In this document: positions 1 through 64,000 of the stretch, piece after piece | Layout of the letters: each line of letters starts with the position of its first letter | Numbering within the stretch: the first letter of the stretch is position 1 | IMG/VR virus record: IMGVR_UViG_3300025326_000022 | DNA length: 64,000 nucleotides | Direction: 5' to 3' (one strand) | Source: an uncultured virus (IMG/VR IMGVR_UViG_3300025326_000022) | Lineage: Duplodnaviria > Heunggongvirae > Uroviricota > Caudoviricetes | Program-made: the position numbers and the translations under genes | Notes under the pieces: model-generated | What the model saw: the letters and a program-made list of their open reading frames with translations, nothing else | Told to the model about the DNA's origin: nothing | Database searches by the model: none

Positions 1-79
1 GTCATCTAGATCGTCGGCGAGGCGATATCCCCATGTGCTCCATCCGACGGGCAATCGCCTCGCCGACGATCTAGATGAC
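1..79. repeat. Perfect 26-bp inverted repeat (1-26 / 54-79) with 27-nt spacer
   Basis: gtcatctagatcgtcggcgaggcgat (1-26) is the exact reverse complement of atcgcctcgccgacgatctagatgac (54-79); left arm runs to the window edge. Confidence 0.95.
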
Positions 80-168
80 CCCTTGCTCCGACCACTCACG
101 TGACTTACGAATCTCCTCCACCGTGCGGTCGACTTCTCCCTGGGTTACGACTTTTTTCTTTTTCATCT

Positions 169-570
169 TCACGCTACCCATTCGAGACTCCGTTGGGACA
201 GGACTTTGTCTACATCCACGGGCCCACCCTTGCGGGCAATCGACCGGTCGAAATCGGTCATCAAGGATTTGGCCAAGCCCCACTGGTTCGCCGCGGCAAA
301 ATGTCGAAAAATATTGACCCACTTGACCGCCATGCGGATGGCCGTATCCTCTTGCGTGTAGGGCAATATGTCCAAGACGTACCGATGCTCCACCCGGTCG
401 GGTAACTCCAACATCGAGTTCCTGTACTCCTCTGGTTCCAGTGGTCCCGGGAGCACCAGTTCGACGTTAAGTCCTTCGGTCTGGCCTACCCGCACGATCA
501 CGACACACCAGGCCTTGGCCTGATGGGTGAACCTTATCCAATCCTTGTGCTCACTCGGCTGTTGCGACAT
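169..570 (-). CDS. hypothetical protein
   Basis: ORF with GGAG RBS before ATG 570; overlaps the end of the upstream gene. Confidence 0.6.
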   Translation of the reverse strand: MSQQPSEHKDWIRFTHQAKAWCVVIVRVGQTEGLNVELVLPGPLEPEEYRNSMLELPDRVEHRYVLDILPYTQEDTAIRMAVKWVNIFRHFAAANQWGLAKSLMTDFDRSIARKGGPVDVDKVLSQRSLEWVA

Positions 571-1636
571 GGCTCCACTCATCTGGTTGAAGATTCAGGA
601 TCAGGCCGGCCGACTCCTCGAGTTCCACGGCCTGGTGGTACTGGTCAACCCCCTGGGCCGCCTGGGTGAAGGCATTGACGACACCATAGCGGCTCAGGTC
701 GGCCCCTTCGATCAATTGGCGCAACACCGCCCCCTGGGTCGTCTCGTTGAGGCGAAACTGATTCCCCAACATTTTAATGGCCTTTTCGGGGTGACCCATG
801 ATCTGCTGGCCCTGGGCTTCCTGGAGCTTCAGAACCGTGGCTTCGAACTTCTGCTTGTCCACCGTATCAATAATGAGATCTCGAATCTTGAGCACCAGGG
901 CCTGGTTCTCCGCTGCCCAGGTATCGTCGTTCGTAACCTCGAAGGCATCGTCCTGGTCGCCCAGAAGATTACGCCCCACGTGCCGGCGCCGAATCTTGGA
1001 TTCATTGATAATCAAACCATTGAGGCACACGAGCCGGTAGATGAACGGCACCACACTGAAGGCCCCGGTCCCCACCTCGCTGTTCTGCACCATGATCCCG
1101 GACTCCACGATGTCACCCTTCTTGACCTCGGCCCGAACACCCGGAAAAGTAAACTTCATGAACATCCTGGTGTCGGTCAAGGCCACGGACTTGACCTTGA
1201 ACTCACCCACCTGGGCCAGGGCCTCGACCACCTGGCCGGCTACCTGGAAGTTATCGATCCTCCTGTAGCTCGAGCTCAGGAATGCCCTGGCCTCACCATC
1301 CAGCGTCCTGACCATCGAGTCCCCTCCGTAGTCCTGGAGTAGCTTGTTCATCAAGGGGATCATCTCGTCATGATGCCGACGGGCCCGTTCATAGAACTGC
1401 CCCGGGATCCCGAGCTTCGAAGCCACCTGTTGCTCACACAGTTGGCGCATGGGGTATACCCCGAGGCCCCGGAGGTTCAGGTGAACTCTTTGCTCACTGT
1501 ACGAGAACTTCATCTTGTCCGCCGGGGCGACAAAGTCCTTGGTCGCGGCGGCGATCCCTTGGAGCGCCTGGTGGAACTCGTGAAGCTCCATGCCCTCTGG
1601 GCCCACCCGTTTGTCAAGCCATTCGATTGCCTTCAT
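551..1636 (-). CDS. DUF932-like phage protein
   Basis: Motifs RAFLSSSYRRIDN, GIMVQNSEVGTGA, YRLVCLNG, SRYGVVNAFT; AAAGGA RBS before ATG 1636. Confidence 0.75.
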   Translation of the reverse strand: MKAIEWLDKRVGPEGMELHEFHQALQGIAAATKDFVAPADKMKFSYSEQRVHLNLRGLGVYPMRQLCEQQVASKLGIPGQFYERARRHHDEMIPLMNKLLQDYGGDSMVRTLDGEARAFLSSSYRRIDNFQVAGQVVEALAQVGEFKVKSVALTDTRMFMKFTFPGVRAEVKKGDIVESGIMVQNSEVGTGAFSVVPFIYRLVCLNGLIINESKIRRRHVGRNLLGDQDDAFEVTNDDTWAAENQALVLKIRDLIIDTVDKQKFEATVLKLQEAQGQQIMGHPEKAIKMLGNQFRLNETTQGAVLRQLIEGADLSRYGVVNAFTQAAQGVDQYHQAVELEESAGLILNLQPDEWSHVATAE

Positions 1637-1851
1637 GACAGATCCTTTTGTTTTTGATTGAGTTTCGACTCTTGATGTCCACAGGGACATGCCTGACCTT
1701 CGTGTTCTTGTTGTTGGGTCCGCTCGACACATCGGCCGGACCAACTGGATCGCAAGACCGCTGCCCCGTGGACCAAGGCCCCGTGGCCAACCTGAGGAAT
1801 CAACGAGAGGCAATAGATGAGGGCGTCCAACTCCTGGGCGCAGAAATGCAC
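1633..1851 (-). CDS. small hypothetical protein
   Basis: AGGAGG RBS before GTG; stop overlaps next ATG (ATGA). Confidence 0.45.
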   Translation of the reverse strand: MHFCAQELDALIYCLSLIPQVGHGALVHGAAVLRSSWSGRCVERTQQQEHEGQACPCGHQESKLNQKQKDLS

Positions 1852-1881
1852 GGTCACCTCCTGGGTAAAGTTGTACCCAGC

Positions 1882-1910
1882 CTTATGACCAAGATGTCAA
1901 CAAAATTAAC
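1882..1910 (-). promoter_or_regulatory. class I promoter-like motif GTTAAT-N17-CATAAG
   Basis: One of four intergenic copies with identical 17-nt spacing. Confidence 0.6.
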
Positions 1911-1913
1911 GAC

Positions 1914-2267
1914 TTACGCTGCCTTCTTGAGAAACTGGTACTCATCGAATTCAGCCAACGGACGATTGGATGGGCCACAGGCCACAGTCCAGTGGTCACG
2001 TACACGCCGAACCGCAATGTTGACCACCACGCCGCAGTTACGCCGACGAGCCCAATAGTTCCCCTCACCAAACGGGCGGTCCATCCACGGGCCCCTCCCG
2101 ATCATCCCCGCGTGCTTGACACGCTGGTGCCGCTCTGCCGGCTGCAGAGATCCCCAGTGGGTCAGGCACACGATATTCCCGTGGACCGCGACCCCAGGCT
2201 CCACCATGATGGATTCATGATCCACCGGGGCGAAACAAACGGGGCAATGTACAACCATCGGTTCCAT
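1914..2267 (-). CDS. hypothetical Cys-containing protein
   Basis: ORF with CPVC; TATACT-N6-ATG leaderless-type start. Confidence 0.6.
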   Translation of the reverse strand: MEPMVVHCPVCFAPVDHESIMVEPGVAVHGNIVCLTHWGSLQPAERHQRVKHAGMIGRGPWMDRPFGEGNYWARRRNCGVVVNIAVRRVRDHWTVACGPSNRPLAEFDEYQFLKKAA

Positions 2268-2299
2268 TGCTACAGTATAGCATCGTTCTACTCATCAGT

Positions 2300-2545
2300 T
2301 CAAGGGGTTCCACCATGGGTCTTGAATTGAGCACCAGGATCCCCTGGCAACACCCTGGCCCGGCCCCGGAGTGATCGAAGGATTTCGATCCTTGGGAGCT
2401 CCTCTGGACCTCGAAAGAATTTTGCCTTCCGGTCCATAATCCAGTGGAGCCGATCAGCTAACGAAAGATCAAGGAACCGTTGGATCGGGACTCGGGAAGG
2501 CCCCCCGGGCCCCTGGAGCACCACCATGATGTCGTGCAACTTCAT
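2300..2545 (-). CDS. hypothetical protein
   Basis: 81-aa ORF; TATAAT 8 nt upstream of ATG. Confidence 0.6.
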   Translation of the reverse strand: MKLHDIMVVLQGPGGPSRVPIQRFLDLSLADRLHWIMDRKAKFFRGPEELPRIEILRSLRGRARVLPGDPGAQFKTHGGTP

Positions 2546-2565
2546 AACCCTGGATTATACCACCC

Positions 2566-2594
2566 GTGTATTGACCCCAGCGGATGCGCATAAG
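2566..2594 (+). promoter_or_regulatory. class I promoter-like motif GTGTAT-N17-CATAAG
   Basis: Upstream of the pentapeptide-repeat gene. Confidence 0.6.
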
Positions 2595-2637
2595 GACTTG
2601 AGAGATCTATTGACCTTCAAACAAAAGGAGAAAGAAG

Positions 2638-3450
2638 ATGTACACGCCTCTTAATGAAACTGCCGACGAAGTTGCCCTCGAGACCCGCCCGATCTTCCAA
2701 CTGCTCGAAAGCATGGAAGGGTGGTCCAGCGAGGAACGAGATCACCTACACCGGGCCCTAGGGTTTGTGCTCCAGTGGTCAAGCCGGCAAATATCCGGCA
2801 CCTCGGTTCGTTATACCGAGGCCGATCAACCCCGGTGGTTCCCCGGCCGGTGGACCACGGTCCAGGAACCAGACCGCCGCTACCGCAAACTCTCGGTCGA
2901 TATCGACCTCTTCACCCTCTGGTGCATGGCGGTGGAACGTGAGCTGCTTCCTCGGTACCGAAACTTCCGGCGTTCAGTGTTCAAGAACCTGACGATCCAT
3001 GGGAAGGAAGTCAGCGAAGGGAAGGAAGATCCCCTCTTCATCGAACTCGAGGTCCCAGGGGGAAATGAAATATTCCATGGGGCCAGGCTCCAGGGGGCCG
3101 TGCTGGACAGAGTTTACTGGACAGAACTGAGCTTCCAAGGGGCCAAGCTGCAGGATGCCTCTATCGTGTACAGTTGCCTTGATGGCGGCAAGTTCGAAGA
3201 CGCAGACCTCCGGCGAGTCAACGGCTACCAGGCGTCATTGGCCGGCTGCATCTTCCGCAACACCCGGATGGACGACTCCAGGTTCCGTTGTGCCAACTTG
3301 ACCTCCACCCAATTCCTCGGGGGCGTGAACCTCAACTATGCGGACTTCCTGGGGGCTAACCTAGAGGGCTGCCGCACCGAAGGATCCATCTGGGACAAGG
3401 ACCTTCGGATCAACCCCGAGGCCCGGAGGATCCTGTTTCCACAAGGGTAA
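2638..3450 (+). CDS. pentapeptide-repeat protein
   Basis: C-terminal A(D/N/K/R)Lxx repeats (GARLQGAVLD, GAKLQDA, DADLR, CANLT, YADFLGANLEG); AAGGAG RBS. Confidence 0.85.
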   Translation: MYTPLNETADEVALETRPIFQLLESMEGWSSEERDHLHRALGFVLQWSSRQISGTSVRYTEADQPRWFPGRWTTVQEPDRRYRKLSVDIDLFTLWCMAVERELLPRYRNFRRSVFKNLTIHGKEVSEGKEDPLFIELEVPGGNEIFHGARLQGAVLDRVYWTELSFQGAKLQDASIVYSCLDGGKFEDADLRRVNGYQASLAGCIFRNTRMDDSRFRCANLTSTQFLGGVNLNYADFLGANLEGCRTEGSIWDKDLRINPEARRILFPQG

Positions 3451-3471
3451 CCCGCGGGCCGCGGGATCCAA

Positions 3472-3495
3472 GAGAGCGCCCTCGGCTCTTTTTTT
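3472..3495 (+). terminator. intrinsic terminator
   Basis: AGAGC-loop-GCTCT followed by a T run between convergent genes. Confidence 0.6.
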
Positions 3496-3497
3496 AG

Positions 3498-3827
3498 CTA
3501 ATGGGACTTGTCTTGGATGCTGGACACCCGGACCACGGCCTCGAGAAGCTTGGGGGTATCGTTCACGATCCCCTGGAGCAACTGGTTCAACACCGCGGCC
3601 TGGGGTTCAAGACCAACAAGCCCCTGCTCCCTGGCGACGGTCTCGGCGGTCGAGACCAACAAGAGTTTGATCAGCGCGATGCTATTGGCGCCCCGGAGCC
3701 GCATCATGTCGAGATGCACCCTGGGGCCACAGAACACCGCCATCACGGAACCCGAGCCCTCGGGTAACGCGGACCTCACATGTTCAAATATCGATCGAAT
3801 GGTTTGATCGTCTTGTTCTGGAGACAT
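3498..3827 (-). CDS. hypothetical protein
   Basis: 109-aa ORF, GC3-rich codons. Confidence 0.6.
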   Translation of the reverse strand: MSPEQDDQTIRSIFEHVRSALPEGSGSVMAVFCGPRVHLDMMRLRGANSIALIKLLLVSTAETVAREQGLVGLEPQAAVLNQLLQGIVNDTPKLLEAVVRVSSIQDKSH

Positions 3828-4192
3828 CTCGTCACCACCTTGAGGCCATGGGGGTTAGCAGGATATTGGGTTTGGCCAAACAGATTGGCCACTTGGTTCC
3901 GCGCAGCAATACAGTACCGCACAACACTCGCGCCAGAACTGGACCCCGGCAGTTTACCACTCTCGTGGATCGCCTTGACAACCAGAGGATCCATTGCAAA
4001 GTCGAAGATCAACCGGTAGTTAAGAAAAGGCACTCGCCTGGGACTGTAGGCCATCCCCAGGATCGCGGGGACCCCACAGGTTAAAAAATACCCCCTCGGG
4101 ATCACCAGGATGTAGGAGTCAAGAAAGTAATGACGGCCCGCCAGGACCGAAAGCCCGAGGAGGTGGGCGGTCTCGAGGGCCCAGGCGGCCAT
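3776..4192 (-). CDS. hypothetical protein
   Basis: ORF after GAGGAGG; start uncertain. Confidence 0.55.
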   Translation of the reverse strand: MAAWALETAHLLGLSVLAGRHYFLDSYILVIPRGYFLTCGVPAILGMAYSPRRVPFLNYRLIFDFAMDPLVVKAIHESGKLPGSSSGASVVRYCIAARNQVANLFGQTQYPANPHGLKVVTRCLQNKTIKPFDRYLNM

Positions 4193-4229
4193 CGGGATCC
4201 CCACCTCCTCGGTCGCGTGGGCCCGGAGA

Positions 4230-4355
4230 TCAGTTGAGATCAACGAGCTCGCCACCTGAATCCTTCAGTTCATGTTCCACCAACTTGATCAAGTTGGCCA
4301 CCAGGATCAAGACCGGGGGCGAAGCGAACATGAGCTTGACAAATCTTTCCAGCAT
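4230..4355 (-). CDS. 41-aa small protein (not in supplied ORF track)
   Basis: CAGGAG RBS then MLERFVKLMFASPPVLILVANLIKLVEHELKDSGGELVDLN*; directly downstream of a class I motif. Confidence 0.6.
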   Translation of the reverse strand: MLERFVKLMFASPPVLILVANLIKLVEHELKDSGGELVDLN

Positions 4356-4390
4356 AGAGACTCCTGTGGGTCTAAGGTTGAATACTGCCC

Positions 4391-4419
4391 CTTATGACAC
4401 CAACATCTCAAAAATTCAC
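4391..4419 (-). promoter_or_regulatory. class I promoter-like motif GTGAAT-N17-CATAAG
   Basis: Same bipartite geometry as the other three copies. Confidence 0.6.
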
Positions 4420-4979
4420 CCATGGGCAATTTCAATCGCCTGCTCGGCCGCTCGGTTGTCCTCGGGAGAGAAGCGCTCCCGGTCCGCCCCCTGGTCCAAC
4501 TGCACCCCGGTCTCCCGGTAGCTCTGTTGTTCGAACCCGGTGCGCCGCTCCCCTGGACCCGGGAGACCAAAGCGCTCCCGGTATTCCCCCTGGGTCATGG
4601 CCCGGCCCTCCCGATAATGCTTCGCCATCTCGGCCCACGGGACATTGGAACGAGAGAACCCATGGGTCTTCATGTAGACATTGGACACATGGTTTTCAAA
4701 GGTGTCGTACCTGACCAGGAGGCAAGCATTCGAATCGATCGGGTGGTTATTGAACATCAGGTTGATCCTGCGCTCGAAGTCCTCGAACGGCACGTTCAAC
4801 AGGACTTCGTTGTTCCTCACGATTTCCCACTGGTCACTCCCCTCGCCCAACAGGTGCAGCACCGCGCTGGTCCGGACATTCCTCAGCACCTTGAACACCA
4901 GGGCCCGCTGCACGACCCCGTGGGTGTTGACAAACACCTCACAGGTCACCACGATCATGTAGGGAGGCTGGCTCCTCAC
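4416..4979 (-). CDS. hypothetical protein
   Basis: 187-aa ORF coupled to upstream gene (GTGA overlap). Confidence 0.65.
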   Translation of the reverse strand: MRSQPPYMIVVTCEVFVNTHGVVQRALVFKVLRNVRTSAVLHLLGEGSDQWEIVRNNEVLLNVPFEDFERRINLMFNNHPIDSNACLLVRYDTFENHVSNVYMKTHGFSRSNVPWAEMAKHYREGRAMTQGEYRERFGLPGPGERRTGFEQQSYRETGVQLDQGADRERFSPEDNRAAEQAIEIAHG

Positions 4980-5350
4980 GGACGAACGGGCACCGGGGGC
5001 TGGTTGGTGCTGCGGCGGTACGGCGACGTCCCACGCTCATCCATCAAGAGGTTGAAGTGATCGATCACCTCGTGGAAGACCTTTCGGATCGCATCATCCC
5101 CCACCCACGGGATCATGACCCTCTCGCGCTGCAGCAGGTTCCCCCGGGCCTCCGACAGGGCCTCGTACCGGTAGAGTGTCATGACGTCGACCCCCGGCTG
5201 ACGGGCAAATGCCGTCCGCATCGCGATGGCCGAGATATCGTCCGGCGGGTTGTACTCGAACTTGAAGAACCCCTCGATCTTGTCCGCCACCTTGACGGGG
5301 AACCCTACAGATTCAAACGTCACTTTCAATTGTTCAATATTGAGCTGCAT
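4976..5350 (-). CDS. hypothetical protein
   Basis: 124-aa ORF, GAGG RBS. Confidence 0.65.
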   Translation of the reverse strand: MQLNIEQLKVTFESVGFPVKVADKIEGFFKFEYNPPDDISAIAMRTAFARQPGVDVMTLYRYEALSEARGNLLQRERVMIPWVGDDAIRKVFHEVIDHFNLLMDERGTSPYRRSTNQPPVPVRP

Positions 5351-5352
5351 CC

Positions 5353-5781
5353 TTACCTCGATAGTTTGATTCGAATTTTCTTTGACGGGACCTGTGGGGC
5401 CCCAGGGTCAGGAGCCAATAGACTGCCTTCGCGGAACGCTACCCGCTGGGGTGCCTGCCCTGGGCCGCCGTACACGATGGCCTCGTTCTGTGGTACCGAC
5501 ACCTGGAGAGTATCGGCATCATCCTGGGGCACCTGGGACATCTGGCCGGGCCACTGGGGAGTACCCACCGGTCTGAACCCCTGGAGAGCCGGTGGATCCG
5601 GCGCCCTCGGGACCTCCATGCCCACGTGAGCCATGGGTAAGAAATAATCGCACGACACCAACGAGGCCTCGAGATCCACCAGCGCGACCTTCCCGTCGGG
5701 GAAGGGCAACATGGTGTTCTGTTCCATCTGTTTGCGCACCACACACAAGACCCGGTGGGCACATTGTTTACAACTGATCAA
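5353..5781 (-). CDS. hypothetical protein with N-terminal Cys cluster
   Basis: TTG start after AGGAGG, overlapping upstream TGA; CKQCAHRVLC...C. Confidence 0.55.
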   Translation of the reverse strand: MISCKQCAHRVLCVVRKQMEQNTMLPFPDGKVALVDLEASLVSCDYFLPMAHVGMEVPRAPDPPALQGFRPVGTPQWPGQMSQVPQDDADTLQVSVPQNEAIVYGGPGQAPQRVAFREGSLLAPDPGAPQVPSKKIRIKLSR

Positions 5782-5972
5782 TATTGCCTCCTTTTGGAGA
5801 AGTCTTCGATCAACCCCTTGAGTGCCTGGAGATCCCCCCGGGCCAGTAGCAAGAAGATCATGTTGAACGCCCCGCTGAGCCCGATCTTCCGAGTCTCGGC
5901 CACGAACTCCAGGAACTCGAAAGCCTGGAGATTGACGTAGAAGGTCTTCCTGAGGGTATCGCGTTTCCCCAT
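5778..5972 (-). CDS. putative ribbon-helix-helix DNA-binding protein (64 aa)
   Basis: RKTFYVN strand followed by FEFLEFVAETRKIGLSGAFNMIF helix-turn-helix pattern resembling CopG/Arc. Confidence 0.55.
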   Translation of the reverse strand: MGKRDTLRKTFYVNLQAFEFLEFVAETRKIGLSGAFNMIFLLLARGDLQALKGLIEDFSKRRQY

Positions 5973-6036
5973 GGCACAAGTATGCCACAATTGTGTATGT
6001 CTTGTCAACTCGCGGGGGTTCCAGTACAATGGGGGT
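5973..6036. promoter_or_regulatory. divergent promoter region with palindromic operator candidate
   Basis: Minus: TTGACA-N18-CATACT-N6-ATG with palindrome CACAATTGTG in the spacer; plus: TACAAT-N6-GTG. Confidence 0.65.
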
Positions 6037-6417
6037 GTGGCAAAGCACACTACCCAGCGGCAGGACAACCCGTATCTACAGCTTCTCCAGCGAGGCATCG
6101 AGGCCGACATCCAGGCCGTTAAGGCCGGGGCCTTGGACGAGGAACTCCTGCGAGACCGATTCAAACGCGATATGTCGGAGCCCAACGCCACCGTGATGCT
6201 GTGGCTCTCGGCCATGGTCCTGGGGGTAGTGGACGACCTGAGTGCCAAGGTAGAGGACCGCGGGGGTGTACCACACTACACCTTTATCCCGACGTGGAAC
6301 CAGGAGCACAGGACCCTTGCCCCGGTGATCCACCTGGCGCCCCCGGGACCGGTACAAGGGCAGGGCGAAGTCCACGGCCAAGCGTTACCCGGGCCTTCCC
6401 AACGGGCCGCAGGATAA
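6037..6417 (+). CDS. hypothetical protein
   Basis: GTG start 6 nt after TACAAT; GC3-rich codons. Confidence 0.55.
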   Translation: MAKHTTQRQDNPYLQLLQRGIEADIQAVKAGALDEELLRDRFKRDMSEPNATVMLWLSAMVLGVVDDLSAKVEDRGGVPHYTFIPTWNQEHRTLAPVIHLAPPGPVQGQGEVHGQALPGPSQRAAG

Positions 6418-6544
6418 CGTCCACCTGGAGGCATGTGCCACAGGCTCCACACTCGGTGTAGCCGTCGAACACCTCGACCCCAAGGAACCCATGGCCACAG
6501 GCCGGGCAGCTACTTGGCCTTACGGTGCCGTCGAATTTGGTCAT
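6284..6544 (-). CDS. putative zinc-ribbon protein
   Basis: CPACG...CGACG; overlaps a convergent gene. Confidence 0.45.
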   Translation of the reverse strand: MTKFDGTVRPSSCPACGHGFLGVEVFDGYTECGACGTCLQVDVILRPVGKARVTLGRGLRPALVPVPGAPGGSPGQGSCAPGSTSG

Positions 6545-6950
6545 CGAATCCTCTTCCTTTTGGAATGTTGAATACCTGGCGTGATTCCACCGGGGCCATC
6601 CCCGGCATCACGGCTTCGACCAAGGCCCTGGGGTCCACTTGGAACGCATGGGTCTCGGCCAACCGGAGGAACTCATCCCGATCCTTGGTCGACACCTTGG
6701 GGGGCTCACGCTCGAAGAACCTGGCCTGGATCTGGCCCACCAGCTTGTCGATAACCTCGCCCTTGCCCGCGGCCGCGAGCCCCGGGGCAAAGGCCACCAG
6801 CTGGACATACTGGAAGATGCGATCCTCCTCCCAAAGCTCCACCGCGATCGCGATATCCTCCTCGAGACTCCCGGGCCTCGGGGCCCTGGGCCAGTACCTC
6901 ATCCTGATCTTGGCCCGCCGGAGAAACCCCGGGGAGGTCAGGATTTTCCC
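6510..6950 (-). CDS. tail assembly chaperone, -1 frameshift extension (gpGT-like)
   Basis: Open -1 frame from slippery G GGA AAA (6950-6944) continues into the ORF 6510-6902. Confidence 0.7.
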   Translation of the reverse strand, partial: GKILTSPGFLRRAKIRMRYWPRAPRPGSLEEDIAIAVELWEEDRIFQYVQLVAFAPGLAAAGKGEVIDKLVGQIQARFFEREPPKVSTKDRDEFLRLAETHAFQVDPRALVEAVMPGMAPVESRQVFNIPKGRGFDDQIRRHRKAK

Positions 6951-7477
6951 AGGGACTCTCCTCCCGAGCGGACAAACTTGTCAGCCCGGTCGTTGAACAG
7001 CAGGTAGTGGGCGTAGAGGAAGTAGATCATCTGGACGGGCAGCCGCTTCACCACCTTGATCCGCTCGTCGAAAGCCTTCTCGATGTCATCGGGCTTACTG
7101 GATTCGCACACTTCCTCAAGATCCGGTTTCATCTCGTTGCCGTTGAGCCCCTGGAGCGAAGCCGCGACGTAGAAGAACCGGGCCAACTCGTCGAACACCG
7201 CGGACCAGTCCTGCCGATGACGATTCGACAGGATCCTGAGGAGATGCTCCAACACCCGGCCACTCAGGGTACGGTACAACACCTTGACCTTCGGGTTGAT
7301 GGCGAACGACTGCTCGAGGTATCCCTTGAGCAGCAGGTCCTCGTAATTGAACTGGCTCTGGGTCTTCTCGGCCAACAGGCGGGACACATCATCCTTCGCC
7401 AAGATCTTGTCCACCAGGTCTTCGGCCTGGAGCTCCGCCTCCGTCTTCTCGGGTGTACTGTCCGGGGTCTTGTCCAT
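6938..7477 (-). CDS. tail assembly chaperone (gpG-like)
   Basis: Follows tail tube; GAAGGAG RBS; ends ...GKS* over a slippery heptamer. Confidence 0.7.
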   Translation of the reverse strand: MDKTPDSTPEKTEAELQAEDLVDKILAKDDVSRLLAEKTQSQFNYEDLLLKGYLEQSFAINPKVKVLYRTLSGRVLEHLLRILSNRHRQDWSAVFDELARFFYVAASLQGLNGNEMKPDLEEVCESSKPDDIEKAFDERIKVVKRLPVQMIYFLYAHYLLFNDRADKFVRSGGESLGKS

Positions 7478-7514
7478 GGGGTCTCCTTCAAGAGGTTGAA
7501 AACCCCATTGTAAC

Positions 7515-7565
7515 AAAAAAAGAAGAGCCGGGGGCTCGACCCCTGGGAATGCCCCCGGCCCCCTC
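7515..7565 (-). terminator. intrinsic terminator after tail tube
   Basis: GGGGCCGGGGGC/GCCCCCGGCTCT stem then T7. Confidence 0.8.
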
Positions 7566-7591
7566 GGCCCAAGGGCCAAGCCTAAGCAACA

Positions 7592-8353
7592 CTAGGCAGG
7601 GGCGCCGTTTTGTGCAGCCAGCTTAATCCCGAGGTCTCCTGCGTCCTCCGAAGGTCTGCCAAGAGTCTCGTCAATCAACTGGACCAACTGGATGATCCCG
7701 GTGCCGATCGGGATGATGCGCTCGGCCTGGACCGTCGTGGTCTCGGACATCAGGATCGTGTTGGAGTCGGTGGCGAAGACGTAGCTGTCGACCATACAGT
7801 TTTCCGCGTAGCACATGGCATACGTGAGTTCGTCCTGATCTCGCAACATCAGGAGCAGGCCAACCGGCTGGCTAAAGAGATCCGACGTCATGTTGATGAA
7901 AAAGTTCTGTTCCCCGGGCCGGATCTTGACCGTGTGGTTGTTGACCCCAATGGTGTTTCCGCTCTGGAACCTCTTGAGCAGCGCCTTGATTTCACCGGCG
8001 CCACCCGTATTCTTGTAATACGCATAGAGCGCCCGCAACAGGTTGGGCCCGTGGTACATGATGCGGGACAACTGCATCGTGGTGATGGCATGGCCCGTGA
8101 TGAAGTACTGCCGGACACTCCCGATCTCGAACAGCCGCTGGACATTCAGCGCCTGGGAGACCGACATCTGCTGCAGCATCCCGATCAAGAAGATCAGTTC
8201 ATTCTCATCCCCTGCACCACCCCCTACCCCACCGGCAAAGGCCGCGAGGTTCGGCGGCCCGGCCCCAATGACCGTCGCGCGACCACTGAGGTACTGGCCG
8301 TGGGGCATGGCCCCCTGGACCTTAGTTTTGAAAAAATCCCACGTAATCGCCAT
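7592..8353 (-). CDS. tail tube protein
   Basis: Immediately after sheath; IGMLQQMSVSQ...QRLFEIGS...YFITG pattern, beta-rich. Confidence 0.7.
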   Translation of the reverse strand: MAITWDFFKTKVQGAMPHGQYLSGRATVIGAGPPNLAAFAGGVGGGAGDENELIFLIGMLQQMSVSQALNVQRLFEIGSVRQYFITGHAITTMQLSRIMYHGPNLLRALYAYYKNTGGAGEIKALLKRFQSGNTIGVNNHTVKIRPGEQNFFINMTSDLFSQPVGLLLMLRDQDELTYAMCYAENCMVDSYVFATDSNTILMSETTTVQAERIIPIGTGIIQLVQLIDETLGRPSEDAGDLGIKLAAQNGAPA

Positions 8354-8362
8354 GATGCAACC

Positions 8363-10993
8363 TTATAGCAGCAACCGCATACGCAGCAGGTTAAACGGCC
8401 CGTAGAACTCGAGGTCCACATCTCCCACCATGGTCGTGAGGTCCCCCGGGGCAGTCGACGGTTCCAACGAATTCAGGGTCGCGGATTTCAAAGCCTTACG
8501 ACCGACAAACAGGGCAATGACCCCCTGGATAATCATGCTGACCCGCTCGACCAACTCGGGCGTGATGTTGTTGACTCCCAGGAGCGGCTTGACCGATACT
8601 CGGCACGTCTTGGCAAAGTCATCCGTCACGGTGGTGAAAGATGCCTCGGCCGTGAGGTCGCCACTGACGTCGGTGGTGTACTGCTTGCGGCAAACGATCG
8701 GGCCGCCATCAACGTCCTGCACCAGGACCCAGTGGCCCGCGGAGGTCAAGAGCTCAAGCTGCCGTTCTTTGAACAGATCGTTCGAGTGAACCAACCCTTC
8801 CCACCCGGGGATCGGGAGTTCCGAGTACCCTTGCTCCGATGGAATCGTCGCAATCATCCCGGCAATCGTACAGGCAATGTAATAACCCGGGACTTCCTGC
8901 TGGATCCCCCGGATCGTCGTGACCCCAAGGTCGGGCCAAATGGACCGCACCCGCCGGCTCTTGAACCGCTGGGGGAAGGTGGCCAGGGATTCGGCCTGCC
9001 CCTGGATATCGGGCTCATCACCCAGGGGGGTCGTGATGACCAACGGGTCCCCCGGGGTGTAGATCGAGAAGCTTTCGGTCAACTTGACACCCGTGAGGTC
9101 AGTGTTGGGATCATGCACCACGATGGATCCGTTCCACAGGCGAACCGACTTGATTCCAAAGTCCCGATTCTCGGACTCCAGGTCAAGGAAGTCACCATCG
9201 TCGTAATTGGGACTCGAGCCAGCCGCAACAGCCGAGACGTCCGCGTTGGTAAAGAACTGGGTAAAGGTATCGGCCCCCAGGGTGAAGTCAATCCCTGGGT
9301 CATTCGGCACCTCGATGCCGGCACGGGCACTCGGCCCTACGAAGAAGGTGGCCAAAGCCGCGACATCGGGGTCGGCATTCAGGGCCGAGACAAACGCGAG
9401 GCTGTCGAACATCACGCCGGAACCCCCCTGCTTGTCCACCGTGATGACCTGCTCGGTTGGATCCAGGACCGAATACGCCAACACCGCGGTCGTGATGTCG
9501 AATGGAAACTCCAGCAACACGTTGTCCGCGTCGATGAAGCTCAAGACCGTGTTGTCGATCGCCGCGCTGTAGCTCTGGGCCAAGACCGCAGGGGTTGCGG
9601 CCAAGCCCTCGAGGATCACGATGTCGCTACCGTTGGGGTTCGTGATCACGTTGGAAGTCGAGAACCCCAGGATCTTGTACGTGCCCGTGTGGACACCCGC
9701 CGTGATGACGAAGTCATCCCCGACGTCGAGCCCAATGCCACGGAACTGCCGAACAGGACTATTGGCCTTGGCCTGGTTGCCCGTGAGGTCCACAGTCCCG
9801 GTGACACTGTAGCGCACCACCTTCCCGACCGTCGAGATCGCGAAGGCCCCTGTCTCGTTGATGTTCGAACTCCCCGTGACGACCGAACCCACCACGCTGG
9901 TGGCCAGGACTTGGAAGTCGGCCGATACCAAGATTGGCCCCGACCCCGTGCCCGCGAGCACCCGGTAGGCCAGCTTGTTATTCACCGCAGCACCACCACG
10001 ACGAGCCTCGCCGATCACGTGGTAAGCATCGGCCAACGATTGCTCAAAATAGGCATGGATCAAGTCGAGATCCCCAATGCCCGAGACCCCAATGTCGTTC
10101 GACCCGTTGGTCGGCAGCTCGGTATTGAGCAGGACGATCCGCTCCTTGCGATTGGTCTCTTCACTCATGTCGAGGATGTGCCGGACCATGGCGTTCTGGA
10201 CCGCGAGCCCACGGGACAAGGGCACCAGGGTATAGCCCTCGATCGTGCTCAGGACCTCGATGGCCCGGAGGTAGGCCCCGTAGGTGCCCTCGGGTTCCGC
10301 GTCCGACACTTCATCCAAGGCCACGAGGTACTGGAATGAGCTTTGCGCCACCTCCAGGACCTTGTTCAACCCCAGGGCCGCGGGGTTCTCAGGTCCGAAC
10401 TCATCGCCCCCCGCGATCGTGGAGAACCCGTTGACGTCGGTCTTGAGGAACCGACGAGCGTAATCACGCCGCAGGGCTCGGAATCCAATCACCACATTGG
10501 CAAAATACCCGGGGGTGAAGGGCTTGCCACTGGAATCCACCTGGGCTGAGAACACCCGGATCCCGACGGTCCGGTTGGTCCCGGCGCCCGATACCCCGGC
10601 GATCAACTCGAACCCGACGTTCTGGTCCAGCTGCACGAAATTGCTGGTCCCAGGGCTTACGAGCAGAACCTTGAAGAACGGGTCTGTCGCCACCTGGTTG
10701 TTCGGCAGCACGAGGGACTTGTCCAATAGGCTTGGGATGGCCAAGGCCCCGGTCAAGTTGACGATGTCGCTGAAGAAGTAAATTTCGATCGCGTTGCCCT
10801 TGTACAGCACCGGGCTACCGGCCGAATCCTTGGCTACGGCATCCTGGTTGATGGTCTCGCCATCCAGTGCCTCAACGACCTGGTAGAACGGCCCCACCAC
10901 CATGGCCGGGAGCCCGGACTCCAGGATCGTGACCAGGGGGGTTTGGATCTCCTGGGAAAATTCTACGCCTGCTCGTTTACCTGATACTGCCAT
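8363..10993 (-). CDS. contractile tail sheath protein
   Basis: 876 aa; C-terminal sheath-like block (VPGYYIACTIAG...QLELLTSAG...RKQYTTD...NNIT). Confidence 0.85.
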   Translation of the reverse strand: MAVSGKRAGVEFSQEIQTPLVTILESGLPAMVVGPFYQVVEALDGETINQDAVAKDSAGSPVLYKGNAIEIYFFSDIVNLTGALAIPSLLDKSLVLPNNQVATDPFFKVLLVSPGTSNFVQLDQNVGFELIAGVSGAGTNRTVGIRVFSAQVDSSGKPFTPGYFANVVIGFRALRRDYARRFLKTDVNGFSTIAGGDEFGPENPAALGLNKVLEVAQSSFQYLVALDEVSDAEPEGTYGAYLRAIEVLSTIEGYTLVPLSRGLAVQNAMVRHILDMSEETNRKERIVLLNTELPTNGSNDIGVSGIGDLDLIHAYFEQSLADAYHVIGEARRGGAAVNNKLAYRVLAGTGSGPILVSADFQVLATSVVGSVVTGSSNINETGAFAISTVGKVVRYSVTGTVDLTGNQAKANSPVRQFRGIGLDVGDDFVITAGVHTGTYKILGFSTSNVITNPNGSDIVILEGLAATPAVLAQSYSAAIDNTVLSFIDADNVLLEFPFDITTAVLAYSVLDPTEQVITVDKQGGSGVMFDSLAFVSALNADPDVAALATFFVGPSARAGIEVPNDPGIDFTLGADTFTQFFTNADVSAVAAGSSPNYDDGDFLDLESENRDFGIKSVRLWNGSIVVHDPNTDLTGVKLTESFSIYTPGDPLVITTPLGDEPDIQGQAESLATFPQRFKSRRVRSIWPDLGVTTIRGIQQEVPGYYIACTIAGMIATIPSEQGYSELPIPGWEGLVHSNDLFKERQLELLTSAGHWVLVQDVDGGPIVCRKQYTTDVSGDLTAEASFTTVTDDFAKTCRVSVKPLLGVNNITPELVERVSMIIQGVIALFVGRKALKSATLNSLEPSTAPGDLTTMVGDVDLEFYGPFNLLRMRLLL

Positions 10994-11014
10994 GGGTTCG
11001 ACCTGAAACCAGCA

Positions 11015-11041
11015 TACAGGAACCAGGGGTCACAATACAAA
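11015..11041 (-). promoter_or_regulatory. class II promoter-like motif TTTGTATTGT-N13-TGTA
   Basis: Identical motif and spacing at 17664-17690; upstream of sheath-tube operon. Confidence 0.6.
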
Positions 11042-11047
11042 CAAGCC

Positions 11048-11728
11048 TCAAGGGAAAGGAGTGCCCTTGGGTTCCGCGTACTGTACTTTGCCAACTATTC
11101 GCCTCCTGGGCAACGTACGCCAGGTTTCCTGATGGTGGACGTTGCACACCACCGTGGCGACGAAGAACTCGCCCGAGGGATTCTGGGCCACGAGCTCACC
11201 AGACGCTGGGTTCGTCGTGTTGGCATCGATCAACGTGATGCTGGTGATCCGCTCGATCTCCGAGTGCATCTGGTGGAGCGCGGCCGACGCCATCGAGGCC
11301 ATGGACTCGGCCTCCAGTTTGGTCGACGACCTGGCCCGCAGGATGACAGATCCATTCCGAAGGTCACTGTAGAGCCGGGTGCCGTCATTGTACTCGTGCA
11401 ACAGGTTGTTGATCGCATGGTTCCCCCAGGTGAAGGGCCCCAGTTCCGCCGTAAGGGCCGGGGTGATCCCCTTGGCCACGGTATCGCGCGGGTCAGCGTA
11501 CCGGATTTGAATCTTCGACACCGCGGGATCCGGATCCCACCGGAGCGATGTGTCGGGCAGCGTGCGGAATACCGCCCGGTAGAACGCCAGCATGATTTCC
11601 CGGACGTACTGATGGAAGTCCTGGCTCTGGGCAAACGGCGGGATGGCCAAGAGGCTCGAGCCCTCGACCCCAAGGGTCTCGAGGTCCCGCTGGATCGCGG
11701 CATATTGCTCGGCCGTCAGGATGTTCAT
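11048..11728 (-). CDS. putative tail completion/terminator protein
   Basis: Position between neck genes and sheath; 226 aa. Confidence 0.55.
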   Translation of the reverse strand: MNILTAEQYAAIQRDLETLGVEGSSLLAIPPFAQSQDFHQYVREIMLAFYRAVFRTLPDTSLRWDPDPAVSKIQIRYADPRDTVAKGITPALTAELGPFTWGNHAINNLLHEYNDGTRLYSDLRNGSVILRARSSTKLEAESMASMASAALHQMHSEIERITSITLIDANTTNPASGELVAQNPSGEFFVATVVCNVHHQETWRTLPRRRIVGKVQYAEPKGTPFP

Positions 11729-12573
11729 GCCGCGGGCACCAGGGTGTAGGGCCTCGCGTACTCACGGGACAACGGAATCCTGCTCAAGATGTCCGGTTCC
11801 GGGAGAGGAACCTTGTATTTCACATCACTTTTTTGCACATGGGCCACCCCCAGGACCTGGATGGTGCGGGACCTGAGCTTCTCACTATGGTTGAGTGAGC
11901 TGATGAGCCACCGGGTATTATCCGATTCCACCAATAGGTCTCCTATAAATGCCTCGATATCGGCCGTCATGGTGGCGGAGCCCATGTGGACAAAGGCTTC
12001 ATCCACCTCGGCATTCTGGACCAAGGCATCGGGGTCGTCCTTCATGTTGACCATCAGGACCACGGGGTTGAAAAACCCGGTGATGAACCCGGTGTCAAAA
12101 CACGTGTCACAGTGGCTCTTGACCCTCTGGTTTTCGAGATCCCCCCAGCAATCATGACACCGGACCCCATCGGTCCTGAGGCGATAATAAAGCATGGGGC
12201 GACCGATAAACTCCCGGAGCAGCAGGTTGTGGCGCCGGCGGATCTCATTACCCAGCACATCCTTTGGATGGGTAAACTCCCGGGGCACCGTGGTCTCGAC
12301 CACTGGGTAGGGAGCTTGGCGCGACACCACCTTGAGCCGGTAGTAATACCGGGCAAACACCGCTGTCCCGAAGATGTTGCGATCGGTAAACGAGATCGCG
12401 TTGAAGGTCTTGGCAATCAGCTGGAACGGACCCCCGGGGCTGCTGGATCGCTCAACCCATACCTCATGGGTCAAGGCATCGGCAGGACGAACAAATGACC
12501 ACAGGGTATCTAATCGCCGGACGTCCAGCCCAAGGGACGTGACCTTGAATTCTCGGATCACCTGGGTGGTCAC
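11725..12573 (-). CDS. putative neck/head-closure protein
   Basis: GTG coupled to upstream stop; N-terminal FN3-like segment (YYYRLKVV) and C-x2-C...CDTCFDTGFITGF zinc motif. Confidence 0.6.
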   Translation of the reverse strand: MTTQVIREFKVTSLGLDVRRLDTLWSFVRPADALTHEVWVERSSSPGGPFQLIAKTFNAISFTDRNIFGTAVFARYYYRLKVVSRQAPYPVVETTVPREFTHPKDVLGNEIRRRHNLLLREFIGRPMLYYRLRTDGVRCHDCWGDLENQRVKSHCDTCFDTGFITGFFNPVVLMVNMKDDPDALVQNAEVDEAFVHMGSATMTADIEAFIGDLLVESDNTRWLISSLNHSEKLRSRTIQVLGVAHVQKSDVKYKVPLPEPDILSRIPLSREYARPYTLVPAA

Positions 12574-13427
12574 CCCACCCCCCCGATGACCCCCGAGCCC
12601 CCGAGGAACTCGGATAAGAAGAAATACTCTGAGTTCAACCCCGTGGGGGTGGAGCCAAAGGCGTCGGAGACATTCTTCGCCATCTTGAATTCCTTGACCC
12701 ACTGGGTGTAGGCGCCCTGCCAGACATTCTGAGCCTGGAGGTATAGGGCCGCGTTCTCGGGATCCACCGTGACCCCGGCGTCGGTGTACTGGAGGTTGTT
12801 CCGTAGCCTCAGGAGCCCGGAGGACGCGAGGATCCACCCGATCGTCCCGATGACCAGCATCCCGATGCTCGGGAACGAACCAAACTCCACCTTGGCGATC
12901 GGGGGAGGGGTCGCGTTGTAGAGCGACATCGCCATGACCATCGCGATCCTGATCTCCCCGTCCGAGGTCTCGCGCCCCTCGGTCAGGCGGTTCAACTGAG
13001 GGTGGTCCCGCAGGATCGTCCGGACCAACTGGACAAAGATCTCGATGTTCCGGGCGGCCGAGATTTGCCCCGGGGTCGTGGGGAACCCGACCGCCTGGCC
13101 CGCGACGGTCGTGTAGGTACCGAATCCCTTGACCTCAAATCGGATTCGATCGACGAAGAAGGTCGCGACCGCGACCTCGGCGTTCACGTAGGCTGCGTAG
13201 ATCCCGACGGCCTGGGCGTTGCCCACGGGCCAATCGACATGGAATCGGCCGACGTCATCGACCACGGGGGACAACGACACCACCAGGGTCCCGGTCTCGT
13301 CCTGCCCTTGGTATACCTCGACAGCAAAAGGGCTGATCGGAACCACCGGGGTTCCGGCCAAAAGGGTCAGGAACGGGATCCTGACGGTTGACCCTTGTTC
13401 CGCGTGGCTCGGGTCAACCACCGGCAC
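12570..13427 (-). CDS. putative head-tail adaptor
   Basis: Position; VRTILRDHPQLNRL...RNNLQYTDAG. Confidence 0.6.
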   Translation of the reverse strand: MPVVDPSHAEQGSTVRIPFLTLLAGTPVVPISPFAVEVYQGQDETGTLVVSLSPVVDDVGRFHVDWPVGNAQAVGIYAAYVNAEVAVATFFVDRIRFEVKGFGTYTTVAGQAVGFPTTPGQISAARNIEIFVQLVRTILRDHPQLNRLTEGRETSDGEIRIAMVMAMSLYNATPPPIAKVEFGSFPSIGMLVIGTIGWILASSGLLRLRNNLQYTDAGVTVDPENAALYLQAQNVWQGAYTQWVKEFKMAKNVSDAFGSTPTGLNSEYFFLSEFLGGSGVIGGVG

Positions 13428-13839
13428 GTCGAATCCCCTTGATCAGGGTCTTCTTGTTCCGGTTCCCCGGTTCTTGGCCTGTGCGGTCACGGAAAAGTGC
13501 CTGCAGGGCTGGCAACTCAAGGGTTTCAAACGGTGGATCTTCCGCAACGGAAGCCCCGGGTTCAAGTCCAGGCTTTGGATCCTGCTGGACCACCGGGACC
13601 CTCGGCTCCACGGCTGGCAAGGGGGCTGGGGCGGTGATCGACGGCTTGACCGGCACGGGCGCGATCTCCAGGGCCTTCTCCACCGCCACGATCTTGACCA
13701 TCCCGGCCTTCTCGGCCCGGAAGATGATCTCGAGCTGCTGATCCGTGATGTTGTCGAACGTGTGTTCCTGGAGCCGTGGCACCGTACCCCAGGGGAAGGC
13801 CGCGTCGACCCGCGGGCCACCTTGCAGCGTGACCTTCAT
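13414..13839 (-). CDS. hypothetical virion-module protein with C-terminal HEH/Rho-N-like motif
   Basis: Pro-rich linker then LQAL...NKKTLIKGI. Confidence 0.5.
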   Translation of the reverse strand: MKVTLQGGPRVDAAFPWGTVPRLQEHTFDNITDQQLEIIFRAEKAGMVKIVAVEKALEIAPVPVKPSITAPAPLPAVEPRVPVVQQDPKPGLEPGASVAEDPPFETLELPALQALFRDRTGQEPGNRNKKTLIKGIRRAGG

Positions 13840-14330
13840 CGCCGTGCCTTTTGTTTGGACTTGGGTTTCGACTTAACCGAGACCTTGACAGTACCCTTGG
13901 GACGCTTGGGCTCCACAGGGTCGTGATCGGGATCCACGACATCGTCGTCACCCCTAGGTTCCAACGGAGCAACGGGTTGTTCCGTCTGCTCGGCGCCCGA
14001 CTCGACCAGCTCGGAAATCGGATCGTCCTGTTGGACACCCGCTGGATCCGTGATCGTGACCCCCGTGGTGTCGGCCATCTTGGCCATATCGACCTTGACC
14101 TCGGGGACGATCGTGTCGACCACTTGTACCACCGGGTTCACAATCTCCACGACACTCGTCGACACCACGACCTCGGGGGCCACGGGCTCGATGACCGTAT
14201 CCTGCACCTCGACGTACTCGGCCCGGCCCATCGAGATGTCGTACTGGACGGACGGCAAGAGGTCATCTTCACGGTACAGCCCCGGGGCCGCGCCGCAGAC
14301 GGCGTTCGGATGGACCTGAACCTTTCGCAT
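13836..14330 (-). CDS. hypothetical low-complexity protein
   Basis: TATAGT-N6-ATG; acidic middle, basic tail. Confidence 0.55.
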   Translation of the reverse strand: MRKVQVHPNAVCGAAPGLYREDDLLPSVQYDISMGRAEYVEVQDTVIEPVAPEVVVSTSVVEIVNPVVQVVDTIVPEVKVDMAKMADTTGVTITDPAGVQQDDPISELVESGAEQTEQPVAPLEPRGDDDVVDPDHDPVEPKRPKGTVKVSVKSKPKSKQKARR

Positions 14331-14388
14331 GACTCCACTATACCAAAGTTGTGGCCTTTGGGACAACCGGGCCAGCCTGACCCCAGGT

Positions 14389-15387
14389 TCAACCCAGGTT
14401 GGCCCCAGGCTCCACCTCGACCGTAGGCCCCGGGGCTGCCGCAAGGCGCTCGCGCTCATGGGGACATTGACCGAAGCGATTTCGTGCCAGATTGCAGCTA
14501 TGGCAGAGCACCTGGTACCCAGGGGGGAAGTGATTCTTTCGGAGCCAGATGTAAAAGTTTCGACCATCCGTCTTACTCCCCGTGATTTCCAGCCGGTGGG
14601 CCGCCCCGTTGTTATCTATGTGATCGATGCTGAGGAAATCGAGGTGCTCGGTACCGCAGCAGGCACATTTCTGACCACCATAGGCGTTGAGTATCTGGAG
14701 CTTGAGCTTCACATAGCCATTGCGCCTACGCTCTCGAACTTTATGCTCCTCACCCACCGATGAGTACACAGTCTCAGGTGGTCGCCCCACCCTCACTCCA
14801 TAGTCCTCAAGACCGTGCGGACAACGATTCCGGTGCCCAAGAGCAAAATTACAATTCATACAAAGAAGCCTTAAGGTGACCGGATAACCGTTACGTTTTG
14901 CCCACGCCCGTAGGGCATCTCCACCCCTCGGGCCATCCCTATATCCACCTATATGATCCAAAGTCAACAGATCTTCCCTGTGCTCACCGCAGCATAAGCA
15001 TCGACCACCGTAAGCCATAAACACTTCAGTCTTTACTTTGTGACGCATTTCTCCATGCTTCTCTCGAACCTTAGACAGATTTCTGTCCTCCCAGTCTTTG
15101 GCACGAGCCCTACAGGTGGCACACCTGGAAAACCCTGGCTCAGACAATTTCGTGCAGTCAGATCCAATGCAAAGCCCCTTAGCTTTCTTTGATTCTGTGG
15201 GTATTCTATTTGTGGCCTTGTACCCACGCATATATGCCAAATGCTTTGAACACTTGACCTTACCTTCCTCGTGCGGTCTGTGGCAATCCTGAACCGAGCA
15301 CTCGGTTGCCGGTTTGACTATGGCCTTACGTCTGTAGTACTTCAGTCGGCTTCGCTCTCGTTCTTTCGCTGGATCTTTGTATGGCAT
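14389..15387 (-). CDS. free-standing HNH-type endonuclease with two tandem nuclease domains
   Basis: Two copies of YGG.C.CCG...L(T/S)(L/I)DHI...LCxxCN; N-terminal Cys clusters; visibly AT-richer than flanks. Confidence 0.8.
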   Translation of the reverse strand: MPYKDPAKERERSRLKYYRRKAIVKPATECSVQDCHRPHEEGKVKCSKHLAYMRGYKATNRIPTESKKAKGLCIGSDCTKLSEPGFSRCATCRARAKDWEDRNLSKVREKHGEMRHKVKTEVFMAYGGRCLCCGEHREDLLTLDHIGGYRDGPRGGDALRAWAKRNGYPVTLRLLCMNCNFALGHRNRCPHGLEDYGVRVGRPPETVYSSVGEEHKVRERRRNGYVKLKLQILNAYGGQKCACCGTEHLDFLSIDHIDNNGAAHRLEITGSKTDGRNFYIWLRKNHFPPGYQVLCHSCNLARNRFGQCPHERERLAAAPGPTVEVEPGANLG

Positions 15388-15429
15388 GAGTAAGTTTACA
15401 ACAGTTTCACACAATACTCAACTCAAGAC

Positions 15430-15458
15430 AAAAAAAGAGCCGCGCTTTCGCACGGCCC
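15430..15458 (-). terminator. intrinsic terminator after major capsid gene
   Basis: GGGCCGTGC-GAAA-GCGCGGCTC then T7. Confidence 0.85.
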
Positions 15459-15478
15459 TTTCGTATTTCGCCCTTCCT

Positions 15479-16573
15479 TCAGAAGGAACGAACTTGAGGA
15501 AAACGACCACCTTGCTCCGCCAGATTGCGCTGTTGGAACAGGTCGTCGTCCACGATGTTGAGCGGGTTCTGCTTCGGGTTCGCTGCCTCGTAGGCCGCGT
15601 CGTACATCTTGAGCTGCACGGCAGACCCGACGTTCGCGATCACGGCCCCGAAGTTCGAGTACACGTGGAACGTCACGATGTTGCTGCGCCGGTCAATGAA
15701 TAGCTTGTACGGTGCGCCCCCGTAGTCGAGTACCCCGTTCTTCCCGAGGAACTTCTCGTCTGCGAACAGCCAGAGGTTCCCGGGTTTGAACACGTCCTGC
15801 TTGGTCGTCACGACGGTCGCGACGCCCGTCCACATGGGCACACGATAGCCCTCGCGGAACACTTGGCCACGCAGCTGGTCGCCCTGTTCGAGCGCTTGCA
15901 ACGAGTCCAACGTGTTGTAGTCGAACTGCGTGATCATGACCTTGGAAGGCTTGATCCGGTTCGACTGGTTCTGCTTCGCGCGGGTCAGGGACAGGCTGTT
16001 GAGCGGGTTGATGATGCCCGCCGTCAGGGCGCCCCCAGTGGCCGAGACTCCAAACACGCTCCCGCCGCCGAACACCGCCTTGTACGCCGCGTTGGCGTCG
16101 ACGAAGTCGATGGCCCGCTTGACGTTCTGGAGCATGTAGAGGTCATGCTGATCCCCGATCGCCTTGATGGCGTAGTCGTACACCATCTGCATGATGGGGT
16201 AGTTGTACACCAACAGCTCCTGCTCCGCGATTTCGAACTCCCGGGACTTGAGCATGTGGAAAGACATCGGGACGCGGGGCGCCCGGATGATCTGGCCACG
16301 ACCCGGTCCACGGAAGTCCGTGATCGCGGCGGCCGCGTTGGTGTCGAGGTTCACGATGTAGTACATCGTGTCGTTCTCCAGGTTGACCTGACACTCCTCG
16401 GGGCGGATCGGCTTCTGCGGGACAATGGTGTTGAACACCATGTCTTCACGCAGGCGATCGGCCACGAAGTTGTCGCCCACCCGGGTTACTTGACCGGCGT
16501 CCTGTCCCAGCTTCTGCAAGAAGTTCTGGTTATAGACGACCGGCGGGATTCCGTCGAGATTTCTCCAGTCCAT
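15479..16573 (-). CDS. major capsid protein
   Basis: 364 aa, strongest codon bias in window, AAGGAG RBS, downstream of protease/scaffold/decoration and followed by a terminator. Confidence 0.8.
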   Translation of the reverse strand: MDWRNLDGIPPVVYNQNFLQKLGQDAGQVTRVGDNFVADRLREDMVFNTIVPQKPIRPEECQVNLENDTMYYIVNLDTNAAAAITDFRGPGRGQIIRAPRVPMSFHMLKSREFEIAEQELLVYNYPIMQMVYDYAIKAIGDQHDLYMLQNVKRAIDFVDANAAYKAVFGGGSVFGVSATGGALTAGIINPLNSLSLTRAKQNQSNRIKPSKVMITQFDYNTLDSLQALEQGDQLRGQVFREGYRVPMWTGVATVVTTKQDVFKPGNLWLFADEKFLGKNGVLDYGGAPYKLFIDRRSNIVTFHVYSNFGAVIANVGSAVQLKMYDAAYEAANPKQNPLNIVDDDLFQQRNLAEQGGRFPQVRSF

Positions 16574-16600
16574 TTGATTTATCTCCTTGTGTCGTCTTGT

Positions 16601-17167
16601 TTACAGGATTTCGATGTCCATGACGCTGCGGCGGTCCTGGGTGTACGGAGGCCGCACGACCCTGGCGACACGCAGCGGATTCGCCCCAGCATCACCCGTC
16701 AGGTTGGCCTGGACGATCGCGCCATCGACAGTGCCACCGTCCGTATCGGCCGGGACCAAGGGGCAAACCCCGATCCTGTGGATCACCTGGGCCGCGTCCT
16801 CGATGTAGCGGCACAGGGTCAAGAGGTCACCTGCCGCATACGTGATGGCCCCGTCGGCCCCATCCTTGGTCGCGAAGACCGAGGTCTGGCACGTGGCGCC
16901 CTTGTGCGCCAGCACCGTGAGGCGACGACCCGACTGCACATCCATCCGGCCCTTGTCGACCAGCAGGGGATAGGCAATCGAAAGCGTCTGGATCTGGGTG
17001 GCGTCGGCACGGAACAGCGCCTGGGAAACATTGAGTCCCAACCATTCCCCTTCGATCGGGCATCCCGTGTTCAGGGGATCGAGCGAAAGCCCCGCGTCCG
17101 CTGGAAACGAGAGCCGCTGAGAGTACGTCAGGCCGGGCTCCACGATTGTGAACATTCCGAATCTCAT
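16601..17167 (-). CDS. putative capsid decoration protein
   Basis: 188 aa directly upstream of capsid gene; AAAGGAG RBS; highly biased codons. Confidence 0.55.
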   Translation of the reverse strand: MRFGMFTIVEPGLTYSQRLSFPADAGLSLDPLNTGCPIEGEWLGLNVSQALFRADATQIQTLSIAYPLLVDKGRMDVQSGRRLTVLAHKGATCQTSVFATKDGADGAITYAAGDLLTLCRYIEDAAQVIHRIGVCPLVPADTDGGTVDGAIVQANLTGDAGANPLRVARVVRPPYTQDRRSVMDIEIL

Positions 17168-17189
17168 GATTCGTCTCCTTTTTTGTTGA

Positions 17190-17534
17190 TTAGCTTTGTA
17201 AGAAGCTCATGAGCCCGGTCCCGTGATCTTGGCCCTGGGCTCCTGGTTGACGATGGAGCGTGTGGCCACGATCCTCCTGCATGTCCGCGAGCTTCTGCTC
17301 GAGCTGGAGGTCCTGGTCACTCTTCTGTTCCAACTCCGCGACCTTTTCGGGCATCTCGCCCATGGGGAGCCGGCCGGCCGACGCCAGCTTGATGGTCAGG
17401 TCCCGGGCCGCCACCTGGTGGGCGAGGTCTTCGTTCTGGGCAGCCAATTGGCCAATGACCTCTTGGGATACCCGGAGCTGTTCCCCCGCTACCTTGAGTA
17501 GCCCTCGAACTTCTTCCATATTCAGCTTGTCCAT
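17190..17534 (-). CDS. putative scaffolding protein
   Basis: Helical, E/Q/L-rich, four K-x-A motifs; AAGGA RBS. Confidence 0.55.
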   Translation of the reverse strand: MDKLNMEEVRGLLKVAGEQLRVSQEVIGQLAAQNEDLAHQVAARDLTIKLASAGRLPMGEMPEKVAELEQKSDQDLQLEQKLADMQEDRGHTLHRQPGAQGQDHGTGLMSFLQS

Positions 17535-17563
17535 GTCGATCATCCTTATGGTCTCGTTGTTGT

Positions 17564-17647
17564 GGCACGGCAGATCCTCCACGGGCACCATGCCCTAGGA
17601 TCAACTGGTTCACCGCCTCCACGTCCTTGAAAGGACTCGGCGACGAA
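17564..17647 (-). ncRNA. structured leader RNA with kink-turn
   Basis: UUCGUCGCC-GA-GUCCU-UUCA-AGGAC-GUG-GA-GGCGGUGAA matches k-turn geometry; second hairpin 17564-17594. Confidence 0.55.
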
Positions 17648-17663
17648 GTGCTTACCTTTGTTC

Positions 17664-17690
17664 TACACCATCGCGGCCCAACAATACAAA
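17664..17690 (-). promoter_or_regulatory. class II promoter-like motif TTTGTATTGT-N13-TGTA
   Basis: Second copy; upstream of scaffold-decoration-capsid operon. Confidence 0.6.
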
Positions 17691-17692
17691 TG

Positions 17693-17720
17693 CGAAAGGC
17701 CGGAATTACCCGGCCCTTCG
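17693..17720 (-). terminator. hairpin, possible terminator
   Basis: CGAAGGGCCGG/CCGGCCTTTCG stem after the 17740 stop; weak T tail. Confidence 0.45.
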
Positions 17721-17739
17721 GAACGATTGCAGCAGAAGT

Positions 17740-18111
17740 TCAGGAACGCATCAGGCCAGCCAATACCCCTCGGCCCGGCCCGGACGCCACCTTCCCGATG
17801 GACCTGGGGATTTGGAGCGATCCCTTGGCCTGGGGGAGCACCTGGCCGACGAACTCGCGGGCCTGGTCGTGGACATCCTGGCGATTGAACCCCAGGGGGC
17901 TGTTGAGCATCCGGAGGTTCGCCGCCGCCATCGCGGGGGTCGTGGGGAGCTTCTCCGCCACCTTGTCCAAGAGCTCCGCGGTCTTGCCGAGCTCTTGGAC
18001 GAATCCCGCGACATCGAACTCGACCTCTTGGCCTTGGCCCGAGGGCTCGGGAGTACCGTCAGCTCCACGCTGCCCGGCCATACCCTTCAGGATGTCTTCG
18101 AAGGCCGGCAC
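17740..18111 (-). CDS. putative head protein (K-x-A motifs)
   Basis: 123 aa in head operon. Confidence 0.6.
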   Translation of the reverse strand: MPAFEDILKGMAGQRGADGTPEPSGQGQEVEFDVAGFVQELGKTAELLDKVAEKLPTTPAMAAANLRMLNSPLGFNRQDVHDQAREFVGQVLPQAKGSLQIPRSIGKVASGPGRGVLAGLMRS

Positions 18112-18112
18112 G

Positions 18113-18463
18113 TTAGGCCGCCTTTCCGATCACTTCCTGGAAACGCCCCACGAGGTACTGACGAGCCGCTTCCGCGGTCTTCTCGTAACGGCTCAGCTCG
18201 CTGATGATCGCGTGGGCGATGACTCGACCCTGGGCGTCGGCTTCGACCAGCTGGGCCGAGAAGTCCTCGTCCTCCGAGGCTGTCTTCTGGGCTTCCATTT
18301 CCTCGTCGAAGATATCGCCTGCGGGCGTTTCGTCGAGGATCTGCTCCACCACCGCGACCCCTTCCTCACCGTACTCCTCGCGGATGTCCTCCGCGGCCTT
18401 CATGAGGCCTTCGAACGTGGCGTCGTTGTGGGCTCCATAGATCTCAAAAATGTAGTCGTTCAT
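18113..18463 (-). CDS. acidic putative head protein (K-x-A motifs)
   Basis: 116 aa, AGGAG RBS. Confidence 0.65.
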   Translation of the reverse strand: MNDYIFEIYGAHNDATFEGLMKAAEDIREEYGEEGVAVVEQILDETPAGDIFDEEMEAQKTASEDEDFSAQLVEADAQGRVIAHAIISELSRYEKTAEAARQYLVGRFQEVIGKAA

Positions 18464-18468
18464 CGTCC

Positions 18469-19875
18469 TTACTCCTGCAAAACGGTTAATGTTGGAAGGT
18501 AACCCCCGCGAACCAATGCCTCGAAAACGTCCCGTGGCTGATCCACTTGCGCTGCCTTCGTTACCAACGGTATATCACGACCCAGTACCCGCGTCAAGGT
18601 TCCGGCATCCCGGTGGACCCATCGGGCTGCCGTGCCATCCAGTAGATACTGCTCCGCGGTCTTGCGGTAGGCTCCATACCCATAGTGGATAGATTCCGGG
18701 ATCCCCTGGCTACCGCCAGATGCCCGTTTCACCATGCCGCCAGGCCGATCCAGCCGGTTGGAGAACGCCGGGATATAGATGGATCGGCCACCAACGTCGT
18801 CGAGCCAATCCCCGGGACCCAAGGGTACGAAAGGCCATGGCATCTCGGCCACCACGTCATAGATAGGAAAGGTGGAACGTGACTCCATGGCCATCGAGGC
18901 GGCGGCCGCCTTACCCTCCCGGGCAAACTGAAGGGCTGCGAACTCATGGGGTCGCAACAGAATCCCCAGGCCCGTGAGGGCCGAGAACACGTTGACCAAC
19001 GGGTTGGACGCCGCCTTCATGAGCTTTCGCAAGGATAGATCAGGGTCTTGGTCTGTCCGGAGGGTCGCGGCGTATTCCCCTTTTCTCAACACCCGGAGCC
19101 CACCCATGGGGGTCATGGGGATCTGCTTCATGATGTCGGCTACTTTCAATTCAGGGAGTTCCTCCGCCACTTTCATCAAAACCCTGGCGGCACGATCCGC
19201 TGGACTGGAGACCAAGGAGATGTCGTGGAACACCGGATACTTGTTGAACATCCTGACTCGACGACCGTCAGGCAGGATTTCAAGCCGGTGGTTCTTGAGA
19301 TGATCACAGTATTGCAAGACGTTCGTGGCCTTGTTTCCACAGATCGAGCAAGAATCGTGCGGAACTCGAGTACCCATCGATACGGCTGGAAGCTCTCCTT
19401 GTTCCAGGGCGTCGGCAAAGTAGGGAGCCCCCTCGTCGCGTAGCCTCTGGAGGTTAAACTTGGCGATCAACTCGACCCGGCCCATCGGAGTGCTGTAAGC
19501 CGAGAGCAAGACCCGGCCAGTCCAACGGTCAGGTGAGTTCCGGTGATGCACGTACCCCTGGGCCTTCTTCTCAAAAGACTTGAACCCCCAGGCGGCGCTC
19601 TTGTCCATCGGGACCAGGTCTTCCAACAGGAACGAATCGGCCTTTCGGTTGGGACCCCAGACCTCATCGGTGCCGAGCGCATGGATCAACAGGGTGTACC
19701 ACCCCTCCTCGGGCTTGGCCTTGTTGATGAAGCTCTGGAGCGCGGGCACGTGGGCAAGGCTTGAGGCCACCTTGTCCATCGAGCCCCCGTGGCCAAACAG
19801 CGGCTCGACCGGCCGCTCATCCGGCCGAACACACCAAGGTTCGAAGACCTTGCCCTCGACCGCGAACGATTCCAT
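18469..19875 (-). CDS. putative prohead maturation protease
   Basis: HH...VSMG (catalytic His/Ser candidates), CSICGN...CDHL zinc insert, DISLVSSPAD: HK97/assemblin-like pattern. Confidence 0.75.
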   Translation of the reverse strand: MESFAVEGKVFEPWCVRPDERPVEPLFGHGGSMDKVASSLAHVPALQSFINKAKPEEGWYTLLIHALGTDEVWGPNRKADSFLLEDLVPMDKSAAWGFKSFEKKAQGYVHHRNSPDRWTGRVLLSAYSTPMGRVELIAKFNLQRLRDEGAPYFADALEQGELPAVSMGTRVPHDSCSICGNKATNVLQYCDHLKNHRLEILPDGRRVRMFNKYPVFHDISLVSSPADRAARVLMKVAEELPELKVADIMKQIPMTPMGGLRVLRKGEYAATLRTDQDPDLSLRKLMKAASNPLVNVFSALTGLGILLRPHEFAALQFAREGKAAAASMAMESRSTFPIYDVVAEMPWPFVPLGPGDWLDDVGGRSIYIPAFSNRLDRPGGMVKRASGGSQGIPESIHYGYGAYRKTAEQYLLDGTAARWVHRDAGTLTRVLGRDIPLVTKAAQVDQPRDVFEALVRGGYLPTLTVLQE

Positions 19876-19878
19876 CGG

Positions 19879-20259
19879 TTATTTCCTGAAGAACTTGGGA
19901 CCCGCGGACTCGACGTCTCGCAACGTCTTGATGGTTTCGTGGCTGTAGGCGCCGGGCGACTGGACCAGCTTGTGGACCAGGTTCCACGAAGCAATGGGGT
20001 CCTTGGCTACCGAGGGGCTATGGCGCAGGACCCCCTCGTAGTATTTCTCGGCCAGTTTCTTGTCTTTGGGTGGAAGGTTCTTATACTGCTCACCCCCATG
20101 CTCCTGCATGGCGGCAAAGCCCTTCTTCTTACTCGGCTTCCCGGCCCGCCAGGCCAACAACGCGGCCGCCGGCAGGGCCGCCGCAACCCCGAGGCGCACG
20201 AGCCCTTGGGTCACGTGGCCGCCAGTCGACATCTCGGACGATCGTTTCGCCAGGCTCAT
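19879..20259 (-). CDS. hypothetical virion protein with hydrophobic segment
   Basis: 126 aa; LGVAAALPAAALLAW. Confidence 0.6.
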   Translation of the reverse strand: MSLAKRSSEMSTGGHVTQGLVRLGVAAALPAAALLAWRAGKPSKKKGFAAMQEHGGEQYKNLPPKDKKLAEKYYEGVLRHSPSVAKDPIASWNLVHKLVQSPGAYSHETIKTLRDVESAGPKFFRK

Positions 20260-21425
20260 GCCATACTCCCGATAGTGTCGCGCAAGGCTTTGATCCGCTG
20301 GTACCGCTCCAGAAATGGACTCGTGATCCCTTGCTTTATCCCCCGGGCCGCCGCGGCCCCAGGGCGAAGTTTACCGCCTTCAAGCAGATTCTTGGCTCCC
20401 TCGACCGCGGTCCCCAGCACCACGCCGGATCGAATGTCCTTCCGTAGCCCCAGGGGGGTCATCTGGCGGAACTCTTCCCCTGCCCCCCGGGCCGTCGCGC
20501 CCACGAGCCCCACGCCTTTACCAGTAGCACGGGCAACCTGACGAGTCGTATGCCCCGGGACCTTCAGGATCTTGGCCGCCATGTCCTTGACCCCCGCGAG
20601 CTTCTGGTGTTCCGCTTCCTTGGCCCTGTACCCCTGGACCAAGGTGTTGAGGTCCATCAGCCCCTGGACAATGGGATGCCCCTGGTCCAACTGTCCCGAG
20701 GTTACCTCGACGTCCAGATGCTCCAACCGTGGGAGCAGACCCTTGGCTACAGCACCATAGTCTTCCGCCAGCTTTTCAACCGCCGGGCCCCCGAGGCAAC
20801 AGATCGCGGCCGCCAGGAATTCGACCTGATCTTCCTCAGACGCCAGCTTGCCCCATTCCTCCTTGACCCCATGGAGACGACTCCGCACCTTGGCCTCCAG
20901 GTACTCGATCTCGCCTGCCAACGACGCGAGTTTCTCAACCCGTTGGTTCTCTTGGATCAACCGGTTGGGTTCCGGCTCAAGCTCCGCGGTCTTGACGACT
21001 TCGACCGGCCGATCGGTCCGCTGGGCCACGAGGATCTGGACATAGTCGGGAATCAGGTGAAGCTGGTGGTAGGCACCGAAATCCAACAGATCAGACCCTT
21101 GCTTCGCGAGATCCTGCGGTTCGTCCTCCAGCCCCATGGCCATGACCACCCCCTCGACCGTCGCGACGGGGAAAGTGAACAACTGGTCGCTCGACGTCTT
21201 GGACATCGTGGCGTTGATCTGGTGGTTCGACAGTTCCACGACCCGGTGGATCTGCTCGGCCGAAAACCCGGCCCCACGGGCCAACAGGGCGATCGATACG
21301 TTGGGATCAACCTGACCCTCGAGATAAGCGTCCGCTACCTTGGCGGCCATGCCCTCGTACATCAAGGGGGTGGCTTTCGCTGGTATACTGACGAAATCGA
21401 GAACTGACGACGCCTTCTTGATCAT
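20256..21425 (-). CDS. putative internal head protein (K-x-A rich)
   Basis: KKAS, KVAD, KTAE, KLAS x2, KLAE, KLAG; TACTGT-N7-ATG. Confidence 0.65.
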   Translation of the reverse strand: MIKKASSVLDFVSIPAKATPLMYEGMAAKVADAYLEGQVDPNVSIALLARGAGFSAEQIHRVVELSNHQINATMSKTSSDQLFTFPVATVEGVVMAMGLEDEPQDLAKQGSDLLDFGAYHQLHLIPDYVQILVAQRTDRPVEVVKTAELEPEPNRLIQENQRVEKLASLAGEIEYLEAKVRSRLHGVKEEWGKLASEEDQVEFLAAAICCLGGPAVEKLAEDYGAVAKGLLPRLEHLDVEVTSGQLDQGHPIVQGLMDLNTLVQGYRAKEAEHQKLAGVKDMAAKILKVPGHTTRQVARATGKGVGLVGATARGAGEEFRQMTPLGLRKDIRSGVVLGTAVEGAKNLLEGGKLRPGAAAARGIKQGITSPFLERYQRIKALRDTIGSMA

Positions 21426-21440
21426 CGACTCCACAGTACC

Positions 21441-21929
21441 ATGAGCCAGCCGATCGTGCCAATAGCCCGAAAATCAAGGGCACGGGTCCGGACCATCATG
21501 ACGGACACCGACCGGCCCACGAGACAACTCAATGACGGGGTCTTGATCGCCACGATGGACTCGACCACGTGGTATGAAATGTACCGGGAACTTCAACAAA
21601 TCAAACTATTGTTGGGTATCTCGTCCCTCGACCTCAGGTGCCAGGGGGACGAACTCGTGTTCCTGATCGACCTCTTGATGACCAACATGATCAAGCAATT
21701 GGATCTCACGCAACTTTGCAGCCTGTTGGCCGGAACCTCGCGGGTAGACTTCACGATATTGCAGCGGTACTGGGGGATGCCCCACCAGCCCCACCAGGTG
21801 GCGGCCAAGCTATTCAACCTCTTGACCCAAGGGCCCAACCAGATGATCGACAAGTTCGCCACCCTGGCGATCGTGAACCTCAGGTCCATGGACTCGAGAG
21901 TACCACTCCAGGTTCCAATCAGCCGTTAG
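21441..21929 (+). CDS. hypothetical protein
   Basis: Only plus-strand gene filling the gap within the minus-strand module. Confidence 0.55.
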   Translation: MSQPIVPIARKSRARVRTIMTDTDRPTRQLNDGVLIATMDSTTWYEMYRELQQIKLLLGISSLDLRCQGDELVFLIDLLMTNMIKQLDLTQLCSLLAGTSRVDFTILQRYWGMPHQPHQVAAKLFNLLTQGPNQMIDKFATLAIVNLRSMDSRVPLQVPISR

Positions 21930-22914
21930 CCCTGAGGGCCTCCTTCCAGTCGCTGTAGTAGTAGTCGAGCTTCTGGATCACGAGGTCATCCTTTTGGCGG
22001 CACACCCACCGGTAGAAGGCTCGGAACCTCTGGTCCCAATCCTGGTGCATCGTGACGTTGGCGACGACGTCGCCCATAGCCTCCAGTTCCCGGTTGTTCC
22101 GTGGAAGCACCCGGAGGAGATCGTGCTGCTTCGCCACCTCGATCATGGTGTTGGTGATGGTCAACAACACCACCCTAGCGCATAGATCGGTCATGTGGCC
22201 CGGGGTCCCCTTGAGGACCCAGCTGACCTGGAGCTTGGATGGATCCCGGTAGTAGGACTTCTGGACGATGAAGTTGTTCAACTGGTAGGCCAGGGCCTCC
22301 TGGGCCAAGAGCTTGTCCTTAAGGTCTTGCTCAAGATCCCGGGGGATCTGGGGTTCCGATGAAGGTAGTTGCAGTAGCTTGCCCCCGGGCCGCAGGCCAG
22401 ATCCATCCCCTCCGGCTCCTGGAAAGGCGAGGGCCGGGGGCTCTTGGCCCCTTTCTTCCACCTTCTCTTCCTCTTCTTCTCTTAATATGTGAGCAGTTTC
22501 TGCTCGGGTTTTTGTGCCAAACTGAGCAGTTTTCGATCGGCTATGTGAGCATTTTTCGATCAGGTCGGGTGAGCAGTTTCTGATCACGTCTGTGCGTTTG
22601 AGTGCATCGGATGCCTGGTCCAACGTGAGGATCTGGAGGTAGTAGGCTCCATCCTTCGGAAGCACCAACCCCATGGATACCAGGCCCTCCATCCCCAAGC
22701 CGGTGGTCCGGCGGGTCATGCCACACATCTTAGCTATCCGGGAGATCGACAACCTTGCAGGATGCCCTGTGTCCATTGATTGGTTCCTGGCCAAGGCCCC
22801 CAGGATCTTGATCTGGTTGCCCGACAGAACCTTCCAGAACATGTCGAAGAACTCTACCGTGGTGCCGAAAAACACGGATCCTTTAGGTAAGTAGCGGGTC
22901 ATGGCGATGGGCAT
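21919..22914 (-). CDS. putative replication initiator / winged-HTH protein
   Basis: N-terminal HTH (LSISRIAKMCGMTRRTTGLGMEGLVSMGLV); linker encoded by iteron-like repeats; GGAG RBS. Confidence 0.65.
   Translation of the reverse strand: MPIAMTRYLPKGSVFFGTTVEFFDMFWKVLSGNQIKILGALARNQSMDTGHPARLSISRIAKMCGMTRRTTGLGMEGLVSMGLVLPKDGAYYLQILTLDQASDALKRTDVIRNCSPDLIEKCSHSRSKTAQFGTKTRAETAHILREEEEEKVEERGQEPPALAFPGAGGDGSGLRPGGKLLQLPSSEPQIPRDLEQDLKDKLLAQEALAYQLNNFIVQKSYYRDPSKLQVSWVLKGTPGHMTDLCARVVLLTITNTMIEVAKQHDLLRVLPRNNRELEAMGDVVANVTMHQDWDQRFRAFYRWVCRQKDDLVIQKLDYYYSDWKEALRANG
22490..22585. repeat. four iteron-like direct repeats, candidate origin
   Basis: TGAGCA(G/T)TTT(C/T) at 22490, 22523, 22546, 22570, three continuing to GATC; adjacent pyrimidine tract 22451-22483. 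Confidence 0.8.
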
Positions 22915-22941
22915 GTTGAACTCCAGGGGTGTGGGGTTGGG

Positions 22942-24609
22942 TCATATGAAATCGTCTTCATCTTCGAGCTGGTCGTTGTGGATGATCTGGATATCCTTCC
23001 GCATCATCCGGGCGACCAGGAAACAATAGTTGAGCGAATGGATCGCGTCGTCAGGACGCAAGGGGGAGTGAGTATATAGGATTCTCCCGAGTTTGTCCGT
23101 CGCGACCGCGACGTTGAGGAAATCTTGGCCGAACTCCTCGACGTATCCTTCAAACACCTCGATGGTCTGGGACTTCATTGCTTCGAACAGGTGGGTCATG
23201 GACTCGGTGCGGCTCACGATGTACTTCTTGAGATTCCGGTTCCACTTGATCAGGGCCTTCTGGCCATGGGCGTAGACGAACTCCGAACACTTGGGAAAAT
23301 CGGTCCTGATCCTGGTGTTCTGGCTCCACCCGGCCCCGAAGTCCAGTCCCATGAACACGACACGAAATTTCTTAGCAATTTCAAGAATGTAGCGCACCTG
23401 GTACAAAGGGTTTACCTCGTGCCCTACCTTGAACCTCTTGCAGAAGATGACCTGAAACTTACCGTGTTGATTCCACCCCCCGATCGTCACGACGGTATAG
23501 CTGATGTCCCCGTAGCCCCAATCGACCCCCATGATTGGCTGTGGGATGTACTGCTGGTCCACCGACATGGGGAGCCGGTTGGCAGCCCGCCGGAGATCCG
23601 ACGTCGTGATGGGTTTGACCCCAAGTTCGTAGCTGCGGCCCAGGATCTCGTTGCTGATCCTGGCGTTACTGTAGGTCTTGAGTTTGTTGTACAGTTCATC
23701 CCAGTGGTCCAGAACCATCGGGTTGATAACCTGGGGGATTCGGTACCCGATGTACATGTCTTTCTTGCCAGGGGCCTGGTGGACCCATTGGCCCTCCAGG
23801 ACGTTGAGATTCTGTTGACATTTAGAACAAATGGGTCCTGTGGTCCCGATGTTCTCGATCTCCATGATGTTCTCATGGCCCTTGGGGCACCGGGTTACCC
23901 ATTCGCCTTGCGTCGAGTAATCAGCCCAATAGGACCCGATCAGGCAGTCCGGAGTATTGGCTGTCCCGGTGATCAAGATCCTGCGGCCGAACCGGTCATG
24001 GTGCGAGTGCGTCAGGGTCTCCTGGAGGACAGGCAAGTGGCTCGGGATCATCTCCTGGGCCTCGTCGACCAACAGTTGGTCCGACGGGATCCCGCGGGCC
24101 GAATCGGCCGTCAGGTAGGCAGAGCGCAGCAACACAGACGAGCCGTTGGAGAACTCCTTGTGGTACAGGTTATCCACCACCTCCTTGCCCAACAGTTCGC
24201 GCAACAGGGGACTGGCCCGTAGGGTGCCGTCGAGCTTGTCATAGGCGAATGTCCGGGTGTGCTTGTCTGTTGGCGCGACGTACAGGGTTCGGAATCCCCG
24301 GAGCCCGTCGAGTTGCGCTACCGCAGGGAGTAGCATCATGTTTGATAAAAACGAGCTTTTTTCTATCTGACGGCCCCCAATGACAACCATGCGCTTGTGC
24401 CATCGGTCGTACAGTGGATACAGGTACGGCCTGCGGGTAAAGGTGAAGGGCATCCCGCCGCCATCCCGCAGCCGGATGATCTTGACCGCAAGGCTAGATG
24501 GAAGTTGCTCCACCACCTGGACGTCGGTGGTGGCGTTGGGATCAGGTGGAGGCTTCCATCGATGCAGCGGTTTAGGGCTTTCCTGCCAACTTCTCGGCTC
24601 GCGCAACAA
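22942..24609 (-). CDS. terL: terminase large subunit (lambda gpA-like)
   Basis: GGRQIEKS Walker A, LLVDE Walker B, ITGTA, zinc motif, GVDWG and PDDAIHS nuclease motifs. Confidence 0.9.
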   Translation of the reverse strand: MLREPRSWQESPKPLHRWKPPPDPNATTDVQVVEQLPSSLAVKIIRLRDGGGMPFTFTRRPYLYPLYDRWHKRMVVIGGRQIEKSSFLSNMMLLPAVAQLDGLRGFRTLYVAPTDKHTRTFAYDKLDGTLRASPLLRELLGKEVVDNLYHKEFSNGSSVLLRSAYLTADSARGIPSDQLLVDEAQEMIPSHLPVLQETLTHSHHDRFGRRILITGTANTPDCLIGSYWADYSTQGEWVTRCPKGHENIMEIENIGTTGPICSKCQQNLNVLEGQWVHQAPGKKDMYIGYRIPQVINPMVLDHWDELYNKLKTYSNARISNEILGRSYELGVKPITTSDLRRAANRLPMSVDQQYIPQPIMGVDWGYGDISYTVVTIGGWNQHGKFQVIFCKRFKVGHEVNPLYQVRYILEIAKKFRVVFMGLDFGAGWSQNTRIRTDFPKCSEFVYAHGQKALIKWNRNLKKYIVSRTESMTHLFEAMKSQTIEVFEGYVEEFGQDFLNVAVATDKLGRILYTHSPLRPDDAIHSLNYCFLVARMMRKDIQIIHNDQLEDEDDFI

Positions 24610-25117
24610 TTGCTCCCGCGATGCGCTCGAGCACCAGGTTGGGGTCGAGCAAAATTGCCCCGGTCCCCACGCTGAACCACACCATTGGAACCGGGTTTTT
24701 GTGTTTCCGATCCGTCATCCTGCCGTTGGATCCACGGAAGTACTGGATGGCGCCCGAGGGATCTCGCCAATAGGCCATGACCCTTGTGTCAAGCCGGTGG
24801 CCCGAGGGGCTCACGCCCTCTTCCTCATGAAATTCAGCGTCCACCTGGACCGACTTGCCCAACACCTCGATGACCGCCCCCTCCATGGCCTTGGCAAACG
24901 TCTGGTTGTCGGGCAGGAAGGTCTCGTAGTCCGGAACCCTGGGAAAAATATGGAATTGAAACTTGTTCGTCGGGGCATCGTACTTGTAGTCCACGACCAC
25001 GTGGGGACCAGCTTTATGGAAATATGACCCCACCAGGCTGGCCGCCTGGTTGGCAATCGAGGACACGGGGATCCCCCCGACCTCAAGGCTTCGTTGAACT
25101 TGCAGGTGTTGCGTCAC
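24572..25117 (-). CDS. hypothetical protein
   Basis: 181-aa ORF coupled to neighbours. Confidence 0.6.
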   Translation of the reverse strand: MTQHLQVQRSLEVGGIPVSSIANQAASLVGSYFHKAGPHVVVDYKYDAPTNKFQFHIFPRVPDYETFLPDNQTFAKAMEGAVIEVLGKSVQVDAEFHEEEGVSPSGHRLDTRVMAYWRDPSGAIQYFRGSNGRMTDRKHKNPVPMVWFSVGTGAILLDPNLVLERIAGAIVARAEKLAGKP

Positions 25118-25881
25118 AGAACCTCCAGGGGACTTGCGTTTTCAGTCATCAACTTTACGATCAAGGTGTCTTCAGGTTTTTTGAAATGATCGCTATGGTC
25201 AAACGTCTTGACGGATGAGAGGAATCCCGAGAGAGATTTGATCCCCTCGCGATCCGTCCGGATGGGTAATGATTCTAGCGTAACGAGCCAAGTTTGCAAC
25301 CCGCGGATGTAGGCAGTCTCCTGAATGGTTCTGCCGGTACTATACCGAAGCCTCAAGGCGAATTCCAAAAACGTGGGCTCGAGCCCCAGGAGGGAATACC
25401 GGAGCCACCCACACTTCAGCGTGAGGTAGTAGATGTCCCGGGCTTTGAGAATCCGGGGGTTAAAAAAATACCTACGGTACGCCGTGATGTCCTGGAGCTT
25501 GACCGCGTGGGGATGGGTGATGGACCGGTTGATCGCACCCGCGACCTCGTCGTCGGTGTACCCGTTGAGCAACAAGGCTTCGATCGGGTTACGGAACATC
25601 TGGTTGTTGACCAGCGAGTAGGCCACCTGGCACGATTCCCCTGCCCGCCGGCGCCGATGTGCTGCCCACATGTCATAGTACCCGGCCTTACGGATCGCCT
25701 GGGTAACTTGATGATGCCCTTGACCCAGGAGCCCCAGGGCCCACTCGCGCTGCTCGTCGAAATATTGATCGGTGTTGGGTGGCAGGAATACGAGGTGATC
25801 ATCCAGTGACCTGGTGATCCCACTGGCATCATGCCCGCAGAGCAAGAGGTACCGGTAGAATTCCCGCGCCGGGATCTCCAC
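25114..25881 (-). CDS. hypothetical protein (small terminase candidate by position only)
   Basis: 255-aa ORF two genes upstream of terL. Confidence 0.55.
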   Translation of the reverse strand: MEIPAREFYRYLLLCGHDASGITRSLDDHLVFLPPNTDQYFDEQREWALGLLGQGHHQVTQAIRKAGYYDMWAAHRRRRAGESCQVAYSLVNNQMFRNPIEALLLNGYTDDEVAGAINRSITHPHAVKLQDITAYRRYFFNPRILKARDIYYLTLKCGWLRYSLLGLEPTFLEFALRLRYSTGRTIQETAYIRGLQTWLVTLESLPIRTDREGIKSLSGFLSSVKTFDHSDHFKKPEDTLIVKLMTENASPLEVL

Positions 25882-25887
25882 GGCGGC

Positions 25888-27912
25888 TCATCGATAAAGC
25901 CCCTGGAGCGAGATTGCCCGCAGGGAGTCGATAATGGGTTGCATCCGGGTCATCACCACCTTGGCCGGGCCCTCGGGGATCTCGTGCATCCCCAGGCGGC
26001 TCAGGAGTAGCAACCGTGCAACCTTCTGTCGCGCTCGCTCCAGGTCCTGGGCCATCGAGTTGTAGTCATTCTCGATCTCGGTATCCAGGAGCCCAAGCCC
26101 CAGGACAGCGTCGACACTGTTGGGATCGTCCAGCATGGCCGCGGCCTTGAGGAATTCGATGTCTACCCAGGGGATCTCCACCGAGACCTTGCCCCTCGGG
26201 ACAAGGGTACGGCACCCCGTGAGTTCCACGAGCCCCTCGTCCGCCACCTTGTCCAACACGGTCTCGACCTGATTGGCCGGCACCCCGGTGGCCAGCAAGA
26301 CCAGCGCGGTATCATCTGAATCCAATGGTTCGGTCACGATCGAGGAAACCGCCTGGCCCTCGAGAGCAAACAGGTTACTCGCCAGCTTCATGACCTTGAC
26401 CGTCGGGTCCACCCGCAGGGGGGCGAACGGCCGAAACCTTGTATCCCCAAGTGGAACCCACTTGAAAAATGCCGGAACCGTGAGGACCTGGGTCTCGGGG
26501 CTATAGATGGGACTCCGGAGCCCCTGGGCCACGTAGACCTTGAGGCTCGTGTCCATCGGGAACCCGCGGGACGCCACTCCAGACTCGTGGACTGTGCAGA
26601 AGTAGCATGTCCCTTCCTTGGCCTTGGCAATAGACCGGACGGTCATGGGGACCATGGCGACAAGTCCTTTTTCACCTTCCGCAAGGAAGAAACCAGTGCC
26701 CTGGGGCACCCCACCTTTCATGTCCTGGAGTTCCCGGCCCACGGAGCAATAGAGTGTCGACTCCATGGCCCAGGATTGACGCTTGGCATCGACAAACAGA
26801 CTCTTGCCCGTGGGGTTACCGTCAAGGTCCACCACCGTGGAGACCAAGAACCCAACTTTCTGATCCTGGCCGTCCTGCAGGGTCGCGGCGCAGACCGCCG
26901 GGTATTCGAACTTCACGGTGGTGGCGTTCGACGATTTAATCGTGGCCGTGGGCTTGAGGCTGCAGAACATCCCGTTGCCAATGTCCGTGCCCCCGGGGAT
27001 GTCGATCGAAGCCCTGCGGGTAAAGCTAAACCCCGTGGGGTCGGTGGCCCGGACGGTGGCTCCATCAACCCCTTGGAGCACCTGGACCACTGGCCCCCGG
27101 ACCGGCGGGACTCCTGAGGACGTCCCGGCCAACGCCTCGATCAAAGGCCCCAGGATATCGGCCAGCCCAGGCTCCTGGGCGACCTTCTCCTGCAGGATCT
27201 TGACCTTCTGGGGGTTCACATAAGCAGCCCCCTTGGAAAACCGGTCTGAAAACGGCACACCTGTGAAATCGGACAACATCTCAAGTTCCTCAACCCCAAG
27301 ACGCTGGGCCTTGTAGAAAAACTTGGCATCGTCGAGACGACTGTCTTCCGCCAGCTTGACACCCCCCATCATGGCGGACCCCATGTCCATGCCCCCGGAC
27401 CCAAAAAAGAACGTACGGGACGGTGGCCATAGGTACCCAATGAGCGTGGGGTCGGACGAAATCCGGCCCGTATACTTGCCCATCTGGGTGAGTTCCCCAG
27501 CCTTGCGTTTGAAATTGTCTTCGTCCAGGGCACAGACCGTTGATCCCGAGATGAAGATATCGAGCGGCGCGAGGGTCCCCTCGGCAATGATCAACGGGAT
27601 ACTGGCCATTACCTCCTGCTCAGCTCCTTGACTTTGTGGTCCTTGCTGGAAGGCGCTTCCGAGCTGACGCTCGGGCGAAATTGGCTGCTTGGCCGACACC
27701 AAGATGCTCCCGATCCCATACTGACGATCCGGCAACTTCTTGAGAAACTCGATCGCGATGGTAAAGTCCACGAGCCAGGGGTGCAACCGGTAGGCGTAGT
27801 CCGTGATCTCGGATTCCCAGTCCTCCGGCGGGTTGGCCAACTGGATACTGAGGCTCGCGGCCTTCTCGAACGTGTCGGTCAACTGGGGCTTGGGTTTGAA
27901 CAGGTTCGCCAT
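25888..27912 (-). CDS. putative virion structural protein (K-x-A motifs)
   Basis: 674 aa; KAAS, KLAE, KVAQ, KLAS, KVAD, KAAA. Confidence 0.65.
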   Translation of the reverse strand: MANLFKPKPQLTDTFEKAASLSIQLANPPEDWESEITDYAYRLHPWLVDFTIAIEFLKKLPDRQYGIGSILVSAKQPISPERQLGSAFQQGPQSQGAEQEVMASIPLIIAEGTLAPLDIFISGSTVCALDEDNFKRKAGELTQMGKYTGRISSDPTLIGYLWPPSRTFFFGSGGMDMGSAMMGGVKLAEDSRLDDAKFFYKAQRLGVEELEMLSDFTGVPFSDRFSKGAAYVNPQKVKILQEKVAQEPGLADILGPLIEALAGTSSGVPPVRGPVVQVLQGVDGATVRATDPTGFSFTRRASIDIPGGTDIGNGMFCSLKPTATIKSSNATTVKFEYPAVCAATLQDGQDQKVGFLVSTVVDLDGNPTGKSLFVDAKRQSWAMESTLYCSVGRELQDMKGGVPQGTGFFLAEGEKGLVAMVPMTVRSIAKAKEGTCYFCTVHESGVASRGFPMDTSLKVYVAQGLRSPIYSPETQVLTVPAFFKWVPLGDTRFRPFAPLRVDPTVKVMKLASNLFALEGQAVSSIVTEPLDSDDTALVLLATGVPANQVETVLDKVADEGLVELTGCRTLVPRGKVSVEIPWVDIEFLKAAAMLDDPNSVDAVLGLGLLDTEIENDYNSMAQDLERARQKVARLLLLSRLGMHEIPEGPAKVVMTRMQPIIDSLRAISLQGLYR

Positions 27913-27921
27913 GACTCTAGT

Positions 27922-29043
27922 CTACGATAGTTTGGTGTCACGAGCCAACGCCTGGGCCAGGGAAGTCTTGAACGTCTCGATCGACCCCTTGGTAGTCGTG
28001 ACCGCAGGGGCAATCTGCTGGAACCCAGGTTGTAGGGCTGCCAAAGGACCTTGCGCCGCAACAGCCAAGGCGGCCCCCGTGGCCGCCAGGCTGTCCATCA
28101 AGACGGACATACCCGTGAGGAACGCCTCCAACTGGGTCTTGAGGGTCGTGCCCAAGACCGCTGGTTCCGTGGCATTTGCCAATTCTACGCCTGAGTCTCC
28201 ATTTAGTTTCGCCTTCCCGGTAGCCGACATGTTGAATTCACCCTCGACCGTCATGTCGAAATCATCAGTGAATTCGAGCGTCGTGCTCGCGGCCGTGACC
28301 TTGAGGTTACCGGCCCGGTCGACAGTGCAGCGAAACACTTCTTCGCCATCCTTTTGCACAGCCCTGTGGTCCACGGGACGGTCTGGCATGTCGGTCACGT
28401 CGGTCACGTTCCCTTGCTTCAACACCAAGACCACCTCACCCTTGCTGAATTCCTTGACCTCGTAGACCAGCTCCACCGGGGTCCCGTCGATCCCCTTCTC
28501 ATCCCGACGGTTCTTCCAACGGAACTCGCCCCCGGCGGTCTCGAGGGTATAGTTTTCACAGATGTCCTTGATCTGGTGGAGCAGGGGGATGAAGATCCGG
28601 CGGGTCACGGGGTCGGCCGCGATGTCGACGATTCCACCGGCATGCACGTGGACGTAGTTCCCTGATTCCGACGACATCATGGTGTCACCCGGCCGCATGG
28701 CCTTGCGGCGACCCCGGGCGTAGCCCCTCTGGGCCACCACCGGGAGGAACATCAGGATCACGGGGCTCCGGACGTCCGACAGGTGGGCCACGATGCACTT
28801 GTCCCCCACCTGGGGCATGTACCCCATCATGGTGCCGTTGCGACTGACCCCCAGGCCCCCGATCTCAATGTTCGACGGTCTACGGCCCGAGAACTTGCAT
28901 TCCAGATCACACGTCCACAGATCTGGATCCACCCGCACGACTTCCGCCGTTTCAATCAGGACAGGCCGATCCGGCGGTACCCACCCGCCCCCAGGGTCTG
29001 GTAACTTCAGGCTCGTGAGCTGATCATCGCGGTTCAGCACCAT
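27922..29043 (-). CDS. putative baseplate spike (gp5/gpV-like)
   Basis: OB-fold-like N-terminus (YMPQVGDKCIV), beta-repeat middle, AVLG.TL C-terminus; TAATG coupling to RNAP stop. Confidence 0.65.
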   Translation of the reverse strand: MVLNRDDQLTSLKLPDPGGGWVPPDRPVLIETAEVVRVDPDLWTCDLECKFSGRRPSNIEIGGLGVSRNGTMMGYMPQVGDKCIVAHLSDVRSPVILMFLPVVAQRGYARGRRKAMRPGDTMMSSESGNYVHVHAGGIVDIAADPVTRRIFIPLLHQIKDICENYTLETAGGEFRWKNRRDEKGIDGTPVELVYEVKEFSKGEVVLVLKQGNVTDVTDMPDRPVDHRAVQKDGEEVFRCTVDRAGNLKVTAASTTLEFTDDFDMTVEGEFNMSATGKAKLNGDSGVELANATEPAVLGTTLKTQLEAFLTGMSVLMDSLAATGAALAVAAQGPLAALQPGFQQIAPAVTTTKGSIETFKTSLAQALARDTKLS

Positions 29044-32000
29044 TACCCTGCTGTTTTGGGATCTTGAATCTTGCCGAACCCGATGGACGGCAGGGGCCAC
29101 CGACCCGCTATGTCGGCCTTCGCGGCCGTCAGGACCCCGGTCTCCATGGTGCCGCGGAGTCGCTCGAACGACATCTTGGCTGCCCAATCATCCGTCCGGA
29201 TCAAGGGCATGGTGTTGACCCCCCGGATCATTGGGTTGGCCTTGACAGCCCCGCCATCTTCAATCTTGACCCTATTGATATTGTGATCCTTGAGGTCCTT
29301 GGCCACCAGGTCCGTCACCTCGGTGCCACGGCCATACTTGAGGTACTTCTCCGCCAGTTTTTTTCCAATGGCCCAGTCGGGCGCCATGTAGCGGCGGTTG
29401 AACGCCTCGATCTTGGCCATCGAGACGACATCACCACGCCCGAACCCCGAGGCACCGTCGGCCTGATCCACCACCCCGAGGTCAGTCATGTGGCGCACCA
29501 CCGTTTCGATGTGGCGCTTGTCAACCCCAAGGGGTCCGTAGAGTTCGTGGAGAGACCCTACCATGTGGTTCTGCGCGGCCCCAATGCCCGCGAGGCTGGC
29601 GAGCTGGTGGACATTCACCTGACCAGACGAAATCTTGTCCCCTTGTTGAACCTTGGTCCCAACCTTAACCTCCAGGGTCCTGGACGCCGGGACAAATTGT
29701 TCCTTGGTCCCAACGAAGACCTTCCATCCGGTCGCGGTCTTGTTGATCGATGTCACGGTACCGGTCACCTGGCTCAGGACGGCCTCGTCCTTAAGACGAA
29801 GCGGCGCTTTCAGCAGGGTCTCGGCCACGGCGAACTGATCCACGAGTTTCGAAGCCTTGGATGCCACGCCGCCTTCATGAAACAGCTTCATGGACAACTG
29901 GGTCGTGGGTTCCCCAAGGGACTGGCCACTGATCACCCCGATGTTGGTACCGACGGACGGATCGTTACCGTCGTGCCACCGGCCAAAACACTTGGCACAG
30001 ATGCCATCATGAGCTTCACATTTCAACGGAGTCCTGACCAACAGTTTCGATACCCCTGCGTTGCGGGCCGACATCACGACCGTGCCATCCACAAGAGTGT
30101 CCTTAGCTACTGACTTGTTCCCGATCTTCTGGGCCTTGGCCAGGTAACGCCCGATGATGTCACGACTCTTCACATCCTCGTATATCCCCTGGCTCGTCTG
30201 GCAATCTTCCGTGGTAACCCGGGCATCTGCCACCGTGCTGATGATCTGGCGGGACAGGTACCCCGGGAGCGCGGTCCCGCGGGACTTCGAGATCATGCCA
30301 AGCCGAGCCCCGTGGAGTGTGGTCCAGTAGTCCCCGAGTTTCAAGCCTTCGGCATACGACCGGTTGATCGGCTTGGGGGCCACGCGGCCCGCCTCCGTTG
30401 AAATCATGCCAGGCGATAAGACAATCTGCTTCAACTGGTCGAATGTCCCCCGGGCACCCGAGACAACGGTCTTGTACAACCCGTTGTCCTGGGCCGAGAG
30501 CCGGCGCTTGGCCTCGTGCTCGACCTTATCACGGGCCGTGCTGTACTGTTCGATCCGGCGGACCGAGTCCGTGGCGTTGGGAAGATGCTTGGCCAAATCT
30601 TTCATCGGCTTGAGATCCGCCATGCTGACCGACGCCCCGAGGGTAAAGGCAGCCTTGTCCCCCAGTTGCCGCATGGTCGTGAGGAACTGGGGGAAATCGG
30701 CCGGCTGGGTCTTGCCCACCTGGACCATCAGGCTGTTGACCTGATGTTTGTCCAGACGGAATTTTCGGTCGTACGCGATCTTCTGGTACCAGTCGTCATG
30801 TAGACGACCCATGGGGATCGCGTTGGCCACCAGGAGGCGTCCTAAGGTCGTCTTGCGCCCCCCAAAGGTCACGACGTCCTGGAGGCGAACCTGTCGACGG
30901 CCATACGCTTCCATCAATTTGTCGAAACTTTGGAACACCTGGTTTGTGTTCCTCCCCTCCTCGGTCAACAGGTAAAGCCCCAACTGCTGCTCATGCTGGG
31001 GCTTGTGCATCAGGGATCCGGACTTCACGCCGAAGAGGTTCCGGCTCGGGACGAGACCCTTGGCCTCTTCCTTCGCCGCCTCGGTGGCCGGGACGTAGAC
31101 CGATACGGTGTTGGACAGCACGACACCCTCGACGTTCATAAAGGTCTCGTGCCCCGGGACCGTGAGGTCGTAACCCGTCTCCCGAATACCCGTGACCTCC
31201 ACGGATTCCACCATGTCCCACGTAACATCCGTCTGCTGGACGATGTTCCACCACAGAGCGCCATCGGGGTGGGCCACAATCTGATTTATTGACACGTAAG
31301 ATGTGACTCGTTCAGCAGCATCTCGTGTTACATAGCCTTCTTTCGCTGCCTTGTTAAAGTTGAAATACGCATTCTTGCGAGCCTGCGGGGCGCTGCGTTC
31401 CATAGGAATACTTTTGTAGATGTGCTGGGCCAAGGAAACAGAGATAGGAACAAGATCGTGGCGCACGAGAGATGGGGTAATCCCTATCTCGATTGAACGT
31501 AATAGCTCCAGTTTATGTGAGCACGCCATACCTGCGCCGCCCCACCTCTTGACATCGTAGTTTGAGAAGCTAACTATCCATGAGGGCTTACCTGTAGAGG
31601 ACGACTTAAAAGCCGTGATACGTCCACGTACTCCTAGTGACGCCGCTAATAACAGTACCTCACGAACCAGGCGCAAACTGATGCTCGTAAAATTGGACAT
31701 CAACTGAGGCTTGCTTTTAGCTGTAGAAACCGAAATCGATCCGTCGGTATCCATCAACCCCGCGAACAAGCCCCTTCTAAATTCCAATGGAGATGTCAAA
31801 AAGAACGGAGGCAAGTGTTTGTTCTCCGCACCTTTTCCAATCCATCCCGCGAGAACTTTGCCAGCACTACTCGCAGAAAACGAGGCTCTTCGGCTTTCAC
31901 CGTAGGATGTGGTGACGTGCGCGAGACTAAAAGGCACAAGCCCTGTCTGCATCATCTCCGCGAGGCCTTCGGCAAACCGGAGTACCACATCATCATCTAT

Positions 32001-35000
32001 CGATGCTAGGCAGATCTGATCTATAGAAGAAACCCATCCATCGCCAGCGGCAGCCCCAAGGAAATAACCGAGTTTCTCTGTCAGTACAACTTCCGGAAAT
32101 ACTTGGTGTGATCGAGGCCTATTAGAGTTCTCCGCCCCTGTGAATGCATTGTGTAGTATTTCAGGGATGCTTAAGCGCTGGCCTCGAGGAACCAGCACCC
32201 GAGACTCGACTGCGGTAGCAGGTTGAAAGCGTCCGTAAAGTAACGTACCAGCGGCCATTCCGTAGACCGCACGGGGATCGTCGTCCGATACGATCTGTCG
32301 TCCAGATGCCAGTGTGATGATCTCTATTTCACGATCCAGATGCTTCGACCATACGGTCACGGGTGACCACACCAGTGCGCCGACAGTCTCATCTAAGGCT
32401 AGAACGTAAACTCCATTGGGCACCGCGTAGAACTCGATGGGACCCTTTTCTCCTTGCTTAGCTCCAATCAATTCACCGTGAGGAAAATCCTGCAAGTCTA
32501 ACAGGAACACCATCCCGTGGATGTCCATCGTCGGTAACACAGTTTTCAAACGTGCAGTCATGTCTTCGGCTCCTTGTTCCAGTATATGCTGGCACAAAAC
32601 CGAATCCGTTGCAAATACAACAACAGTGTCCAAAATTTGGTCCCCATCGAAATCTGCCCCATATCCCGTCGTCACGCTCGGGGGAATCCGAATCGTGTTG
32701 CCGGACGAAGATTTCGCATGGAACGCCTGGATACCAAACTTGTGGAGCACAGGATCTCGTTTCATCAGGACGGGACGATCCTTTAGCTCGTTGAGCAGCG
32801 CGGTCTTGGCTACCTCGGTCTTGTCCTTCACATGCTCCGCCGCCTTGGCGACCGGATATCCCGACTGCACGAGCGACCGGGTGACGAACGGGCCGAACAG
32901 TTCCCATAGGGCCTTGTCCGGCACCTCGATGGTGTCGACGTCGAGCTCGGGGTTCGGCACGATGGTGCTGCGGGCGCTGAGGTCTTGCCGACGCTTCAAT
33001 ACCTTCTTCTGGTAGAATCCGTACTTCGGGCTCGTGCCCGAGATCAACTGCATCACCCCCTTCATCGTTCGGTTGTGGGCGCTGTACCCCGAGATCGCGA
33101 CAGCGTCGACCATGTCCTGGATCGCGGCAGACCGCTGGGCCATCATTTCGGGAGGTAACTTCTTATCCCCTTGGTTCACCGCCTCGATCGTCTCCCCGAG
33201 CTTACGATACAGTTCATTGATATCCTCGTTGCTGATGGTCCCGTTCTTATTCACCACGATGGGGCGGAACAACGGTGGCAGCACGGGAAATTTGGTAAGG
33301 CAGTAGGCCTGGTCGGCCGTGTAGCCCAACTCCTTCAAGGCCTTGAGGTACTTGCGGGTCTTGTTGATCGTGTTGACATTCGACGGTGCCGCGGTCTCGA
33401 GATCCTGTTCCACGGTCTTGAGGCTCTTGTCCACGTCGATCCGGGCCAACAGGTTCTGCACCGCCGCACCCCCCACGACCGTGGCTTCAACGACCGGGAC
33501 GATATCGCCTTTCTTATTCAACCCCAGGTGCCCCTCGAGAATCTTGTCCACAAGGGTTCCGCCGTGATCGGGATGGTGGTAGGCCAACAGCCTGACGGCA
33601 CCGTCCCGCGTCACCGGGTTGACCACGGGGAACGGGAGGTTCATGTGGGTGTACTTCTTGCCATGGAGCCCACCGGTCCGTTGGGAATCGAAGATACCCC
33701 CTTGGTACGGCCGGAGCTTCGCGTCGAGCGCCTGGCCGGGGTTCTTCAATTCGCCGGCCGACATGGTCTCGATGTCTCGATCCGTCATGGGGAGCAGTTG
33801 GAGCGAATTGCCATCCTTCTTGACATGTACCCCCATGGCTTCCAGGAGCGCGAGAAACTTGGTTGCGGTGAACGGCACCTCGGCGGCCGGCAAGACACCT
33901 CCGTTCTTCAATGTTGACCAAAACAAAGCATTCTGAGCGTCCCCCTTGTACGAGAACATCTCCTTGAGGTTCGCCGTTGCCCCGTTGGCCAACAGGGCGT
34001 AGGTGTCGAGGATACCGATCGATTGGCCACCTTCGGAACCGCCCTTCGATGGAATCTTGTCACCCGTGTACTGGAGCCTTTCCCCCGTGGTCTTGGACAC
34101 TGCCCCTCGAGCCGATAGCTTCTTATCAACCTGATGGGTCAACTTAAAGATGTATTGGTTGCCCGTGAGCACCGGGTTTTCCGTGGGTCCGTCGACCGGA
34201 TCCACCACGATTTCGCGATCTTGAAGCCCATGCTTCTTCAACATGTCGGCCACGTACTTATGGTTGTCTTGCTCGGAGGCGAAGTTGTCCACCACCACGG
34301 GGTTCCCCGTCTTGGCCGCCACCTTGCCCACGAGGGTCTCGTACACTTGCCCCAGGTTCACACGCCCGACGACAGAATTACCAGACCATACTGGCACACC
34401 ATTCCTACGAACATACAGTAGCCCGCTGGGAACAGTCAAGCAGAATACATCGCCTTCGTAATGTACCCACTTTTCCACTTGTGCATGTTTTTTCCCTGGC
34501 CAATTAACAGAAGGTGTTGACCGTTTCAAAAAACTGACCACAAAGATATCCGTAACGGTTTCTCTGAAACAACTAATTTGTGTCGTTATCTGTGCAGAAA
34601 CACCAAGCTTAAGCGCAAGTTCCTGCACGTCGTCCGCCAGACCTTTCGAGGCCGTAAAATACCTCCGGTTGTCGTAGTGGGACGTTTGAGGTGAATTTCG
34701 TGTCGATCCATCGCCCAGCATGAGCCCGTTAAGCAGTAATTCTAAGGTAGCGCTCGGCCACGCCAGTGCCTGGCGTGGTATACGTTTGTTCTTGGCCCCT
34801 GTGCCCACATGTTCCATGAGCCAAAGGCATAATTCCCTATTTCGTGCAGTCCACTCAACTTGACCGTTGTCTCTTTCACGCCTGGAAAACGACCACGGTA
34901 ATAGAGCCAAAAAGCGTTCGATCTCCACGCATTTATCTGGATTCAATCTCTGTGACTGACTTAAACCCACATCATAGATGCCACCCTCTCGCCTACACGC

Positions 35001-37877
35001 CCAGCCTTCGGCGATGAACACTCCTAGGAACTCGGCAAATTCACTGGGGGCTATTTCCAGTTTTCTTGGGTCGGCTTTTGGCCCAGTACCATCACGATCT
35101 TCAGGTTCTCCGAAGCGCACAACCTCTGCAGAACTACCCACCCATTTTTCAGAATTCTTTAAGTAGTAGCGCCGCTGGCCAAAAATTTTCTTCGCTTCAT
35201 TGATTTCATACGGCGATTTCTCATTGCTGTCTCCTTTTCGCGTGTACATCCTATGGTTTGGCGTTACCATAAGGTCAAGTTTTTTATTCTTGATCCTGTA
35301 CATTGGCCCAACATAAAAACTTCGATGAACTGCCAGCACACTTTCATATACTAACTCTCCGTTTGGATGCATAGACGCTACGACGTCGCCTTGACTAACC
35401 TGTGAGAAAGGCAACCACCCATTTTCTGTCAAAACTTCTGTCTTGTCGTCGTAACACGCGGGGTTCATCAGGATTTCGAATGGCTTGCCCTCGAGGTCAT
35501 GGGGCATCTCGGCATCCGGGACAATCTTGCTGATGATCCCTTTGTTCCCGTGGCGCCCAACCAGCTTGTCTCCTTCGACGGCCGGTTCCTTGGTCTTCAC
35601 GTGGACGATGTACTTTTTGGCGAACTTCTCCACCGCGGTCACGACCCCGGGGTAATCTTTCTCCCACTGGATCGAGGAGTCACCGAACGATTGGAACGCC
35701 CGGGTCCCGACCCGAAGGATCGCTTCGCTGTCCGGATCAACTTCTTTCTCAAACATTCCCGCGTAGAGGTAATCCCCTCGGCTGACTTCCTGCCCCACCG
35801 TGATGACGCCGTCGGAGTCTAATTTCTGGGACTGGGCATGGGAGATGTTGTTGGGAAAATAGTTACGGAATTTGTCTCGACCCGAGATCGACTTCTCCCC
35901 CAACTCCACGACGAACTGGTGGAGATGATCGCTAGTCAGCTTGGTGGCTGCGGACTCGCTGATGGCCAAGGCATCCTCAAACAACAGGCCCTTCCACGGG
36001 ACGTACGCGACCCGAAGGTTCGTCCCAAGGGCAAGGGTCCCGTTCTTCGTGTAATTGGTATCGGCCAACACCTGACCCTTCTTCACCTTATCCCCCACGG
36101 ATACCAAGGCCTCGGAGTTGATGTACCCCTTGGAGTTGTTGAGTGGAAAATCTCGATACGTGTTGACTACCGAGGAAGCCCCGGCCTTGTCCTTCACGAT
36201 GATTTTGCCTTGCCGGACAGACGAAACTTCACCATCCACTAGACTGAGGCTGGCCCCAAGGTAGCGACCGAACCCCTGCTCAGCGGTCGAATCGGAGCGA
36301 CCGTACTTCAGTTGTACCAGGGGGGCTTCCCGATGGGTCAAGGAGATGGCCTGCTCGATCTGACGAGACGCCGTCATGGCCCTGACGCCGTTGTTCGATC
36401 GAAGAAAAGGGATCAGGTTGGTCGTGTGGTGGAACAGTCCCGCCTGGGAAGCTGGGACGTATTGAACCTCGGATGGCGGGTAGTCTCGCACGTCACCCCG
36501 GTGGGAAGCCATCACCTTGCTGGATTTTGCCTTCGGTGGCTTGACCTCAAAGTCATACTCGTCAGGGAACGCCACCACGGTGTCGAACACTTGTTTGGGC
36601 GTGAGGTCCACCTCCTTGCCAGTCTTCACGTCCATGAAGGTCGCGACCAGTTCGTTGCCCCGCTTCCTGGCCAACGAAGACAAGAACAAGGTTGTCCCGA
36701 TGGTCGAACCTTCCGGTGTCTTGATCGGGTCCAAGAACCCCATGTGGGACGAATGGATCGTCCTCATGTCGTCCCGAATCATGTTGGGGTCTGATATCCC
36801 CCCGGGACCCCGGAGCGTTGTCTTGCCGGTACCCGACAGAATGTCTACGACATTGTGCTGTTCGCGCCGTTGAGCCAACGGGGTCGCGGTAAAGAGCTTC
36901 CCGATCGCCGGCATCAGGATGGAGGTCGAGATCGTATCCTCCACCTTATTGGCGTGAGGCAATTTGTTGGAAATCTTTCGCCGTACTTCGCTTCCATGTT
37001 TCAGGATCCACTCACGAAGATAGTCCTCGTAGTAATGGACCGACTTGGTCACCAGGCTGTTGGGGTCATCCTCCTCTGTCTCCCCTCTGACCAGCTTGAA
37101 CAGTTTCTTCATGGTCGTGAGGATCGCGGTCTTGTCGACCGAAGATAACCTCATGCCCGTGGTGTACTCGGTGGCATCAGGATCAAGCTTGCTGTCATGG
37201 AGCGCCTGGACGATCACCTGGTAATCCGGTTTAGGTCCAGGGTCCAGGTCGAACAACGCCTTGTAGAGCTTGCTGTAGTCCCCGGGCTTCGCCTTCCCCA
37301 GGTTCGCGGTTGCGACCTCCTTGCCGACCGCAAGTTCAAGCTCTTGGACCGACACCCCCATGAGATCCAACAGGGTCGCGAGGGGTACGTGGGAAGTCCC
37401 TACCCCAAGGGTGTAGACCTTGGTCTGGGGATCAAAGAATATTTCGGTATTGCGGTAATATTTCCCCTCGGCCGAAATCCTGGAGGCAAACTCTCCCGCG
37501 TCCGTCACCCGGGTGTATATCCCTGGCTTGAGTCGAAACTGAGTATCGAATTGATACTCCTGGCCTCCAAAGATGAAGGTATGGCGAGCAGTCTTCTGCG
37601 GCAAGGTCATGAGCTTGACCCGACCCGTGTCCTTGACCTTTCCATTTTGATCCAACAGCGAGAACAGCCCCGAGACCGACATCCCCCAGACCCCTGATTT
37701 CAACTTGGTTTGGCGCTGAGATTCGTAATCCTGGGGGTCAAGCCGCTGGTCTACCTGCACACCGTCAAGCCGCAAGGTCTTGTCCCCCACGGTTATGTCG
37801 GTGAAGACTTCTTTGATCGCCCGTTCTACCGCGTCTTTAGCGTGACCGTCGGATTCCTCAGTTGTAAAGTATGCCAC
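29043..37877 (-). CDS. rpoBC: single-chain DNA-directed RNA polymerase, beta-beta' fusion, two inteins
   Basis: Beta motifs (TPEG..IG, GDKLVGRHGNKG, KLTHQVDKKLSAR) run in-frame into beta' motifs (RRQDLSARSTI, RDPVLH, GADFDGD, GYLSRQ, GEPTTQLSMKLFHEGG). Confidence 0.95.
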   Translation of the reverse strand: MAYFTTEESDGHAKDAVERAIKEVFTDITVGDKTLRLDGVQVDQRLDPQDYESQRQTKLKSGVWGMSVSGLFSLLDQNGKVKDTGRVKLMTLPQKTARHTFIFGGQEYQFDTQFRLKPGIYTRVTDAGEFASRISAEGKYYRNTEIFFDPQTKVYTLGVGTSHVPLATLLDLMGVSVQELELAVGKEVATANLGKAKPGDYSKLYKALFDLDPGPKPDYQVIVQALHDSKLDPDATEYTTGMRLSSVDKTAILTTMKKLFKLVRGETEEDDPNSLVTKSVHYYEDYLREWILKHGSEVRRKISNKLPHANKVEDTISTSILMPAIGKLFTATPLAQRREQHNVVDILSGTGKTTLRGPGGISDPNMIRDDMRTIHSSHMGFLDPIKTPEGSTIGTTLFLSSLARKRGNELVATFMDVKTGKEVDLTPKQVFDTVVAFPDEYDFEVKPPKAKSSKVMASHRGDVRDYPPSEVQYVPASQAGLFHHTTNLIPFLRSNNGVRAMTASRQIEQAISLTHREAPLVQLKYGRSDSTAEQGFGRYLGASLSLVDGEVSSVRQGKIIVKDKAGASSVVNTYRDFPLNNSKGYINSEALVSVGDKVKKGQVLADTNYTKNGTLALGTNLRVAYVPWKGLLFEDALAISESAATKLTSDHLHQFVVELGEKSISGRDKFRNYFPNNISHAQSQKLDSDGVITVGQEVSRGDYLYAGMFEKEVDPDSEAILRVGTRAFQSFGDSSIQWEKDYPGVVTAVEKFAKKYIVHVKTKEPAVEGDKLVGRHGNKGIISKIVPDAEMPHDLEGKPFEILMNPACYDDKTEVLTENGWLPFSQVSQGDVVASMHPNGELVYESVLAVHRSFYVGPMYRIKNKKLDLMVTPNHRMYTRKGDSNEKSPYEINEAKKIFGQRRYYLKNSEKWVGSSAEVVRFGEPEDRDGTGPKADPRKLEIAPSEFAEFLGVFIAEGWACRREGGIYDVGLSQSQRLNPDKCVEIERFLALLPWSFSRRERDNGQVEWTARNRELCLWLMEHVGTGAKNKRIPRQALAWPSATLELLLNGLMLGDGSTRNSPQTSHYDNRRYFTASKGLADDVQELALKLGVSAQITTQISCFRETVTDIFVVSFLKRSTPSVNWPGKKHAQVEKWVHYEGDVFCLTVPSGLLYVRRNGVPVWSGNSVVGRVNLGQVYETLVGKVAAKTGNPVVVDNFASEQDNHKYVADMLKKHGLQDREIVVDPVDGPTENPVLTGNQYIFKLTHQVDKKLSARGAVSKTTGERLQYTGDKIPSKGGSEGGQSIGILDTYALLANGATANLKEMFSYKGDAQNALFWSTLKNGGVLPAAEVPFTATKFLALLEAMGVHVKKDGNSLQLLPMTDRDIETMSAGELKNPGQALDAKLRPYQGGIFDSQRTGGLHGKKYTHMNLPFPVVNPVTRDGAVRLLAYHHPDHGGTLVDKILEGHLGLNKKGDIVPVVEATVVGGAAVQNLLARIDVDKSLKTVEQDLETAAPSNVNTINKTRKYLKALKELGYTADQAYCLTKFPVLPPLFRPIVVNKNGTISNEDINELYRKLGETIEAVNQGDKKLPPEMMAQRSAAIQDMVDAVAISGYSAHNRTMKGVMQLISGTSPKYGFYQKKVLKRRQDLSARSTIVPNPELDVDTIEVPDKALWELFGPFVTRSLVQSGYPVAKAAEHVKDKTEVAKTALLNELKDRPVLMKRDPVLHKFGIQAFHAKSSSGNTIRIPPSVTTGYGADFDGDQILDTVVVFATDSVLCQHILEQGAEDMTARLKTVLPTMDIHGMVFLLDLQDFPHGELIGAKQGEKGPIEFYAVPNGVYVLALDETVGALVWSPVTVWSKHLDREIEIITLASGRQIVSDDDPRAVYGMAAGTLLYGRFQPATAVESRVLVPRGQRLSIPEILHNAFTGAENSNRPRSHQVFPEVVLTEKLGYFLGAAAGDGWVSSIDQICLASIDDDVVLRFAEGLAEMMQTGLVPFSLAHVTTSYGESRRASFSASSAGKVLAGWIGKGAENKHLPPFFLTSPLEFRRGLFAGLMDTDGSISVSTAKSKPQLMSNFTSISLRLVREVLLLAASLGVRGRITAFKSSSTGKPSWIVSFSNYDVKRWGGAGMACSHKLELLRSIEIGITPSLVRHDLVPISVSLAQHIYKSIPMERSAPQARKNAYFNFNKAAKEGYVTRDAAERVTSYVSINQIVAHPDGALWWNIVQQTDVTWDMVESVEVTGIRETGYDLTVPGHETFMNVEGVVLSNTVSVYVPATEAAKEEAKGLVPSRNLFGVKSGSLMHKPQHEQQLGLYLLTEEGRNTNQVFQSFDKLMEAYGRRQVRLQDVVTFGGRKTTLGRLLVANAIPMGRLHDDWYQKIAYDRKFRLDKHQVNSLMVQVGKTQPADFPQFLTTMRQLGDKAAFTLGASVSMADLKPMKDLAKHLPNATDSVRRIEQYSTARDKVEHEAKRRLSAQDNGLYKTVVSGARGTFDQLKQIVLSPGMISTEAGRVAPKPINRSYAEGLKLGDYWTTLHGARLGMISKSRGTALPGYLSRQIISTVADARVTTEDCQTSQGIYEDVKSRDIIGRYLAKAQKIGNKSVAKDTLVDGTVVMSARNAGVSKLLVRTPLKCEAHDGICAKCFGRWHDGNDPSVGTNIGVISGQSLGEPTTQLSMKLFHEGGVASKASKLVDQFAVAETLLKAPLRLKDEAVLSQVTGTVTSINKTATGWKVFVGTKEQFVPASRTLEVKVGTKVQQGDKISSGQVNVHQLASLAGIGAAQNHMVGSLHELYGPLGVDKRHIETVVRHMTDLGVVDQADGASGFGRGDVVSMAKIEAFNRRYMAPDWAIGKKLAEKYLKYGRGTEVTDLVAKDLKDHNINRVKIEDGGAVKANPMIRGVNTMPLIRTDDWAAKMSFERLRGTMETGVLTAAKADIAGRWPLPSIGFGKIQDPKTAG
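31110..32639 (-). mobile_element. atypical intein (510 aa) with LAGLIDADG endonuclease, directly after DFDGD
   Basis: DFDGD|QILD...LGAAAGDG...AGLMDTDG...YDLTV...VVLSN|TVSVY. Confidence 0.8.
34377..35456 (-). mobile_element. intein (360 aa) with LAGLIDADG endonuclease in beta region
   Basis: MNPA|CYD...VTPNH...GVFIAEG...GLMLGDG...VWSGN|SVVGR. Confidence 0.9.
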
Positions 37878-37880
37878 CGG

Positions 37881-39740
37881 CTACACCAGGGCCTTGTGGC
37901 GCCGAGGCGGCCGCTGATCCGGCAGTGGTTTCATATTGTCATTGGGTTTCTGGCCCAGGATCCCAATGATCATCTGGAGGCTCTGGGGGTCAATCTTCTG
38001 ACCCAATTGCTGGAGCGCCTGGGCCCGTTCCCCTTCCTGCAACCCTGCCAATTCCTTGACTGCAGACTTGATCTGCTTTTCCGACAACACCATGGGGCCT
38101 TCCTGACCTTCGGGCTGGCCCCCGGGCTGACTTCCTTGGACACCCCCTTGTTCCGCCTGGGCTTGCGCCTGGGTCGAGGGCATTCCCTGGAGCCTGCTTG
38201 TCGATTTCATGGCCTCCATCTGGGCGTTGCTTTGGTACCTGGCGCCAATCACCTGGGCTTTGCCTTGGTTCTCAGCGCTTTGGAGGAATTGCTTTTGTTC
38301 CATCCGGTTACGAGCCCCAAGCTCCGTTTCGATCATCTTCTCTTCATCAGCAGGATCAAGGTTGAACTCCTCGAGCAATGTCCTGGCGGAAACTCGATTC
38401 ATCTGGTTCAGCTGCATCAGGATGCTCTTGCGCTGAATATCGTCAGCCGTCCGGAGTGAAGTAAACTCAACCGTAGGGGGCTCGATCCGAAGGACATTAC
38501 AGATCGACGAAGTGATGAACTTGACCAACTTAAGTAGCTGGCTCTGGTGGCGTAGGAACTGGTTCTCCAGCATCCGGAGGGTCACGCTACTGCCACTGTA
38601 AGTCGAACCGCCGAACGCAAACTCAATTGGAGCGTTCAACGACATCACGATGCTCTCGGACAACTGCTTGAGTTCGTTGGTCAACAGGAGTGATTTTCCC
38701 TGGCCCCCAAGATACTGGAACCCAATGGGCATCGGGAGCATCGGGATATAGTTTTGATCTTGCCGCCAACGGGCCAACTCTGACCGGGCAGTCGATTGCC
38801 ATGAAGTCAAATCCATCGTTTGGATTGGATCCACGTTTGTTGAGGTAGCGGGGTGGAGGATCCGCAAGGGCACGATATGTTCGTGGGCAATGACCTCTTG
38901 GGACTTCTTCAACACCTGCATGAGGTAGAGGTCTTTCATCGCCGGGAGAACCAACGGGATCCCCAGGCCCATGTCCTGGCCCGCGAGGCTCGGGCGCCTC
39001 ATGTGGAATACATTCTGGCTGTTGAGAAGAATCTTCTCCTTTCGCTTGACCGCATCGATAAACACCTGGGGCGTATCGTTGATCAACAGGGTGTTGCCCT
39101 CGGTAATGGCCTTGGCAGTGGTCATGGGGACCGACAAGATGTAATACGACATCCCGTTGGCTTGGTTGAAAAACACCTCCACGTCCATCACGTCCCATCG
39201 GATCAAGTTGATCTTCCTGGACGATGCTATCGCCATGTCCCGTACTGTAGCGATCGCTACGGAACCGCATCGAGGACAAGGACTAAGCTTGAATTCAAAT
39301 CGCTCGAATTTGTAATTTACCGTGTCGGCCGCCATCTCATGCTTGCACGCCGTGCAGGTGAGCATCTTGCGGATCGGATAGTGAACCGACATGTAGGCGT
39401 TGCCGAACACCAGGACATTGACCCCAACCTCAATGAGGAAGGATTCAAGGTTCAGTTGCTCTTCAAACAATTCGACATAATCGTCGGTGGATTTGTTCTT
39501 GGTCTTCTGGCCGTACCGGAGCTTAGTCACTGGGTAGTAGGCCATCCGGTTGATCACGTTGTTGACCAGCCCGTTGCCAAGATAGTAGGTCTTGCAGAAA
39601 CTAAACAGGTGCTTGACCGTGGTCGGCATGTAGGTCTGGGCCACGTCGAAGAAGGGGTTTGGGTACCGAATGGTACCGCCCCGCGCGACAAAGTCCGTAA
39701 CCGTAGAGGGCCGATCTGGATTACCAAACGTAACACTCAT
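37881..39740 (-). CDS. portal protein
   Basis: 619 aa; FGNAY, FHMRR, GIPLV, LNAPIEF portal-like pattern; Q-rich tail; zinc-ribbon insert. Confidence 0.75.
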   Translation of the reverse strand: MSVTFGNPDRPSTVTDFVARGGTIRYPNPFFDVAQTYMPTTVKHLFSFCKTYYLGNGLVNNVINRMAYYPVTKLRYGQKTKNKSTDDYVELFEEQLNLESFLIEVGVNVLVFGNAYMSVHYPIRKMLTCTACKHEMAADTVNYKFERFEFKLSPCPRCGSVAIATVRDMAIASSRKINLIRWDVMDVEVFFNQANGMSYYILSVPMTTAKAITEGNTLLINDTPQVFIDAVKRKEKILLNSQNVFHMRRPSLAGQDMGLGIPLVLPAMKDLYLMQVLKKSQEVIAHEHIVPLRILHPATSTNVDPIQTMDLTSWQSTARSELARWRQDQNYIPMLPMPIGFQYLGGQGKSLLLTNELKQLSESIVMSLNAPIEFAFGGSTYSGSSVTLRMLENQFLRHQSQLLKLVKFITSSICNVLRIEPPTVEFTSLRTADDIQRKSILMQLNQMNRVSARTLLEEFNLDPADEEKMIETELGARNRMEQKQFLQSAENQGKAQVIGARYQSNAQMEAMKSTSRLQGMPSTQAQAQAEQGGVQGSQPGGQPEGQEGPMVLSEKQIKSAVKELAGLQEGERAQALQQLGQKIDPQSLQMIIGILGQKPNDNMKPLPDQRPPRRHKALV

Positions 39741-39741
39741 G

Positions 39742-40419
39742 CTAAACCTCCAATACTGCCCGCACGGTACGGCCTAGCCCAAATGCATCAGCCTGCTGGG
39801 TAATGATCTCGATGGAACACGAGGATGCCAACACTGTTTCCAAATTCGAATGTCGAAGTAACTCGACCGAGATCGCATTCTCTTCGGTATTGCTCGCTGG
39901 AGTCTTGATCCCAGCGATCAACCCCGCCTTCACCAACTCGGCCCTATTGCTGGCCAATGGATTAGCCTCAAGAAATCGTGACTGCAGGAACCCAAGGTCA
40001 GTAGGCAATAGACTGAACTGCTCGCTCAACATCACGGCCAAGATGTAGGCAATGACGTCATCAGAGAATTCACTCTTGGAATCAATCCACTTGGCCGTGC
40101 GGTACCCATAGAGCAGCACCACGGCGGTCAAGGGGGTCAATTGCGCGAGGTCAACCTGATGGCCCGACAGTCCCCAGGAGACATCCTCAAATGCCCGCCA
40201 GTCTTCCCAATACCCATGGGTACCGTGAAGCACAAGCAACCCGTTAATTTTCGACTGTGTAGCTCGACTTACCGATCCGCCCGATTGTCTCGCCGCCGCC
40301 ATCGCGACGGAGTCCCCATCCCACGTGATCCACTCGGGCCCAAAGATTTCAACGAGCCCGACGTCGAGTACAAGGGGATGAATTTCTGGGCGATTGAATA
40401 GGGATGAAATTTTTGACAT
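39742..40419 (-). CDS. hypothetical protein
   Basis: 225-aa ORF upstream of portal. Confidence 0.65.
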   Translation of the reverse strand: MSKISSLFNRPEIHPLVLDVGLVEIFGPEWITWDGDSVAMAAARQSGGSVSRATQSKINGLLVLHGTHGYWEDWRAFEDVSWGLSGHQVDLAQLTPLTAVVLLYGYRTAKWIDSKSEFSDDVIAYILAVMLSEQFSLLPTDLGFLQSRFLEANPLASNRAELVKAGLIAGIKTPASNTEENAISVELLRHSNLETVLASSCSIEIITQQADAFGLGRTVRAVLEV

Positions 40420-40488
40420 CTGGGTTTCTGGTCCACGCGAGAGTCACCTCATCGCTACAGAATCGCCATCACGATACATGATTATCCG

Positions 40489-41502
40489 TCAGTTGTCCCC
40501 CTGGACGATCCCAAGGGATTCGAGCCCGTCGAGGATGTGCTGGAGCACCGGGGTCCCGGTGTATTCGTCCAACACCTCGGGGTGCTGGCGAAGTGCCCGT
40601 TTGGTGTCGTCTTCGAAGACATCCAACAGGCCCGCATCGCACGCTGCGTCCCAATGTTCACGTGACATTTCGAACTCCGCGAACTTCACCAACTCGACCT
40701 CAGGTTCAGAAAACCCATGGATAGCCTGGGGATCCCGCAGCTTGGTGTCCCACAGGACATCAAACCCAAGCTCTTGATCCAGCTGTTCAAACACCGATGC
40801 CACCTTTTCGGGTGACATCACAAGGATCTGGTCAATCGCCCCCCGGAGCAACTCGGCCTGCTGGGGATTCATCATGGAGGCCCGCTTCTCCACGCCATCG
40901 AGCACCAGCCCCTTGGCCAAGACGTTCCCGCCCCACTGGGCAGCGGTATCGGGCATCCCGAGCCCATGGGCCGACGCCTGTTTCTGCAGGTTCAAGGTAA
41001 ACTCCCGTCGTTCCGATGGTGCCAGTTTTCGGATGATCTGGGGGTATAGGTCTGTCGCGAGCTTTACTTGTTCGGCCGTCGAGAGAGGGAACCACGGGGT
41101 GCCCTCGATCCCTTGGTCCGGGAACCGGGTCTTAAAACTTGCGGTTTTTTCTTCTTCCTGATACTCTGTCGCTAATTCCGCAACTTTTTCCGTCACCTCC
41201 AGGGAATGGTGGTCACATGCTTCGAGCAATCGAGTGGCCGCTTCCTTGCGAAGATCAGCAGGAAGATTTTGATGCGTATGTTCGAAGTAGAGACAACTCA
41301 CCGCCGTGGCCCCAGGGGTCATCAAGGGGTAAGCATACTTGATCCCATCGTGCAGCGGCACCGCGACGGCAAAGTCATCGGACGCATACTTTGGAAGATC
41401 GAATTGCCTGGGTTGGCCCATGAGGACAAACTTGGGAAGTTGAGAGACATCTGGGTAGAGCCGCTTCAGTAACGCTCCAGCATCATCATATATGTCGAAC
41501 AC
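40489..41502 (-). CDS. putative head protein (about ten K-x-A motifs)
   Basis: 337 aa; AGGAGG RBS. Confidence 0.65.
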   Translation of the reverse strand: MFDIYDDAGALLKRLYPDVSQLPKFVLMGQPRQFDLPKYASDDFAVAVPLHDGIKYAYPLMTPGATAVSCLYFEHTHQNLPADLRKEAATRLLEACDHHSLEVTEKVAELATEYQEEEKTASFKTRFPDQGIEGTPWFPLSTAEQVKLATDLYPQIIRKLAPSERREFTLNLQKQASAHGLGMPDTAAQWGGNVLAKGLVLDGVEKRASMMNPQQAELLRGAIDQILVMSPEKVASVFEQLDQELGFDVLWDTKLRDPQAIHGFSEPEVELVKFAEFEMSREHWDAACDAGLLDVFEDDTKRALRQHPEVLDEYTGTPVLQHILDGLESLGIVQGDN

Positions 41503-41521
41503 GGGTATCCTCCTGGATCAA

Positions 41522-42796
41522 ATGCTTTGGTTACCCCGGGGTACCCCCGAGGCCGATAAAGCCATGTACGACCTACAGTATATTGTACTACCCACCGGAA
41601 GGGCAACCGTGGCCAAGGTGGTGAAACTGTACCACGAGACCCCCGACCACATCGTGGCCCCAAGGCACTACCTTGACCTCGCCTCTACCCCTACGCACTA
41701 CCGTGGCCCCAAGGATTTCCCCACGGTGGCGGAGCACTGCGCTATTGTCCCGAGGGACCAGTTGCAGGTCGATGCCATCCAGTTCCTCCGGGACGCCGGG
41801 ACCCTGCCCCCAGGGCAGTCCGACGCTATCGTGAGTCTTCGGTGCGGAGAGGGCAAGATGTACATCGCCCTCAAGGCCGCGGTGGAGTACGGTCGCTGGA
41901 CCCTGGTGGTGGCCCACACGAAAGACATCCTGGAACAATGGACCGAGGTGATCCTGAAGGAGACGTCGATCAAACGGGTAGGCCGGGTGATATCCGGAGA
42001 TCTTGATCTCCAGCCCTTCACCGTCGCGCTGGTCCAGTCGGTCCTTGCGCTCGATGAAACTAACAAGCGTATGCTAGGCGAAATATATGGATGCATTATT
42101 ATGGACGAGATGCATCATCTCGCTGCCCCCGTGTTCTCCGGGGTGGCCAATGCTTTCCCAGGGCGCCGCATAGGGTTGTCCGCCACCCTGGCGCGAGAGG
42201 ACTACCTGTCGTTCGTCTACTACCATGCCTTGAGTAAGAACGTGTTCTATCGAGACTCCACCAGGGCCAAGGCCTCGGTATTCTTCCGGCTCGTCCGGAT
42301 GGATGACCTGCTGCTGGACGACAACTACGCCGTGGCGGTCACCCAGTTGGCCGAATCGGAACAATACCTCGGGGTCCTGGAGACAGACATTCGAGAAGGA
42401 TACCGTCAACTTCGAAAGCAACTCATCATCTCGAGCCGTCGGCAAGTATTGTTGAACCTCAGGGACAGGTTGCATGACCTTGCCCCCGGGATCAACATCA
42501 TGGAAACTCCGGCAGATGTCCGGCTCGCGAACCTCCGGACCAAGCCCATTACCTTGGCAATCGAGCTATTCGGAAAAGAAGGATTGAGTGAACCATCACT
42601 CGATACCCTCAGGGTCGTGACCCCGATGAAAGACCGCAACGCCGTGGTCCAGACGGTTGGGCGGCTCGAACGTGAAGGCGGGCAAGAACCGCAGGCATGG
42701 TTTTACGCGGCGCGGCACCCAGCCTTCATCAGGACACTGAACAAGACAATGGAATCCCTGACGGTCTCGGGCTACAGGGTCCAGAAGGATGTGTAA
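41522..42796 (+). CDS. superfamily 2 helicase-like protein
   Basis: CGEGKM (Walker A variant), DEMH, GLSAT, EGL, QTVGRLER. Confidence 0.8.
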   Translation: MLWLPRGTPEADKAMYDLQYIVLPTGRATVAKVVKLYHETPDHIVAPRHYLDLASTPTHYRGPKDFPTVAEHCAIVPRDQLQVDAIQFLRDAGTLPPGQSDAIVSLRCGEGKMYIALKAAVEYGRWTLVVAHTKDILEQWTEVILKETSIKRVGRVISGDLDLQPFTVALVQSVLALDETNKRMLGEIYGCIIMDEMHHLAAPVFSGVANAFPGRRIGLSATLAREDYLSFVYYHALSKNVFYRDSTRAKASVFFRLVRMDDLLLDDNYAVAVTQLAESEQYLGVLETDIREGYRQLRKQLIISSRRQVLLNLRDRLHDLAPGINIMETPADVRLANLRTKPITLAIELFGKEGLSEPSLDTLRVVTPMKDRNAVVQTVGRLEREGGQEPQAWFYAARHPAFIRTLNKTMESLTVSGYRVQKDV

Positions 42797-43475
42797 AATG
42801 GACAAACGAAGTGATATCAAACAACTATTCGAAGAGTACAAGGGGTGCCTCCGGTGTCCTGACCTGTGTACGCGGCGAACCAAGGTGGTGTTCGGTGAAG
42901 GTGGGATAAATGCCAACCTCATGATCATCGGGGAACCACCTGGCGCCTACGAGGATAAGGTCGGGTTCCCCCTCAGGGGTGAGGCCGGGAGTCTGTTGGA
43001 CGAGATATTCACCCCCCTGGGGATATCACGCCAATACGATGTCTACATCACCTCGATGGTGCTGTGCCGGCCATCATACGATGAGGACACCGACGAAGGG
43101 ATCAAGCGTAAGCCGAGATCACCTACACGAGACGAACTACTCGCCTGTAACCCAAGGCTCATGCAGGAAATCTACATCGTGGACCCCAAGATCATCCTGC
43201 TGCTAGGCGAGAGAGCCGCGACCCTTGTGACCCGCAACACCATCACCAAGGCGTCCGACACCGTCCATTACCTCGAGGTTCCTGGCAAAAGCATTGCCAA
43301 GACACTTCGATACCCCGCGGTGGTGTCGTGGGACCCCGGGAAAGTCGCCCGTGGGTCCATGGTGGAGAACCCGGGGACACAGTTGACACAACTCAAGGAA
43401 GCCGTATCGGTGGCCTGGAGTGCCGCGATGTCGGCCAAAGAATTTAGCAAGGAGCTTACCCATGAATCGAAATGA
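42789..43475 (+). CDS. uracil-DNA glycosylase family 4-like protein (divergent)
   Basis: CLRCPDL, VFGEG, IGEPPG..ED, LCRP, LAC, ILLLG. Confidence 0.8.
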   Translation: MCKMDKRSDIKQLFEEYKGCLRCPDLCTRRTKVVFGEGGINANLMIIGEPPGAYEDKVGFPLRGEAGSLLDEIFTPLGISRQYDVYITSMVLCRPSYDEDTDEGIKRKPRSPTRDELLACNPRLMQEIYIVDPKIILLLGERAATLVTRNTITKASDTVHYLEVPGKSIAKTLRYPAVVSWDPGKVARGSMVENPGTQLTQLKEAVSVAWSAAMSAKEFSKELTHESK

Positions 43476-43818
43476 TGCACTTTCCGCACTGTTGGGCGCG
43501 AGGACCGGGGGCGCCACCACGACAAAACAAGGATACCTCGGGGCCACGGTCATGACCCCCGTGGAGGTGAAGGTTGAGGCCCCGGATCTCCGGGGTATCG
43601 ATCCAAGCCAAATCGGCTGGGTGTCGGCCGAACTGGACAATGCCCGTAACCTTGAGTTCAGCAAGGTGGGGATCCGGGTGTTTGCCAAGACCCCGTGTCA
43701 CCCGGGCGATGAGAAAAAGCAACTCGACCGGCTCATCGGTATCCTCAAGGCCACGGCCGAGGAACATGAGCAATACGCCTACGATCGTTTGACCCGCTGG
43801 GCCAGTGAAAATACATGA
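43462..43818 (+). CDS. hypothetical protein
   Basis: AAGGAG RBS. Confidence 0.65.
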   Translation: MNRNDALSALLGARTGGATTTKQGYLGATVMTPVEVKVEAPDLRGIDPSQIGWVSAELDNARNLEFSKVGIRVFAKTPCHPGDEKKQLDRLIGILKATAEEHEQYAYDRLTRWASENT

Positions 43819-43833
43819 TCTGGTGCTCATAAG
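43805..43833 (+). promoter_or_regulatory. class I promoter-like motif GTGAAA-N17-CATAAG
   Basis: Upstream of the replication operon. Confidence 0.6.
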
Positions 43834-43870
43834 AGGACGATCTACTTAACCCATACCCCAAAGGAGTACC

Positions 43871-44311
43871 ATGCGCTTACCTGAAAAAATCAAAATTCAA
43901 CGCGATGCCCTCGATCAATCCAACAGCACGATCGAGATCCTGATGACAGAGCACGGCGACAAAATCAGGTTGTACACCAAGCTTGTAGATAACAAAGACG
44001 CGATCGAGAAACGACTCGTCGAATTGTCCAAGCAAGAGGCCGAATCAAACAAGGACTTCCGTGATGTAACGGGCAAGAGCTTCAGTCTCTCGCTCACGCC
44101 GAACCGCTTCGTGGATACCGCAGTCCTCAAGACCCTGTTGTCAAACCCGCTCGAACAATACCCTGGCCTCGTGGAACCCAAGGAGCCTGTCGTCTTGACC
44201 GCTACGCTCGAGACCTTGGTGAAGGCCAAGGCCCTTCCGTCCGAAGCCCTCACGGCCATCAAGACCAAGAGCTTCACCGCCAAGATCACAAAACCAGAGG
44301 AGGACAAATGA
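43871..44311 (+). CDS. hypothetical coiled-coil protein
   Basis: AAGGAG RBS, 146 aa. Confidence 0.7.
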   Translation: MRLPEKIKIQRDALDQSNSTIEILMTEHGDKIRLYTKLVDNKDAIEKRLVELSKQEAESNKDFRDVTGKSFSLSLTPNRFVDTAVLKTLLSNPLEQYPGLVEPKEPVVLTATLETLVKAKALPSEALTAIKTKSFTAKITKPEEDK

Positions 44312-44643
44312 AGATCGAGATCAAAGAAATCCGTATCCTCGGGGGGGAGTTCCGTATCTCCCCCCCGGAACCCGGGATAACCCCTGGGCCAGCGGATGAG
44401 GAATCCAAGTTGTTGCTCGGCTGTGAGTTCGCCATGCTGTCGAGCCGTGGGGAGCTGGTGGCCAAGGGCACGATATCCAACAGCCCCACGGCTGCAAACA
44501 ACAACATGGTGATGGACCGCGAGACCCTCAAGGCCTTTGCCTATTTTTTTAACTGCCTACGGGACGATATTGCCAACGCCCTGGAGCACAACCACGAGGA
44601 ACGAGATGTTCTGGCGAGCATTCTGGGGAACCGTCCTTCCTGA
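44308..44643 (+). CDS. hypothetical protein
   Basis: GAGGAGG RBS, ATGA coupling. Confidence 0.65.
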   Translation: MKIEIKEIRILGGEFRISPPEPGITPGPADEESKLLLGCEFAMLSSRGELVAKGTISNSPTAANNNMVMDRETLKAFAYFFNCLRDDIANALEHNHEERDVLASILGNRPS

Positions 44644-45193
44644 AAAACCGGAGTACCGGTTTCTCGACCACGGGGATTACCTGGAGAATCCCTCGGGTGA
44701 GCGCCTGGAAGAACTGCGACGGCCGGCCATAACCTCCATCATGGCCATGGAGGCCGCGAGTTACCACATGGCCACCCTGGTGCGCTCAACCCATAGAAAA
44801 TGGGGTCTTGAGGTCGGGATGTCGATCCCCGGGACCATGACGGCATGGTTTGCCGTGGATGACTATAGCGCAGGCAAGTTCAGTTCCGCCGGACTCGTGG
44901 TGTACCGTGGGGTAGCGTTCGGTGCCCCCTCGGTCATCAAGGGAGACCTCGAGGACGTGGCCCGCGTGGCCCTGACCCACGGGGTACCGGCGGACAACAT
45001 GGAGTTCATCACCGAGATGCTCGCGTCGCCATTCAACTTCCCCTTGACCAAGCGAGTCGAAAACCTGTGGGGCAACATCCTGCATCTTGGGGATCTCCCG
45101 GTACTCGAAGCATTATTACAACTACAACAACTCCGCGGAGTCAGCCTCAAGACCGCGCTGGCCGCCACCAAGACACTCGAGGAAATCCTATGA
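44606..45193 (+). CDS. hypothetical protein
   Basis: GAGGA RBS; stop coupled to helicase start. Confidence 0.6.
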   Translation: MFWRAFWGTVLPEKPEYRFLDHGDYLENPSGERLEELRRPAITSIMAMEAASYHMATLVRSTHRKWGLEVGMSIPGTMTAWFAVDDYSAGKFSSAGLVVYRGVAFGAPSVIKGDLEDVARVALTHGVPADNMEFITEMLASPFNFPLTKRVENLWGNILHLGDLPVLEALLQLQQLRGVSLKTALAATKTLEEIL

Positions 45194-46503
45194 GCAGTAC
45201 TGTCAAGCTCTTGACCAAAGCGATCGAAAGCTCGACCAATTTCCTGGAGGCCAAGCGCCTTGGGGTTACGGAACGATCGTTCTACACGCCAGACGAAAAA
45301 GCCGTCTGGGGATTCATCGGGGCATATTTCCAACGTCACACCAACGTCCCGCCACTCGAGGACATCACACGGCTTGTCCCCGCGTTCATGTACACCCCCG
45401 AGACCACCATGAATGTCTCGGAGCTAGTGGACAGGGTTCATAAGGAGCGAGTCGAAATTACCCTCAGGGCCTCGATTGCCAACGCGGAAAGCAACATCGC
45501 GATGCAGCAGTATGACGACGCCGTCGCGGAACTGCACCGCGGGGCCTCGGCCGCCAGCTCCAGCATGATGATGTCAAAAGACATCACTATGTCGAGCCAC
45601 TCGGGTAAGCTCTATCAAATGTACCTCGACATCAAGCATGGCGGCAGGATGAGGGGAATTCCCTGGCCTTGGGCACCGCTCAACGAGGCAACCGGCGGAA
45701 TCCAGCCAGGGACATTCAACGTGATCTATGGGCGTATGAAATCTACCAAGACGTTCCGGCTCCTGGAAATCGCGTGTGCGGCCCAACGGGCTGGCAAGCG
45801 CTCCCTGGTGGTGTCGTGCGAAATGGCCGAGGAGGTACTGCTCAACCGTACGGCCGCGATCCAGTGTCATGTGGACTACGGCCAGGTGCTCGGCGGCAGC
45901 TTGTTTGAAACCGACGAGGCAAGGTTCCGCGAATACTTAACGTCTCGGAATACGATTCCGTATGAACAGGAGATCATCATCACGTCGCTGACTGATAACA
46001 TCGAAGGCCGAACGGTCTCGTCCCTCATGGCCAAGATCGACGAATATAAGCCCGACATCCTGTTGGTGGACTCGCTCTACAAGATGGTGGATCAGCAGAC
46101 CAAGAAACGGGACGCCGACCCCAAGACCATCCGGAACATCAGTTACGATCTGCAACACCTTTGCCAAGCGCTCAAGCTCCCGAGTGTCATCACGACCCAG
46201 GCGAATCGGAAGGGCGAGAGAGCACGCCTCTGGGTCACGGGAGACGCGGCGTTCTCCGATGCCTTTGCGATGGACTGTGACCTCATGCTCCGGCTCGACA
46301 ATGACAAACGTCTCGAACGTACGGTTTTTTTAGTCCAGGCGGCCCGCGAGACCACGCTGGACGGCTTCTCCGTTGGGAACAAATGCTGTCATGGCCTTGG
46401 CCCCATCATGTTGCCCAACGGTCAACCCGACTGGAAACTTCCGTCCAAGTACCTTGGGGAGGATGAGGAAGAATCCAAGGAGACCAACCGGTTCAACGAC
46501 TAA
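45190..46503 (+). CDS. dnaB: DnaB-like replicative helicase
   Basis: LNEATGGIQPG, GRMKSTKT, SCEM, LLVDSLY, TTQANR, AFSDA. Confidence 0.85.
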   Translation: MSSTVKLLTKAIESSTNFLEAKRLGVTERSFYTPDEKAVWGFIGAYFQRHTNVPPLEDITRLVPAFMYTPETTMNVSELVDRVHKERVEITLRASIANAESNIAMQQYDDAVAELHRGASAASSSMMMSKDITMSSHSGKLYQMYLDIKHGGRMRGIPWPWAPLNEATGGIQPGTFNVIYGRMKSTKTFRLLEIACAAQRAGKRSLVVSCEMAEEVLLNRTAAIQCHVDYGQVLGGSLFETDEARFREYLTSRNTIPYEQEIIITSLTDNIEGRTVSSLMAKIDEYKPDILLVDSLYKMVDQQTKKRDADPKTIRNISYDLQHLCQALKLPSVITTQANRKGERARLWVTGDAAFSDAFAMDCDLMLRLDNDKRLERTVFLVQAARETTLDGFSVGNKCCHGLGPIMLPNGQPDWKLPSKYLGEDEEESKETNRFND

Positions 46504-47363
46504 TGGATTTGTTAGACCAGCTCGACGCCCGGCTCAACCTGGTGCGTCGTACCAGCGATACCCATGCGATTGCCGCGTGCCCTGTCCACAAGGGCGGACA
46601 AGAGGCACATCCAAGTTTTTCAGTCCATCTGGCCAGTGGCCACTACCGGTGCTTTAGCTGCGGGATCACAGGAAATTTCGAATCCCTCAAGAAATTACTT
46701 GGGTATAATTTCGACGGCGTCAACCTGATGCCCGCGATCCGCCGGGAAACGAACGACCAGATGAACGAATCGGTCTTGGCGCTGTTTCGCTACTGCCCCG
46801 TGGCCCTGGCGGACACAGGTTTCTCCGAAGCCACATTACTGAAATTCGAAGTCGGGTACGACATGATGTACGAGCGCATCACGTTCCCAATCCGGGCACC
46901 CGGTGGTCGTCTCGTGGCAATCAGCGGGCGAGCGGCCGACGGGGTGGAACCGCGGTATAAAGTCTATACCGGGACGATGCTCCGGGGTGCTGTAGATCAC
47001 AACTATGCACCTCGAAACAAGTCATGGCTCTACGGGGGCCACCTGGTGCCCAAGGGCACCCCGTTGCTTTATGTGGTCGAGGGGTACAAGGCCTGCCTTT
47101 GGCTCAAGCAGCACGGGGTCGACAACGTCGTCGCCACCATGGGGACCAAGGTGACGCCGTCACAAATCACCCATTTGCAGAATCTGGCGGACCGTGTTAT
47201 CGTGGTGTTTGACAACGACGTTTCCGGAAGAACCTCTGGGAAAATCGTTCAACAAGCGCTCCTGGCCCAAGGGGTACCCGCGACGGTGCTCCAGTACCCA
47301 GGGGCCCAACCGGATAACCTGTCACCTGAAGAAATAAAACACCTGTTTAACCCAGCTAACTAG
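46503..47363 (+). CDS. dnaG: DNA primase (CHC2 zinc finger + TOPRIM)
   Basis: CPVH...PSF...CFSCG; RITFPI; SGR; VVEG; ATMGT; FDNDVSG. Confidence 0.9.
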   Translation: MDLLDQLDARLNLVRRTSDTHAIAACPVHKGGQEAHPSFSVHLASGHYRCFSCGITGNFESLKKLLGYNFDGVNLMPAIRRETNDQMNESVLALFRYCPVALADTGFSEATLLKFEVGYDMMYERITFPIRAPGGRLVAISGRAADGVEPRYKVYTGTMLRGAVDHNYAPRNKSWLYGGHLVPKGTPLLYVVEGYKACLWLKQHGVDNVVATMGTKVTPSQITHLQNLADRVIVVFDNDVSGRTSGKIVQQALLAQGVPATVLQYPGAQPDNLSPEEIKHLFNPAN

Positions 47364-47402
47364 ACCATCAGGCTACTTAGCTACCCACTACAAGGAGAAC
47401 CT

Positions 47403-48410
47403 ATGAACGACGCCTTCACCAAGACCAAACCGACCTCAAGCGGCAGGATGCCGTTCCTGCCCAACGTCATCCTGCAGGATGGGTCCCAACTTCCCATCCA
47501 GGTGCTCCAACCCCCGGAAGATCTGTTCCCTAACGGCTTCCCTGAGGTCCGGCGCCATTGGATCGAACGGGTGAGCGAGAAGACGGGCAAGAAGGAGACC
47601 ATGCCCCCGGTCATATGTACCGACGGATTCGAGAGCACCACGGGCCGCTGCCTCACGTGCTACGGCAAAGCCACGAGTCAGCTCCGGGCCGACCGCGGGC
47701 AACGCTCCGCCCCCAGCGAGATCGTGATCCCGGTGTTTGACCACGGCCGCTACATCGAAACCAATGGCAAGAAAACCTTGATTCCAGCGAATGTCCCGAT
47801 TGTCGACCCGGCGCAACGCCAGATGGTAGTGCCCGGGGGTCTCAAGGTGCTGTACTGCAGCGGAGCCCAGTACCGGGACATCCGGCAACTTCACAACAAT
47901 GTACAGAACGAGTGCAAAGGCTGCGGGGGCCTCATGCAGATCGAAGCTCTGGCGTGCCAGCAGTGCAAGGCCCCGATGTTCAACACCCACCAGATTGCCC
48001 AGTTGAACGTCGAGCAATTCGAACAAGTGCGGTACAACCCTGCGGTGTGCCAGATGTGCAAGATCGAAGGATACCCCGAGGTTGTGCGCCGCTGCACCAA
48101 GTGTGGCCAACCGCATCCCAAGGCACTGTACGACATCGTGATCTACGTCTCCAAGACCGTGACCAACACGATTGGCCGCGATGGTCAGCCGCGAAAAAAG
48201 TCAGCTTATGACTATGCCGAGGCCAAGGGCTACCAGGTGGTACAACCTGATTTTGAAGACTTGGAGCATTTCTTCGAGAGACTCAACCTCATCATCACGA
48301 AAGGCCCGACCATCGGGCAACAGGCAGAAGAAATCGGACTCGCGATACCGAAAGAATGGCTACAAGGTTCCAATACCTCAAATCCGAACGCTCGGCCCTA
48401 CGGGGGCTGA
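47403..48410 (+). CDS. Cys-rich replication-module protein, possible ssDNA-binding protein
   Basis: Five CxxC pairs; between primase and polymerase; AAGGAG RBS. Confidence 0.5.
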   Translation: MNDAFTKTKPTSSGRMPFLPNVILQDGSQLPIQVLQPPEDLFPNGFPEVRRHWIERVSEKTGKKETMPPVICTDGFESTTGRCLTCYGKATSQLRADRGQRSAPSEIVIPVFDHGRYIETNGKKTLIPANVPIVDPAQRQMVVPGGLKVLYCSGAQYRDIRQLHNNVQNECKGCGGLMQIEALACQQCKAPMFNTHQIAQLNVEQFEQVRYNPAVCQMCKIEGYPEVVRRCTKCGQPHPKALYDIVIYVSKTVTNTIGRDGQPRKKSAYDYAEAKGYQVVQPDFEDLEHFFERLNLIITKGPTIGQQAEEIGLAIPKEWLQGSNTSNPNARPYGG

Positions 48411-49021
48411 TCGAGGATTACGCCCGGAACCTGGGTCCTGGGGGGCTGCTGGCCTACGTGGCCTCCCAGGACCTGGTGGTCGCGACGGACTTATATTCCG
48501 TCATGGCGATTCGGGAAGCATCCAAACTACTGGTACCCATGCGACTCAGGGCCATCGGGATGTACGCACGTCAGAACGCCGAATTACCGTCCACCGAAAT
48601 GCTTGACCCCAAGGCCAAGTACGACGTGGACCAAAAGTTCAAAAGCTTGATCTACAACAAAAGTCTCTTCATGTCCGACATCGTGGCGCTGGCGGAAGCC
48701 CAGGCCGACGCCGGGCCTCAGGAACGCCTCCCGCTTGTCAAGATGGGGGAGAACTCCGAAGGGATCGTGTTTCTAACGACCAATCGTCACAACGAGGTCG
48801 TCCATGTTGGGATACGGTATTACCGAAACCTGCTGGATAACAAGCTGGTACAACTTTACTCAGGGGTCAGGGATTCGTTTCGAGAACCAACCCATTCGTG
48901 GCGTAGCCTGCCGGTCGCGGCCAAGGGGGTCTTTTATCGCGCTGGAATCAACATCTATGGGCTGGTGATGCCACATGCCAAAATTTCACTCCCTTCTACC
49001 ATACATCGAAATCAAGACTGA
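48356..49021 (+). CDS. hypothetical protein
   Basis: 221-aa ORF filling the gap before polymerase. Confidence 0.6.
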   Translation: MATRFQYLKSERSALRGLIEDYARNLGPGGLLAYVASQDLVVATDLYSVMAIREASKLLVPMRLRAIGMYARQNAELPSTEMLDPKAKYDVDQKFKSLIYNKSLFMSDIVALAEAQADAGPQERLPLVKMGENSEGIVFLTTNRHNEVVHVGIRYYRNLLDNKLVQLYSGVRDSFREPTHSWRSLPVAAKGVFYRAGINIYGLVMPHAKISLPSTIHRNQD

Positions 49022-52000
49022 GGCCGAGGCTTTGGTCTTGTCCCAGGTGATCCGCGACCTGGGGATCGTGGCGTTCGATACCGAAACCACGAGTGAGGAT
49101 CCCCACGTCGCCCGCAACGTCCTGGTGTCCTTGAGCGTTCCCAAGACACCCTGGAGACCCCAATGGGGTGACCAATTGTTCGATCTTGCGCAAGGGTCCC
49201 GCCTGGTATTCGAACCCAACCCCGTGGTCGCGGTCCCGTTGGTCTCGATGCTCGACTGCGTTGGGGTTGACGTCATTGCCCACAACTACCCCTACGACGC
49301 CCACATCTGTTGGCGCACCTGGAGGGTTCGCCCGGGATTCCGTGCCCGGGTGTTCGACACCCTGGTGATGGATCACCTGGTGGATGAGAACCGGTACGGT
49401 CGTCATGGACTCAAGGAATGTTGCGGAGATTACGGATTAATCCACGGGATGAAGCCATTCAGCACCCTGTTTAAGAAACCGCCCAAGGGGATCAACCTGT
49501 CGCCGGCCGAGTGGGCCATGGAGACCAAACGAGAAGTATTCCTAGACTACGCGGCCACCGATCCCTACGCCACCCTGCTGCTTTTTTACGAACTCAAGCG
49601 TCGGCTTGAGGAGCAGGTATGGCAAGACGGCAAATCCCTTTGGGACTACTACATCGAGATGGAGGAACCGTATGTCAAGTCCATCTGGACGATGGAGCAC
49701 AACGGCGCCTGCGTCGAGGCCCATGCGCTCAAACGGTACGAAGCTCCTTTGAAATCAAGGATTCAGGAGATTGAGAACTTCTACACCCAGCGGGCAGGCC
49801 ATGTCATCAACCTAAACTCCAGTGACCAGCTACACCGGTTGTTCCACGAGACCATCGGGATGCCGATCGTCAAGTACACGGATGGCGGGGCCAGCGGGAT
49901 ACGGAAGGCCTCGTACAAAAAAGAGGCACTCGAAATCCTGGAGGAAGACTACCCCGATGACATTACCCCCCTGTTGGAGCACCGGAAACTCAGCAAGCTG
50001 TTGAGCACATATGTCGAGGGCTTGTCCAGCCATATCAAGAGTGACGGACGAGTCCATTGTCAGTTTCGCGTCACCGGGACTCGGACCGGACGTACCAGTT
50101 CTGCCTCACCAAATCTACAGAACGTCGAGAACCCATCGGAAGACGAGCGCATCCAGCAGTACGATATCCGGATTGCCTTCAAGGCCCCGGAGGGCAGATC
50201 CCTCGTGGTGGCGGATTTCAGCCAACTGGAGGTCTTGCTCACGGCCCAGATATCGGGTGATGAGAATTTGATCAAGGTGTTGCTAGAGGGCCGCGACCTC
50301 CACGCCTACACGGCCGCGAGCCTGTTTGACCTCAAGTACGAGGACATCCTCGAGGCCAAGGTTCTCAAGGAGTCGGGTGGTGTCCTGACGTCCGCACAAA
50401 AGAAGATGTTGGCGTGCCGCAAGTCGGCCAAGACATTGCTCTTCGGCATCCTGTACGGCATGGGGGACAAACGATTGGCCGCCAACCTTGGGGTTACGCT
50501 TGAGGAAGCCAGAGCGATCATCGACCTGTTCTTCAAAACATTCCCTGGGATACTCCAGGCCAAGAAGTATCACACAGGTTTCTGCAAGGCCAATGGGTTT
50601 GTCCTCACGCTGCTGAACAGGCGCCGACGGCTGCCGGAGATCTGGTCCAACAACATACGGGCTTCCTCCAAAGCGGAGCGCCAGCTCTTCAACGCCATCA
50701 TCCAGGGCTGTGTTGAGGGAAACTCCAGGGTATTGGTCGAAGGTCACGGCTACGTTCCTATCAAGTCGCTCGTCAATAGATCGGTAAGGATATGGGATGG
50801 TAACGCCTTTGTCGGCGCGGTGGTGATCGCTTCCGGTATGAAAAAGAAAATACTCGTTGAATTTGCATCTGGTAATCGAATCATCTGTAGCCCTGAGCAC
50901 AAATTCCTTACGGTTAACGAAGTTGGATCGGAACGCTTTAGAACCGCACTAGAATTTGCACCAATAGAGCGCATCAAACTTGCCCATGCAGTAAAGTTTC
51001 ATGGTCATGTAGAACTTCCGAAACCCACACTAAGGACACACCGGAAAGCTCCGAATGGTGTCGGCAACGCAAAAAGAATATCACTCAGCGCCATACAGAA
51101 TCCTCTAGCTCTAGGGATCATGCTGGGTAGATTGGCCTCAGACGGAACTATCGTTCGAAATAAAGCCTTGACCTGGCTGGTAGCGGAGCACGAGATCAGT
51201 ATCCTTCCCTACATGCTGGACTGCCTGAGCACCGCAGGGCTACGGTATAGACTCTGTACACGTCAGCGCCCCAACAAATTACCCATGCACATACTCAATC
51301 TGGACTCCGCTGTCCTGGCACGTCAAGCCACCGAACTAAACCTTAAGAATGGCATTCCAGCGGAGATATTCAAAGATTCTGAATTGTTGCGTGGATTCTT
51401 ACGGGGAATGTTTGATGGCGATGGTGGCGTGACAGGCAAAACTATCGCCCTTACATTCGGGCAAGGCGGAAGATTCAGAACTTACGCCGAAGAGATACAG
51501 CAAGCACTGTTGTTGTTTGGCATCGAAAGTCGAGTCCATACCTACGTCGATAGAACACTCGTACGATTACGCACTCGCGATCTCCATAAATTTGTACAAC
51601 AGATCGGATTCCTGAACCCTGCGAAGAATGCAAAGGCGCTGAGCCTACTCGCGAATGACAACGTGTCCAAAGCCTTCGGCAGGGTAGAGATTGTCCGTAG
51701 CGTAACAGAAACTGAAGAATACATCGAGATGTTCGATGTAGTCAACAGCGACACTGGACGATTTATGGTCAACGGGGTCATCACTCACAACTCCGCAGCA
51801 GACCTGATGCGCTACTACATGCCCGCGATCACGAACGATCCAGTGCTCAAGACCATGGGGGCGGATCTCGTGCTCCAGGTTCACGACGAAGTCGTGGAAG
51901 AAGTACCGGACCAGCACGCCGAAGAAGCCAAGATCATCATTGTGAACCACATGGAGGCATCGATGAGTCACATCGATTGGCGGGTGCCCCTGAAGGTAAG

Positions 52001-52037
52001 TGCGAAATACGCAACTACGTGGTCTGCGGCGAAATAG
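48975..52037 (+). CDS. polA: family A DNA polymerase with 3'-5' exonuclease and intein
   Basis: FDTET, HN..YD, YAATD; TGRTSS..PNLQN; DFSQLE; RKSAKTLLFGILYG; VHDE. Confidence 0.95.
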   Translation: MPKFHSLLPYIEIKTEAEALVLSQVIRDLGIVAFDTETTSEDPHVARNVLVSLSVPKTPWRPQWGDQLFDLAQGSRLVFEPNPVVAVPLVSMLDCVGVDVIAHNYPYDAHICWRTWRVRPGFRARVFDTLVMDHLVDENRYGRHGLKECCGDYGLIHGMKPFSTLFKKPPKGINLSPAEWAMETKREVFLDYAATDPYATLLLFYELKRRLEEQVWQDGKSLWDYYIEMEEPYVKSIWTMEHNGACVEAHALKRYEAPLKSRIQEIENFYTQRAGHVINLNSSDQLHRLFHETIGMPIVKYTDGGASGIRKASYKKEALEILEEDYPDDITPLLEHRKLSKLLSTYVEGLSSHIKSDGRVHCQFRVTGTRTGRTSSASPNLQNVENPSEDERIQQYDIRIAFKAPEGRSLVVADFSQLEVLLTAQISGDENLIKVLLEGRDLHAYTAASLFDLKYEDILEAKVLKESGGVLTSAQKKMLACRKSAKTLLFGILYGMGDKRLAANLGVTLEEARAIIDLFFKTFPGILQAKKYHTGFCKANGFVLTLLNRRRRLPEIWSNNIRASSKAERQLFNAIIQGCVEGNSRVLVEGHGYVPIKSLVNRSVRIWDGNAFVGAVVIASGMKKKILVEFASGNRIICSPEHKFLTVNEVGSERFRTALEFAPIERIKLAHAVKFHGHVELPKPTLRTHRKAPNGVGNAKRISLSAIQNPLALGIMLGRLASDGTIVRNKALTWLVAEHEISILPYMLDCLSTAGLRYRLCTRQRPNKLPMHILNLDSAVLARQATELNLKNGIPAEIFKDSELLRGFLRGMFDGDGGVTGKTIALTFGQGGRFRTYAEEIQQALLLFGIESRVHTYVDRTLVRLRTRDLHKFVQQIGFLNPAKNAKALSLLANDNVSKAFGRVEIVRSVTETEEYIEMFDVVNSDTGRFMVNGVITHNSAADLMRYYMPAITNDPVLKTMGADLVLQVHDEVVEEVPDQHAEEAKIIIVNHMEASMSHIDWRVPLKVSAKYATTWSAAK
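50709..51791 (+). mobile_element. intein (361 aa) with LAGLIDADG endonuclease in PolA
   Basis: IIQG|CVEG...SPEH...GRLASDG...GMFDGDG...ITHN|SAADL. Confidence 0.92.
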
Positions 52038-52054
52038 AATACAAGGACTCCAAC

Positions 52055-52951
52055 ATGACCGACCCGATCGACAAAATCATCCAAGAGCCCGATCCCACGG
52101 CCCCCGAGACCAAGGGCATGAAGCCCAAGATCTCGGCCCACAGGATCATCCAGGAGGTAGCGGACCACACGGGCCTCAGTTACCACCAGGCGGCTGACGC
52201 GGTCTACGCCTTCCTCCACTACGTCAAGTACACCGCGTTCTTGACAGACCGCAAGATGATGCTCCAGCATTTCGGTCATCTGGAGCACCGGAAGTTCACC
52301 GGGAGGGTTTACAGCGTGAACACAGGCCAGGGGTTCTACAAACCTGATACCATGAGGTTGTACCTGAAAACCAATTCAATCGAGGTTCCCCAATGGAAAA
52401 ATACGGAGTCGATACACAGGACAGTAGTCAATGCCCTCGATGCGGCACTCCCACCCGGAAGTATGGATCTGTCCGTCTGTGTCCGGATTGCGGATCTGAC
52501 CCTCTCGAACAAGCCCATCGCAAGCCTGCGGCAGCAGGAACGAGTCGAGTTCATCCGCAAGTGGATCCTGGCCACCGGGGCGTCGCCGCTCCTTCCATCG
52601 GCCCGGTATCACGGCGAGCTTAACGACCGGCCGTTCGCTTCCATGAAATTCCGGCTCCGGGGCAAAACCCGGGTGGCCGTGGTGTTTGATTTTCAACCCG
52701 ACCCAATGGCGGTGTCGTTGTCGGTGTCGTCAAGACACGACATCGTATTCCTGCCCGATACCTGGGTCTCGGCCGTCCATTATCATCCACGCCCCAGCGG
52801 CATGATCCCGAGTCACCAGTACGGCGAGTCGATAGAAGACAACTGTGCATCACTCTACCGAGCATACAAGGCGGTTAAATATGGCGAAGAAAAAACAAAA
52901 GCCCAAGGATCTGGTACCCAAGACCCCCAAGTCGACGAAGCTCAAGAGTAG
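52055..52951 (+). CDS. HU/IHF-like domain fused to unknown C-terminal region
   Basis: IIQEVADHTGLSYHQAADAV...LQHFGHL...GRVYSVNTG; AAGGA RBS. Confidence 0.65.
   Translation: MTDPIDKIIQEPDPTAPETKGMKPKISAHRIIQEVADHTGLSYHQAADAVYAFLHYVKYTAFLTDRKMMLQHFGHLEHRKFTGRVYSVNTGQGFYKPDTMRLYLKTNSIEVPQWKNTESIHRTVVNALDAALPPGSMDLSVCVRIADLTLSNKPIASLRQQERVEFIRKWILATGASPLLPSARYHGELNDRPFASMKFRLRGKTRVAVVFDFQPDPMAVSLSVSSRHDIVFLPDTWVSAVHYHPRPSGMIPSHQYGESIEDNCASLYRAYKAVKYGEEKTKAQGSGTQDPQVDEAQE
52393..52623 (+). CDS. nested zinc-ribbon protein in an alternative frame
   Basis: GAGG RBS; MEKYGV...CPRCG...CPDCG. Confidence 0.55.
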   Translation: MEKYGVDTQDSSQCPRCGTPTRKYGSVRLCPDCGSDPLEQAHRKPAAAGTSRVHPQVDPGHRGVAAPSIGPVSRRA

Positions 52952-54179
52952 CAAGAGCAGGTTAGACCTGGTGATCCAGGAGCTACGGCGGGACTACGGC
53001 GGGGTCATTGAAGTTGGGAGCAACATAACCCCTGCGTTCGAGGATCGGCTCCCGGCCCAGATCTTTGGGGTCAACGTGATCACGGGGGGCGGGATCCCGT
53101 ACAACGCCATCACCGAGATCTTTGGCCCACCCGCAACCTTCAAGTCCACCATAGCGCTCGGGTTAGCCAAGAGCGCCCAACAGGTCTTCGGTAAAAACTG
53201 CGCCATCGCGGTCGTCTCGACCGAGAGCGCCGGGCTGGATCTCAACTGGGTTCGGCACCAAGGGGTCAAGATCCCGTACTCGGACCTTGAGATCAAGATG
53301 TTCAAGAACCTGGGGGTCGTGGCCCAGGAGGTCGACAGGATCGTCGCGTCCCAGGAGGGCGGGGGCAAGTTCATCCTGCTGTATGGGGATAATGCCGAGA
53401 CCGAGCTAAACAAGGTCAAGCGTCTCCTGCTCACCGGGGAGCTCAACCTCTATATCCTGGATTCCATCGGGGCCATGGTGACGGACAAGGAACTCGCGGG
53501 AGAGCATGAAGATGTCCACGTGGCCCTGAATCCCAAGCTTGTGAACCGTCATTGCAACTTCCTCTTGAGCCTATGCAACCGATTGAGTCGTGAGAATCTC
53601 AAGACAGCCCTCGTGATCATCAACCAGATCAGGGCCAAGATCGGGGGCTGGAGTCCAACCGGCGAGGCCACCGATACCCCCGGGGGCTATGCCCTCAAGC
53701 ATGACAAGCACCTGGCCCTCAAGACCCGGGTGGCATCCTTCGTCACGACGAACAAGAAGACCTGGGCCAAACAGATCTCCATCACGGTGGACAAGTCCAA
53801 GATCTGCGTACCCCACAGGTCATGCCAGGTCACCTACGTGATCCGGGGGGACAACCCCCGGGGTCTTCCCATTGGACCCGACATCTACAGTGAGGTCACG
53901 GACCTGGCGGTGTCATCCGACATATTCAAATATCAAGGTAACAAATGGTTCTATGGGGACGGGGTCTTGGAACTGAATGGTGAGCAGGTAAAACGAGAGG
54001 ACTTGGCCCTCATCCTCCAGACCGATCCGGATCTCCTCAAGATGGTTCAGGATGATATTCTCCAGGCTCACAAGGCCCTGGAGATCCGGGGGATACACAA
54101 GACCTCACTCCCTGACCCCAGGGCCAAGATCATGGACGAAAGTCTGCAAGATCGCGAGTCCGGTGAGGAACCCGAGTGA
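52881..54179 (+). CDS. recA: RecA/UvsX-like recombinase
   Basis: GGGIPY..ITEIFGPPATFKST, ILDSIGAM, INQIRAKIG, TPGGYALKH. Confidence 0.9.
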   Translation: MAKKKQKPKDLVPKTPKSTKLKSSKSRLDLVIQELRRDYGGVIEVGSNITPAFEDRLPAQIFGVNVITGGGIPYNAITEIFGPPATFKSTIALGLAKSAQQVFGKNCAIAVVSTESAGLDLNWVRHQGVKIPYSDLEIKMFKNLGVVAQEVDRIVASQEGGGKFILLYGDNAETELNKVKRLLLTGELNLYILDSIGAMVTDKELAGEHEDVHVALNPKLVNRHCNFLLSLCNRLSRENLKTALVIINQIRAKIGGWSPTGEATDTPGGYALKHDKHLALKTRVASFVTTNKKTWAKQISITVDKSKICVPHRSCQVTYVIRGDNPRGLPIGPDIYSEVTDLAVSSDIFKYQGNKWFYGDGVLELNGEQVKREDLALILQTDPDLLKMVQDDILQAHKALEIRGIHKTSLPDPRAKIMDESLQDRESGEEPE

Positions 54180-54583
54180 ACCATTGGAAACGACGCGAAC
54201 GCGACGTCATCAAGAAGTACGGCGGGAAGGTCAATGCCAACTCCGGGGCCATGTGGCACAGCAAGGGAGATGGGCGCCATGGAGAACGATGGGTCCAGGA
54301 GGTCAAGAGCACGGCCAAGGATACCTTCAAGGTTACCAACGGGGTCATCCGGAAGCTGCTGCAGGATGCCAGGGTATCGAGCCGTACCCCGATGCTCTTG
54401 GTCAACTTTATCCGGCATCATCGCGAGATCATCGTGGTGCCGGGCTACTGCCTGGAGCTCGAGACCCTCGAGAGTGACAACACCTTGGAACCCTATAGCC
54501 ACATGATCCATTTTGCCGCCGGGGGCCAGGTATTCAAAGTGGTGTCCGGTTCTATCGGGCGTGATCTTCTAAAACTTGCGTAA
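54176..54583 (+). CDS. putative Holliday junction resolvase (PD-(D/E)xK)
   Basis: RRER...NSGA...KGD...EVKST. Confidence 0.7.
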   Translation: MNHWKRRERDVIKKYGGKVNANSGAMWHSKGDGRHGERWVQEVKSTAKDTFKVTNGVIRKLLQDARVSSRTPMLLVNFIRHHREIIVVPGYCLELETLESDNTLEPYSHMIHFAAGGQVFKVVSGSIGRDLLKLA

Positions 54584-54610
54584 TTTTTAAGGATCTGTAC
54601 AATGGCCCCC

Positions 54611-55300
54611 ATGACCCCCGAGGATATTGTCCGGCTATCCTGGCCATCGCTCCACCAGACCCCAAGGGAACCGACGGGAAGATTCTATCCAAGCAACCTG
54701 GTGAACGGTTGTCTGTTTGCCTGTTACCACGATGCTCTCAAGACCCCGGGGCTCAAGGAAGACCGAACCTTCGAATCCAACGGGATGATGGACGTGGGGA
54801 AGTATATCCACGAACAAGTACAGCAGGGAATGGCCAAGCATTATGACACGGTGGGGTGGACCTATAGCCCAGAGCTCAGGATCCAGTTCTCCAGCCATTG
54901 CTCCGGCCGGTGTGATGCTGATGTCCATGGACCTCAAGAGCACCACGAGGTTCATGAATACAAGACCTGCTCCAAGTCGGTGTTCGACAGCCTTGGCAAA
55001 ACCCCGTTGGAGAAGCACGAAGACCAACTGCAACTTTACATGAGCAGGACCAACGCGACCCTTGGGTACTTGTTGTACATCTGCCGGAACGATTTCTCGA
55101 CCCGGCAGTACCGGGTACCCTACAGCCCGGATCGTGCCAAGAAAATGTGGACCATGCTCCTGAAGGTAGAGGATGCAATCACCCGCGGGGTACCACCCGA
55201 AACCAAGAAACATTGGTTCGGGACATCCCCCTGTACCTCGAGCTGCAGGTTCCGTGGCATCTGCCCCGAGGTCATGAACCCAACCACCAGGAAATTATGA
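54611..55300 (+). CDS. Cas4-like PD-(D/E)xK exonuclease
   Basis: PS...C, G..IH, GRCD, EYKT, QLQLY, C-x3-C-x5-C. Confidence 0.8.
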   Translation: MTPEDIVRLSWPSLHQTPREPTGRFYPSNLVNGCLFACYHDALKTPGLKEDRTFESNGMMDVGKYIHEQVQQGMAKHYDTVGWTYSPELRIQFSSHCSGRCDADVHGPQEHHEVHEYKTCSKSVFDSLGKTPLEKHEDQLQLYMSRTNATLGYLLYICRNDFSTRQYRVPYSPDRAKKMWTMLLKVEDAITRGVPPETKKHWFGTSPCTSSCRFRGICPEVMNPTTRKL

Positions 55301-55881
55301 AGCTTGCCCAACCATTGGATGATCCCAAGCTCCAGGCCAAGATCCAGATGTACCGCGATGCCCTGGACGTCAGGGTCGAGGTCCCGATCCCCCGGAACCC
55401 GGTGGAAAGCCCTGTCCCGGGGGTTGAGTACGACGACATCGGGTTCCCCATGATGCCCGAGGACCTGACCGTCATCACGAGCCAGGAGCTTGGGCGCCTC
55501 TACCAGGCGACCGAAGCATGGCACAACTACATCGCGGCCCTGGCGACCAACGCGGACCATGACAAAGTGGTGTCCAAGGCCCTGAGTGACCTGATCAAAG
55601 TGGAGGTCAAGAAGGACATCCGAGCATCCGGCAAGTCCAAAGACGACGCCGATGAAGAGTACCGCGGTGACCCCCGGTACATCCAGACCGACACCGAGTA
55701 CCTGACGGCCCGGATCACGGCCGACAAACTCGAAAACGCACGATCCATGATTTCCAGGAGGATCCAGTTCATCTCCCGGGAGATCACGAGACGAGGAGAT
55801 GATTTCTATGGACGAGACCCAGACGCAAGGTTCAGAGATGCCAACGGAACCCTCGGACCCCAGAGGGGCCGAAAGCTCTGA
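55297..55881 (+). CDS. coiled-coil protein, possible UvsY-like recombination mediator
   Basis: Helical; ends ISREITRR; in recombination cluster. Confidence 0.5.
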   Translation: MKLAQPLDDPKLQAKIQMYRDALDVRVEVPIPRNPVESPVPGVEYDDIGFPMMPEDLTVITSQELGRLYQATEAWHNYIAALATNADHDKVVSKALSDLIKVEVKKDIRASGKSKDDADEEYRGDPRYIQTDTEYLTARITADKLENARSMISRRIQFISREITRRGDDFYGRDPDARFRDANGTLGPQRGRKL

Positions 55882-56194
55882 AGCCGAGCAATACCACGGG
55901 ATCAATAACACGGAACTCCGGGTGGCCTGTGAAGCCAGGCTCAAGAGGTTCCTATCCCCCTGGACCCAAAGGGCACTCCTTATCCAGTTCCTTGAAGGTG
56001 GAGGCGAGCCCCCTGGGAGCCCAGTGGATGAGATCAGGTTCCACCAGGCCGGGATCCTGCTGAACCGCTTCCACATTTACCGAACCAGCATGTCGTGCGA
56101 TGCCAACTGCTTTGCTCATCAAGATGTCCACGTGATGGAGTGCCAAGTGCAGAACAAGGTTCTTCGTCACCCACGCTTCCCTCGTAACCCATAA
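55808..56194 (+). CDS. hypothetical protein
   Basis: GAGGAG RBS; C/H cluster. Confidence 0.55.
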   Translation: MDETQTQGSEMPTEPSDPRGAESSEAEQYHGINNTELRVACEARLKRFLSPWTQRALLIQFLEGGGEPPGSPVDEIRFHQAGILLNRFHIYRTSMSCDANCFAHQDVHVMECQVQNKVLRHPRFPRNP

Positions 56195-56214
56195 CCCCTT
56201 AAAAAGGAGATTGC

Positions 56215-57207
56215 ATGACCCCTCAAGAAGCTCATAACCAAACATTCGCCGAACTGGTCGGCTGGGCCGTGACCACGGCCCAACGGACCAACGTGGTGTT
56301 CCGCGGCAAAGACGGGTTACCCGTCCAGGTTGCGGAAAATTCCGACATCATGCGGTACCTGATGGACAAGTACCAGCGGGTCACCCAACCGGACCTCGTG
56401 AACGACCTCCAGGCCCTCGGGATGTTGGCCAACGGGCCTGAAGCCGGGGCTACCCAGGGGTCCGCGGTCGCCACGCCGGTCACGACGGCACCTCCGCCCG
56501 TTGCCCAGGTCCCCGGGACGGTTCCCCAACCCCAAGGCCCCGGGGTCCCAACCAGCACGATCCCGTTGCCTCCGTTTCCGTACCCGGTGTTCCGTACTGC
56601 GAACAACCACCTGGCGCTTCAGGACGGCCGACTCCTGTGTCAGCAGTGTGTCAAGGACGGGAAACCAAACCTCTACATCACCAAGACCCCCCGGGATCTC
56701 AAGGGCCTCGGGGCACATGGGCGCCTCCATGTGGACAAAACGCCCCCCGGGTATGATCTGTCGGGTCTCCCGTTGCTACCCGACACAGTCGTGGCCCCTG
56801 GGGTAACCCCTCCATCGGTTCCCGCGGCACCGGTTCCTCAGGTTGCCCAGACCCCTGTGCCCCAGCACAACACCATCGAGACCCCCGGGCCGGTCACAAC
56901 CCCGGATGTCGCGGCCGCGGCCTCGGCGATCGAGTCGCTCATGGGTCACCGGACTCTCGAGAAGACCCAGGACCCCACGGCGTCGCCCCAGCTCCCGGCC
57001 ATGGGACCCGAGGCAGTCCAGTTCCTCGCGCTCAAGATTCAGGAAGCCGAGCAGAGCGTCATCCATGAGATCCGGCGGATCGAGTGGGACCTAACGGTCT
57101 ATGTCTTGGGCATCATCACGTTACCAGACGACGTGAAGGCGCAGCTCTACCGGGAGTTCGCCGCCCCCCGGATGCCCAAGCTGGTGGAGTTGCTGCGGTC
57201 AGCCTGA
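56215..57207 (+). CDS. Pro-rich protein with central C2H2-like motif
   Basis: AAGGAG RBS; CQQC...H..H between P/V/T-rich linkers. Confidence 0.65.
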   Translation: MTPQEAHNQTFAELVGWAVTTAQRTNVVFRGKDGLPVQVAENSDIMRYLMDKYQRVTQPDLVNDLQALGMLANGPEAGATQGSAVATPVTTAPPPVAQVPGTVPQPQGPGVPTSTIPLPPFPYPVFRTANNHLALQDGRLLCQQCVKDGKPNLYITKTPRDLKGLGAHGRLHVDKTPPGYDLSGLPLLPDTVVAPGVTPPSVPAAPVPQVAQTPVPQHNTIETPGPVTTPDVAAAASAIESLMGHRTLEKTQDPTASPQLPAMGPEAVQFLALKIQEAEQSVIHEIRRIEWDLTVYVLGIITLPDDVKAQLYREFAAPRMPKLVELLRSA

Positions 57208-57228
57208 TGACCACGTGACCCAGGGATC

Positions 57229-57257
57229 AAAGGCGGCGCTTCTGTGCCGCCTTTTTT
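57229..57257. terminator. probably bidirectional intrinsic terminator
   Basis: AAAGGCGGCGC-TTCT-GTGCCGCCTTTTTT between convergent genes. Confidence 0.85.
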
Positions 57258-60200
57258 AGTTCAAACTGCCGGAATCCATCACACCCACCATGGACTCCAT
57301 GCGGTACACCTTGAGCTTCGTGCCTATCGCGAACCCCGGGTACGGAGAATCGAAGATGCTCATGTTGGATATCCGAACTAAGTACTCTACCGTCGTTGAA
57401 CTGACGTAGAACGTCACCGGGATGACTACACCGTCAAACGGTTCACTTACAGGACCGCTCGTCCCTACACCCCATTCTGTCTCACCGACGATACGCTCGC
57501 TATCATCGAGTACCTGCACTTCGAAGACACCGGGGTTATTAATTATGTTGGGTGTGCTCGTATCGAGGTACAGCAGCAAAAGATACATTCCGGTACTGGG
57601 TAAAGTGTTGTCCGGTATCTTGAAAGTCCCGACTAAATCCGAAAATATAAATGTGGCGACAGCGCTGGAAGCTATAGCAGAAGCTAGTGTGACCTCGTGG
57701 ACTTTACGGAATTCGTCCCCGGTCAGTACCGAGGTATGAAAGTTAGCCCCGCTGGCATTCGTTACCTGTTTATTTAGTGGAATACCGAACCGGTTTCCAA
57801 CGACGACAGCGGCGGGCTGACTGTCGGTATCTTCCACCTGAACACCGCGGTCAAAAGATCCGTCGCCAACATTGTTCCTCACCTGAATCATATCGTTGTA
57901 ATTCGCAAGGCGTATAGCCTTGAACGTCGAGTCAAGTCCAATAAAACTGTTTTCGATGATCCTGTTACGTCGGGACACAAAGGAAGCAGTTCCCGTGAGT
58001 TCAACACAAGAACTAAACCCAGTGTATAGTCCTGTGTTGTCGTTGGGACCGTCAAACACGTTGCCACGGATGTCGCAATCAGAGCATTCAACAAGTAAAA
58101 CATGCTGCAGCCTCGGGGAAGTAAATGTGCTGTCCTTGATGGACACCGTCGAGAGCTCCGCACGGATAAGCGTATCCCCAGAAAAAGATCCCCAATAATC
58201 AGAGCTATCTAAAGTCGTATCGGGACGGAACGTACACCCACTGACTACTGCTGACTCGACAGAAACCAACTCTATAGCCTTCGATTTGACCACACCGGTA
58301 AACTCGCAATCCCGTACGGAAGCGTAAGCCGGAAAGCCGGAGCCAATACATTTAATGACGGCCTCACCAAAACCTTGGGGGAGCGCCACCAAGCTTCCGG
58401 GGTACACGTCGTATCGGAATTGGCAGTTGCTGATTTTTAACACTACCCCAACGAATCCGTAGTAACCGGCATCGGCCTGGCAACCCCATGCCGACACAAA
58501 GGAACCTGCGACAAGCCCTGGAGCCCACCGGTCAACAATCATGCCTGGACTATAGAGTGACTCCAACCCGTTGCTACCAAAGGTACACGATTGCAACTGC
58601 AGGTTAGTTGCAATTATCACGTATTTATTTGAAGTGGCGGACTCCGCCCAACTGCAGCTTCGGAACTGACAACCCCGGATACGTGTGGGCGGCGTCAGGG
58701 TACCGGAAATAAGACCGTCCGAAGCTGCTCCAGAGTACAGCGCGGCCTCTGTACACCATCTAAACGCGGTGTCGCTAAATTCAGCATCACTAAGTTTGGT
58801 ATTGAATCCATACTTGACCTTCTCAACAGCACATCTGCGGACGGCGATTTTATGAGGAGCACCGCCGTAGTTCGATGCCGAAAGGTCAAAAGCTGAATGC
58901 GTAGCCGTCGCCTGCAGCAGACCCGCGTCGACAATGGAGAACGGAAGCGTTCCCACCGTGGGAAATGAAAGTGGACCCCCGGGGTAAAGCTTGGTGGCGT
59001 CGGCTACACCCGGGGAAGTGACTACAACGTACCCCACACCTCCGCCTAGAATAGTAAACTCTCCATTCAGTGCCCTCACGGATCCCGACCCCGAGGAGAC
59101 AACCAATCTCTTACCAGCATAAAGGGAACCGTTGCTGATTTGCGGTGACATGAACGTGTTCGCCACCGACCACGACCCTGAACCAGTGGCATAAACCGTA
59201 TTGGCACTTTCAACCACACTTGCCCCTTCTATCGTCAGGTCCTCGAACTCCACAACGAGGGGTCCACTCGACGTGTTTTCGTTCACGAATATCGACCCGT
59301 TGTTGGGTATGGAATGGGTGGAGTTAACAACAATTTTGGTAGACCCGCGGCCCTGCCCGATGAATTTTATGTGGCGGCACGGTATCTGCCCAGAGACGCC
59401 GATCTTGATGACGTCAGTGATGTTGTACGTCCCCTCTAGAAGTACAATAGACCCTCCCTTTGGATTCGTTGGACCGCCGGGTGATTCCGCTTCTAAATCA
59501 CGGAGGGCGGTATTGATTGCATTCTGGGCAGAACTCGTGGCGACGTAGTCCGCCCGACCGATATTGACGGAATCGGGAGCCGCTATTACGAATGTCGCCG
59601 GCACGGAGACGTCACTTACTGCCGCCACGGTCTCCGGTATACCGGGTAAGTCATTTTTCGTGAACTGGATCGAACCCCCGTAATCCATCCAGAAGATAGG
59701 CCTCCAGGTACCCGTTGCACCCCCTGGGGTACCGGTCACGGGGACAGATCGACCCGCAATACTGTCGGACGCACTCTTGAGGGCATAGATGGCAAACAAA
59801 AAATTCGGGCTCAGGAGAGCCATCGCGTAGGCGTTGCTCCCAAATCGAGTGTCCAAGGTACTTTTCCCTACCCACACGGGTCCCGTGTCGTTGTAGTCGA
59901 CGTTGTGAGTAAAGACCAGGGAGAAGGAGTCGGACGAACCAGGGGCATTCGGTCTCGGGAGACTCACATCTTGCCACTGGCGGAAGAACGACATGAACTT
60001 GAACAATGGAATCGCCCCGATGACCGCGGATGAACCGGGGGATCCCTGGACAATCGTCCCACTGGTCGTGATGGCAAAGACCATGCGCCACGTCTGGGTC
60101 CCGGGGGTCCCGGTGGCCGCGATGTAACCGGGCGCTGCCCTCAGGGTCGTGGTCTCGCCTGCGGTCAGCCGATAGAGTGCAAACAAATGACCCTCTCCCC

Positions 60201-63200
60201 CAACGGCCAAGGCCAAGGCTTCGGTAAAGGTGGTGTGGATATTGGTGTTTATACCCCAGCGCAGATTCGCACTATCGTAATTCACATTGTTGGTCAGGGC
60301 CCAACGATAAAATTCAGTTGTCGCACCTGTCGATGCGTTTGGAAACTTGACCGTAGACCATTCTTTGAACGACAGCAAAGGTGACGAATCGGAATCAAAA
60401 TGACGGGCAGCCACATCAGACCCAATGCCACGCTGAAGAATCGTCCCAACGGTCTCAAGGGCCGCTCGAATGATCCCACCGTTTGAGGCCAGAAACCGGC
60501 CAACCCCGTTGCCCGTGGTATCGAAAGTAAACCGTACAGACGTGCTCAAAGAACCAGTGGTGGTACGCTCACCCGATGCCACAACGGCAAATCTCGCTGT
60601 CGTCGATGGAGGCGAATCCCCAGCGTTGGATGCCAAGGTCAGGATGAAGGCGAAGGCTGCCTTCGATGTATCCTTCTTAGACCAAAAAGCGTTGTCCCAA
60701 CTATTCGACCGACCTGTCTGCCCTGTGTCGGACTGCAGGTTGACCGACAAGACAACCGCGTCGGTAAACTGTTCCAGCACGATCCCGGGCTTGCCACTCG
60801 CGCCCCCGACCGACGCCACCACGGTCTTGAGGAACGCCAGCAACGGGCTGTTCATACCAGACAGCAGAGACAGTGCCCAACTTGGCAGCAGGCTCAAGAG
60901 TCCGGCGCCCCCCGTGGTGATCGAGGACACGAGCGATTGTGCCGTGGCATCGCCCCCACGGGATCCATATACCTCCAGCACCTCGCTCCCGACACCAAGG
61001 ACCAATGTGGTGGAGGCCTGGGCGTTGATCTCCTTCGTGATGACGTTGGCGCCAATTAGCAAGCCCCCGGCTTCTGTAAACGATTTTACGTTCTGGGTGA
61101 TAAGGATCTTGTGACCAGCCTTCCACACCCTAAAGCTGCCGTAGGTAACACCATCGCCGTACTTTAGAATCTCTTTGCCATCGGCCAGTGGTAACGACGT
61201 ACCGGAGGGTTCCTCTGATCGGTAACGGGCGCCGTCGGGCAACACAATGCCCCCGCCGTCCGACGTGATGTTTCCGACTTGGAATATACGCGATGACGTA
61301 GTTTTCGTCACGGCGCACCCGGGGTTCGACAACGAGTTGGTCAGCCGGCAATTTGCCACGATCCCGAAGGTACAGTTTAGTAAATGTATCGACCCCTTGT
61401 CCCTGGCTTCCGCAGCCTCGATGGTGAAATGGTTGCAACTCTCCAACCGAATCAATCGGTCCGGATTTGCTGACGACATCTCCCCAGGGGCCGCGCTGAT
61501 GTGCCCGATGTACAGATTGTTCACATTGACAAAGCTAAATACCCCGTGAGTTCCAGGGGACGTCACCGGTTCCGAAGAGAAATGAACCACCTGGCACCCA
61601 CGGATAGCAATCTTGCTATTTACACCAGTATCAGTATTTAGCATCACTCGGTTGCCCACGAATCCGCAGGACTGGAACACCGCGCTCGTGACCGCGGTCC
61701 GGAGGGTCACGCCGTAATGATCCTTCTGACTCGGGGATGCGTTGCCTACGGACTCGATGTTACACTCCGACACGATCAACCCGTCGGTATACATTACGTC
61801 AAGCGTCCCCTGGGTTAACCCGGAGGCGAATCCCTGGACCGTCGCGATGGTGCAGGCGTGGAACACGACCCCGGAGCACTTGCGCCCAGCGTAACCATCC
61901 AGCGTGATGGCCGGGACATTACCCGACGCAAGGGTATAGAACTCCGAATCCGTTGAAGTGAACCGTTGGACTCCACGGGCATAAAGATTGAACACACTGC
62001 TGTCCGAAAGCGTCAGGGTGTTGCTCCAGTAAAGCTTCACGACCCCGCGGATCCGTTGGATCGCAACCCTAGTGGCTGCCGCAATCCTGATGGCCTTGGT
62101 CACGGGGGAGACGAACTCGCCCGATAACCTGCAGTCCGACACCACAAGGTCTGAAATCCGCGTGACCGTGGGGTTGACCATCAGGCTCGAATACGACACG
62201 TTGACCGCCACGGGGTCACTATCGGAGGTGGCATCGAAGTCACAGTTGGTAATCCTGACGCCCGACAGCTTGGCCGACGTGATGAAGGCACTGGAGATGT
62301 CGGGTGTCCCGATCCGCACCCTTGTGAATCCAGCAAATTCGCAATTGTGGATCGACACATCGGTATAGTCATCAGTCCCATCAAGTGGCCTCGTGGCTGG
62401 CCCAGCCAACTGCTGGGGCGCCGAGATCCACACGGCATTCTCGAGGTCTAGGAAGGGGGACGCATCGGCCGCCGCGGGGGCGTCGGAATCGAAACGAATA
62501 TCCTGAACCCCAAGGTTCGAACCATTGAGCTTCAGGCAGAACCCCCGGGCAACCGAGGGTGAGTGTCGCAGCTTGATCGTCACGGACCCCAGGGCCTCGG
62601 CCCTCAGGACCACGTTGTCCCGATTGATCCGGATGTGGTTGTCGACGAAGTTGGTCACCAGGCTGCTGAGATCTCCGTAAACCCCCGGCTTGAACGAGAT
62701 GACGCCCCCGTCCACCGGCAGCAGGGCCGCGACCGCGGCCTCGATGGTTGCGTTGACCGTCGGGTAATCCGAGACATTGAACTGACCGAATGAGTTCGTT
62801 ACCCCTAACCCCACGGTAATGATAGAAATTTCTCGTAACCGGTTTTCCAACCCGATGAGCGATCGTTCTGGCGGGACCGTCGAGCTCACGGGCTCGCCCA
62901 TCACCTCGGCCAGCTTGGCCCCCAGGAACCCGGCGTCACCGAAGCTGCCGCTCGCGGCCCGGAGGCTGTCGGGTGATAACTCCCCGAATTTCGCATAGCT
63001 CCCGAATCCAAAATCGATCTGTGGATTAGCCACGGGCCCCGGGAGCCCAACGATATCCACGTTGGTAATCAAGCGGAACTTGTTGGTAGCACCTTCGAAC
63101 CCGCTGGGGTGCAGGGGGTTGATATACGACGATCCGGCGCCCCCAAGAGAATCCCCAATGAACGATCCGATGTGTGAAGCGTTCTCCTGGCATTGGCTCT

Positions 63201-64000
63201 CGGCCAACCAGGCCTTGATGATCCGCTGGGATGTCGCGACCCCCGCTTCCTTGACGATGAAGGCGAGGAACTGGCCACCCACCAGGCCCTCCACCAGGGT
63301 GTAGCTCTCGGGGAAAATCGAGGCCCTGTAGGCGAAGATCTTGTTGGTACCCGAGGGGCTGTTCGACGCAATCAAATGGGACTGCCGGAGTTCAATGTTC
63401 TCCGCAATCTTGACGAACGACCCCGCGGCCCCCGAGGGAGAATTCGAGGTGTAGATATCGACCGTGTGGTTGGGCACCGGGGTGTCGCTCGGCTGGACTA
63501 TCCAGACCTCCAGGTCGGTCACGACGTAATCGCCACCACCGGTGTGATGGATCATGGCACCGGCCGCGTGGGCCCCGCTGAAGAAGATGCGCTCTATATT
63601 CGCAGAGGTGGTTATGACACTCTGGAATACTACCTTGTAGTACGAGTGGATACCGCTCGAAAAGCCGTCTGGTTCAACACGAAGCAATACTTTTGGGCCT
63701 AAGGATTCAACCACCTGCAGATCTTTAGGACCTCCATACGGTATCCAACTGGATGGTCCAGGATCCCCACTATCTGAGTAGTATACTTTTACGGCATTGA
63801 CTAGAGACGAAGGAACCGCGTCCATCACGAACCGAAGATCTTCAATATTTACACTCGACGGCACCGCGTTAAACAAAGGCCTGATCACCACTTGAAGACG
63901 CTCTGTTCCATCGCTAGGGTTTATCAACCCGCCACCGGTCAAAATTATTTCATCATTCAGCGGTTGTACGAAACTCGCTTGCCCATCCATATCGTTAGCT
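57256..64000 (-). CDS. giant tail fibre/tailspike with right-handed beta-helix domains (5' end probably outside window)
   Basis: >2240 aa, S/G/T/V-rich; two pectate-lyase-like starts (IEAAVAAL..GGVISFKPGVY; INTAL..GGSIVLLEGTY) each followed by (I/V)xxC(x)F repeats. Confidence 0.75.
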   Translation of the reverse strand, partial: ANDMDGQASFVQPLNDEIILTGGGLINPSDGTERLQVVIRPLFNAVPSSVNIEDLRFVMDAVPSSLVNAVKVYYSDSGDPGPSSWIPYGGPKDLQVVESLGPKVLLRVEPDGFSSGIHSYYKVVFQSVITTSANIERIFFSGAHAAGAMIHHTGGGDYVVTDLEVWIVQPSDTPVPNHTVDIYTSNSPSGAAGSFVKIAENIELRQSHLIASNSPSGTNKIFAYRASIFPESYTLVEGLVGGQFLAFIVKEAGVATSQRIIKAWLAESQCQENASHIGSFIGDSLGGAGSSYINPLHPSGFEGATNKFRLITNVDIVGLPGPVANPQIDFGFGSYAKFGELSPDSLRAASGSFGDAGFLGAKLAEVMGEPVSSTVPPERSLIGLENRLREISIITVGLGVTNSFGQFNVSDYPTVNATIEAAVAALLPVDGGVISFKPGVYGDLSSLVTNFVDNHIRINRDNVVLRAEALGSVTIKLRHSPSVARGFCLKLNGSNLGVQDIRFDSDAPAAADASPFLDLENAVWISAPQQLAGPATRPLDGTDDYTDVSIHNCEFAGFTRVRIGTPDISSAFITSAKLSGVRITNCDFDATSDSDPVAVNVSYSSLMVNPTVTRISDLVVSDCRLSGEFVSPVTKAIRIAAATRVAIQRIRGVVKLYWSNTLTLSDSSVFNLYARGVQRFTSTDSEFYTLASGNVPAITLDGYAGRKCSGVVFHACTIATVQGFASGLTQGTLDVMYTDGLIVSECNIESVGNASPSQKDHYGVTLRTAVTSAVFQSCGFVGNRVMLNTDTGVNSKIAIRGCQVVHFSSEPVTSPGTHGVFSFVNVNNLYIGHISAAPGEMSSANPDRLIRLESCNHFTIEAAEARDKGSIHLLNCTFGIVANCRLTNSLSNPGCAVTKTTSSRIFQVGNITSDGGGIVLPDGARYRSEEPSGTSLPLADGKEILKYGDGVTYGSFRVWKAGHKILITQNVKSFTEAGGLLIGANVITKEINAQASTTLVLGVGSEVLEVYGSRGGDATAQSLVSSITTGGAGLLSLLPSWALSLLSGMNSPLLAFLKTVVASVGGASGKPGIVLEQFTDAVVLSVNLQSDTGQTGRSNSWDNAFWSKKDTSKAAFAFILTLASNAGDSPPSTTARFAVVASGERTTTGSLSTSVRFTFDTTGNGVGRFLASNGGIIRAALETVGTILQRGIGSDVAARHFDSDSSPLLSFKEWSTVKFPNASTGATTEFYRWALTNNVNYDSANLRWGINTNIHTTFTEALALAVGGEGHLFALYRLTAGETTTLRAAPGYIAATGTPGTQTWRMVFAITTSGTIVQGSPGSSAVIGAIPLFKFMSFFRQWQDVSLPRPNAPGSSDSFSLVFTHNVDYNDTGPVWVGKSTLDTRFGSNAYAMALLSPNFLFAIYALKSASDSIAGRSVPVTGTPGGATGTWRPIFWMDYGGSIQFTKNDLPGIPETVAAVSDVSVPATFVIAAPDSVNIGRADYVATSSAQNAINTALRDLEAESPGGPTNPKGGSIVLLEGTYNITDVIKIGVSGQIPCRHIKFIGQGRGSTKIVVNSTHSIPNNGSIFVNENTSSGPLVVEFEDLTIEGASVVESANTVYATGSGSWSVANTFMSPQISNGSLYAGKRLVVSSGSGSVRALNGEFTILGGGVGYVVVTSPGVADATKLYPGGPLSFPTVGTLPFSIVDAGLLQATATHSAFDLSASNYGGAPHKIAVRRCAVEKVKYGFNTKLSDAEFSDTAFRWCTEAALYSGAASDGLISGTLTPPTRIRGCQFRSCSWAESATSNKYVIIATNLQLQSCTFGSNGLESLYSPGMIVDRWAPGLVAGSFVSAWGCQADAGYYGFVGVVLKISNCQFRYDVYPGSLVALPQGFGEAVIKCIGSGFPAYASVRDCEFTGVVKSKAIELVSVESAVVSGCTFRPDTTLDSSDYWGSFSGDTLIRAELSTVSIKDSTFTSPRLQHVLLVECSDCDIRGNVFDGPNDNTGLYTGFSSCVELTGTASFVSRRNRIIENSFIGLDSTFKAIRLANYNDMIQVRNNVGDGSFDRGVQVEDTDSQPAAVVVGNRFGIPLNKQVTNASGANFHTSVLTGDEFRKVHEVTLASAIASSAVATFIFSDLVGTFKIPDNTLPSTGMYLLLLYLDTSTPNIINNPGVFEVQVLDDSERIVGETEWGVGTSGPVSEPFDGVVIPVTFYVSSTTVEYLVRISNMSIFDSPYPGFAIGTKLKVYRMESMVGVMDSGSLN

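Follow-up and report, generated by a model that had tools for sequence, protein, structure and literature searches.

Phage-encoded RNA polymerases (RNAPs) with beta- and beta'-like parts have been described in several layouts. In phiKZ and AR9, as portrayed in PMC7598289 and PMC7824862, the RNAPs are of the multisubunit type, consist of 4-5 polypeptides and are encoded in two sets per genome, without sigma, one form being packaged in virions. Another layout is that of the mReC clade of Weinheimer and Aylward (2020), which comprises uncultured tailed phages with cellular-type beta and beta' (PMC7481178). All of the metagenomic-phage rows examined from that source, 59 out of 104, list beta and beta' as two distinct proteins, and its main text uses the word 'fused' for crAssphage only; some of the mReC rows, e.g. 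one with 1487 + 1303 aa, are sized like the layout of phage Arash. In the Arash-type phages, a break in beta' some 85-90 aa beyond the DYDGD motif leaves a protein of 1525 aa and another of 606 aa.

The locus considered here belongs to an uncultured tailed phage (IMG/VR record IMGVR_UViG_3300025326_000022), of which a window of 64,000 nucleotides, i.e. the whole stretch of DNA analysed, was available. At the place of the separate proteins listed above, it presents a single ORF of 2944 aa (Table 1), in which beta and beta' sequences follow one another and are interrupted by two inteins.

Table 1. Features of the RNAP locus and its surroundings (window coordinates unless another record is named; aa positions refer to the 2944-aa ORF; a slash in a motif, here and in the text, marks an intein boundary)
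Feature	Coordinates	Strand	Remarks
Large terminase	22942..24609	-	same strand and same block as RNAP
Candidate gp5/VgrG-like (Phage_base_V-like) protein, 373 aa	27922..29043	-	homologue downstream in 49/55 related loci
Fused beta-beta' RNAP gene	29043..37877	-	2944 codons + stop, GTG start
beta' C-terminal part	29046..31109	-	aa 2257-2944; Rpb1_4, Rpb1_5, bridge-helix + trigger-loop region
Intein 2	31110..32639	-	aa 1747-2256, 510 aa, in DFDGD/T; LAGLIDADG motifs, end VLSN/T
beta' N-terminal part	32640..33830	-	aa 1350-1746, ends at catalytic DFDGD (32640-32654)
Clamp-helix region	33111..33236	-	aa 1548-1589; modelled docking site for phage sigma region 2 (model only)
Cys-free stretch GGIFD...NPV	33603..33701	-	aa 1393-1425; place of the bacterial beta' zinc-binding domain
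beta-like module	33831..37877	-	aa 1-1349 with intein 1; Rpb2_3, Rpb2_6, GDK..RHGNKG motif
Intein 1	34377..35456	-	aa 808-1167, 360 aa, in NPA/S; Cys1, TPNH, two LAGLIDADG motifs, end ...SGN/S
Portal gene	37881..39740	-	stop 3 nt before RNAP start; homologue upstream in 55/67 related loci
sigma70-family gene, 245 aa	G001:C1:11287-12024		about 27 kb beyond the window, same phage record

A first-pass annotation, made from the sequence alone, had put the enzyme at about 2074 aa once both inteins are removed. This size is borne out by comparison with an intein-free relative, P0004 (2071 aa, 66% identical), with which both intein junctions are colinear, the three exteins measuring 807, 579 and 688 aa. 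P0004 starts with MAY... where the protein studied here has VAY..., which backs the GTG start. Pfam recognises Rpb2_3 and Rpb2_6 (E 4.9e-47 for the latter) in the beta part and Rpb1_1, Rpb1_2, Rpb1_4 and Rpb1_5 in the beta' part, together with Hint, LAGLIDADG_3 and Intein_splicing matches. The profile of the family aligns to residues 49-229, 420-932, 1049-1128 and 1177-1340 of E. coli beta, and to residues 27-63, 150-951 and 1132-1347 of beta'. The end of E. coli beta (residue 1340) corresponds to profile position 988 and residue 27 of beta' to position 999, in agreement with the earlier observation that the beta C-terminus runs directly into beta'.

The elements of the active centre are present. 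The Mg-binding loop of beta' reads GADFDGD (aa 1740-1746), its D, F, D, G and D columns being invariant across the family, and the lysine motif of the beta barrel, DKLVGRHGNKG (aa 770-780), falls within the segment aligned to E. coli beta 1049-1128. The bridge helix and trigger loop are covered by the Rpb1_5 match (E 1.3e-27) and by the profile alignment through E. coli beta' 747-951. Where E. coli beta has D516, H526 and S531, the family consensus has, in the alignment, E, G and T, respectively; we infer that the enzyme would be insensitive to rifampicin. Its matches to bacterial beta' structures in the PDB (1e-34) place it nearer to bacterial beta' than to the PHROG 'RNA polymerase beta subunit' families (1e-7 to 1e-17), which we take to be of the phiKZ type.

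Loss of the N-terminal zinc-binding domain of beta', and retention of the second zinc site, had both been noticed at first reading and both hold. The segment of E. coli beta' that includes the zinc-binding domain (residues 64-149) is reduced to just 29 profile positions free of Cys; there is no Cys from aa 1168 to aa 1525, and the four-Cys domain is absent. The exteins contain five Cys in total, at positions 1526, 2559, 2620, 2627 and 2630, and the last four (29988-30203) align to the DCGT / C..C..C site of E. coli. The core lacks the zinc-binding domain of beta' and the lineage-specific insertions of beta and beta'. As for the other subunits of a cellular enzyme, neither alpha (PF01000) nor omega (PF01192) was matched in any of 5 records, namely the overlapping record G001 and 4 complete relatives, while the controls were matched in 14 of 14 genomes. 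Very divergent alpha- or omega-like proteins beyond the reach of Pfam, or a second RNAP, might still be encoded by this phage.

Assembly error had been named at the outset as something that could account for the fusion. A related possibility is that the gene has been disabled by a decayed intein, or that a chimeric assembly or cellular contamination gave rise to the ORF, and the non-canonical character of intein 2 (see below) could be taken as a hint in that direction. But the ORF recurs at 100% identity in IMG/VR contigs, complete in 4 and partial in 2, and also occurs in G001, which belongs to the same phage record, covers window positions from about 24140 to 64000, runs 38.6 kb past the right end of the window and is 43% complete according to CheckV; altogether, 10 contigs carry the protein. 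The frame is open over all its 2944 codons, inteins of the same type with invariant motifs occur in 17 clusters, and the flanking genes (portal, terminase, DNA polymerase) are of phage type. Furthermore, out of 75 related viral loci, 59 encode the entire protein in one ORF and 6 have it split, while in the remaining 10 the locus is truncated by the end of a contig. We regard an artefact or a dead gene as highly improbable.

The RNAP belongs to a widespread and barely studied phage family, a very large and uncultured group with genomes of about 180-200 kb. Its members form 620 clusters of proteins of 1619-5152 aa at a score threshold of E <= 1e-30, and most of the best 150 representatives in the library measure 2000-2100 aa or more. 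Megablast of the RNAP gene against phage records returned no match. The contig identifiers of this phage do not appear in the supplements of PMC7481178, within the portion covered here. No description of the fully fused form emerged from literature searches, and in public databases it is named only automatically, as 'subunit beta''.

The gene is embedded among virion genes. It had been placed 3 nt after the portal gene and described as coupled to a spike gene, and both contacts are confirmed at the nucleotide level: the TAG of the portal gene is followed by 3 nt and by the GTG of the RNAP gene, the TAA of which shares a TAATG with the start codon of the gene that follows. On the upstream side, the gene product is similar to gp204, the portal protein of Arash (E 3e-68, with 26% identity over 601 aa). 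For the 373-aa downstream protein, proximity to Phage_base_V / gp5 / VgrG clusters in the Atlas offers a lead to its function. Most of the ORFs neighbouring the RNAP gene have no match in PHROGs and Pfam. A direct-repeat search for promoter-like motifs returned chance-level families only. Taken with the domain content, this setting supports the view that the ORF encodes a streamlined, fused beta-beta' enzyme, encoded by the phage and located inside a virion gene block.

Is the enzyme itself a virion component? The first-pass annotation had left the choice between an RNAP packaged in virions and one made late. Packaging gains weight from Salmonella phage Arash, the closest relative in culture, whose virion proteome (PMC10585845) has gp206 as the protein with the highest spectrum count (3516) and also contains gp216 (1210) and the sigma factor gp10 (467). 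We think that the RNAP of the present phage is probably packaged as well. The opposite view is that it is made during infection only, at middle or late times, and that its adjacency to the portal gene reflects operon organisation alone. The Arash authors themselves remark that enzymes present in large amounts might turn up as contaminants of virion preparations (PMC10585845), and since the RNAP is the only one in the complete relatives (exactly one Rpb2_6 match in each of the 4), it must act after entry anyway. However, gp206 is the top-ranking protein of purified Arash particles, in which the sigma factor is found as well, and the portal-RNAP-spike order is conserved among proteins that are merely 31-37% identical. 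An enzyme that stays out of the capsid is thus unlikely in our opinion, and we retain the packaged one.

The absence of alpha, omega and sigma genes, as initially reported for the window, stands within those limits (no Pfam match to any of the three among the 49 window ORFs scanned) but does not extend to the phage as regards sigma. A sigma70-family gene is present on the record of this phage, though outside the window, so that a specificity subunit encoded elsewhere, which had been listed as an observation that would speak against the initial proposal, does exist. Its product scores 38.5 bits with Sigma70_r3 (cut-off 25.3), and its profile matches RpoS (4e-12) and aligns, over positions 37-232, to residues 386-599 of E. 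coli sigma70. Regions 2, 3 and 4 are present, region 2 being weak in Pfam when taken alone (E 0.006). The protein is homologous to Arash gp10 and has a counterpart in every one of the 5 complete relatives; one place per record matches Sigma70_r3 at E <= 0.01 in 5 of 5 records, 4 of these matches being above the cut-off.

Complex prediction suggests that this sigma could bind the fused enzyme. With aa 1351-1746 of the beta' part, the predicted binding score is 0.80, compared with 0.14 for the best of 3 controls; of 157 solved complexes, 116 attain that mark, as against 2 of 215 mismatched pairs. Separate runs share at least 56% of contacts, the partner has a pLDDT of at least 73, and the modelled interface brings the clamp helices of beta' against sigma residues 49-64 and 92-104. 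Since sigma-beta' complexes have already been solved, the good score may stem from nothing more than resemblance to those structures. This reservation could be used in favour of a different division of labour, in which the phage sigma redirects the host RNAP whereas the fused enzyme finds its promoters without sigma, and phage sigma factors that serve the host RNAP are described in PMC7824862. What speaks against it is that the sigma gene co-occurs with the fused RNAP in all 5 complete relatives, that sigma accompanies the RNAP in Arash virions (PMC10585845), and that the clamp helices are retained, the model putting sigma region 2 on them. We therefore hold a sigma devoted to the host enzyme to be distinctly unlikely, and think it most likely that the fused RNAP uses the phage sigma.

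The two inteins sit in active-centre motifs, and both sites are empty in Arash gp206 and in its D69 homologue. A class 1 intein has Cys, Ser or Thr at position 1, a TxxH sequence in block B, a C-terminal Asn, and Ser, Thr or Cys at +1, while class 3 inteins combine a non-nucleophilic first residue with a Trp in block B, a Cys in block F, a Thr in block G and Ser or Thr at +1. Intein 1 fits class 1 (C808, TPNH, N1167 and S1168), with a Gly rather than His as penultimate residue. Intein 2 is another matter. Its boundary was considered at Ile1748, which would make it 509 aa long, but this start was dropped, as P0004 and 36 inserts place it at Gln1747 (510 aa). It fails class 1, having Q1747 at position 1 and the sequence SDDDPR, without His, in block B; intein relatives with Ser, Cys or Thr at position 1 have S.DH at this place. 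It also fails class 3, with GYDLTV in block F (Asp and no Cys), no Trp in block B and VVLSN in block G, although the non-nucleophilic first residue and Thr+1 are features of that class that it does fit. In common with the inteins of classes 1, 2 and 3 (PMC2807308), intein 2 keeps blocks F and G, the C-terminal Asn and Thr+1. Its structural model shows the intein plus LAGLIDADG fold (pLDDT 77.6), the first Foldseek match being the TliVMA intein (5.8e-17), followed by PI-PfuI and PI-SceI.

These peculiarities are not private to this phage. In an alignment of 17 group-c inteins, intein 2 included, 16 have no nucleophile at position 1 (the other one has a Cys), the block-B His is found in none, and neither the C-terminal Asn nor Thr+1 ever varies. 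An internal start codon within the intein was rejected as a general feature, Met being present at this place in only 11 of the 17 and thus too poorly conserved. In the window, a GGAG sequence stands 8 nt upstream of the internal intein ATG.

Because intein 2 has neither a nucleophile at position 1 nor a block-B His, canonical splicing, and hence a mature enzyme in one chain, cannot be taken for granted. One outcome could be that intein 2 cleaves but cannot ligate, by Asn cyclisation at LSN/T with or without hydrolysis of the D/Q bond, so that the mature enzyme would be made of two chains, beta-beta'N and beta'C, functionally like that of Arash. The pattern seen in group c, i.e. the almost general lack of a first nucleophile and the complete lack of the His alongside an unchanging Asn and Thr+1, is what such a cleaving element could look like, and two-chain enzymes do exist among relatives, in Arash (1525 + 606 aa) and in the 6 split loci out of 75. 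Yet the split found in nature falls some 85-90 aa past DFDGD and not at it: the possibility that the split of the relatives corresponds to the site of intein 2 was ruled out, as the Arash and D69 proteins continue for that distance beyond DYDGD. In addition, without N-terminal cleavage a domain of 510 aa would remain on the catalytic loop, and strong conservation together with retained LAGLIDADG motifs is expected of a mobile element that needs clean removal. A two-chain enzyme appears rather unlikely to us, and we infer that intein 2 is spliced out of the precursor. How this could be achieved is a matter for a more tentative proposal: the intein 2 family, a conserved set of elements that sit exactly behind the last Asp of DFDGD and retain a homing endonuclease, might use a new splicing or self-cleavage chemistry, which would gate maturation of a capsid-delivered, sigma-dependent single-chain RNAP free of alpha and omega. 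The first step of such a route could start from Thr+1 or from the Asp at -1, which is invariant in the host protein. We consider this possible but doubtful.

Put together, the reading that we find likely is that the fused enzyme is the sole RNAP of the phage, an alpha- and omega-free core working with the phage sigma and probably packed in the capsid. In a tailed phage of roughly 180-200 kb, the beta and beta' parts of a bacterial-type two-barrel core would be translated as one chain, giving a precursor of 2944 aa from which two homing-endonuclease inteins have to be removed, one in the NP.G/V motif of beta and one in the DFDGD/ motif of beta'. The core would most likely work with the sigma70-family factor bound to its beta' clamp helices, and, as in Arash, core and sigma would probably be packed in the capsid and delivered with the DNA. 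An RNAP delivered in this way would allow phage genes to be transcribed without, or before, the host RNAP. With about 2074 aa in one chain and a sigma of 245 aa, this is perhaps the smallest transcription machine of bacterial type that occurs in nature. If active, it would provide a compact system for finding out what a two-barrel RNAP really needs, would explain how transcription in these phages could be independent of the host, and would constitute a natural test case for inteins that occupy the two catalytic motifs of an essential enzyme, intein 2 being without the residues thought to start splicing.

Among cellular enzymes, the rpoBC products of Helicobacter and Wolbachia have beta then beta' in one polypeptide, an order like that seen here; they are made of full-size subunits that keep the zinc-binding domain and work with alpha2 and omega. 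Among phage enzymes, crAss-like gp66 and the tape-measure-fused RNAP of Thermus phage P23-45 are single-chain two-barrel enzymes delivered in virions, but they are highly divergent and devoid of recognisable beta and beta' Pfam domains according to PMC7481178, whereas the present RNAP scores strongly on cellular Pfam models. The phiKZ-like phages, to which the first-pass annotation had turned for comparison, have in common with this phage a multisubunit-type RNAP of their own, but here there is one ORF, one set in the complete relatives, and a sigma. As this phage has one RNAP plus a sigma, the more useful comparison is with the Arash-like lineage. Arash (gp206 + gp216) and Vibrio phages D69, D148 and D181 have homologous enzymes at about 30% identity (tblastn E 1e-82 and 5e-83); in the comparison with Arash, gp206 gives E 1e-82, with 32% identity in the alignment, and gp216 E 9e-57. 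Phages of the Arash/D69 type share with this one the same beta-beta' junction, the position of the gene just after the portal gene and a homologue of the sigma factor, and differ from it in that their beta' is divided over two proteins where a single ORF is found here.

The RNA polymerase gene of the window is one open frame in which Pfam places the beta domains Rpb2_3 and Rpb2_6 in the first third and the beta' domains Rpb1_1, Rpb1_2, Rpb1_4 and Rpb1_5 in the remainder, with Hint, LAGLIDADG_3 and Intein_splicing domains among the latter. Its top PHROG matches, phrog_24349 and phrog_25354, are both of unknown function, and the families annotated 'RNA polymerase beta subunit' match far more weakly. 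A profile of 30 intein-free relatives, aligned to the E. coli subunits, covers beta 49-229, 420-932, 1049-1128 and 1177-1340 and, starting eleven profile positions later, beta' 27-63, 150-951 and 1132-1347; the end of beta (...LLEAMGV...) is thus directly continuous with beta'. The unaligned E. coli stretches correspond to the lineage-specific insertions of the two subunits. The stretch of the zinc-binding domain (E. coli beta' 64-149) is replaced in the profile by 29 Cys-free positions, and of only five cysteines in the exteins, four (Cys 2559, 2620, 2627 and 2630) fall on the second zinc site of beta'. These results agree with the first-pass annotation, which had read beta as running straight into beta' at LLEAMG and the first zinc domain as missing but the second site as kept; its size of about 2074 aa without both inteins is matched by an extein sum of 2074 aa. 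The enzyme keeps DFDGD, RHGNKG and the region of bridge helix and trigger loop. Where E. coli has D516, H526 and S531 in its rifampicin pocket, E, G and T stand in the family consensus, so that the polymerase may be resistant to the drug.

Positions of the polymerase gene, its inteins and other features in the window
Feature	Position (nt)	Strand	Remarks
Fused beta-beta' RNA polymerase	29043-37877	-	2944 codons
Intein 1	34377-35456	-	aa 808-1167, 360 aa; insertion in ...ILMNPA/SVVGRVN...
Intein 2	31110-32639	-	aa 1747-2256, 510 aa; between last Asp of GADFDGD and TVSVYVP
GGAG and in-frame ATG	32555-32580	-	inside intein 2
Portal	37881-39740	-	upstream of polymerase gene; 26% identity over 601 aa to portal gp204 of Salmonella phage Arash, E 3e-68
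373-aa gene			downstream of polymerase gene
DUF932 protein	551-1813	-	ORF
Pentapeptide-repeat protein	2638-3450	+	ORF
Uracil-DNA-glycosylase-superfamily protein	42789-43475	+	ORF
Family A DNA polymerase	48975-52037	+	1020 aa; intein at about aa 579-940
Giant ORF	57256-63999	-	runs off the window
Inverted repeat	1-79		31 nt, 94% complementary, 17-nt loop
26-nt motif, three copies	22489-22594		near-tandem, spacings 33 and 47 nt

Between the portal TAG and the GTG start of the polymerase gene lie 3 nt, and the TAA of the polymerase gene overlaps the ATG of the 373-aa gene (TAATG), as expected of a gene described as lying 3 nt after the portal and coupled to a spike gene; every point of that initial observation is confirmed. 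The spike-like identity is a lead, not proof: ESM Atlas places the 373-aa protein next to Phage_base_V / gp5 / VgrG clusters (feature score 0.96, TM 0.51-0.53). The large terminase gene, on this strand too, is found further downstream. The order portal, polymerase, spike-like gene and 674-aa gene is kept with proteins only 31-37% identical. Of 67 loci with enough upstream sequence, 55 have a portal homologue upstream of the polymerase; a homologue of the downstream 373-aa gene is present in 49 of 55 loci. Most loci have one or two small genes between portal and polymerase (median gap 1166 nt). Elsewhere in the window, the giant ORF continues into L011:17326-19998, reaching about 2686 aa with G001 (an overlapping IMG/VR record of the same phage); it has a right-handed beta-helix (aa 1890-2040) as sole Pfam match and no PHROG match, and probably encodes a fibre or another large protein of the virion. 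The 26-nt motif (GTGAGCAGTTTCTG...) sits inside a 331-aa ORF adjoining the terminase, and the inverted repeat at the window start could be a real terminal hairpin or a contig-end artefact.

It had been considered that the fusion might be an assembly error. However, six IMG/VR contigs, each from a differently numbered dataset, carry this ORF at 100% identity, four of them in full and two in part; records of the protein come from 10 contigs of up to 118,967 bp. When 1.84 billion representatives were scanned in full by HMMER with the junction piece (aa 1168-1747) as query, 4841 matched at E <= 1e-3 and 1075 at E <= 1e-30; by length, 44 of the best 150 representatives have 2000-2099 aa and about 75 are longer. 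At E <= 1e-30, a word-indexed search gave 620 clusters with lengths of 1619-5152 aa; their names, where any, are automatic ('subunit beta''). At least 671 IMG/VR stretches encode relatives, and the best 80 represent 78 loci, the longest contig measuring 202 kb. When the three copies of the window phage are left out, a single ORF spans the whole protein in 59 of 75 loci (11 of these at least 2250 aa), 6 show a split like that of Arash and 10 end at a contig boundary. The fused polymerase is thus neither an artefact nor rare.

An intein-free relative, P0004 (2071 aa, 66% identity), is colinear across both intein junctions and reads ...ANPA/GIVGRVN... and ...GADFDGD/QMSVFVP... at the two sites. 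Intein 1 has Cys1, TPNH, two LAGLIDADG motifs and the end SGN/S. Inserts of at least 100 aa occur in 75 of the 150 best representatives, 1 to 6 each at about ten sites, of which DFDGD is the commonest; the fused family is an intein hot spot, one representative reaching 4739 aa. The DFDGD-site inserts fall into three groups. Two mini forms are canonical (start S.DL.T, end ...HN/T), and a 15-member group starts with Ser, Thr or Cys, reads S.DH in block B and ends in W/Y-D followed by T. The 17-member group that includes intein 2 has Gln, Asp, Ala, Glu, Met, His, Tyr or, once, Cys at position 1, TDDDPRAVYG without His as block B, no conserved Cys, a nearly invariant block F/G (GYDLTVPGYETFM..DGV.LSN/T) and LAGLIDADG motifs. 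Since position 1 and block B read in this way, the group lacks both residues that start canonical splicing; by sequence motifs it also lacks the class 3 Trp-Cys-Thr signature. An AlphaFold model of intein 2 with its flanks (pLDDT 77.6, pTM 0.75) matches endonuclease-bearing inteins in Foldseek, TliVMA at 5.8e-17, then PI-PfuI and PI-SceI. What intein 2 does with the exteins is a matter of speculation: Thr+1 might attack directly, the invariant -1 Asp might start a reaction, or the intein might cleave and not ligate. On this depends the number of chains, one or two, in the mature enzyme. Of the 'single-polypeptide' enzyme proposed initially, the single ORF stands; a mature single chain cannot yet be claimed, because intein 2 is without the canonical splicing-start residues. 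In the portions of the literature searched, no non-canonical intein at the DFDGD site turned up.

Within intein 2, an in-frame ATG (Met1773, MTARLK) has a GGAG 8 nt upstream, and Met occupies this column in 11 of the 17 related inteins. Two library relatives, P0083 (727 aa) and P0141 (913 aa), end 26 residues past DFDGD with a shared motif ...I[RK]DVE, after a canonical intein start, SVSGDTWV. These ends would fit a naturally split intein whose N-piece is very short, truncation being another possibility. The window holds a third intein, with a LAGLIDADG domain, in the family A DNA polymerase.

Sigma, alpha and omega have no Pfam match among the 49 window ORFs scanned. G001 reaches 38.6 kb beyond its right end, and outside the window it encodes a 245-aa homologue of the Arash sigma gp10 (G001:C1:11287-12024, E 1e-17), so that the first-pass reading of an enzyme with no specificity subunit has to be abandoned. 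The protein passes the Pfam Sigma70_r3 cut-off (38.5 versus 25.3 bits), its six-member profile matches RpoS at 4e-12, with profile positions 37-232 corresponding to E. coli sigma70 386-599 (regions 2 to 4), and the AlphaFold model is all-helical (mean pLDDT 72). Homologues occur in all five complete relatives (178-202 kb; rated 100% complete by CheckV, two with terminal repeats), and Sigma70_r3 matches at E <= 0.01 in one place in each of 5 records searched, 4 of them above the cut-off. Complex prediction with beta' aa 1351-1746 scored 0.80 versus 0.14 for the best of three controls, a mark that 116 of 157 solved complexes attain, as do 2 of 215 mismatched pairs; runs shared at least 56% of contacts, with partner pLDDT of at least 73. 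In the modelled interface, sigma residues 49-64 and 92-104 face the clamp helices (aa 1548-1589). Because sigma-beta' complexes are already solved, the prediction expresses likeness to the textbook interface, which the modelled contact resembles, and not binding. Rpb2_6 has exactly one match in each of 4 complete relatives; alpha (PF01000) and omega (PF01192) have none in any of the five records and are matched in 14 of 14 control genomes.

By tblastn against 50,697 phage records, the closest cultured relatives are Vibrio phages D69, D148 and D181 and Salmonella phage Arash, at about 30% identity. Arash and D69 share the beta-beta' junction, but their beta' is split about 85-90 aa after DYDGD, giving 1525-aa (1527-aa) and 606-aa (609-aa) proteins, whereas the polymerase gene of the window is one ORF. 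In the passages of the Arash paper considered here, the fusion goes without comment (PMC10585845). According to its virion proteome, the polymerase chain gp206 has the highest spectrum count (3516), with 1210 for the other chain, gp216, and 467 for sigma gp10; the same passages caution that abundant enzymes may be carried over into virion preparations (PMC10585845). Of the proposed virion-packaged enzyme, a streamlined phage polymerase within the virion block holds, and packaging is probable.

Beta and beta' are separate in the 59 of 104 supplement rows considered for the mReC phages, and in the parts of the main text consulted 'fused' is used only for crAssphage (PMC7481178). Our literature search found no description of any family member with the full fusion. 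The phiKZ-type enzymes, as described in the sections consulted, are divided among 4-5 polypeptides, exist as two sets and lack a sigma (PMC7598289, PMC7824862), and the polymerase of the window differs on all three counts. It is a fully fused, intein-laden version of a known but barely characterised phage RNA polymerase lineage.

Follow-up and report, generated by a model that had tools for sequence, protein, structure and literature searches.

An intein-like insert lacking the residue-1 nucleophile at the catalytic loop of a fused phage RNA polymerase

How could an intein leave a polymerase when it lacks the residues that begin the splicing reaction? The question is raised by an insert in the RNA polymerase (RNAP) gene of an uncultured soil phage, on a 64,000-nucleotide stretch of DNA (IMG/VR record IMGVR_UViG_3300025326_000022), the whole of which is called the window here. 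The best reading is real splicing by some non-canonical route, to which we give a probability of about 0.5. We infer splicing itself, and the nucleophile used, from the anatomy of the insert, its family and conservation, an internal start signal, split relatives and the sporadic distribution of the element. Splicing, a direct attack by Thr+1 and a conditional switch on the RNAP had been put forward in a preliminary description, and these are likewise interpretations.

The insert and its host polymerase

All features below are on the minus strand. The host open reading frame (29043..37877; 2944 aa, with the listed GTG start putative) encodes a fused beta-beta' polymerase of the multisubunit type. 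It has Pfam matches to Rpb2_6 (E 5e-47), Rpb1_5 (1e-27), Rpb1_2 (3e-17), Rpb2_3, Rpb1_1 and Rpb1_4, plus LAGLIDADG_3 and Intein_splicing, and it lies in a phage setting of TerL, protease, PolA, DnaB, primase and UvsX. The identical phage sequence, with the frame intact, is found in 4 more IMG/VR contigs; 15 listed runs contain at least half of the sampled words of the stretch, and 12 may be the source of the DNA. In the window, the beta subunit and PolA each carry an ordinary Cys1 intein (two in total), so the phage hosts inteins of the working type.

The insert (31110..32639) is 510 aa long, corresponds to RNAP aa 1747-2256, and runs from Gln1 to Ser509-Asn510 with HINT and LAGLIDADG parts. 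It is flanked by ...GADFDGD on the N side and TVSVYVPATEAAKEE on the C side, and its G+C content is 0.49-0.52 versus 0.58-0.61 in the flanks. The N-extein ends in the catalytic DFDGD loop (32640..32654; aa 1742-1746), whose D, D, G and D are unchanged in 176/176 aligned relatives. Its last residue, Asp(-1), is the third Mg-binding Asp and stands right before Gln1 in the translated frame, as the preliminary description had it. The C-extein begins with Thr+1 (31107..31109) of TVSVYVP. Intein-less relatives are single seamless chains reading DFDGD-(T/Q/A/K/S/V)M..[FH]VP (hyphen at the junction) with identical spacing, so the junctions first proposed, with DFDGD-TVSVY on removal, are exact.

The HINT fold, for which modelling had been suggested, is borne out by an AlphaFold2 model (pLDDT 86, pTM 0.85) that resembles solved LAGLIDADG inteins (7qss, E 8e-19; 2cw7; 1dq3; PI-SceI). 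The HINT N-lobe (32115..32513; insert aa 43-175) is placed by a kept DLxDFPH strand and loop (aa 48-54) and by the model strands, and alignment conservation of the insert starts at about aa 43. It includes W97-S98-K99-H100 (32340..32351), a candidate NX motif recognised by conservation and a weak profile alignment, and the block B (N3) equivalent S118-D-D-D121-P-R123 (32271..32288), which follows a ..SGRQI strand as in PI-PkoII. The block B site reads IVSDDDPR, not TxxH, with Ser at B:7 and the B:10 His replaced by Asp. The LAGLIDADG homing-endonuclease domain (31440..32087; about aa 185-400; Pfam LAGLIDADG_3, E 1.5e-9, and fold matches) has both motifs, AAGDGW and LMDTDGS, with both acidic residues there (GDGW, DTDG); these motifs had been said to look intact. 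Blocks F and G, GYDLTVPGHETFMNVEGVVLSN (31110..31175), align with the Ssp DnaB mini-intein 1mi8 (FDLTVPGPHNFVANDI; E 2e-5). Block F is GYDLTVPGHETF; Asp F:4 is retained, Glu498 stands in place of the F:13 His, Ser and Asn occupy G:6 and G:7, and the insert ends in VVLSN, followed by Thr.

The preliminary description had read Gln1, IVSDDDPR and the Ser-Asn end before Thr+1 correctly from this frame. Its statement that every standard N-terminal splicing residue is missing holds for the residue-1 nucleophile and the block B His, but Ser/Thr B:7, Asp F:4 and the WSKH His are kept. The Asp in block F, which it had listed as an oddity, is what class 1 and class 2 inteins normally have there.

A family conserved in the same state

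The insert belongs to a large and apparently undescribed family that occupies the DFDGD-T site in beta-beta' RNAPs of phages, whether these are fused or split. A search with RNAP region 1700-2300 gave 303 proteins at E<=1e-3, all insert-bearing fused RNAPs with 34-49% identity, and a search with the insert alone gave 886 representatives at E<=1e-3, 249 of them at <=1e-30. At least 200 relatives combine a non-nucleophilic residue 1, TDDDPR replacing TxxH, a terminal Asn and Thr+1. Residue 1 (n=171) is Q in 72, E in 20, A in 20, D in 18, L in 8, C in 7, F in 5, S in 5 and others in the rest, and residue 2 of this set is Q in 110. Cys and Ser starts, which had been raised as a sign of degeneracy, total only 12.

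The conservation alignment holds 177 sequences: of 228 proteins, 178 matched a regular expression for the C-terminal motif, and a duplicate of the query was then taken out. His100 is unchanged in 176/176, as are D121 and R123, so these parts of the proposed homologue check came out as conserved; D119 is found in 175/176, and position 118 is T147/S20/A8. Position 98 is S in 169 and T in 7, and W97 is present in 152. The endonuclease acidic sites are D145/N29 at D200 and D169 at D299. D491 (F:4) is found in 177/177 and E498 in 171/177, block F and G counts that are partly by construction because of the motif filter. For an unbiased terminal count, a loose pattern located block F in 202 of 210 TDDDPR-type proteins and the ends were read at a constant distance from it; this gave a terminal Asn in 202/202, Thr+1 in 202/202, and at G:6 Ser in 200/202 and His in 2. 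Among 75 proteins, the intein has a mean pairwise identity of 38%, and 600 residues of the flanking extein have one of 37%; by this measure, the intein is conserved to the same degree as the adjoining polymerase core. Judging from the alignment, the family is conserved, under purifying selection, in a state without the residue-1 nucleophile or the block B His, which rules out a degenerate one-off copy. Sister inteins at the same site (P0241, P0271, P0276, P0277 and P0242) keep Ser1/Cys1, FSxH and TDDH/SSDH; therefore, Gln1 sits at the former nucleophile position.

The closest parallels are among inteins that depart from the standard pathway. Pasch et al. (2023, PMC10189870) showed that the NX-motif His is critical in cysteine-less inteins, where it lies close enough to Ser1 for a hydrogen bond and splicing is lost when it is mutated; they describe the NX position as variable in Cys1 inteins. 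They also describe the block B His of PolB16 as dispensable. His100 fits the NX His, on an equivalence of WSxH and NX based on position and one weak profile alignment (domain i-Evalue 23), which sets WSKH on the ..IRH that stands shortly before block B in PI-PkoII. The residue before the His is reported as invariable in the published motif (PMC10189870), whereas the insert family has Lys/Arg there in only 85/176. With His100 invariant and such a role assigned to it, the chemistry of the N-junction would remain under selection. Class 2 inteins, as described in PMC4031507, lack a nucleophile at residue 1, carry Ser at G:6 and require Thr B:7 and Asp F:4, and the insert family has all four features in common with them. 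They use Cys+1 as the nucleophile and require His B:10, however, where the insert family has Thr+1 and Asp. No RNA-family matches were found in or around the insert, and it encodes an in-frame HINT/LAGLIDADG protein, so removal at the RNA level is unlikely. The family-wide state, the invariant WSKH His, Thr+1 and the terminal Asn make a non-canonical splicing route a reasonable proposal.

An IntN-like piece, an internal start and split relatives

The first 26 aa of the insert, QILDTVVVFATDSVLCQHILEQGAED (32562..32639), form an IntN-like piece with a beta-strand (aa 5-10) and a helix (aa 12-21), after which a disordered linker begins in the model (pLDDT 65-72 for the piece and <50 for the linker). 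The piece corresponds to the N-side gene tails, 13-54 aa long, of truly split relatives; these tails begin with Y, Q, F, L or C. The next codon, Met27 (32559..32561), opens a conserved M-x-A-R-F/L-K stretch and has a Shine-Dalgarno sequence AAGGAG (32570..32575; context ACAAGGAG) 8 nt upstream; ACAAGGAG is also found ahead of two further ORF starts in the window. The preliminary description had overlooked the piece, the start with its ribosome-binding site, and the split relatives. Position 27 is Met in 123/177 aligned proteins. In 24 loci, codon 27 is ATG (18), GTG (4), TTG (1) or ACT (1), which is a start codon in 23/24, and 4/4 of the Val codons are GTG versus a 29% background. SD-like sites lie ahead of the codon-27 equivalent in 15/27 fused relatives versus 123/1432 control in-frame Met codons (Fisher p=1.4e-9), and ten relatives start with Met 13-17 aa upstream of the HINT core. 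Since the start is conserved, a separate IntC-beta'C protein is probably made.

In a model of one split pair (L045), tail residues 3-12 are docked antiparallel, with the DLxDFPH strand on one side and the block G strand on the other, and extending that register by hand brings the scissile bond to about 2-3 residues from the Asn. The three runs gave ipSAE values of 0.66, 0.75 and, in one run, 0.01 (median 0.66; best of 3 controls 0.00), with contact agreement of at least 0% and partner pLDDT of at least 28. The mark used is reached by 116/157 solved complexes and 2/215 mismatched pairs, counts that apply roughly here, as we supplied alignments of our own. The pass may come from similarity to solved split inteins, and residues 1-2 and DFDGD lie outside the confident interface. 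Altogether, this makes the element an atypically split intein, with its parts joined in one frame in most cases.

Splicing, its alternatives and mobility

The ancestor would have been a cysteine-less class 1 intein (Ser1/Thr+1, NX-His), split atypically after its first strand, with both halves later fused in frame in most genomes, including that of the window. The 26-aa strand and helix, the floppy linker, and the ribosome-binding site with its Met27 start would be relics of the split. Ser1 has disappeared from the family along with the block B His; Thr/Ser B:7, the NX His100, Asp F:4, Ser G:6, Asn G:7 and Thr+1 are retained, and the invariant Asp121, Arg123 and Glu498 have been gained. The first N-O shift would be omitted; the Thr+1 hydroxyl, activated by the His/Asp residues near the junction, would attack the Asp(-1)-Gln1 peptide bond directly, paralleling Cys+1 in class 2 (KlbA) inteins. 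Cyclisation of Asn510 and an O-to-N shift would then restore ...DFDGD-TVSVYVP.... Against this stands the weakness of Thr as a nucleophile when an amide has to be attacked directly. Within non-canonical splicing, direct Thr+1 attack takes about half of the probability, and the remainder goes to a Ser98-His100 nucleophile or an Asp(-1) anhydride.

The fused, atypically split architecture also allows a reading without splicing, the main rival, which we rate as a distinctly less likely but serious one. Here the HINT domain no longer ligates and serves the beta' C-part as its N-terminal pro-domain and as a module for assembly, gripping the IntN-like tail after DFDGD in split-intein style and so placing the TVSVYVP strand by the catalytic loop. 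Asn510 cyclisation would free a C-fragment starting with Thr, and the enzyme would function nicked at DFDGD; the N-part would keep the tail, or the whole insert in fused genes, and the Met27 start would yield IntC-beta'C directly. The joint loss of Ser1 and the block B His, both of the first splicing step, with Asn510 invariant fits this, as do the genuine split genes and the codon-27 start and SD kept in fused genes. An IntC-beta'C protein from that start is superfluous for cis-splicing and suits a two-piece enzyme at least equally. The polymerase family tolerates breaks, in that the chain ends 85-103 aa past the C-junction in at least 28 relatives, and inteins are known to cleave at the C-terminal junction without splicing as a side reaction, given as ~9.5% for PolB16 (PMC10189870). 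However, the nick would fall right behind a Mg-binding Asp within the double-psi barrel, and fused genes would leave a 510-aa domain attached at it. Thr+1, the NX His and Thr B:7 are unneeded for Asn cyclisation, yet they are invariant or nearly so. Both parts stay in one frame, with no stop across the poorly conserved linker, in 32/41 distinct loci, which would be odd if two proteins were intended, and the intein-less relatives are seamless chains.

An internal nucleophile in the manner of class 3 is improbable, and more so than cleavage alone. Ser98 of W-S-x-H, made reactive by His100 and with either Asp121 or Asp491 as the third member, would attack the Asp(-1)-Gln1 bond, and the N-extein would pass from a branched ester to Thr+1 before the usual last steps. 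Position 98 is Ser/Thr in 176/176, the sole strictly conserved hydroxyl of the N-lobe, beside the invariant His100, while Thr B:7 is replaced by Ala in 8 sequences. In the structure of PolB16 (PMC10189870), the NX His lies next to the scissile bond of the N-junction, and class 3 inteins, in which an internal nucleophile replaces residue 1 (PMC4031507), give a precedent. Against this, [F/W]-S-x-H is already present in the Ser1/Cys1 sister inteins, so Ser98 is no novelty linked to nucleophile loss, and sharing one strand face, as residues i and i+2 do, gives no guarantee of reaching the scissile carbonyl.

It is very doubtful that the insert is an unprocessed, tolerated domain or the gene dead in the phage. 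The first-step residues are absent, and the one RNAP gene seen could be accompanied by a second polymerase, as the nearest record is 43% complete. But Asn510 and Thr+1 are invariant, the HINT core is conserved like the polymerase core, the intact 2944-aa frame recurs in independent contigs and runs, and the insert is located inside the catalytic barrel.

Asp can form an anhydride, and in the least probable reading, by a slight step, Asp(-1) would turn on the carbonyl of its own backbone, a reaction like Asp-X or GD-PH autocleavage, freeing Gln1 and leaving a cyclic anhydride; Thr+1 or the amine freed on the C-extein would then capture it. The insertion site dictates an Asp at -1 (176/176), and the new invariant charged residues Asp121, Arg123 and Glu498 surround the junction, but literature searches found no intein precedent, an isoaspartyl linkage would be risked at the Mg-binding Asp, and Ser1 or Cys1 was retained in the sister inteins, which follow the same Asp(-1). 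If true, it would explain why a residue-1 nucleophile is dispensable at the DFDGD site.

To return to splicing through Thr+1, the +1-equivalent position in 52 intein-less relatives is T30, Q9, A7, K4, S1 and V1, and the two closest relatives of the window's polymerase (58-59% C-extein identity) have Ala and Gln. Judging from these residues, Thr+1 is needed solely in alleles carrying the intein. Thr is nonetheless the commonest residue there, and the 16 disjoint nearest intein-less/intein-bearing pairs are T/T in 12 and different in 4, so ancestry, endonuclease target preference or co-conversion in homing could account for part of the invariance. On the extein tree, alleles with and without the intein are intermingled, so that 133 sequences call for at least 25 parsimony changes, and the nearest neighbour by intein is the nearest by extein in just 30/75. 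This pattern in the sequences indicates mobility, and a mobile element must suit a working polymerase on arrival. The best explanation of the insert, at the same even odds as splicing, is that it is a functional, mobile intein.

The insert, its junctions and its relatives

The insert forms residues 1747–2256 of the fused beta–beta′ RNA polymerase (window 31110..32639, minus strand), between GADFDGD and TVSVYVPATEAAKEE. It begins with Gln and ends in VVLSN, followed by Thr, with IVSDDDPR at block B and GYDLTVPGHETF at block F; the preliminary description had the coordinates, Gln1, IVSDDDPR and the Ser-Asn end before Thr correct to the base. The G+C is about 0.50 within the insert vs. about 0.60 outside. 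Modeling of the HINT fold, also proposed there, gave an AlphaFold2 model (pLDDT 86) in which the predicted HINT fold is split by an endonuclease domain and has its termini together. The Foldseek matches of the model are solved LAGLIDADG-bearing inteins (TliVMA, PI-PkoII, PI-PfuI and PI-SceI, E from 8e-19 to 1e-8), and the Pfam Intein_splicing profile scores 28–33 bits on the insert, under its 35.8-bit cut-off. As to removal at the RNA level, an Rfam scan of 30800..32950 at E ≤ 1 returned a single chance miRNA-like match, outside the insert. Neither a joint nor an allele lacking the intein turned up in contigs from four DNA runs, a result that carries no weight in either direction since rare variants are lost from contigs.

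The polymerase gene carries two inserts, one an ordinary intein and one without a residue-1 nucleophile. The ordinary Cys1 intein is in the beta part (aa 808–1167, 360 aa; window 34377..35456, minus strand). It starts LMNPA/C1YDDKTEV (the slash marks the junction), has TPNH in the expected TxxH pattern of block B and a LAGLIDADG domain, and ends VWSGN/S; its G+C is likewise low, 0.47–0.51. The family A DNA polymerase (48975..52037) has a canonical 361-aa intein (window 50709..51791, plus strand), starting AIIQG/C1VEGNS, with SPEH at block B, a LAGLIDADG domain and a VITHN/S end. The window thus holds three inteins, of which two are canonical. Its phage gene content includes the large terminase, a head protease, that DNA polymerase, a DnaB-like helicase, a primase and a UvsX-like recombinase. 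An ORF of at least 2244 aa (57256..63990, minus strand) runs past the window end and gives only a weak Pfam match to a right-handed beta-helix, at 25.4 bits slightly short of the cut-off; it might be a tail fibre or resemble a depolymerase. A tblastn search of 50,697 deposited phage records found no match of 31% identity or more to the RNA polymerase. The nearest genome record (G001, 78.5 kb) has one RNA polymerase match; because it is only 43% complete, the phage may have a second polymerase. The window sequence is identical in four other IMG/VR contigs. At least half of its sampled words are present in each of 15 listed runs from soil or sediment; none of the listed runs is an RNA run, and 12 are possibly the source of the sequence.

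A search with the C-extein recovered 52 relatives without an insert at the DFDGD site. Their loop reads DFDGD/xM..[F/H]VP, where x is T in 30, Q in 9, A in 7, K in 4, and S and V in one each, with spacing identical to that of the intein-bearing polymerases. Cutting out exactly Gln1..Asn510 would therefore restore the normal loop, as the preliminary description had supposed. The two closest relatives of the window's polymerase (58–59% identity in the C-extein) are insert-free, with Ala and Gln at the Thr+1 position. In bacteria the loop reads DFDGDQ, and we considered a reading in which Gln1 is a native extein residue and the intein begins at residue 2. We rejected it, since it would give the loop an extra residue compared with every one of the 52 intein-less relatives. 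We also rejected the N-terminal strand of the insert as a copy of the native QMAVHVP strand, which mismatches the family consensus at positions 3–6 and is further opposed by the presence of the same strand right after Cys1 in P0271, a sister intein at this site.

A query spanning the surroundings of the insert retrieved 303 fused polymerases with the same insert at 34–49% identity. The insert alone, against 1.8 billion representatives, gave 886 matches at E ≤ 1e-3 and 249 at E ≤ 1e-30. The alignment used here has 177 inserts, a regex for the C-terminal motif having passed 178 of 228 proteins and one query duplicate having been removed. Because members were picked by that regex, counts within the C-terminal motif are partly by construction. 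A count free of this bias, at a fixed offset from a loose block F match, covers 202 of 210 TDDDPR-type proteins and finds terminal Asn and Thr+1 in 202/202 and Ser G:6 in 200/202. The Thr+1 evidence is weaker than its count implies, because Thr is also the commonest residue there in the absence of the intein and the nearest intein-less/intein-bearing allele pairs are T/T in 12 of 16. Homing-site preference or co-conversion could contribute to the invariance.

The aligned inserts are invariant or nearly so in the DLxDFP strand, in W97-S98-x-H100, in T118-D-D-D121-P-R123-A-V-Y-G and, toward the C-terminus, in D491 (block F:4), E498-T-F and G505..L-S-N/T. Each of His100, Ser or Thr at position 98, and Asp121 at the block B His position (SDDD in the window copy) is found in 176/176, and the acidic residues of the LAGLIDADG motifs are mostly kept (D200 is Asp in 145 and Asn in 29; D299 is Asp in 169). 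Residue 2 is mostly Gln, while residue 1 is variable: among 171 family proteins it is Q in 72, E in 20, A in 20, D in 18, L in 8, C in 7, F in 5 and S in 5, with a few others. The preliminary description had proposed testing the conservation of Gln1, WSKH and DDPR; the WSKH His and the Asp of DDPR are conserved and Gln1 is not. Its observation of Asp in block F where class 3 has Cys extends to the whole alignment (Asp491, 177/177). The degenerate-copy reading, under which homologues would start with Cys or Ser, fails because residue 1 is mostly Q, E, A or D and is Cys or Ser in only 12 of the 171. By these alignments the insert belongs to a family and is not a broken copy; the finding is real and conserved, and apparently undescribed.

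The intein and its host gene diverge to about the same degree, with a mean pairwise identity of 38% for the intein vs. 37% for 600 flanking extein residues in 75 proteins. The two sets of distances have a Spearman correlation of 0.49, and 30 of the 75 share the same nearest neighbor. Polymerases with and without the intein are intermingled on a tree built from 133 exteins, where parsimony counts at least 25 changes.

Internal start and split relatives

Several features set off the first part of the insert. The phmmer alignments to relatives begin at residues 25–48. The model predicts a strand at aa 5–10 and a helix at aa 12–21, both with moderate confidence, then disorder over aa 20–40 (pLDDT < 50), with the HINT core starting at aa 43. 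Column 27 of the alignment is Met in 123 of 177 inserts. In the window, the Met27 codon is preceded by ACAAGGAG and then 8 nt, and the same octamer is upstream of two other ORF starts in the window. An alignment query (A1) found 56 related IMG/VR loci, of which 41 distinct ones were examined; a locus search with the single protein P0127 as query found no relative. The gene is fused in 32 of the 41, and in 36 a Met is located 15–25 codons upstream of the DLxDFP motif. A strict Shine–Dalgarno match is found 4–17 nt upstream of that Met in 15 of 27 fused cases, compared to 123 of 1432 control in-frame Met codons in the same ORFs (Fisher p = 1.4e-9). At the M-x-A/S-R motif, the codon in 24 placeable loci is ATG in 18, GTG in 4, TTG in 1 and ACT in 1; all four Val codons at position 27 are GTG, vs. 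a 29% background. Because the Shine–Dalgarno matches occupy different reading frames and encode different residues across the relatives, the constraint is on the nucleotides. A relic of an ATGA stop–start overlap at Met27 was also considered, but it is not conserved across the family.

In the split relatives, the N-side gene stops shortly after DFDGD, and the C-side gene begins at the Met. The N-side tail is 13 aa in L049 and L055 (first residue C), 21 aa in L045/46 (L), 24 aa in L043 (F), 25 aa in L039 (Y) and, in another frame, 54 aa in L041/42 (Q). Stop and restart are both seen in these loci; in L048 and L050–L054 the restart alone is seen, the N-side gene not being found in the locus. Ten database proteins likewise begin with Met, 13–17 residues upstream of the HINT core. 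In L041/L042 the N-side gene overlaps the C-side gene start at about 2871..3060, which is either a real overlap or an assembly frameshift. In L049 a 1.26-kb spacer (1705..2967) is followed by a C-side intein piece (IntC) of 237 aa without the endonuclease domain; the spacer has a 158-aa ORF (2084..2560) with no family assigned. Dassa et al. in 2009 reportedly described fractured genes in which the intein is split and the endonuclease has a free-standing gene of its own. L049 and L055 are like such genes in that the N-side gene stops 13 aa past DFDGD and, in L049, a spacer and an endonuclease-less IntC follow, whereas the window copy is fused, with the LAGLIDADG domain in frame at its usual position.

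The window copy is a single ORF rather than the two genes of an atypically split intein, with the IntC start signal kept. Since split relatives exist and the internal start is conserved in fused genes, the family element is an atypically split intein that is fused in most genomes and preserves the start signal of its C-half. In a complex model of the L045 pair, tail residues 3–12 are predicted to insert antiparallel between two strands, that of DLxDFPH and that of block G, and extending the register by hand would put the scissile bond 2–3 residues from Asn. The model scores were 0.66, 0.75 and 0.01 (median 0.66), and the best control scored 0.00. Of 157 solved complexes, 116 attained the score mark, as did 2 of 215 mismatched pairs; these counts apply only roughly here, since the L045 model used our own alignments. 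Across the L045 runs, contact agreement was at least 0% and partner pLDDT at least 28; the model's passing the mark may reflect likeness to solved split inteins. The C-half start signal in the fused gene could serve expression of an endonuclease-bearing IntC, a second pool of the C-terminal part of beta′ or regulation. At least 28 relatives (P0064, P0122–P0139, P0150–P0226) encode a protein that ends 85–103 aa past the intein C-junction. There, a second natural break in beta′ follows just downstream, so that the gene with the intein supplies only a short beta′ segment of about 84–100 aa.

Sister inteins and the known intein classes

The search with the C-extein also found sister inteins at the same DFDGD/ site, and these Ser1/Cys1 inteins are the nearest relatives of the family with a canonical N-terminus. 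P0271 is a contiguous mini-intein of 264 aa without the linker, with Cys1, FSVH, TDDH and an IYD/S end. P0277 (Ser1, FSIH, SDDH, IYD/S), P0241 (Ser1, FSIH, SSDH, VWD/T) and P0276 (Ser1, FSVH, SSDH, VQD/T) share the linker with the family. These four resemble it in the LxDFP strand, [F/W]SxH, (T/S)(D/S)DH at the block B position and a YDLT block F, whereas P0242 (Ser1, FSFH, SEDH, LHN/T) resembles it solely in FSFH, the block B His and the insertion site. All five differ from the family in retaining Ser1 or Cys1 and the block B His, and four of the five end in Trp-, Tyr- or Gln-Asp rather than Ser-Asn, two of those four with Ser+1. Since canonical inteins at the site have LxDFP, [F/W]SxH and YDLT in common with it, the family is a derived branch that lost Ser1/Cys1 together with the block B His. 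Asp121, Pro122, Arg123, Glu498, Ser509 and Asn510 became fixed as those residues went. In a profile alignment of block F to the Ssp DnaB mini-intein (FDLTVPGPHNFVANDI vs. YDLTVPGyETFmsvdG, E 2e-5), Asp F:4 is retained, His F:13 is replaced by Glu and His G:6 by Ser.

In the broad sense, an intein has a terminal Asn, Gln or Asp with Cys, Ser or Thr at +1 and is in frame at a conserved site with exactly closing intein-free alleles, and the insert has all of these. Class 1 has Cys, Ser or Thr at residue 1 and a block B TxxH with His B:10, where the insert has Gln1 and SDDD. Class 2 (Mja KlbA; Southworth et al. 2000, as summarized in PMC4031507) is defined by the lack of a residue-1 nucleophile with Ser G:6, Asp F:4 and Thr B:7; the family is like it in these residues and in the terminal Asn, and Ala, the class 2 residue 1, is found in 20 of 171 family members. 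The first acyl shift is skipped in class 2 (same source), as we propose for the family. The family differs in that class 2 requires Cys+1 and His B:10, where it always has Thr+1 and an invariant Asp, and in that class 2 is a single orthologous group, KlbA, unrelated in host (here a phage RNA polymerase), lineage and split ancestry. Class 3 (Tori et al. 2010, PMC2807308, and PMC4031507) is like the family in lacking a residue-1 nucleophile, in its phage origin and in having splicing rescued by another nucleophile, as is proposed for the family; it differs in having Cys F:4 and Cys+1.

The Cys-less class 1 inteins, such as PolB16 OarG, offer another comparison (Pasch et al. 2023, PMC10189870). 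They resemble the family in an oxyester-type +1 residue (Thr), in a His about 20 residues before block B, in a block B His that is dispensable (PolB16) or absent, in an atypical split with a short N-side piece (15 aa in PolB16 vs. 13–54 aa in the family's relatives) and in hosts that are viral or metagenomic polymerases. The difference is that, in the same text, all of them keep Ser1, and the Ser1 set has the block B His without exception; the family has Thr+1 without Ser1, with Gln, Glu, Ala or Asp at residue 1 and Asp in place of the block B His. The so-called NX His upstream of block B is conserved in inteins whose nucleophiles are all oxygens (Ser1, and Ser or Thr at +1); it is within hydrogen-bond distance of Ser1, and mutating it abolishes splicing. 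According to the same text, the position is not conserved in Cys1 inteins. His100 occupies the equivalent position, some 20 residues ahead of block B, and aligns weakly with ..IRH of PI-PkoII in a profile comparison, although the residue before it, Lys or Arg in the NX motif of Pasch et al., is one of these two in just 85 of 176 sequences. Because a His at the NX place is invariant, N-junction chemistry is probably still under selection; its invariance would be hard to explain otherwise. The insert's chemistry fits none of classes 1, 2 or 3, and it is best seen as a variant of a known element type.

Possible routes of splicing and their meaning

For the mechanism by which the family may splice, we infer the following. 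Cyclization of Asn510 is close to certain. We argue that ligation probably still takes place as well, because Thr or Ser B:7, the NX His and Asp F:4 are retained and Thr+1 is invariant. The simplest route at the N-junction would be of the class 2 type, since class 2 also operates without a residue-1 nucleophile and with Ser G:6, Thr B:7 and Asp F:4. Thr+1 would then take the role of the class 2 Cys+1 without His B:10, and such an attack by Thr+1 is the weak point of the class-2-like reading. The most far-reaching reading, to which we give a probability of about 0.3, is that the family may be a fourth mechanistic class of splicing, oxygen-only, in which Ser1 and His B:10 are gone and the N-junction has been rebuilt, and whose gene is read twice. 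The rebuilt junction might use a protease-like triad of Thr+1 or Ser98 with His100 and Asp121 or Asp491, or else the host's catalytic Asp(-1), the last residue of DFDGD, via an anhydride. The double reading would yield the full cis-precursor together with IntC joined to the C-terminal part of beta′ from the conserved internal start, and it could tune or gate maturation of the polymerase active site post-translationally.

The main rival is that the element only cleaves, leaving the polymerase nicked and in two pieces. Split genes and conservation of the internal start agree well with this; the in-frame fusion in 32 of 41 loci does not, and neither do the invariant Thr+1 and NX His. We consider the cleavage-only reading somewhat unlikely. 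Splicing through an internal Ser98–His100 nucleophile, by analogy with class 3, seems to us doubtful. An anhydride formed by the host Asp(-1), taken as the route in its own right, is quite improbable.

Three splicing mechanisms are recognized (classes 1–3), and classes 2 and 3 are each attributed to one origin event, both cysteine-dependent. The family has no thiol, no residue-1 nucleophile and no His at block B, F:13 or G:6. In the literature searched, which was that outside subscription journals, we found no published description of inteins at DFDGD in a phage multisubunit RNA polymerase, and the word intein is absent from the paper by Weinheimer and Aylward (2020) on phages with such polymerases (PMC7481178). 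The family has hundreds of members under strong selection, placed within the catalytic loop of a polymerase that the phage presumably cannot do without, and a conserved internal start within an intein is unusual in itself. If the family splices, it would represent a novel means of breaking and re-forming a peptide bond and would offer Cys-free ligation tools without a constraint on residue 1, including natural split pairs with N pieces of 13–25 aa. If there is no splicing, a multisubunit-type polymerase would be working with a nicked active-site loop, which would be equally unexpected.
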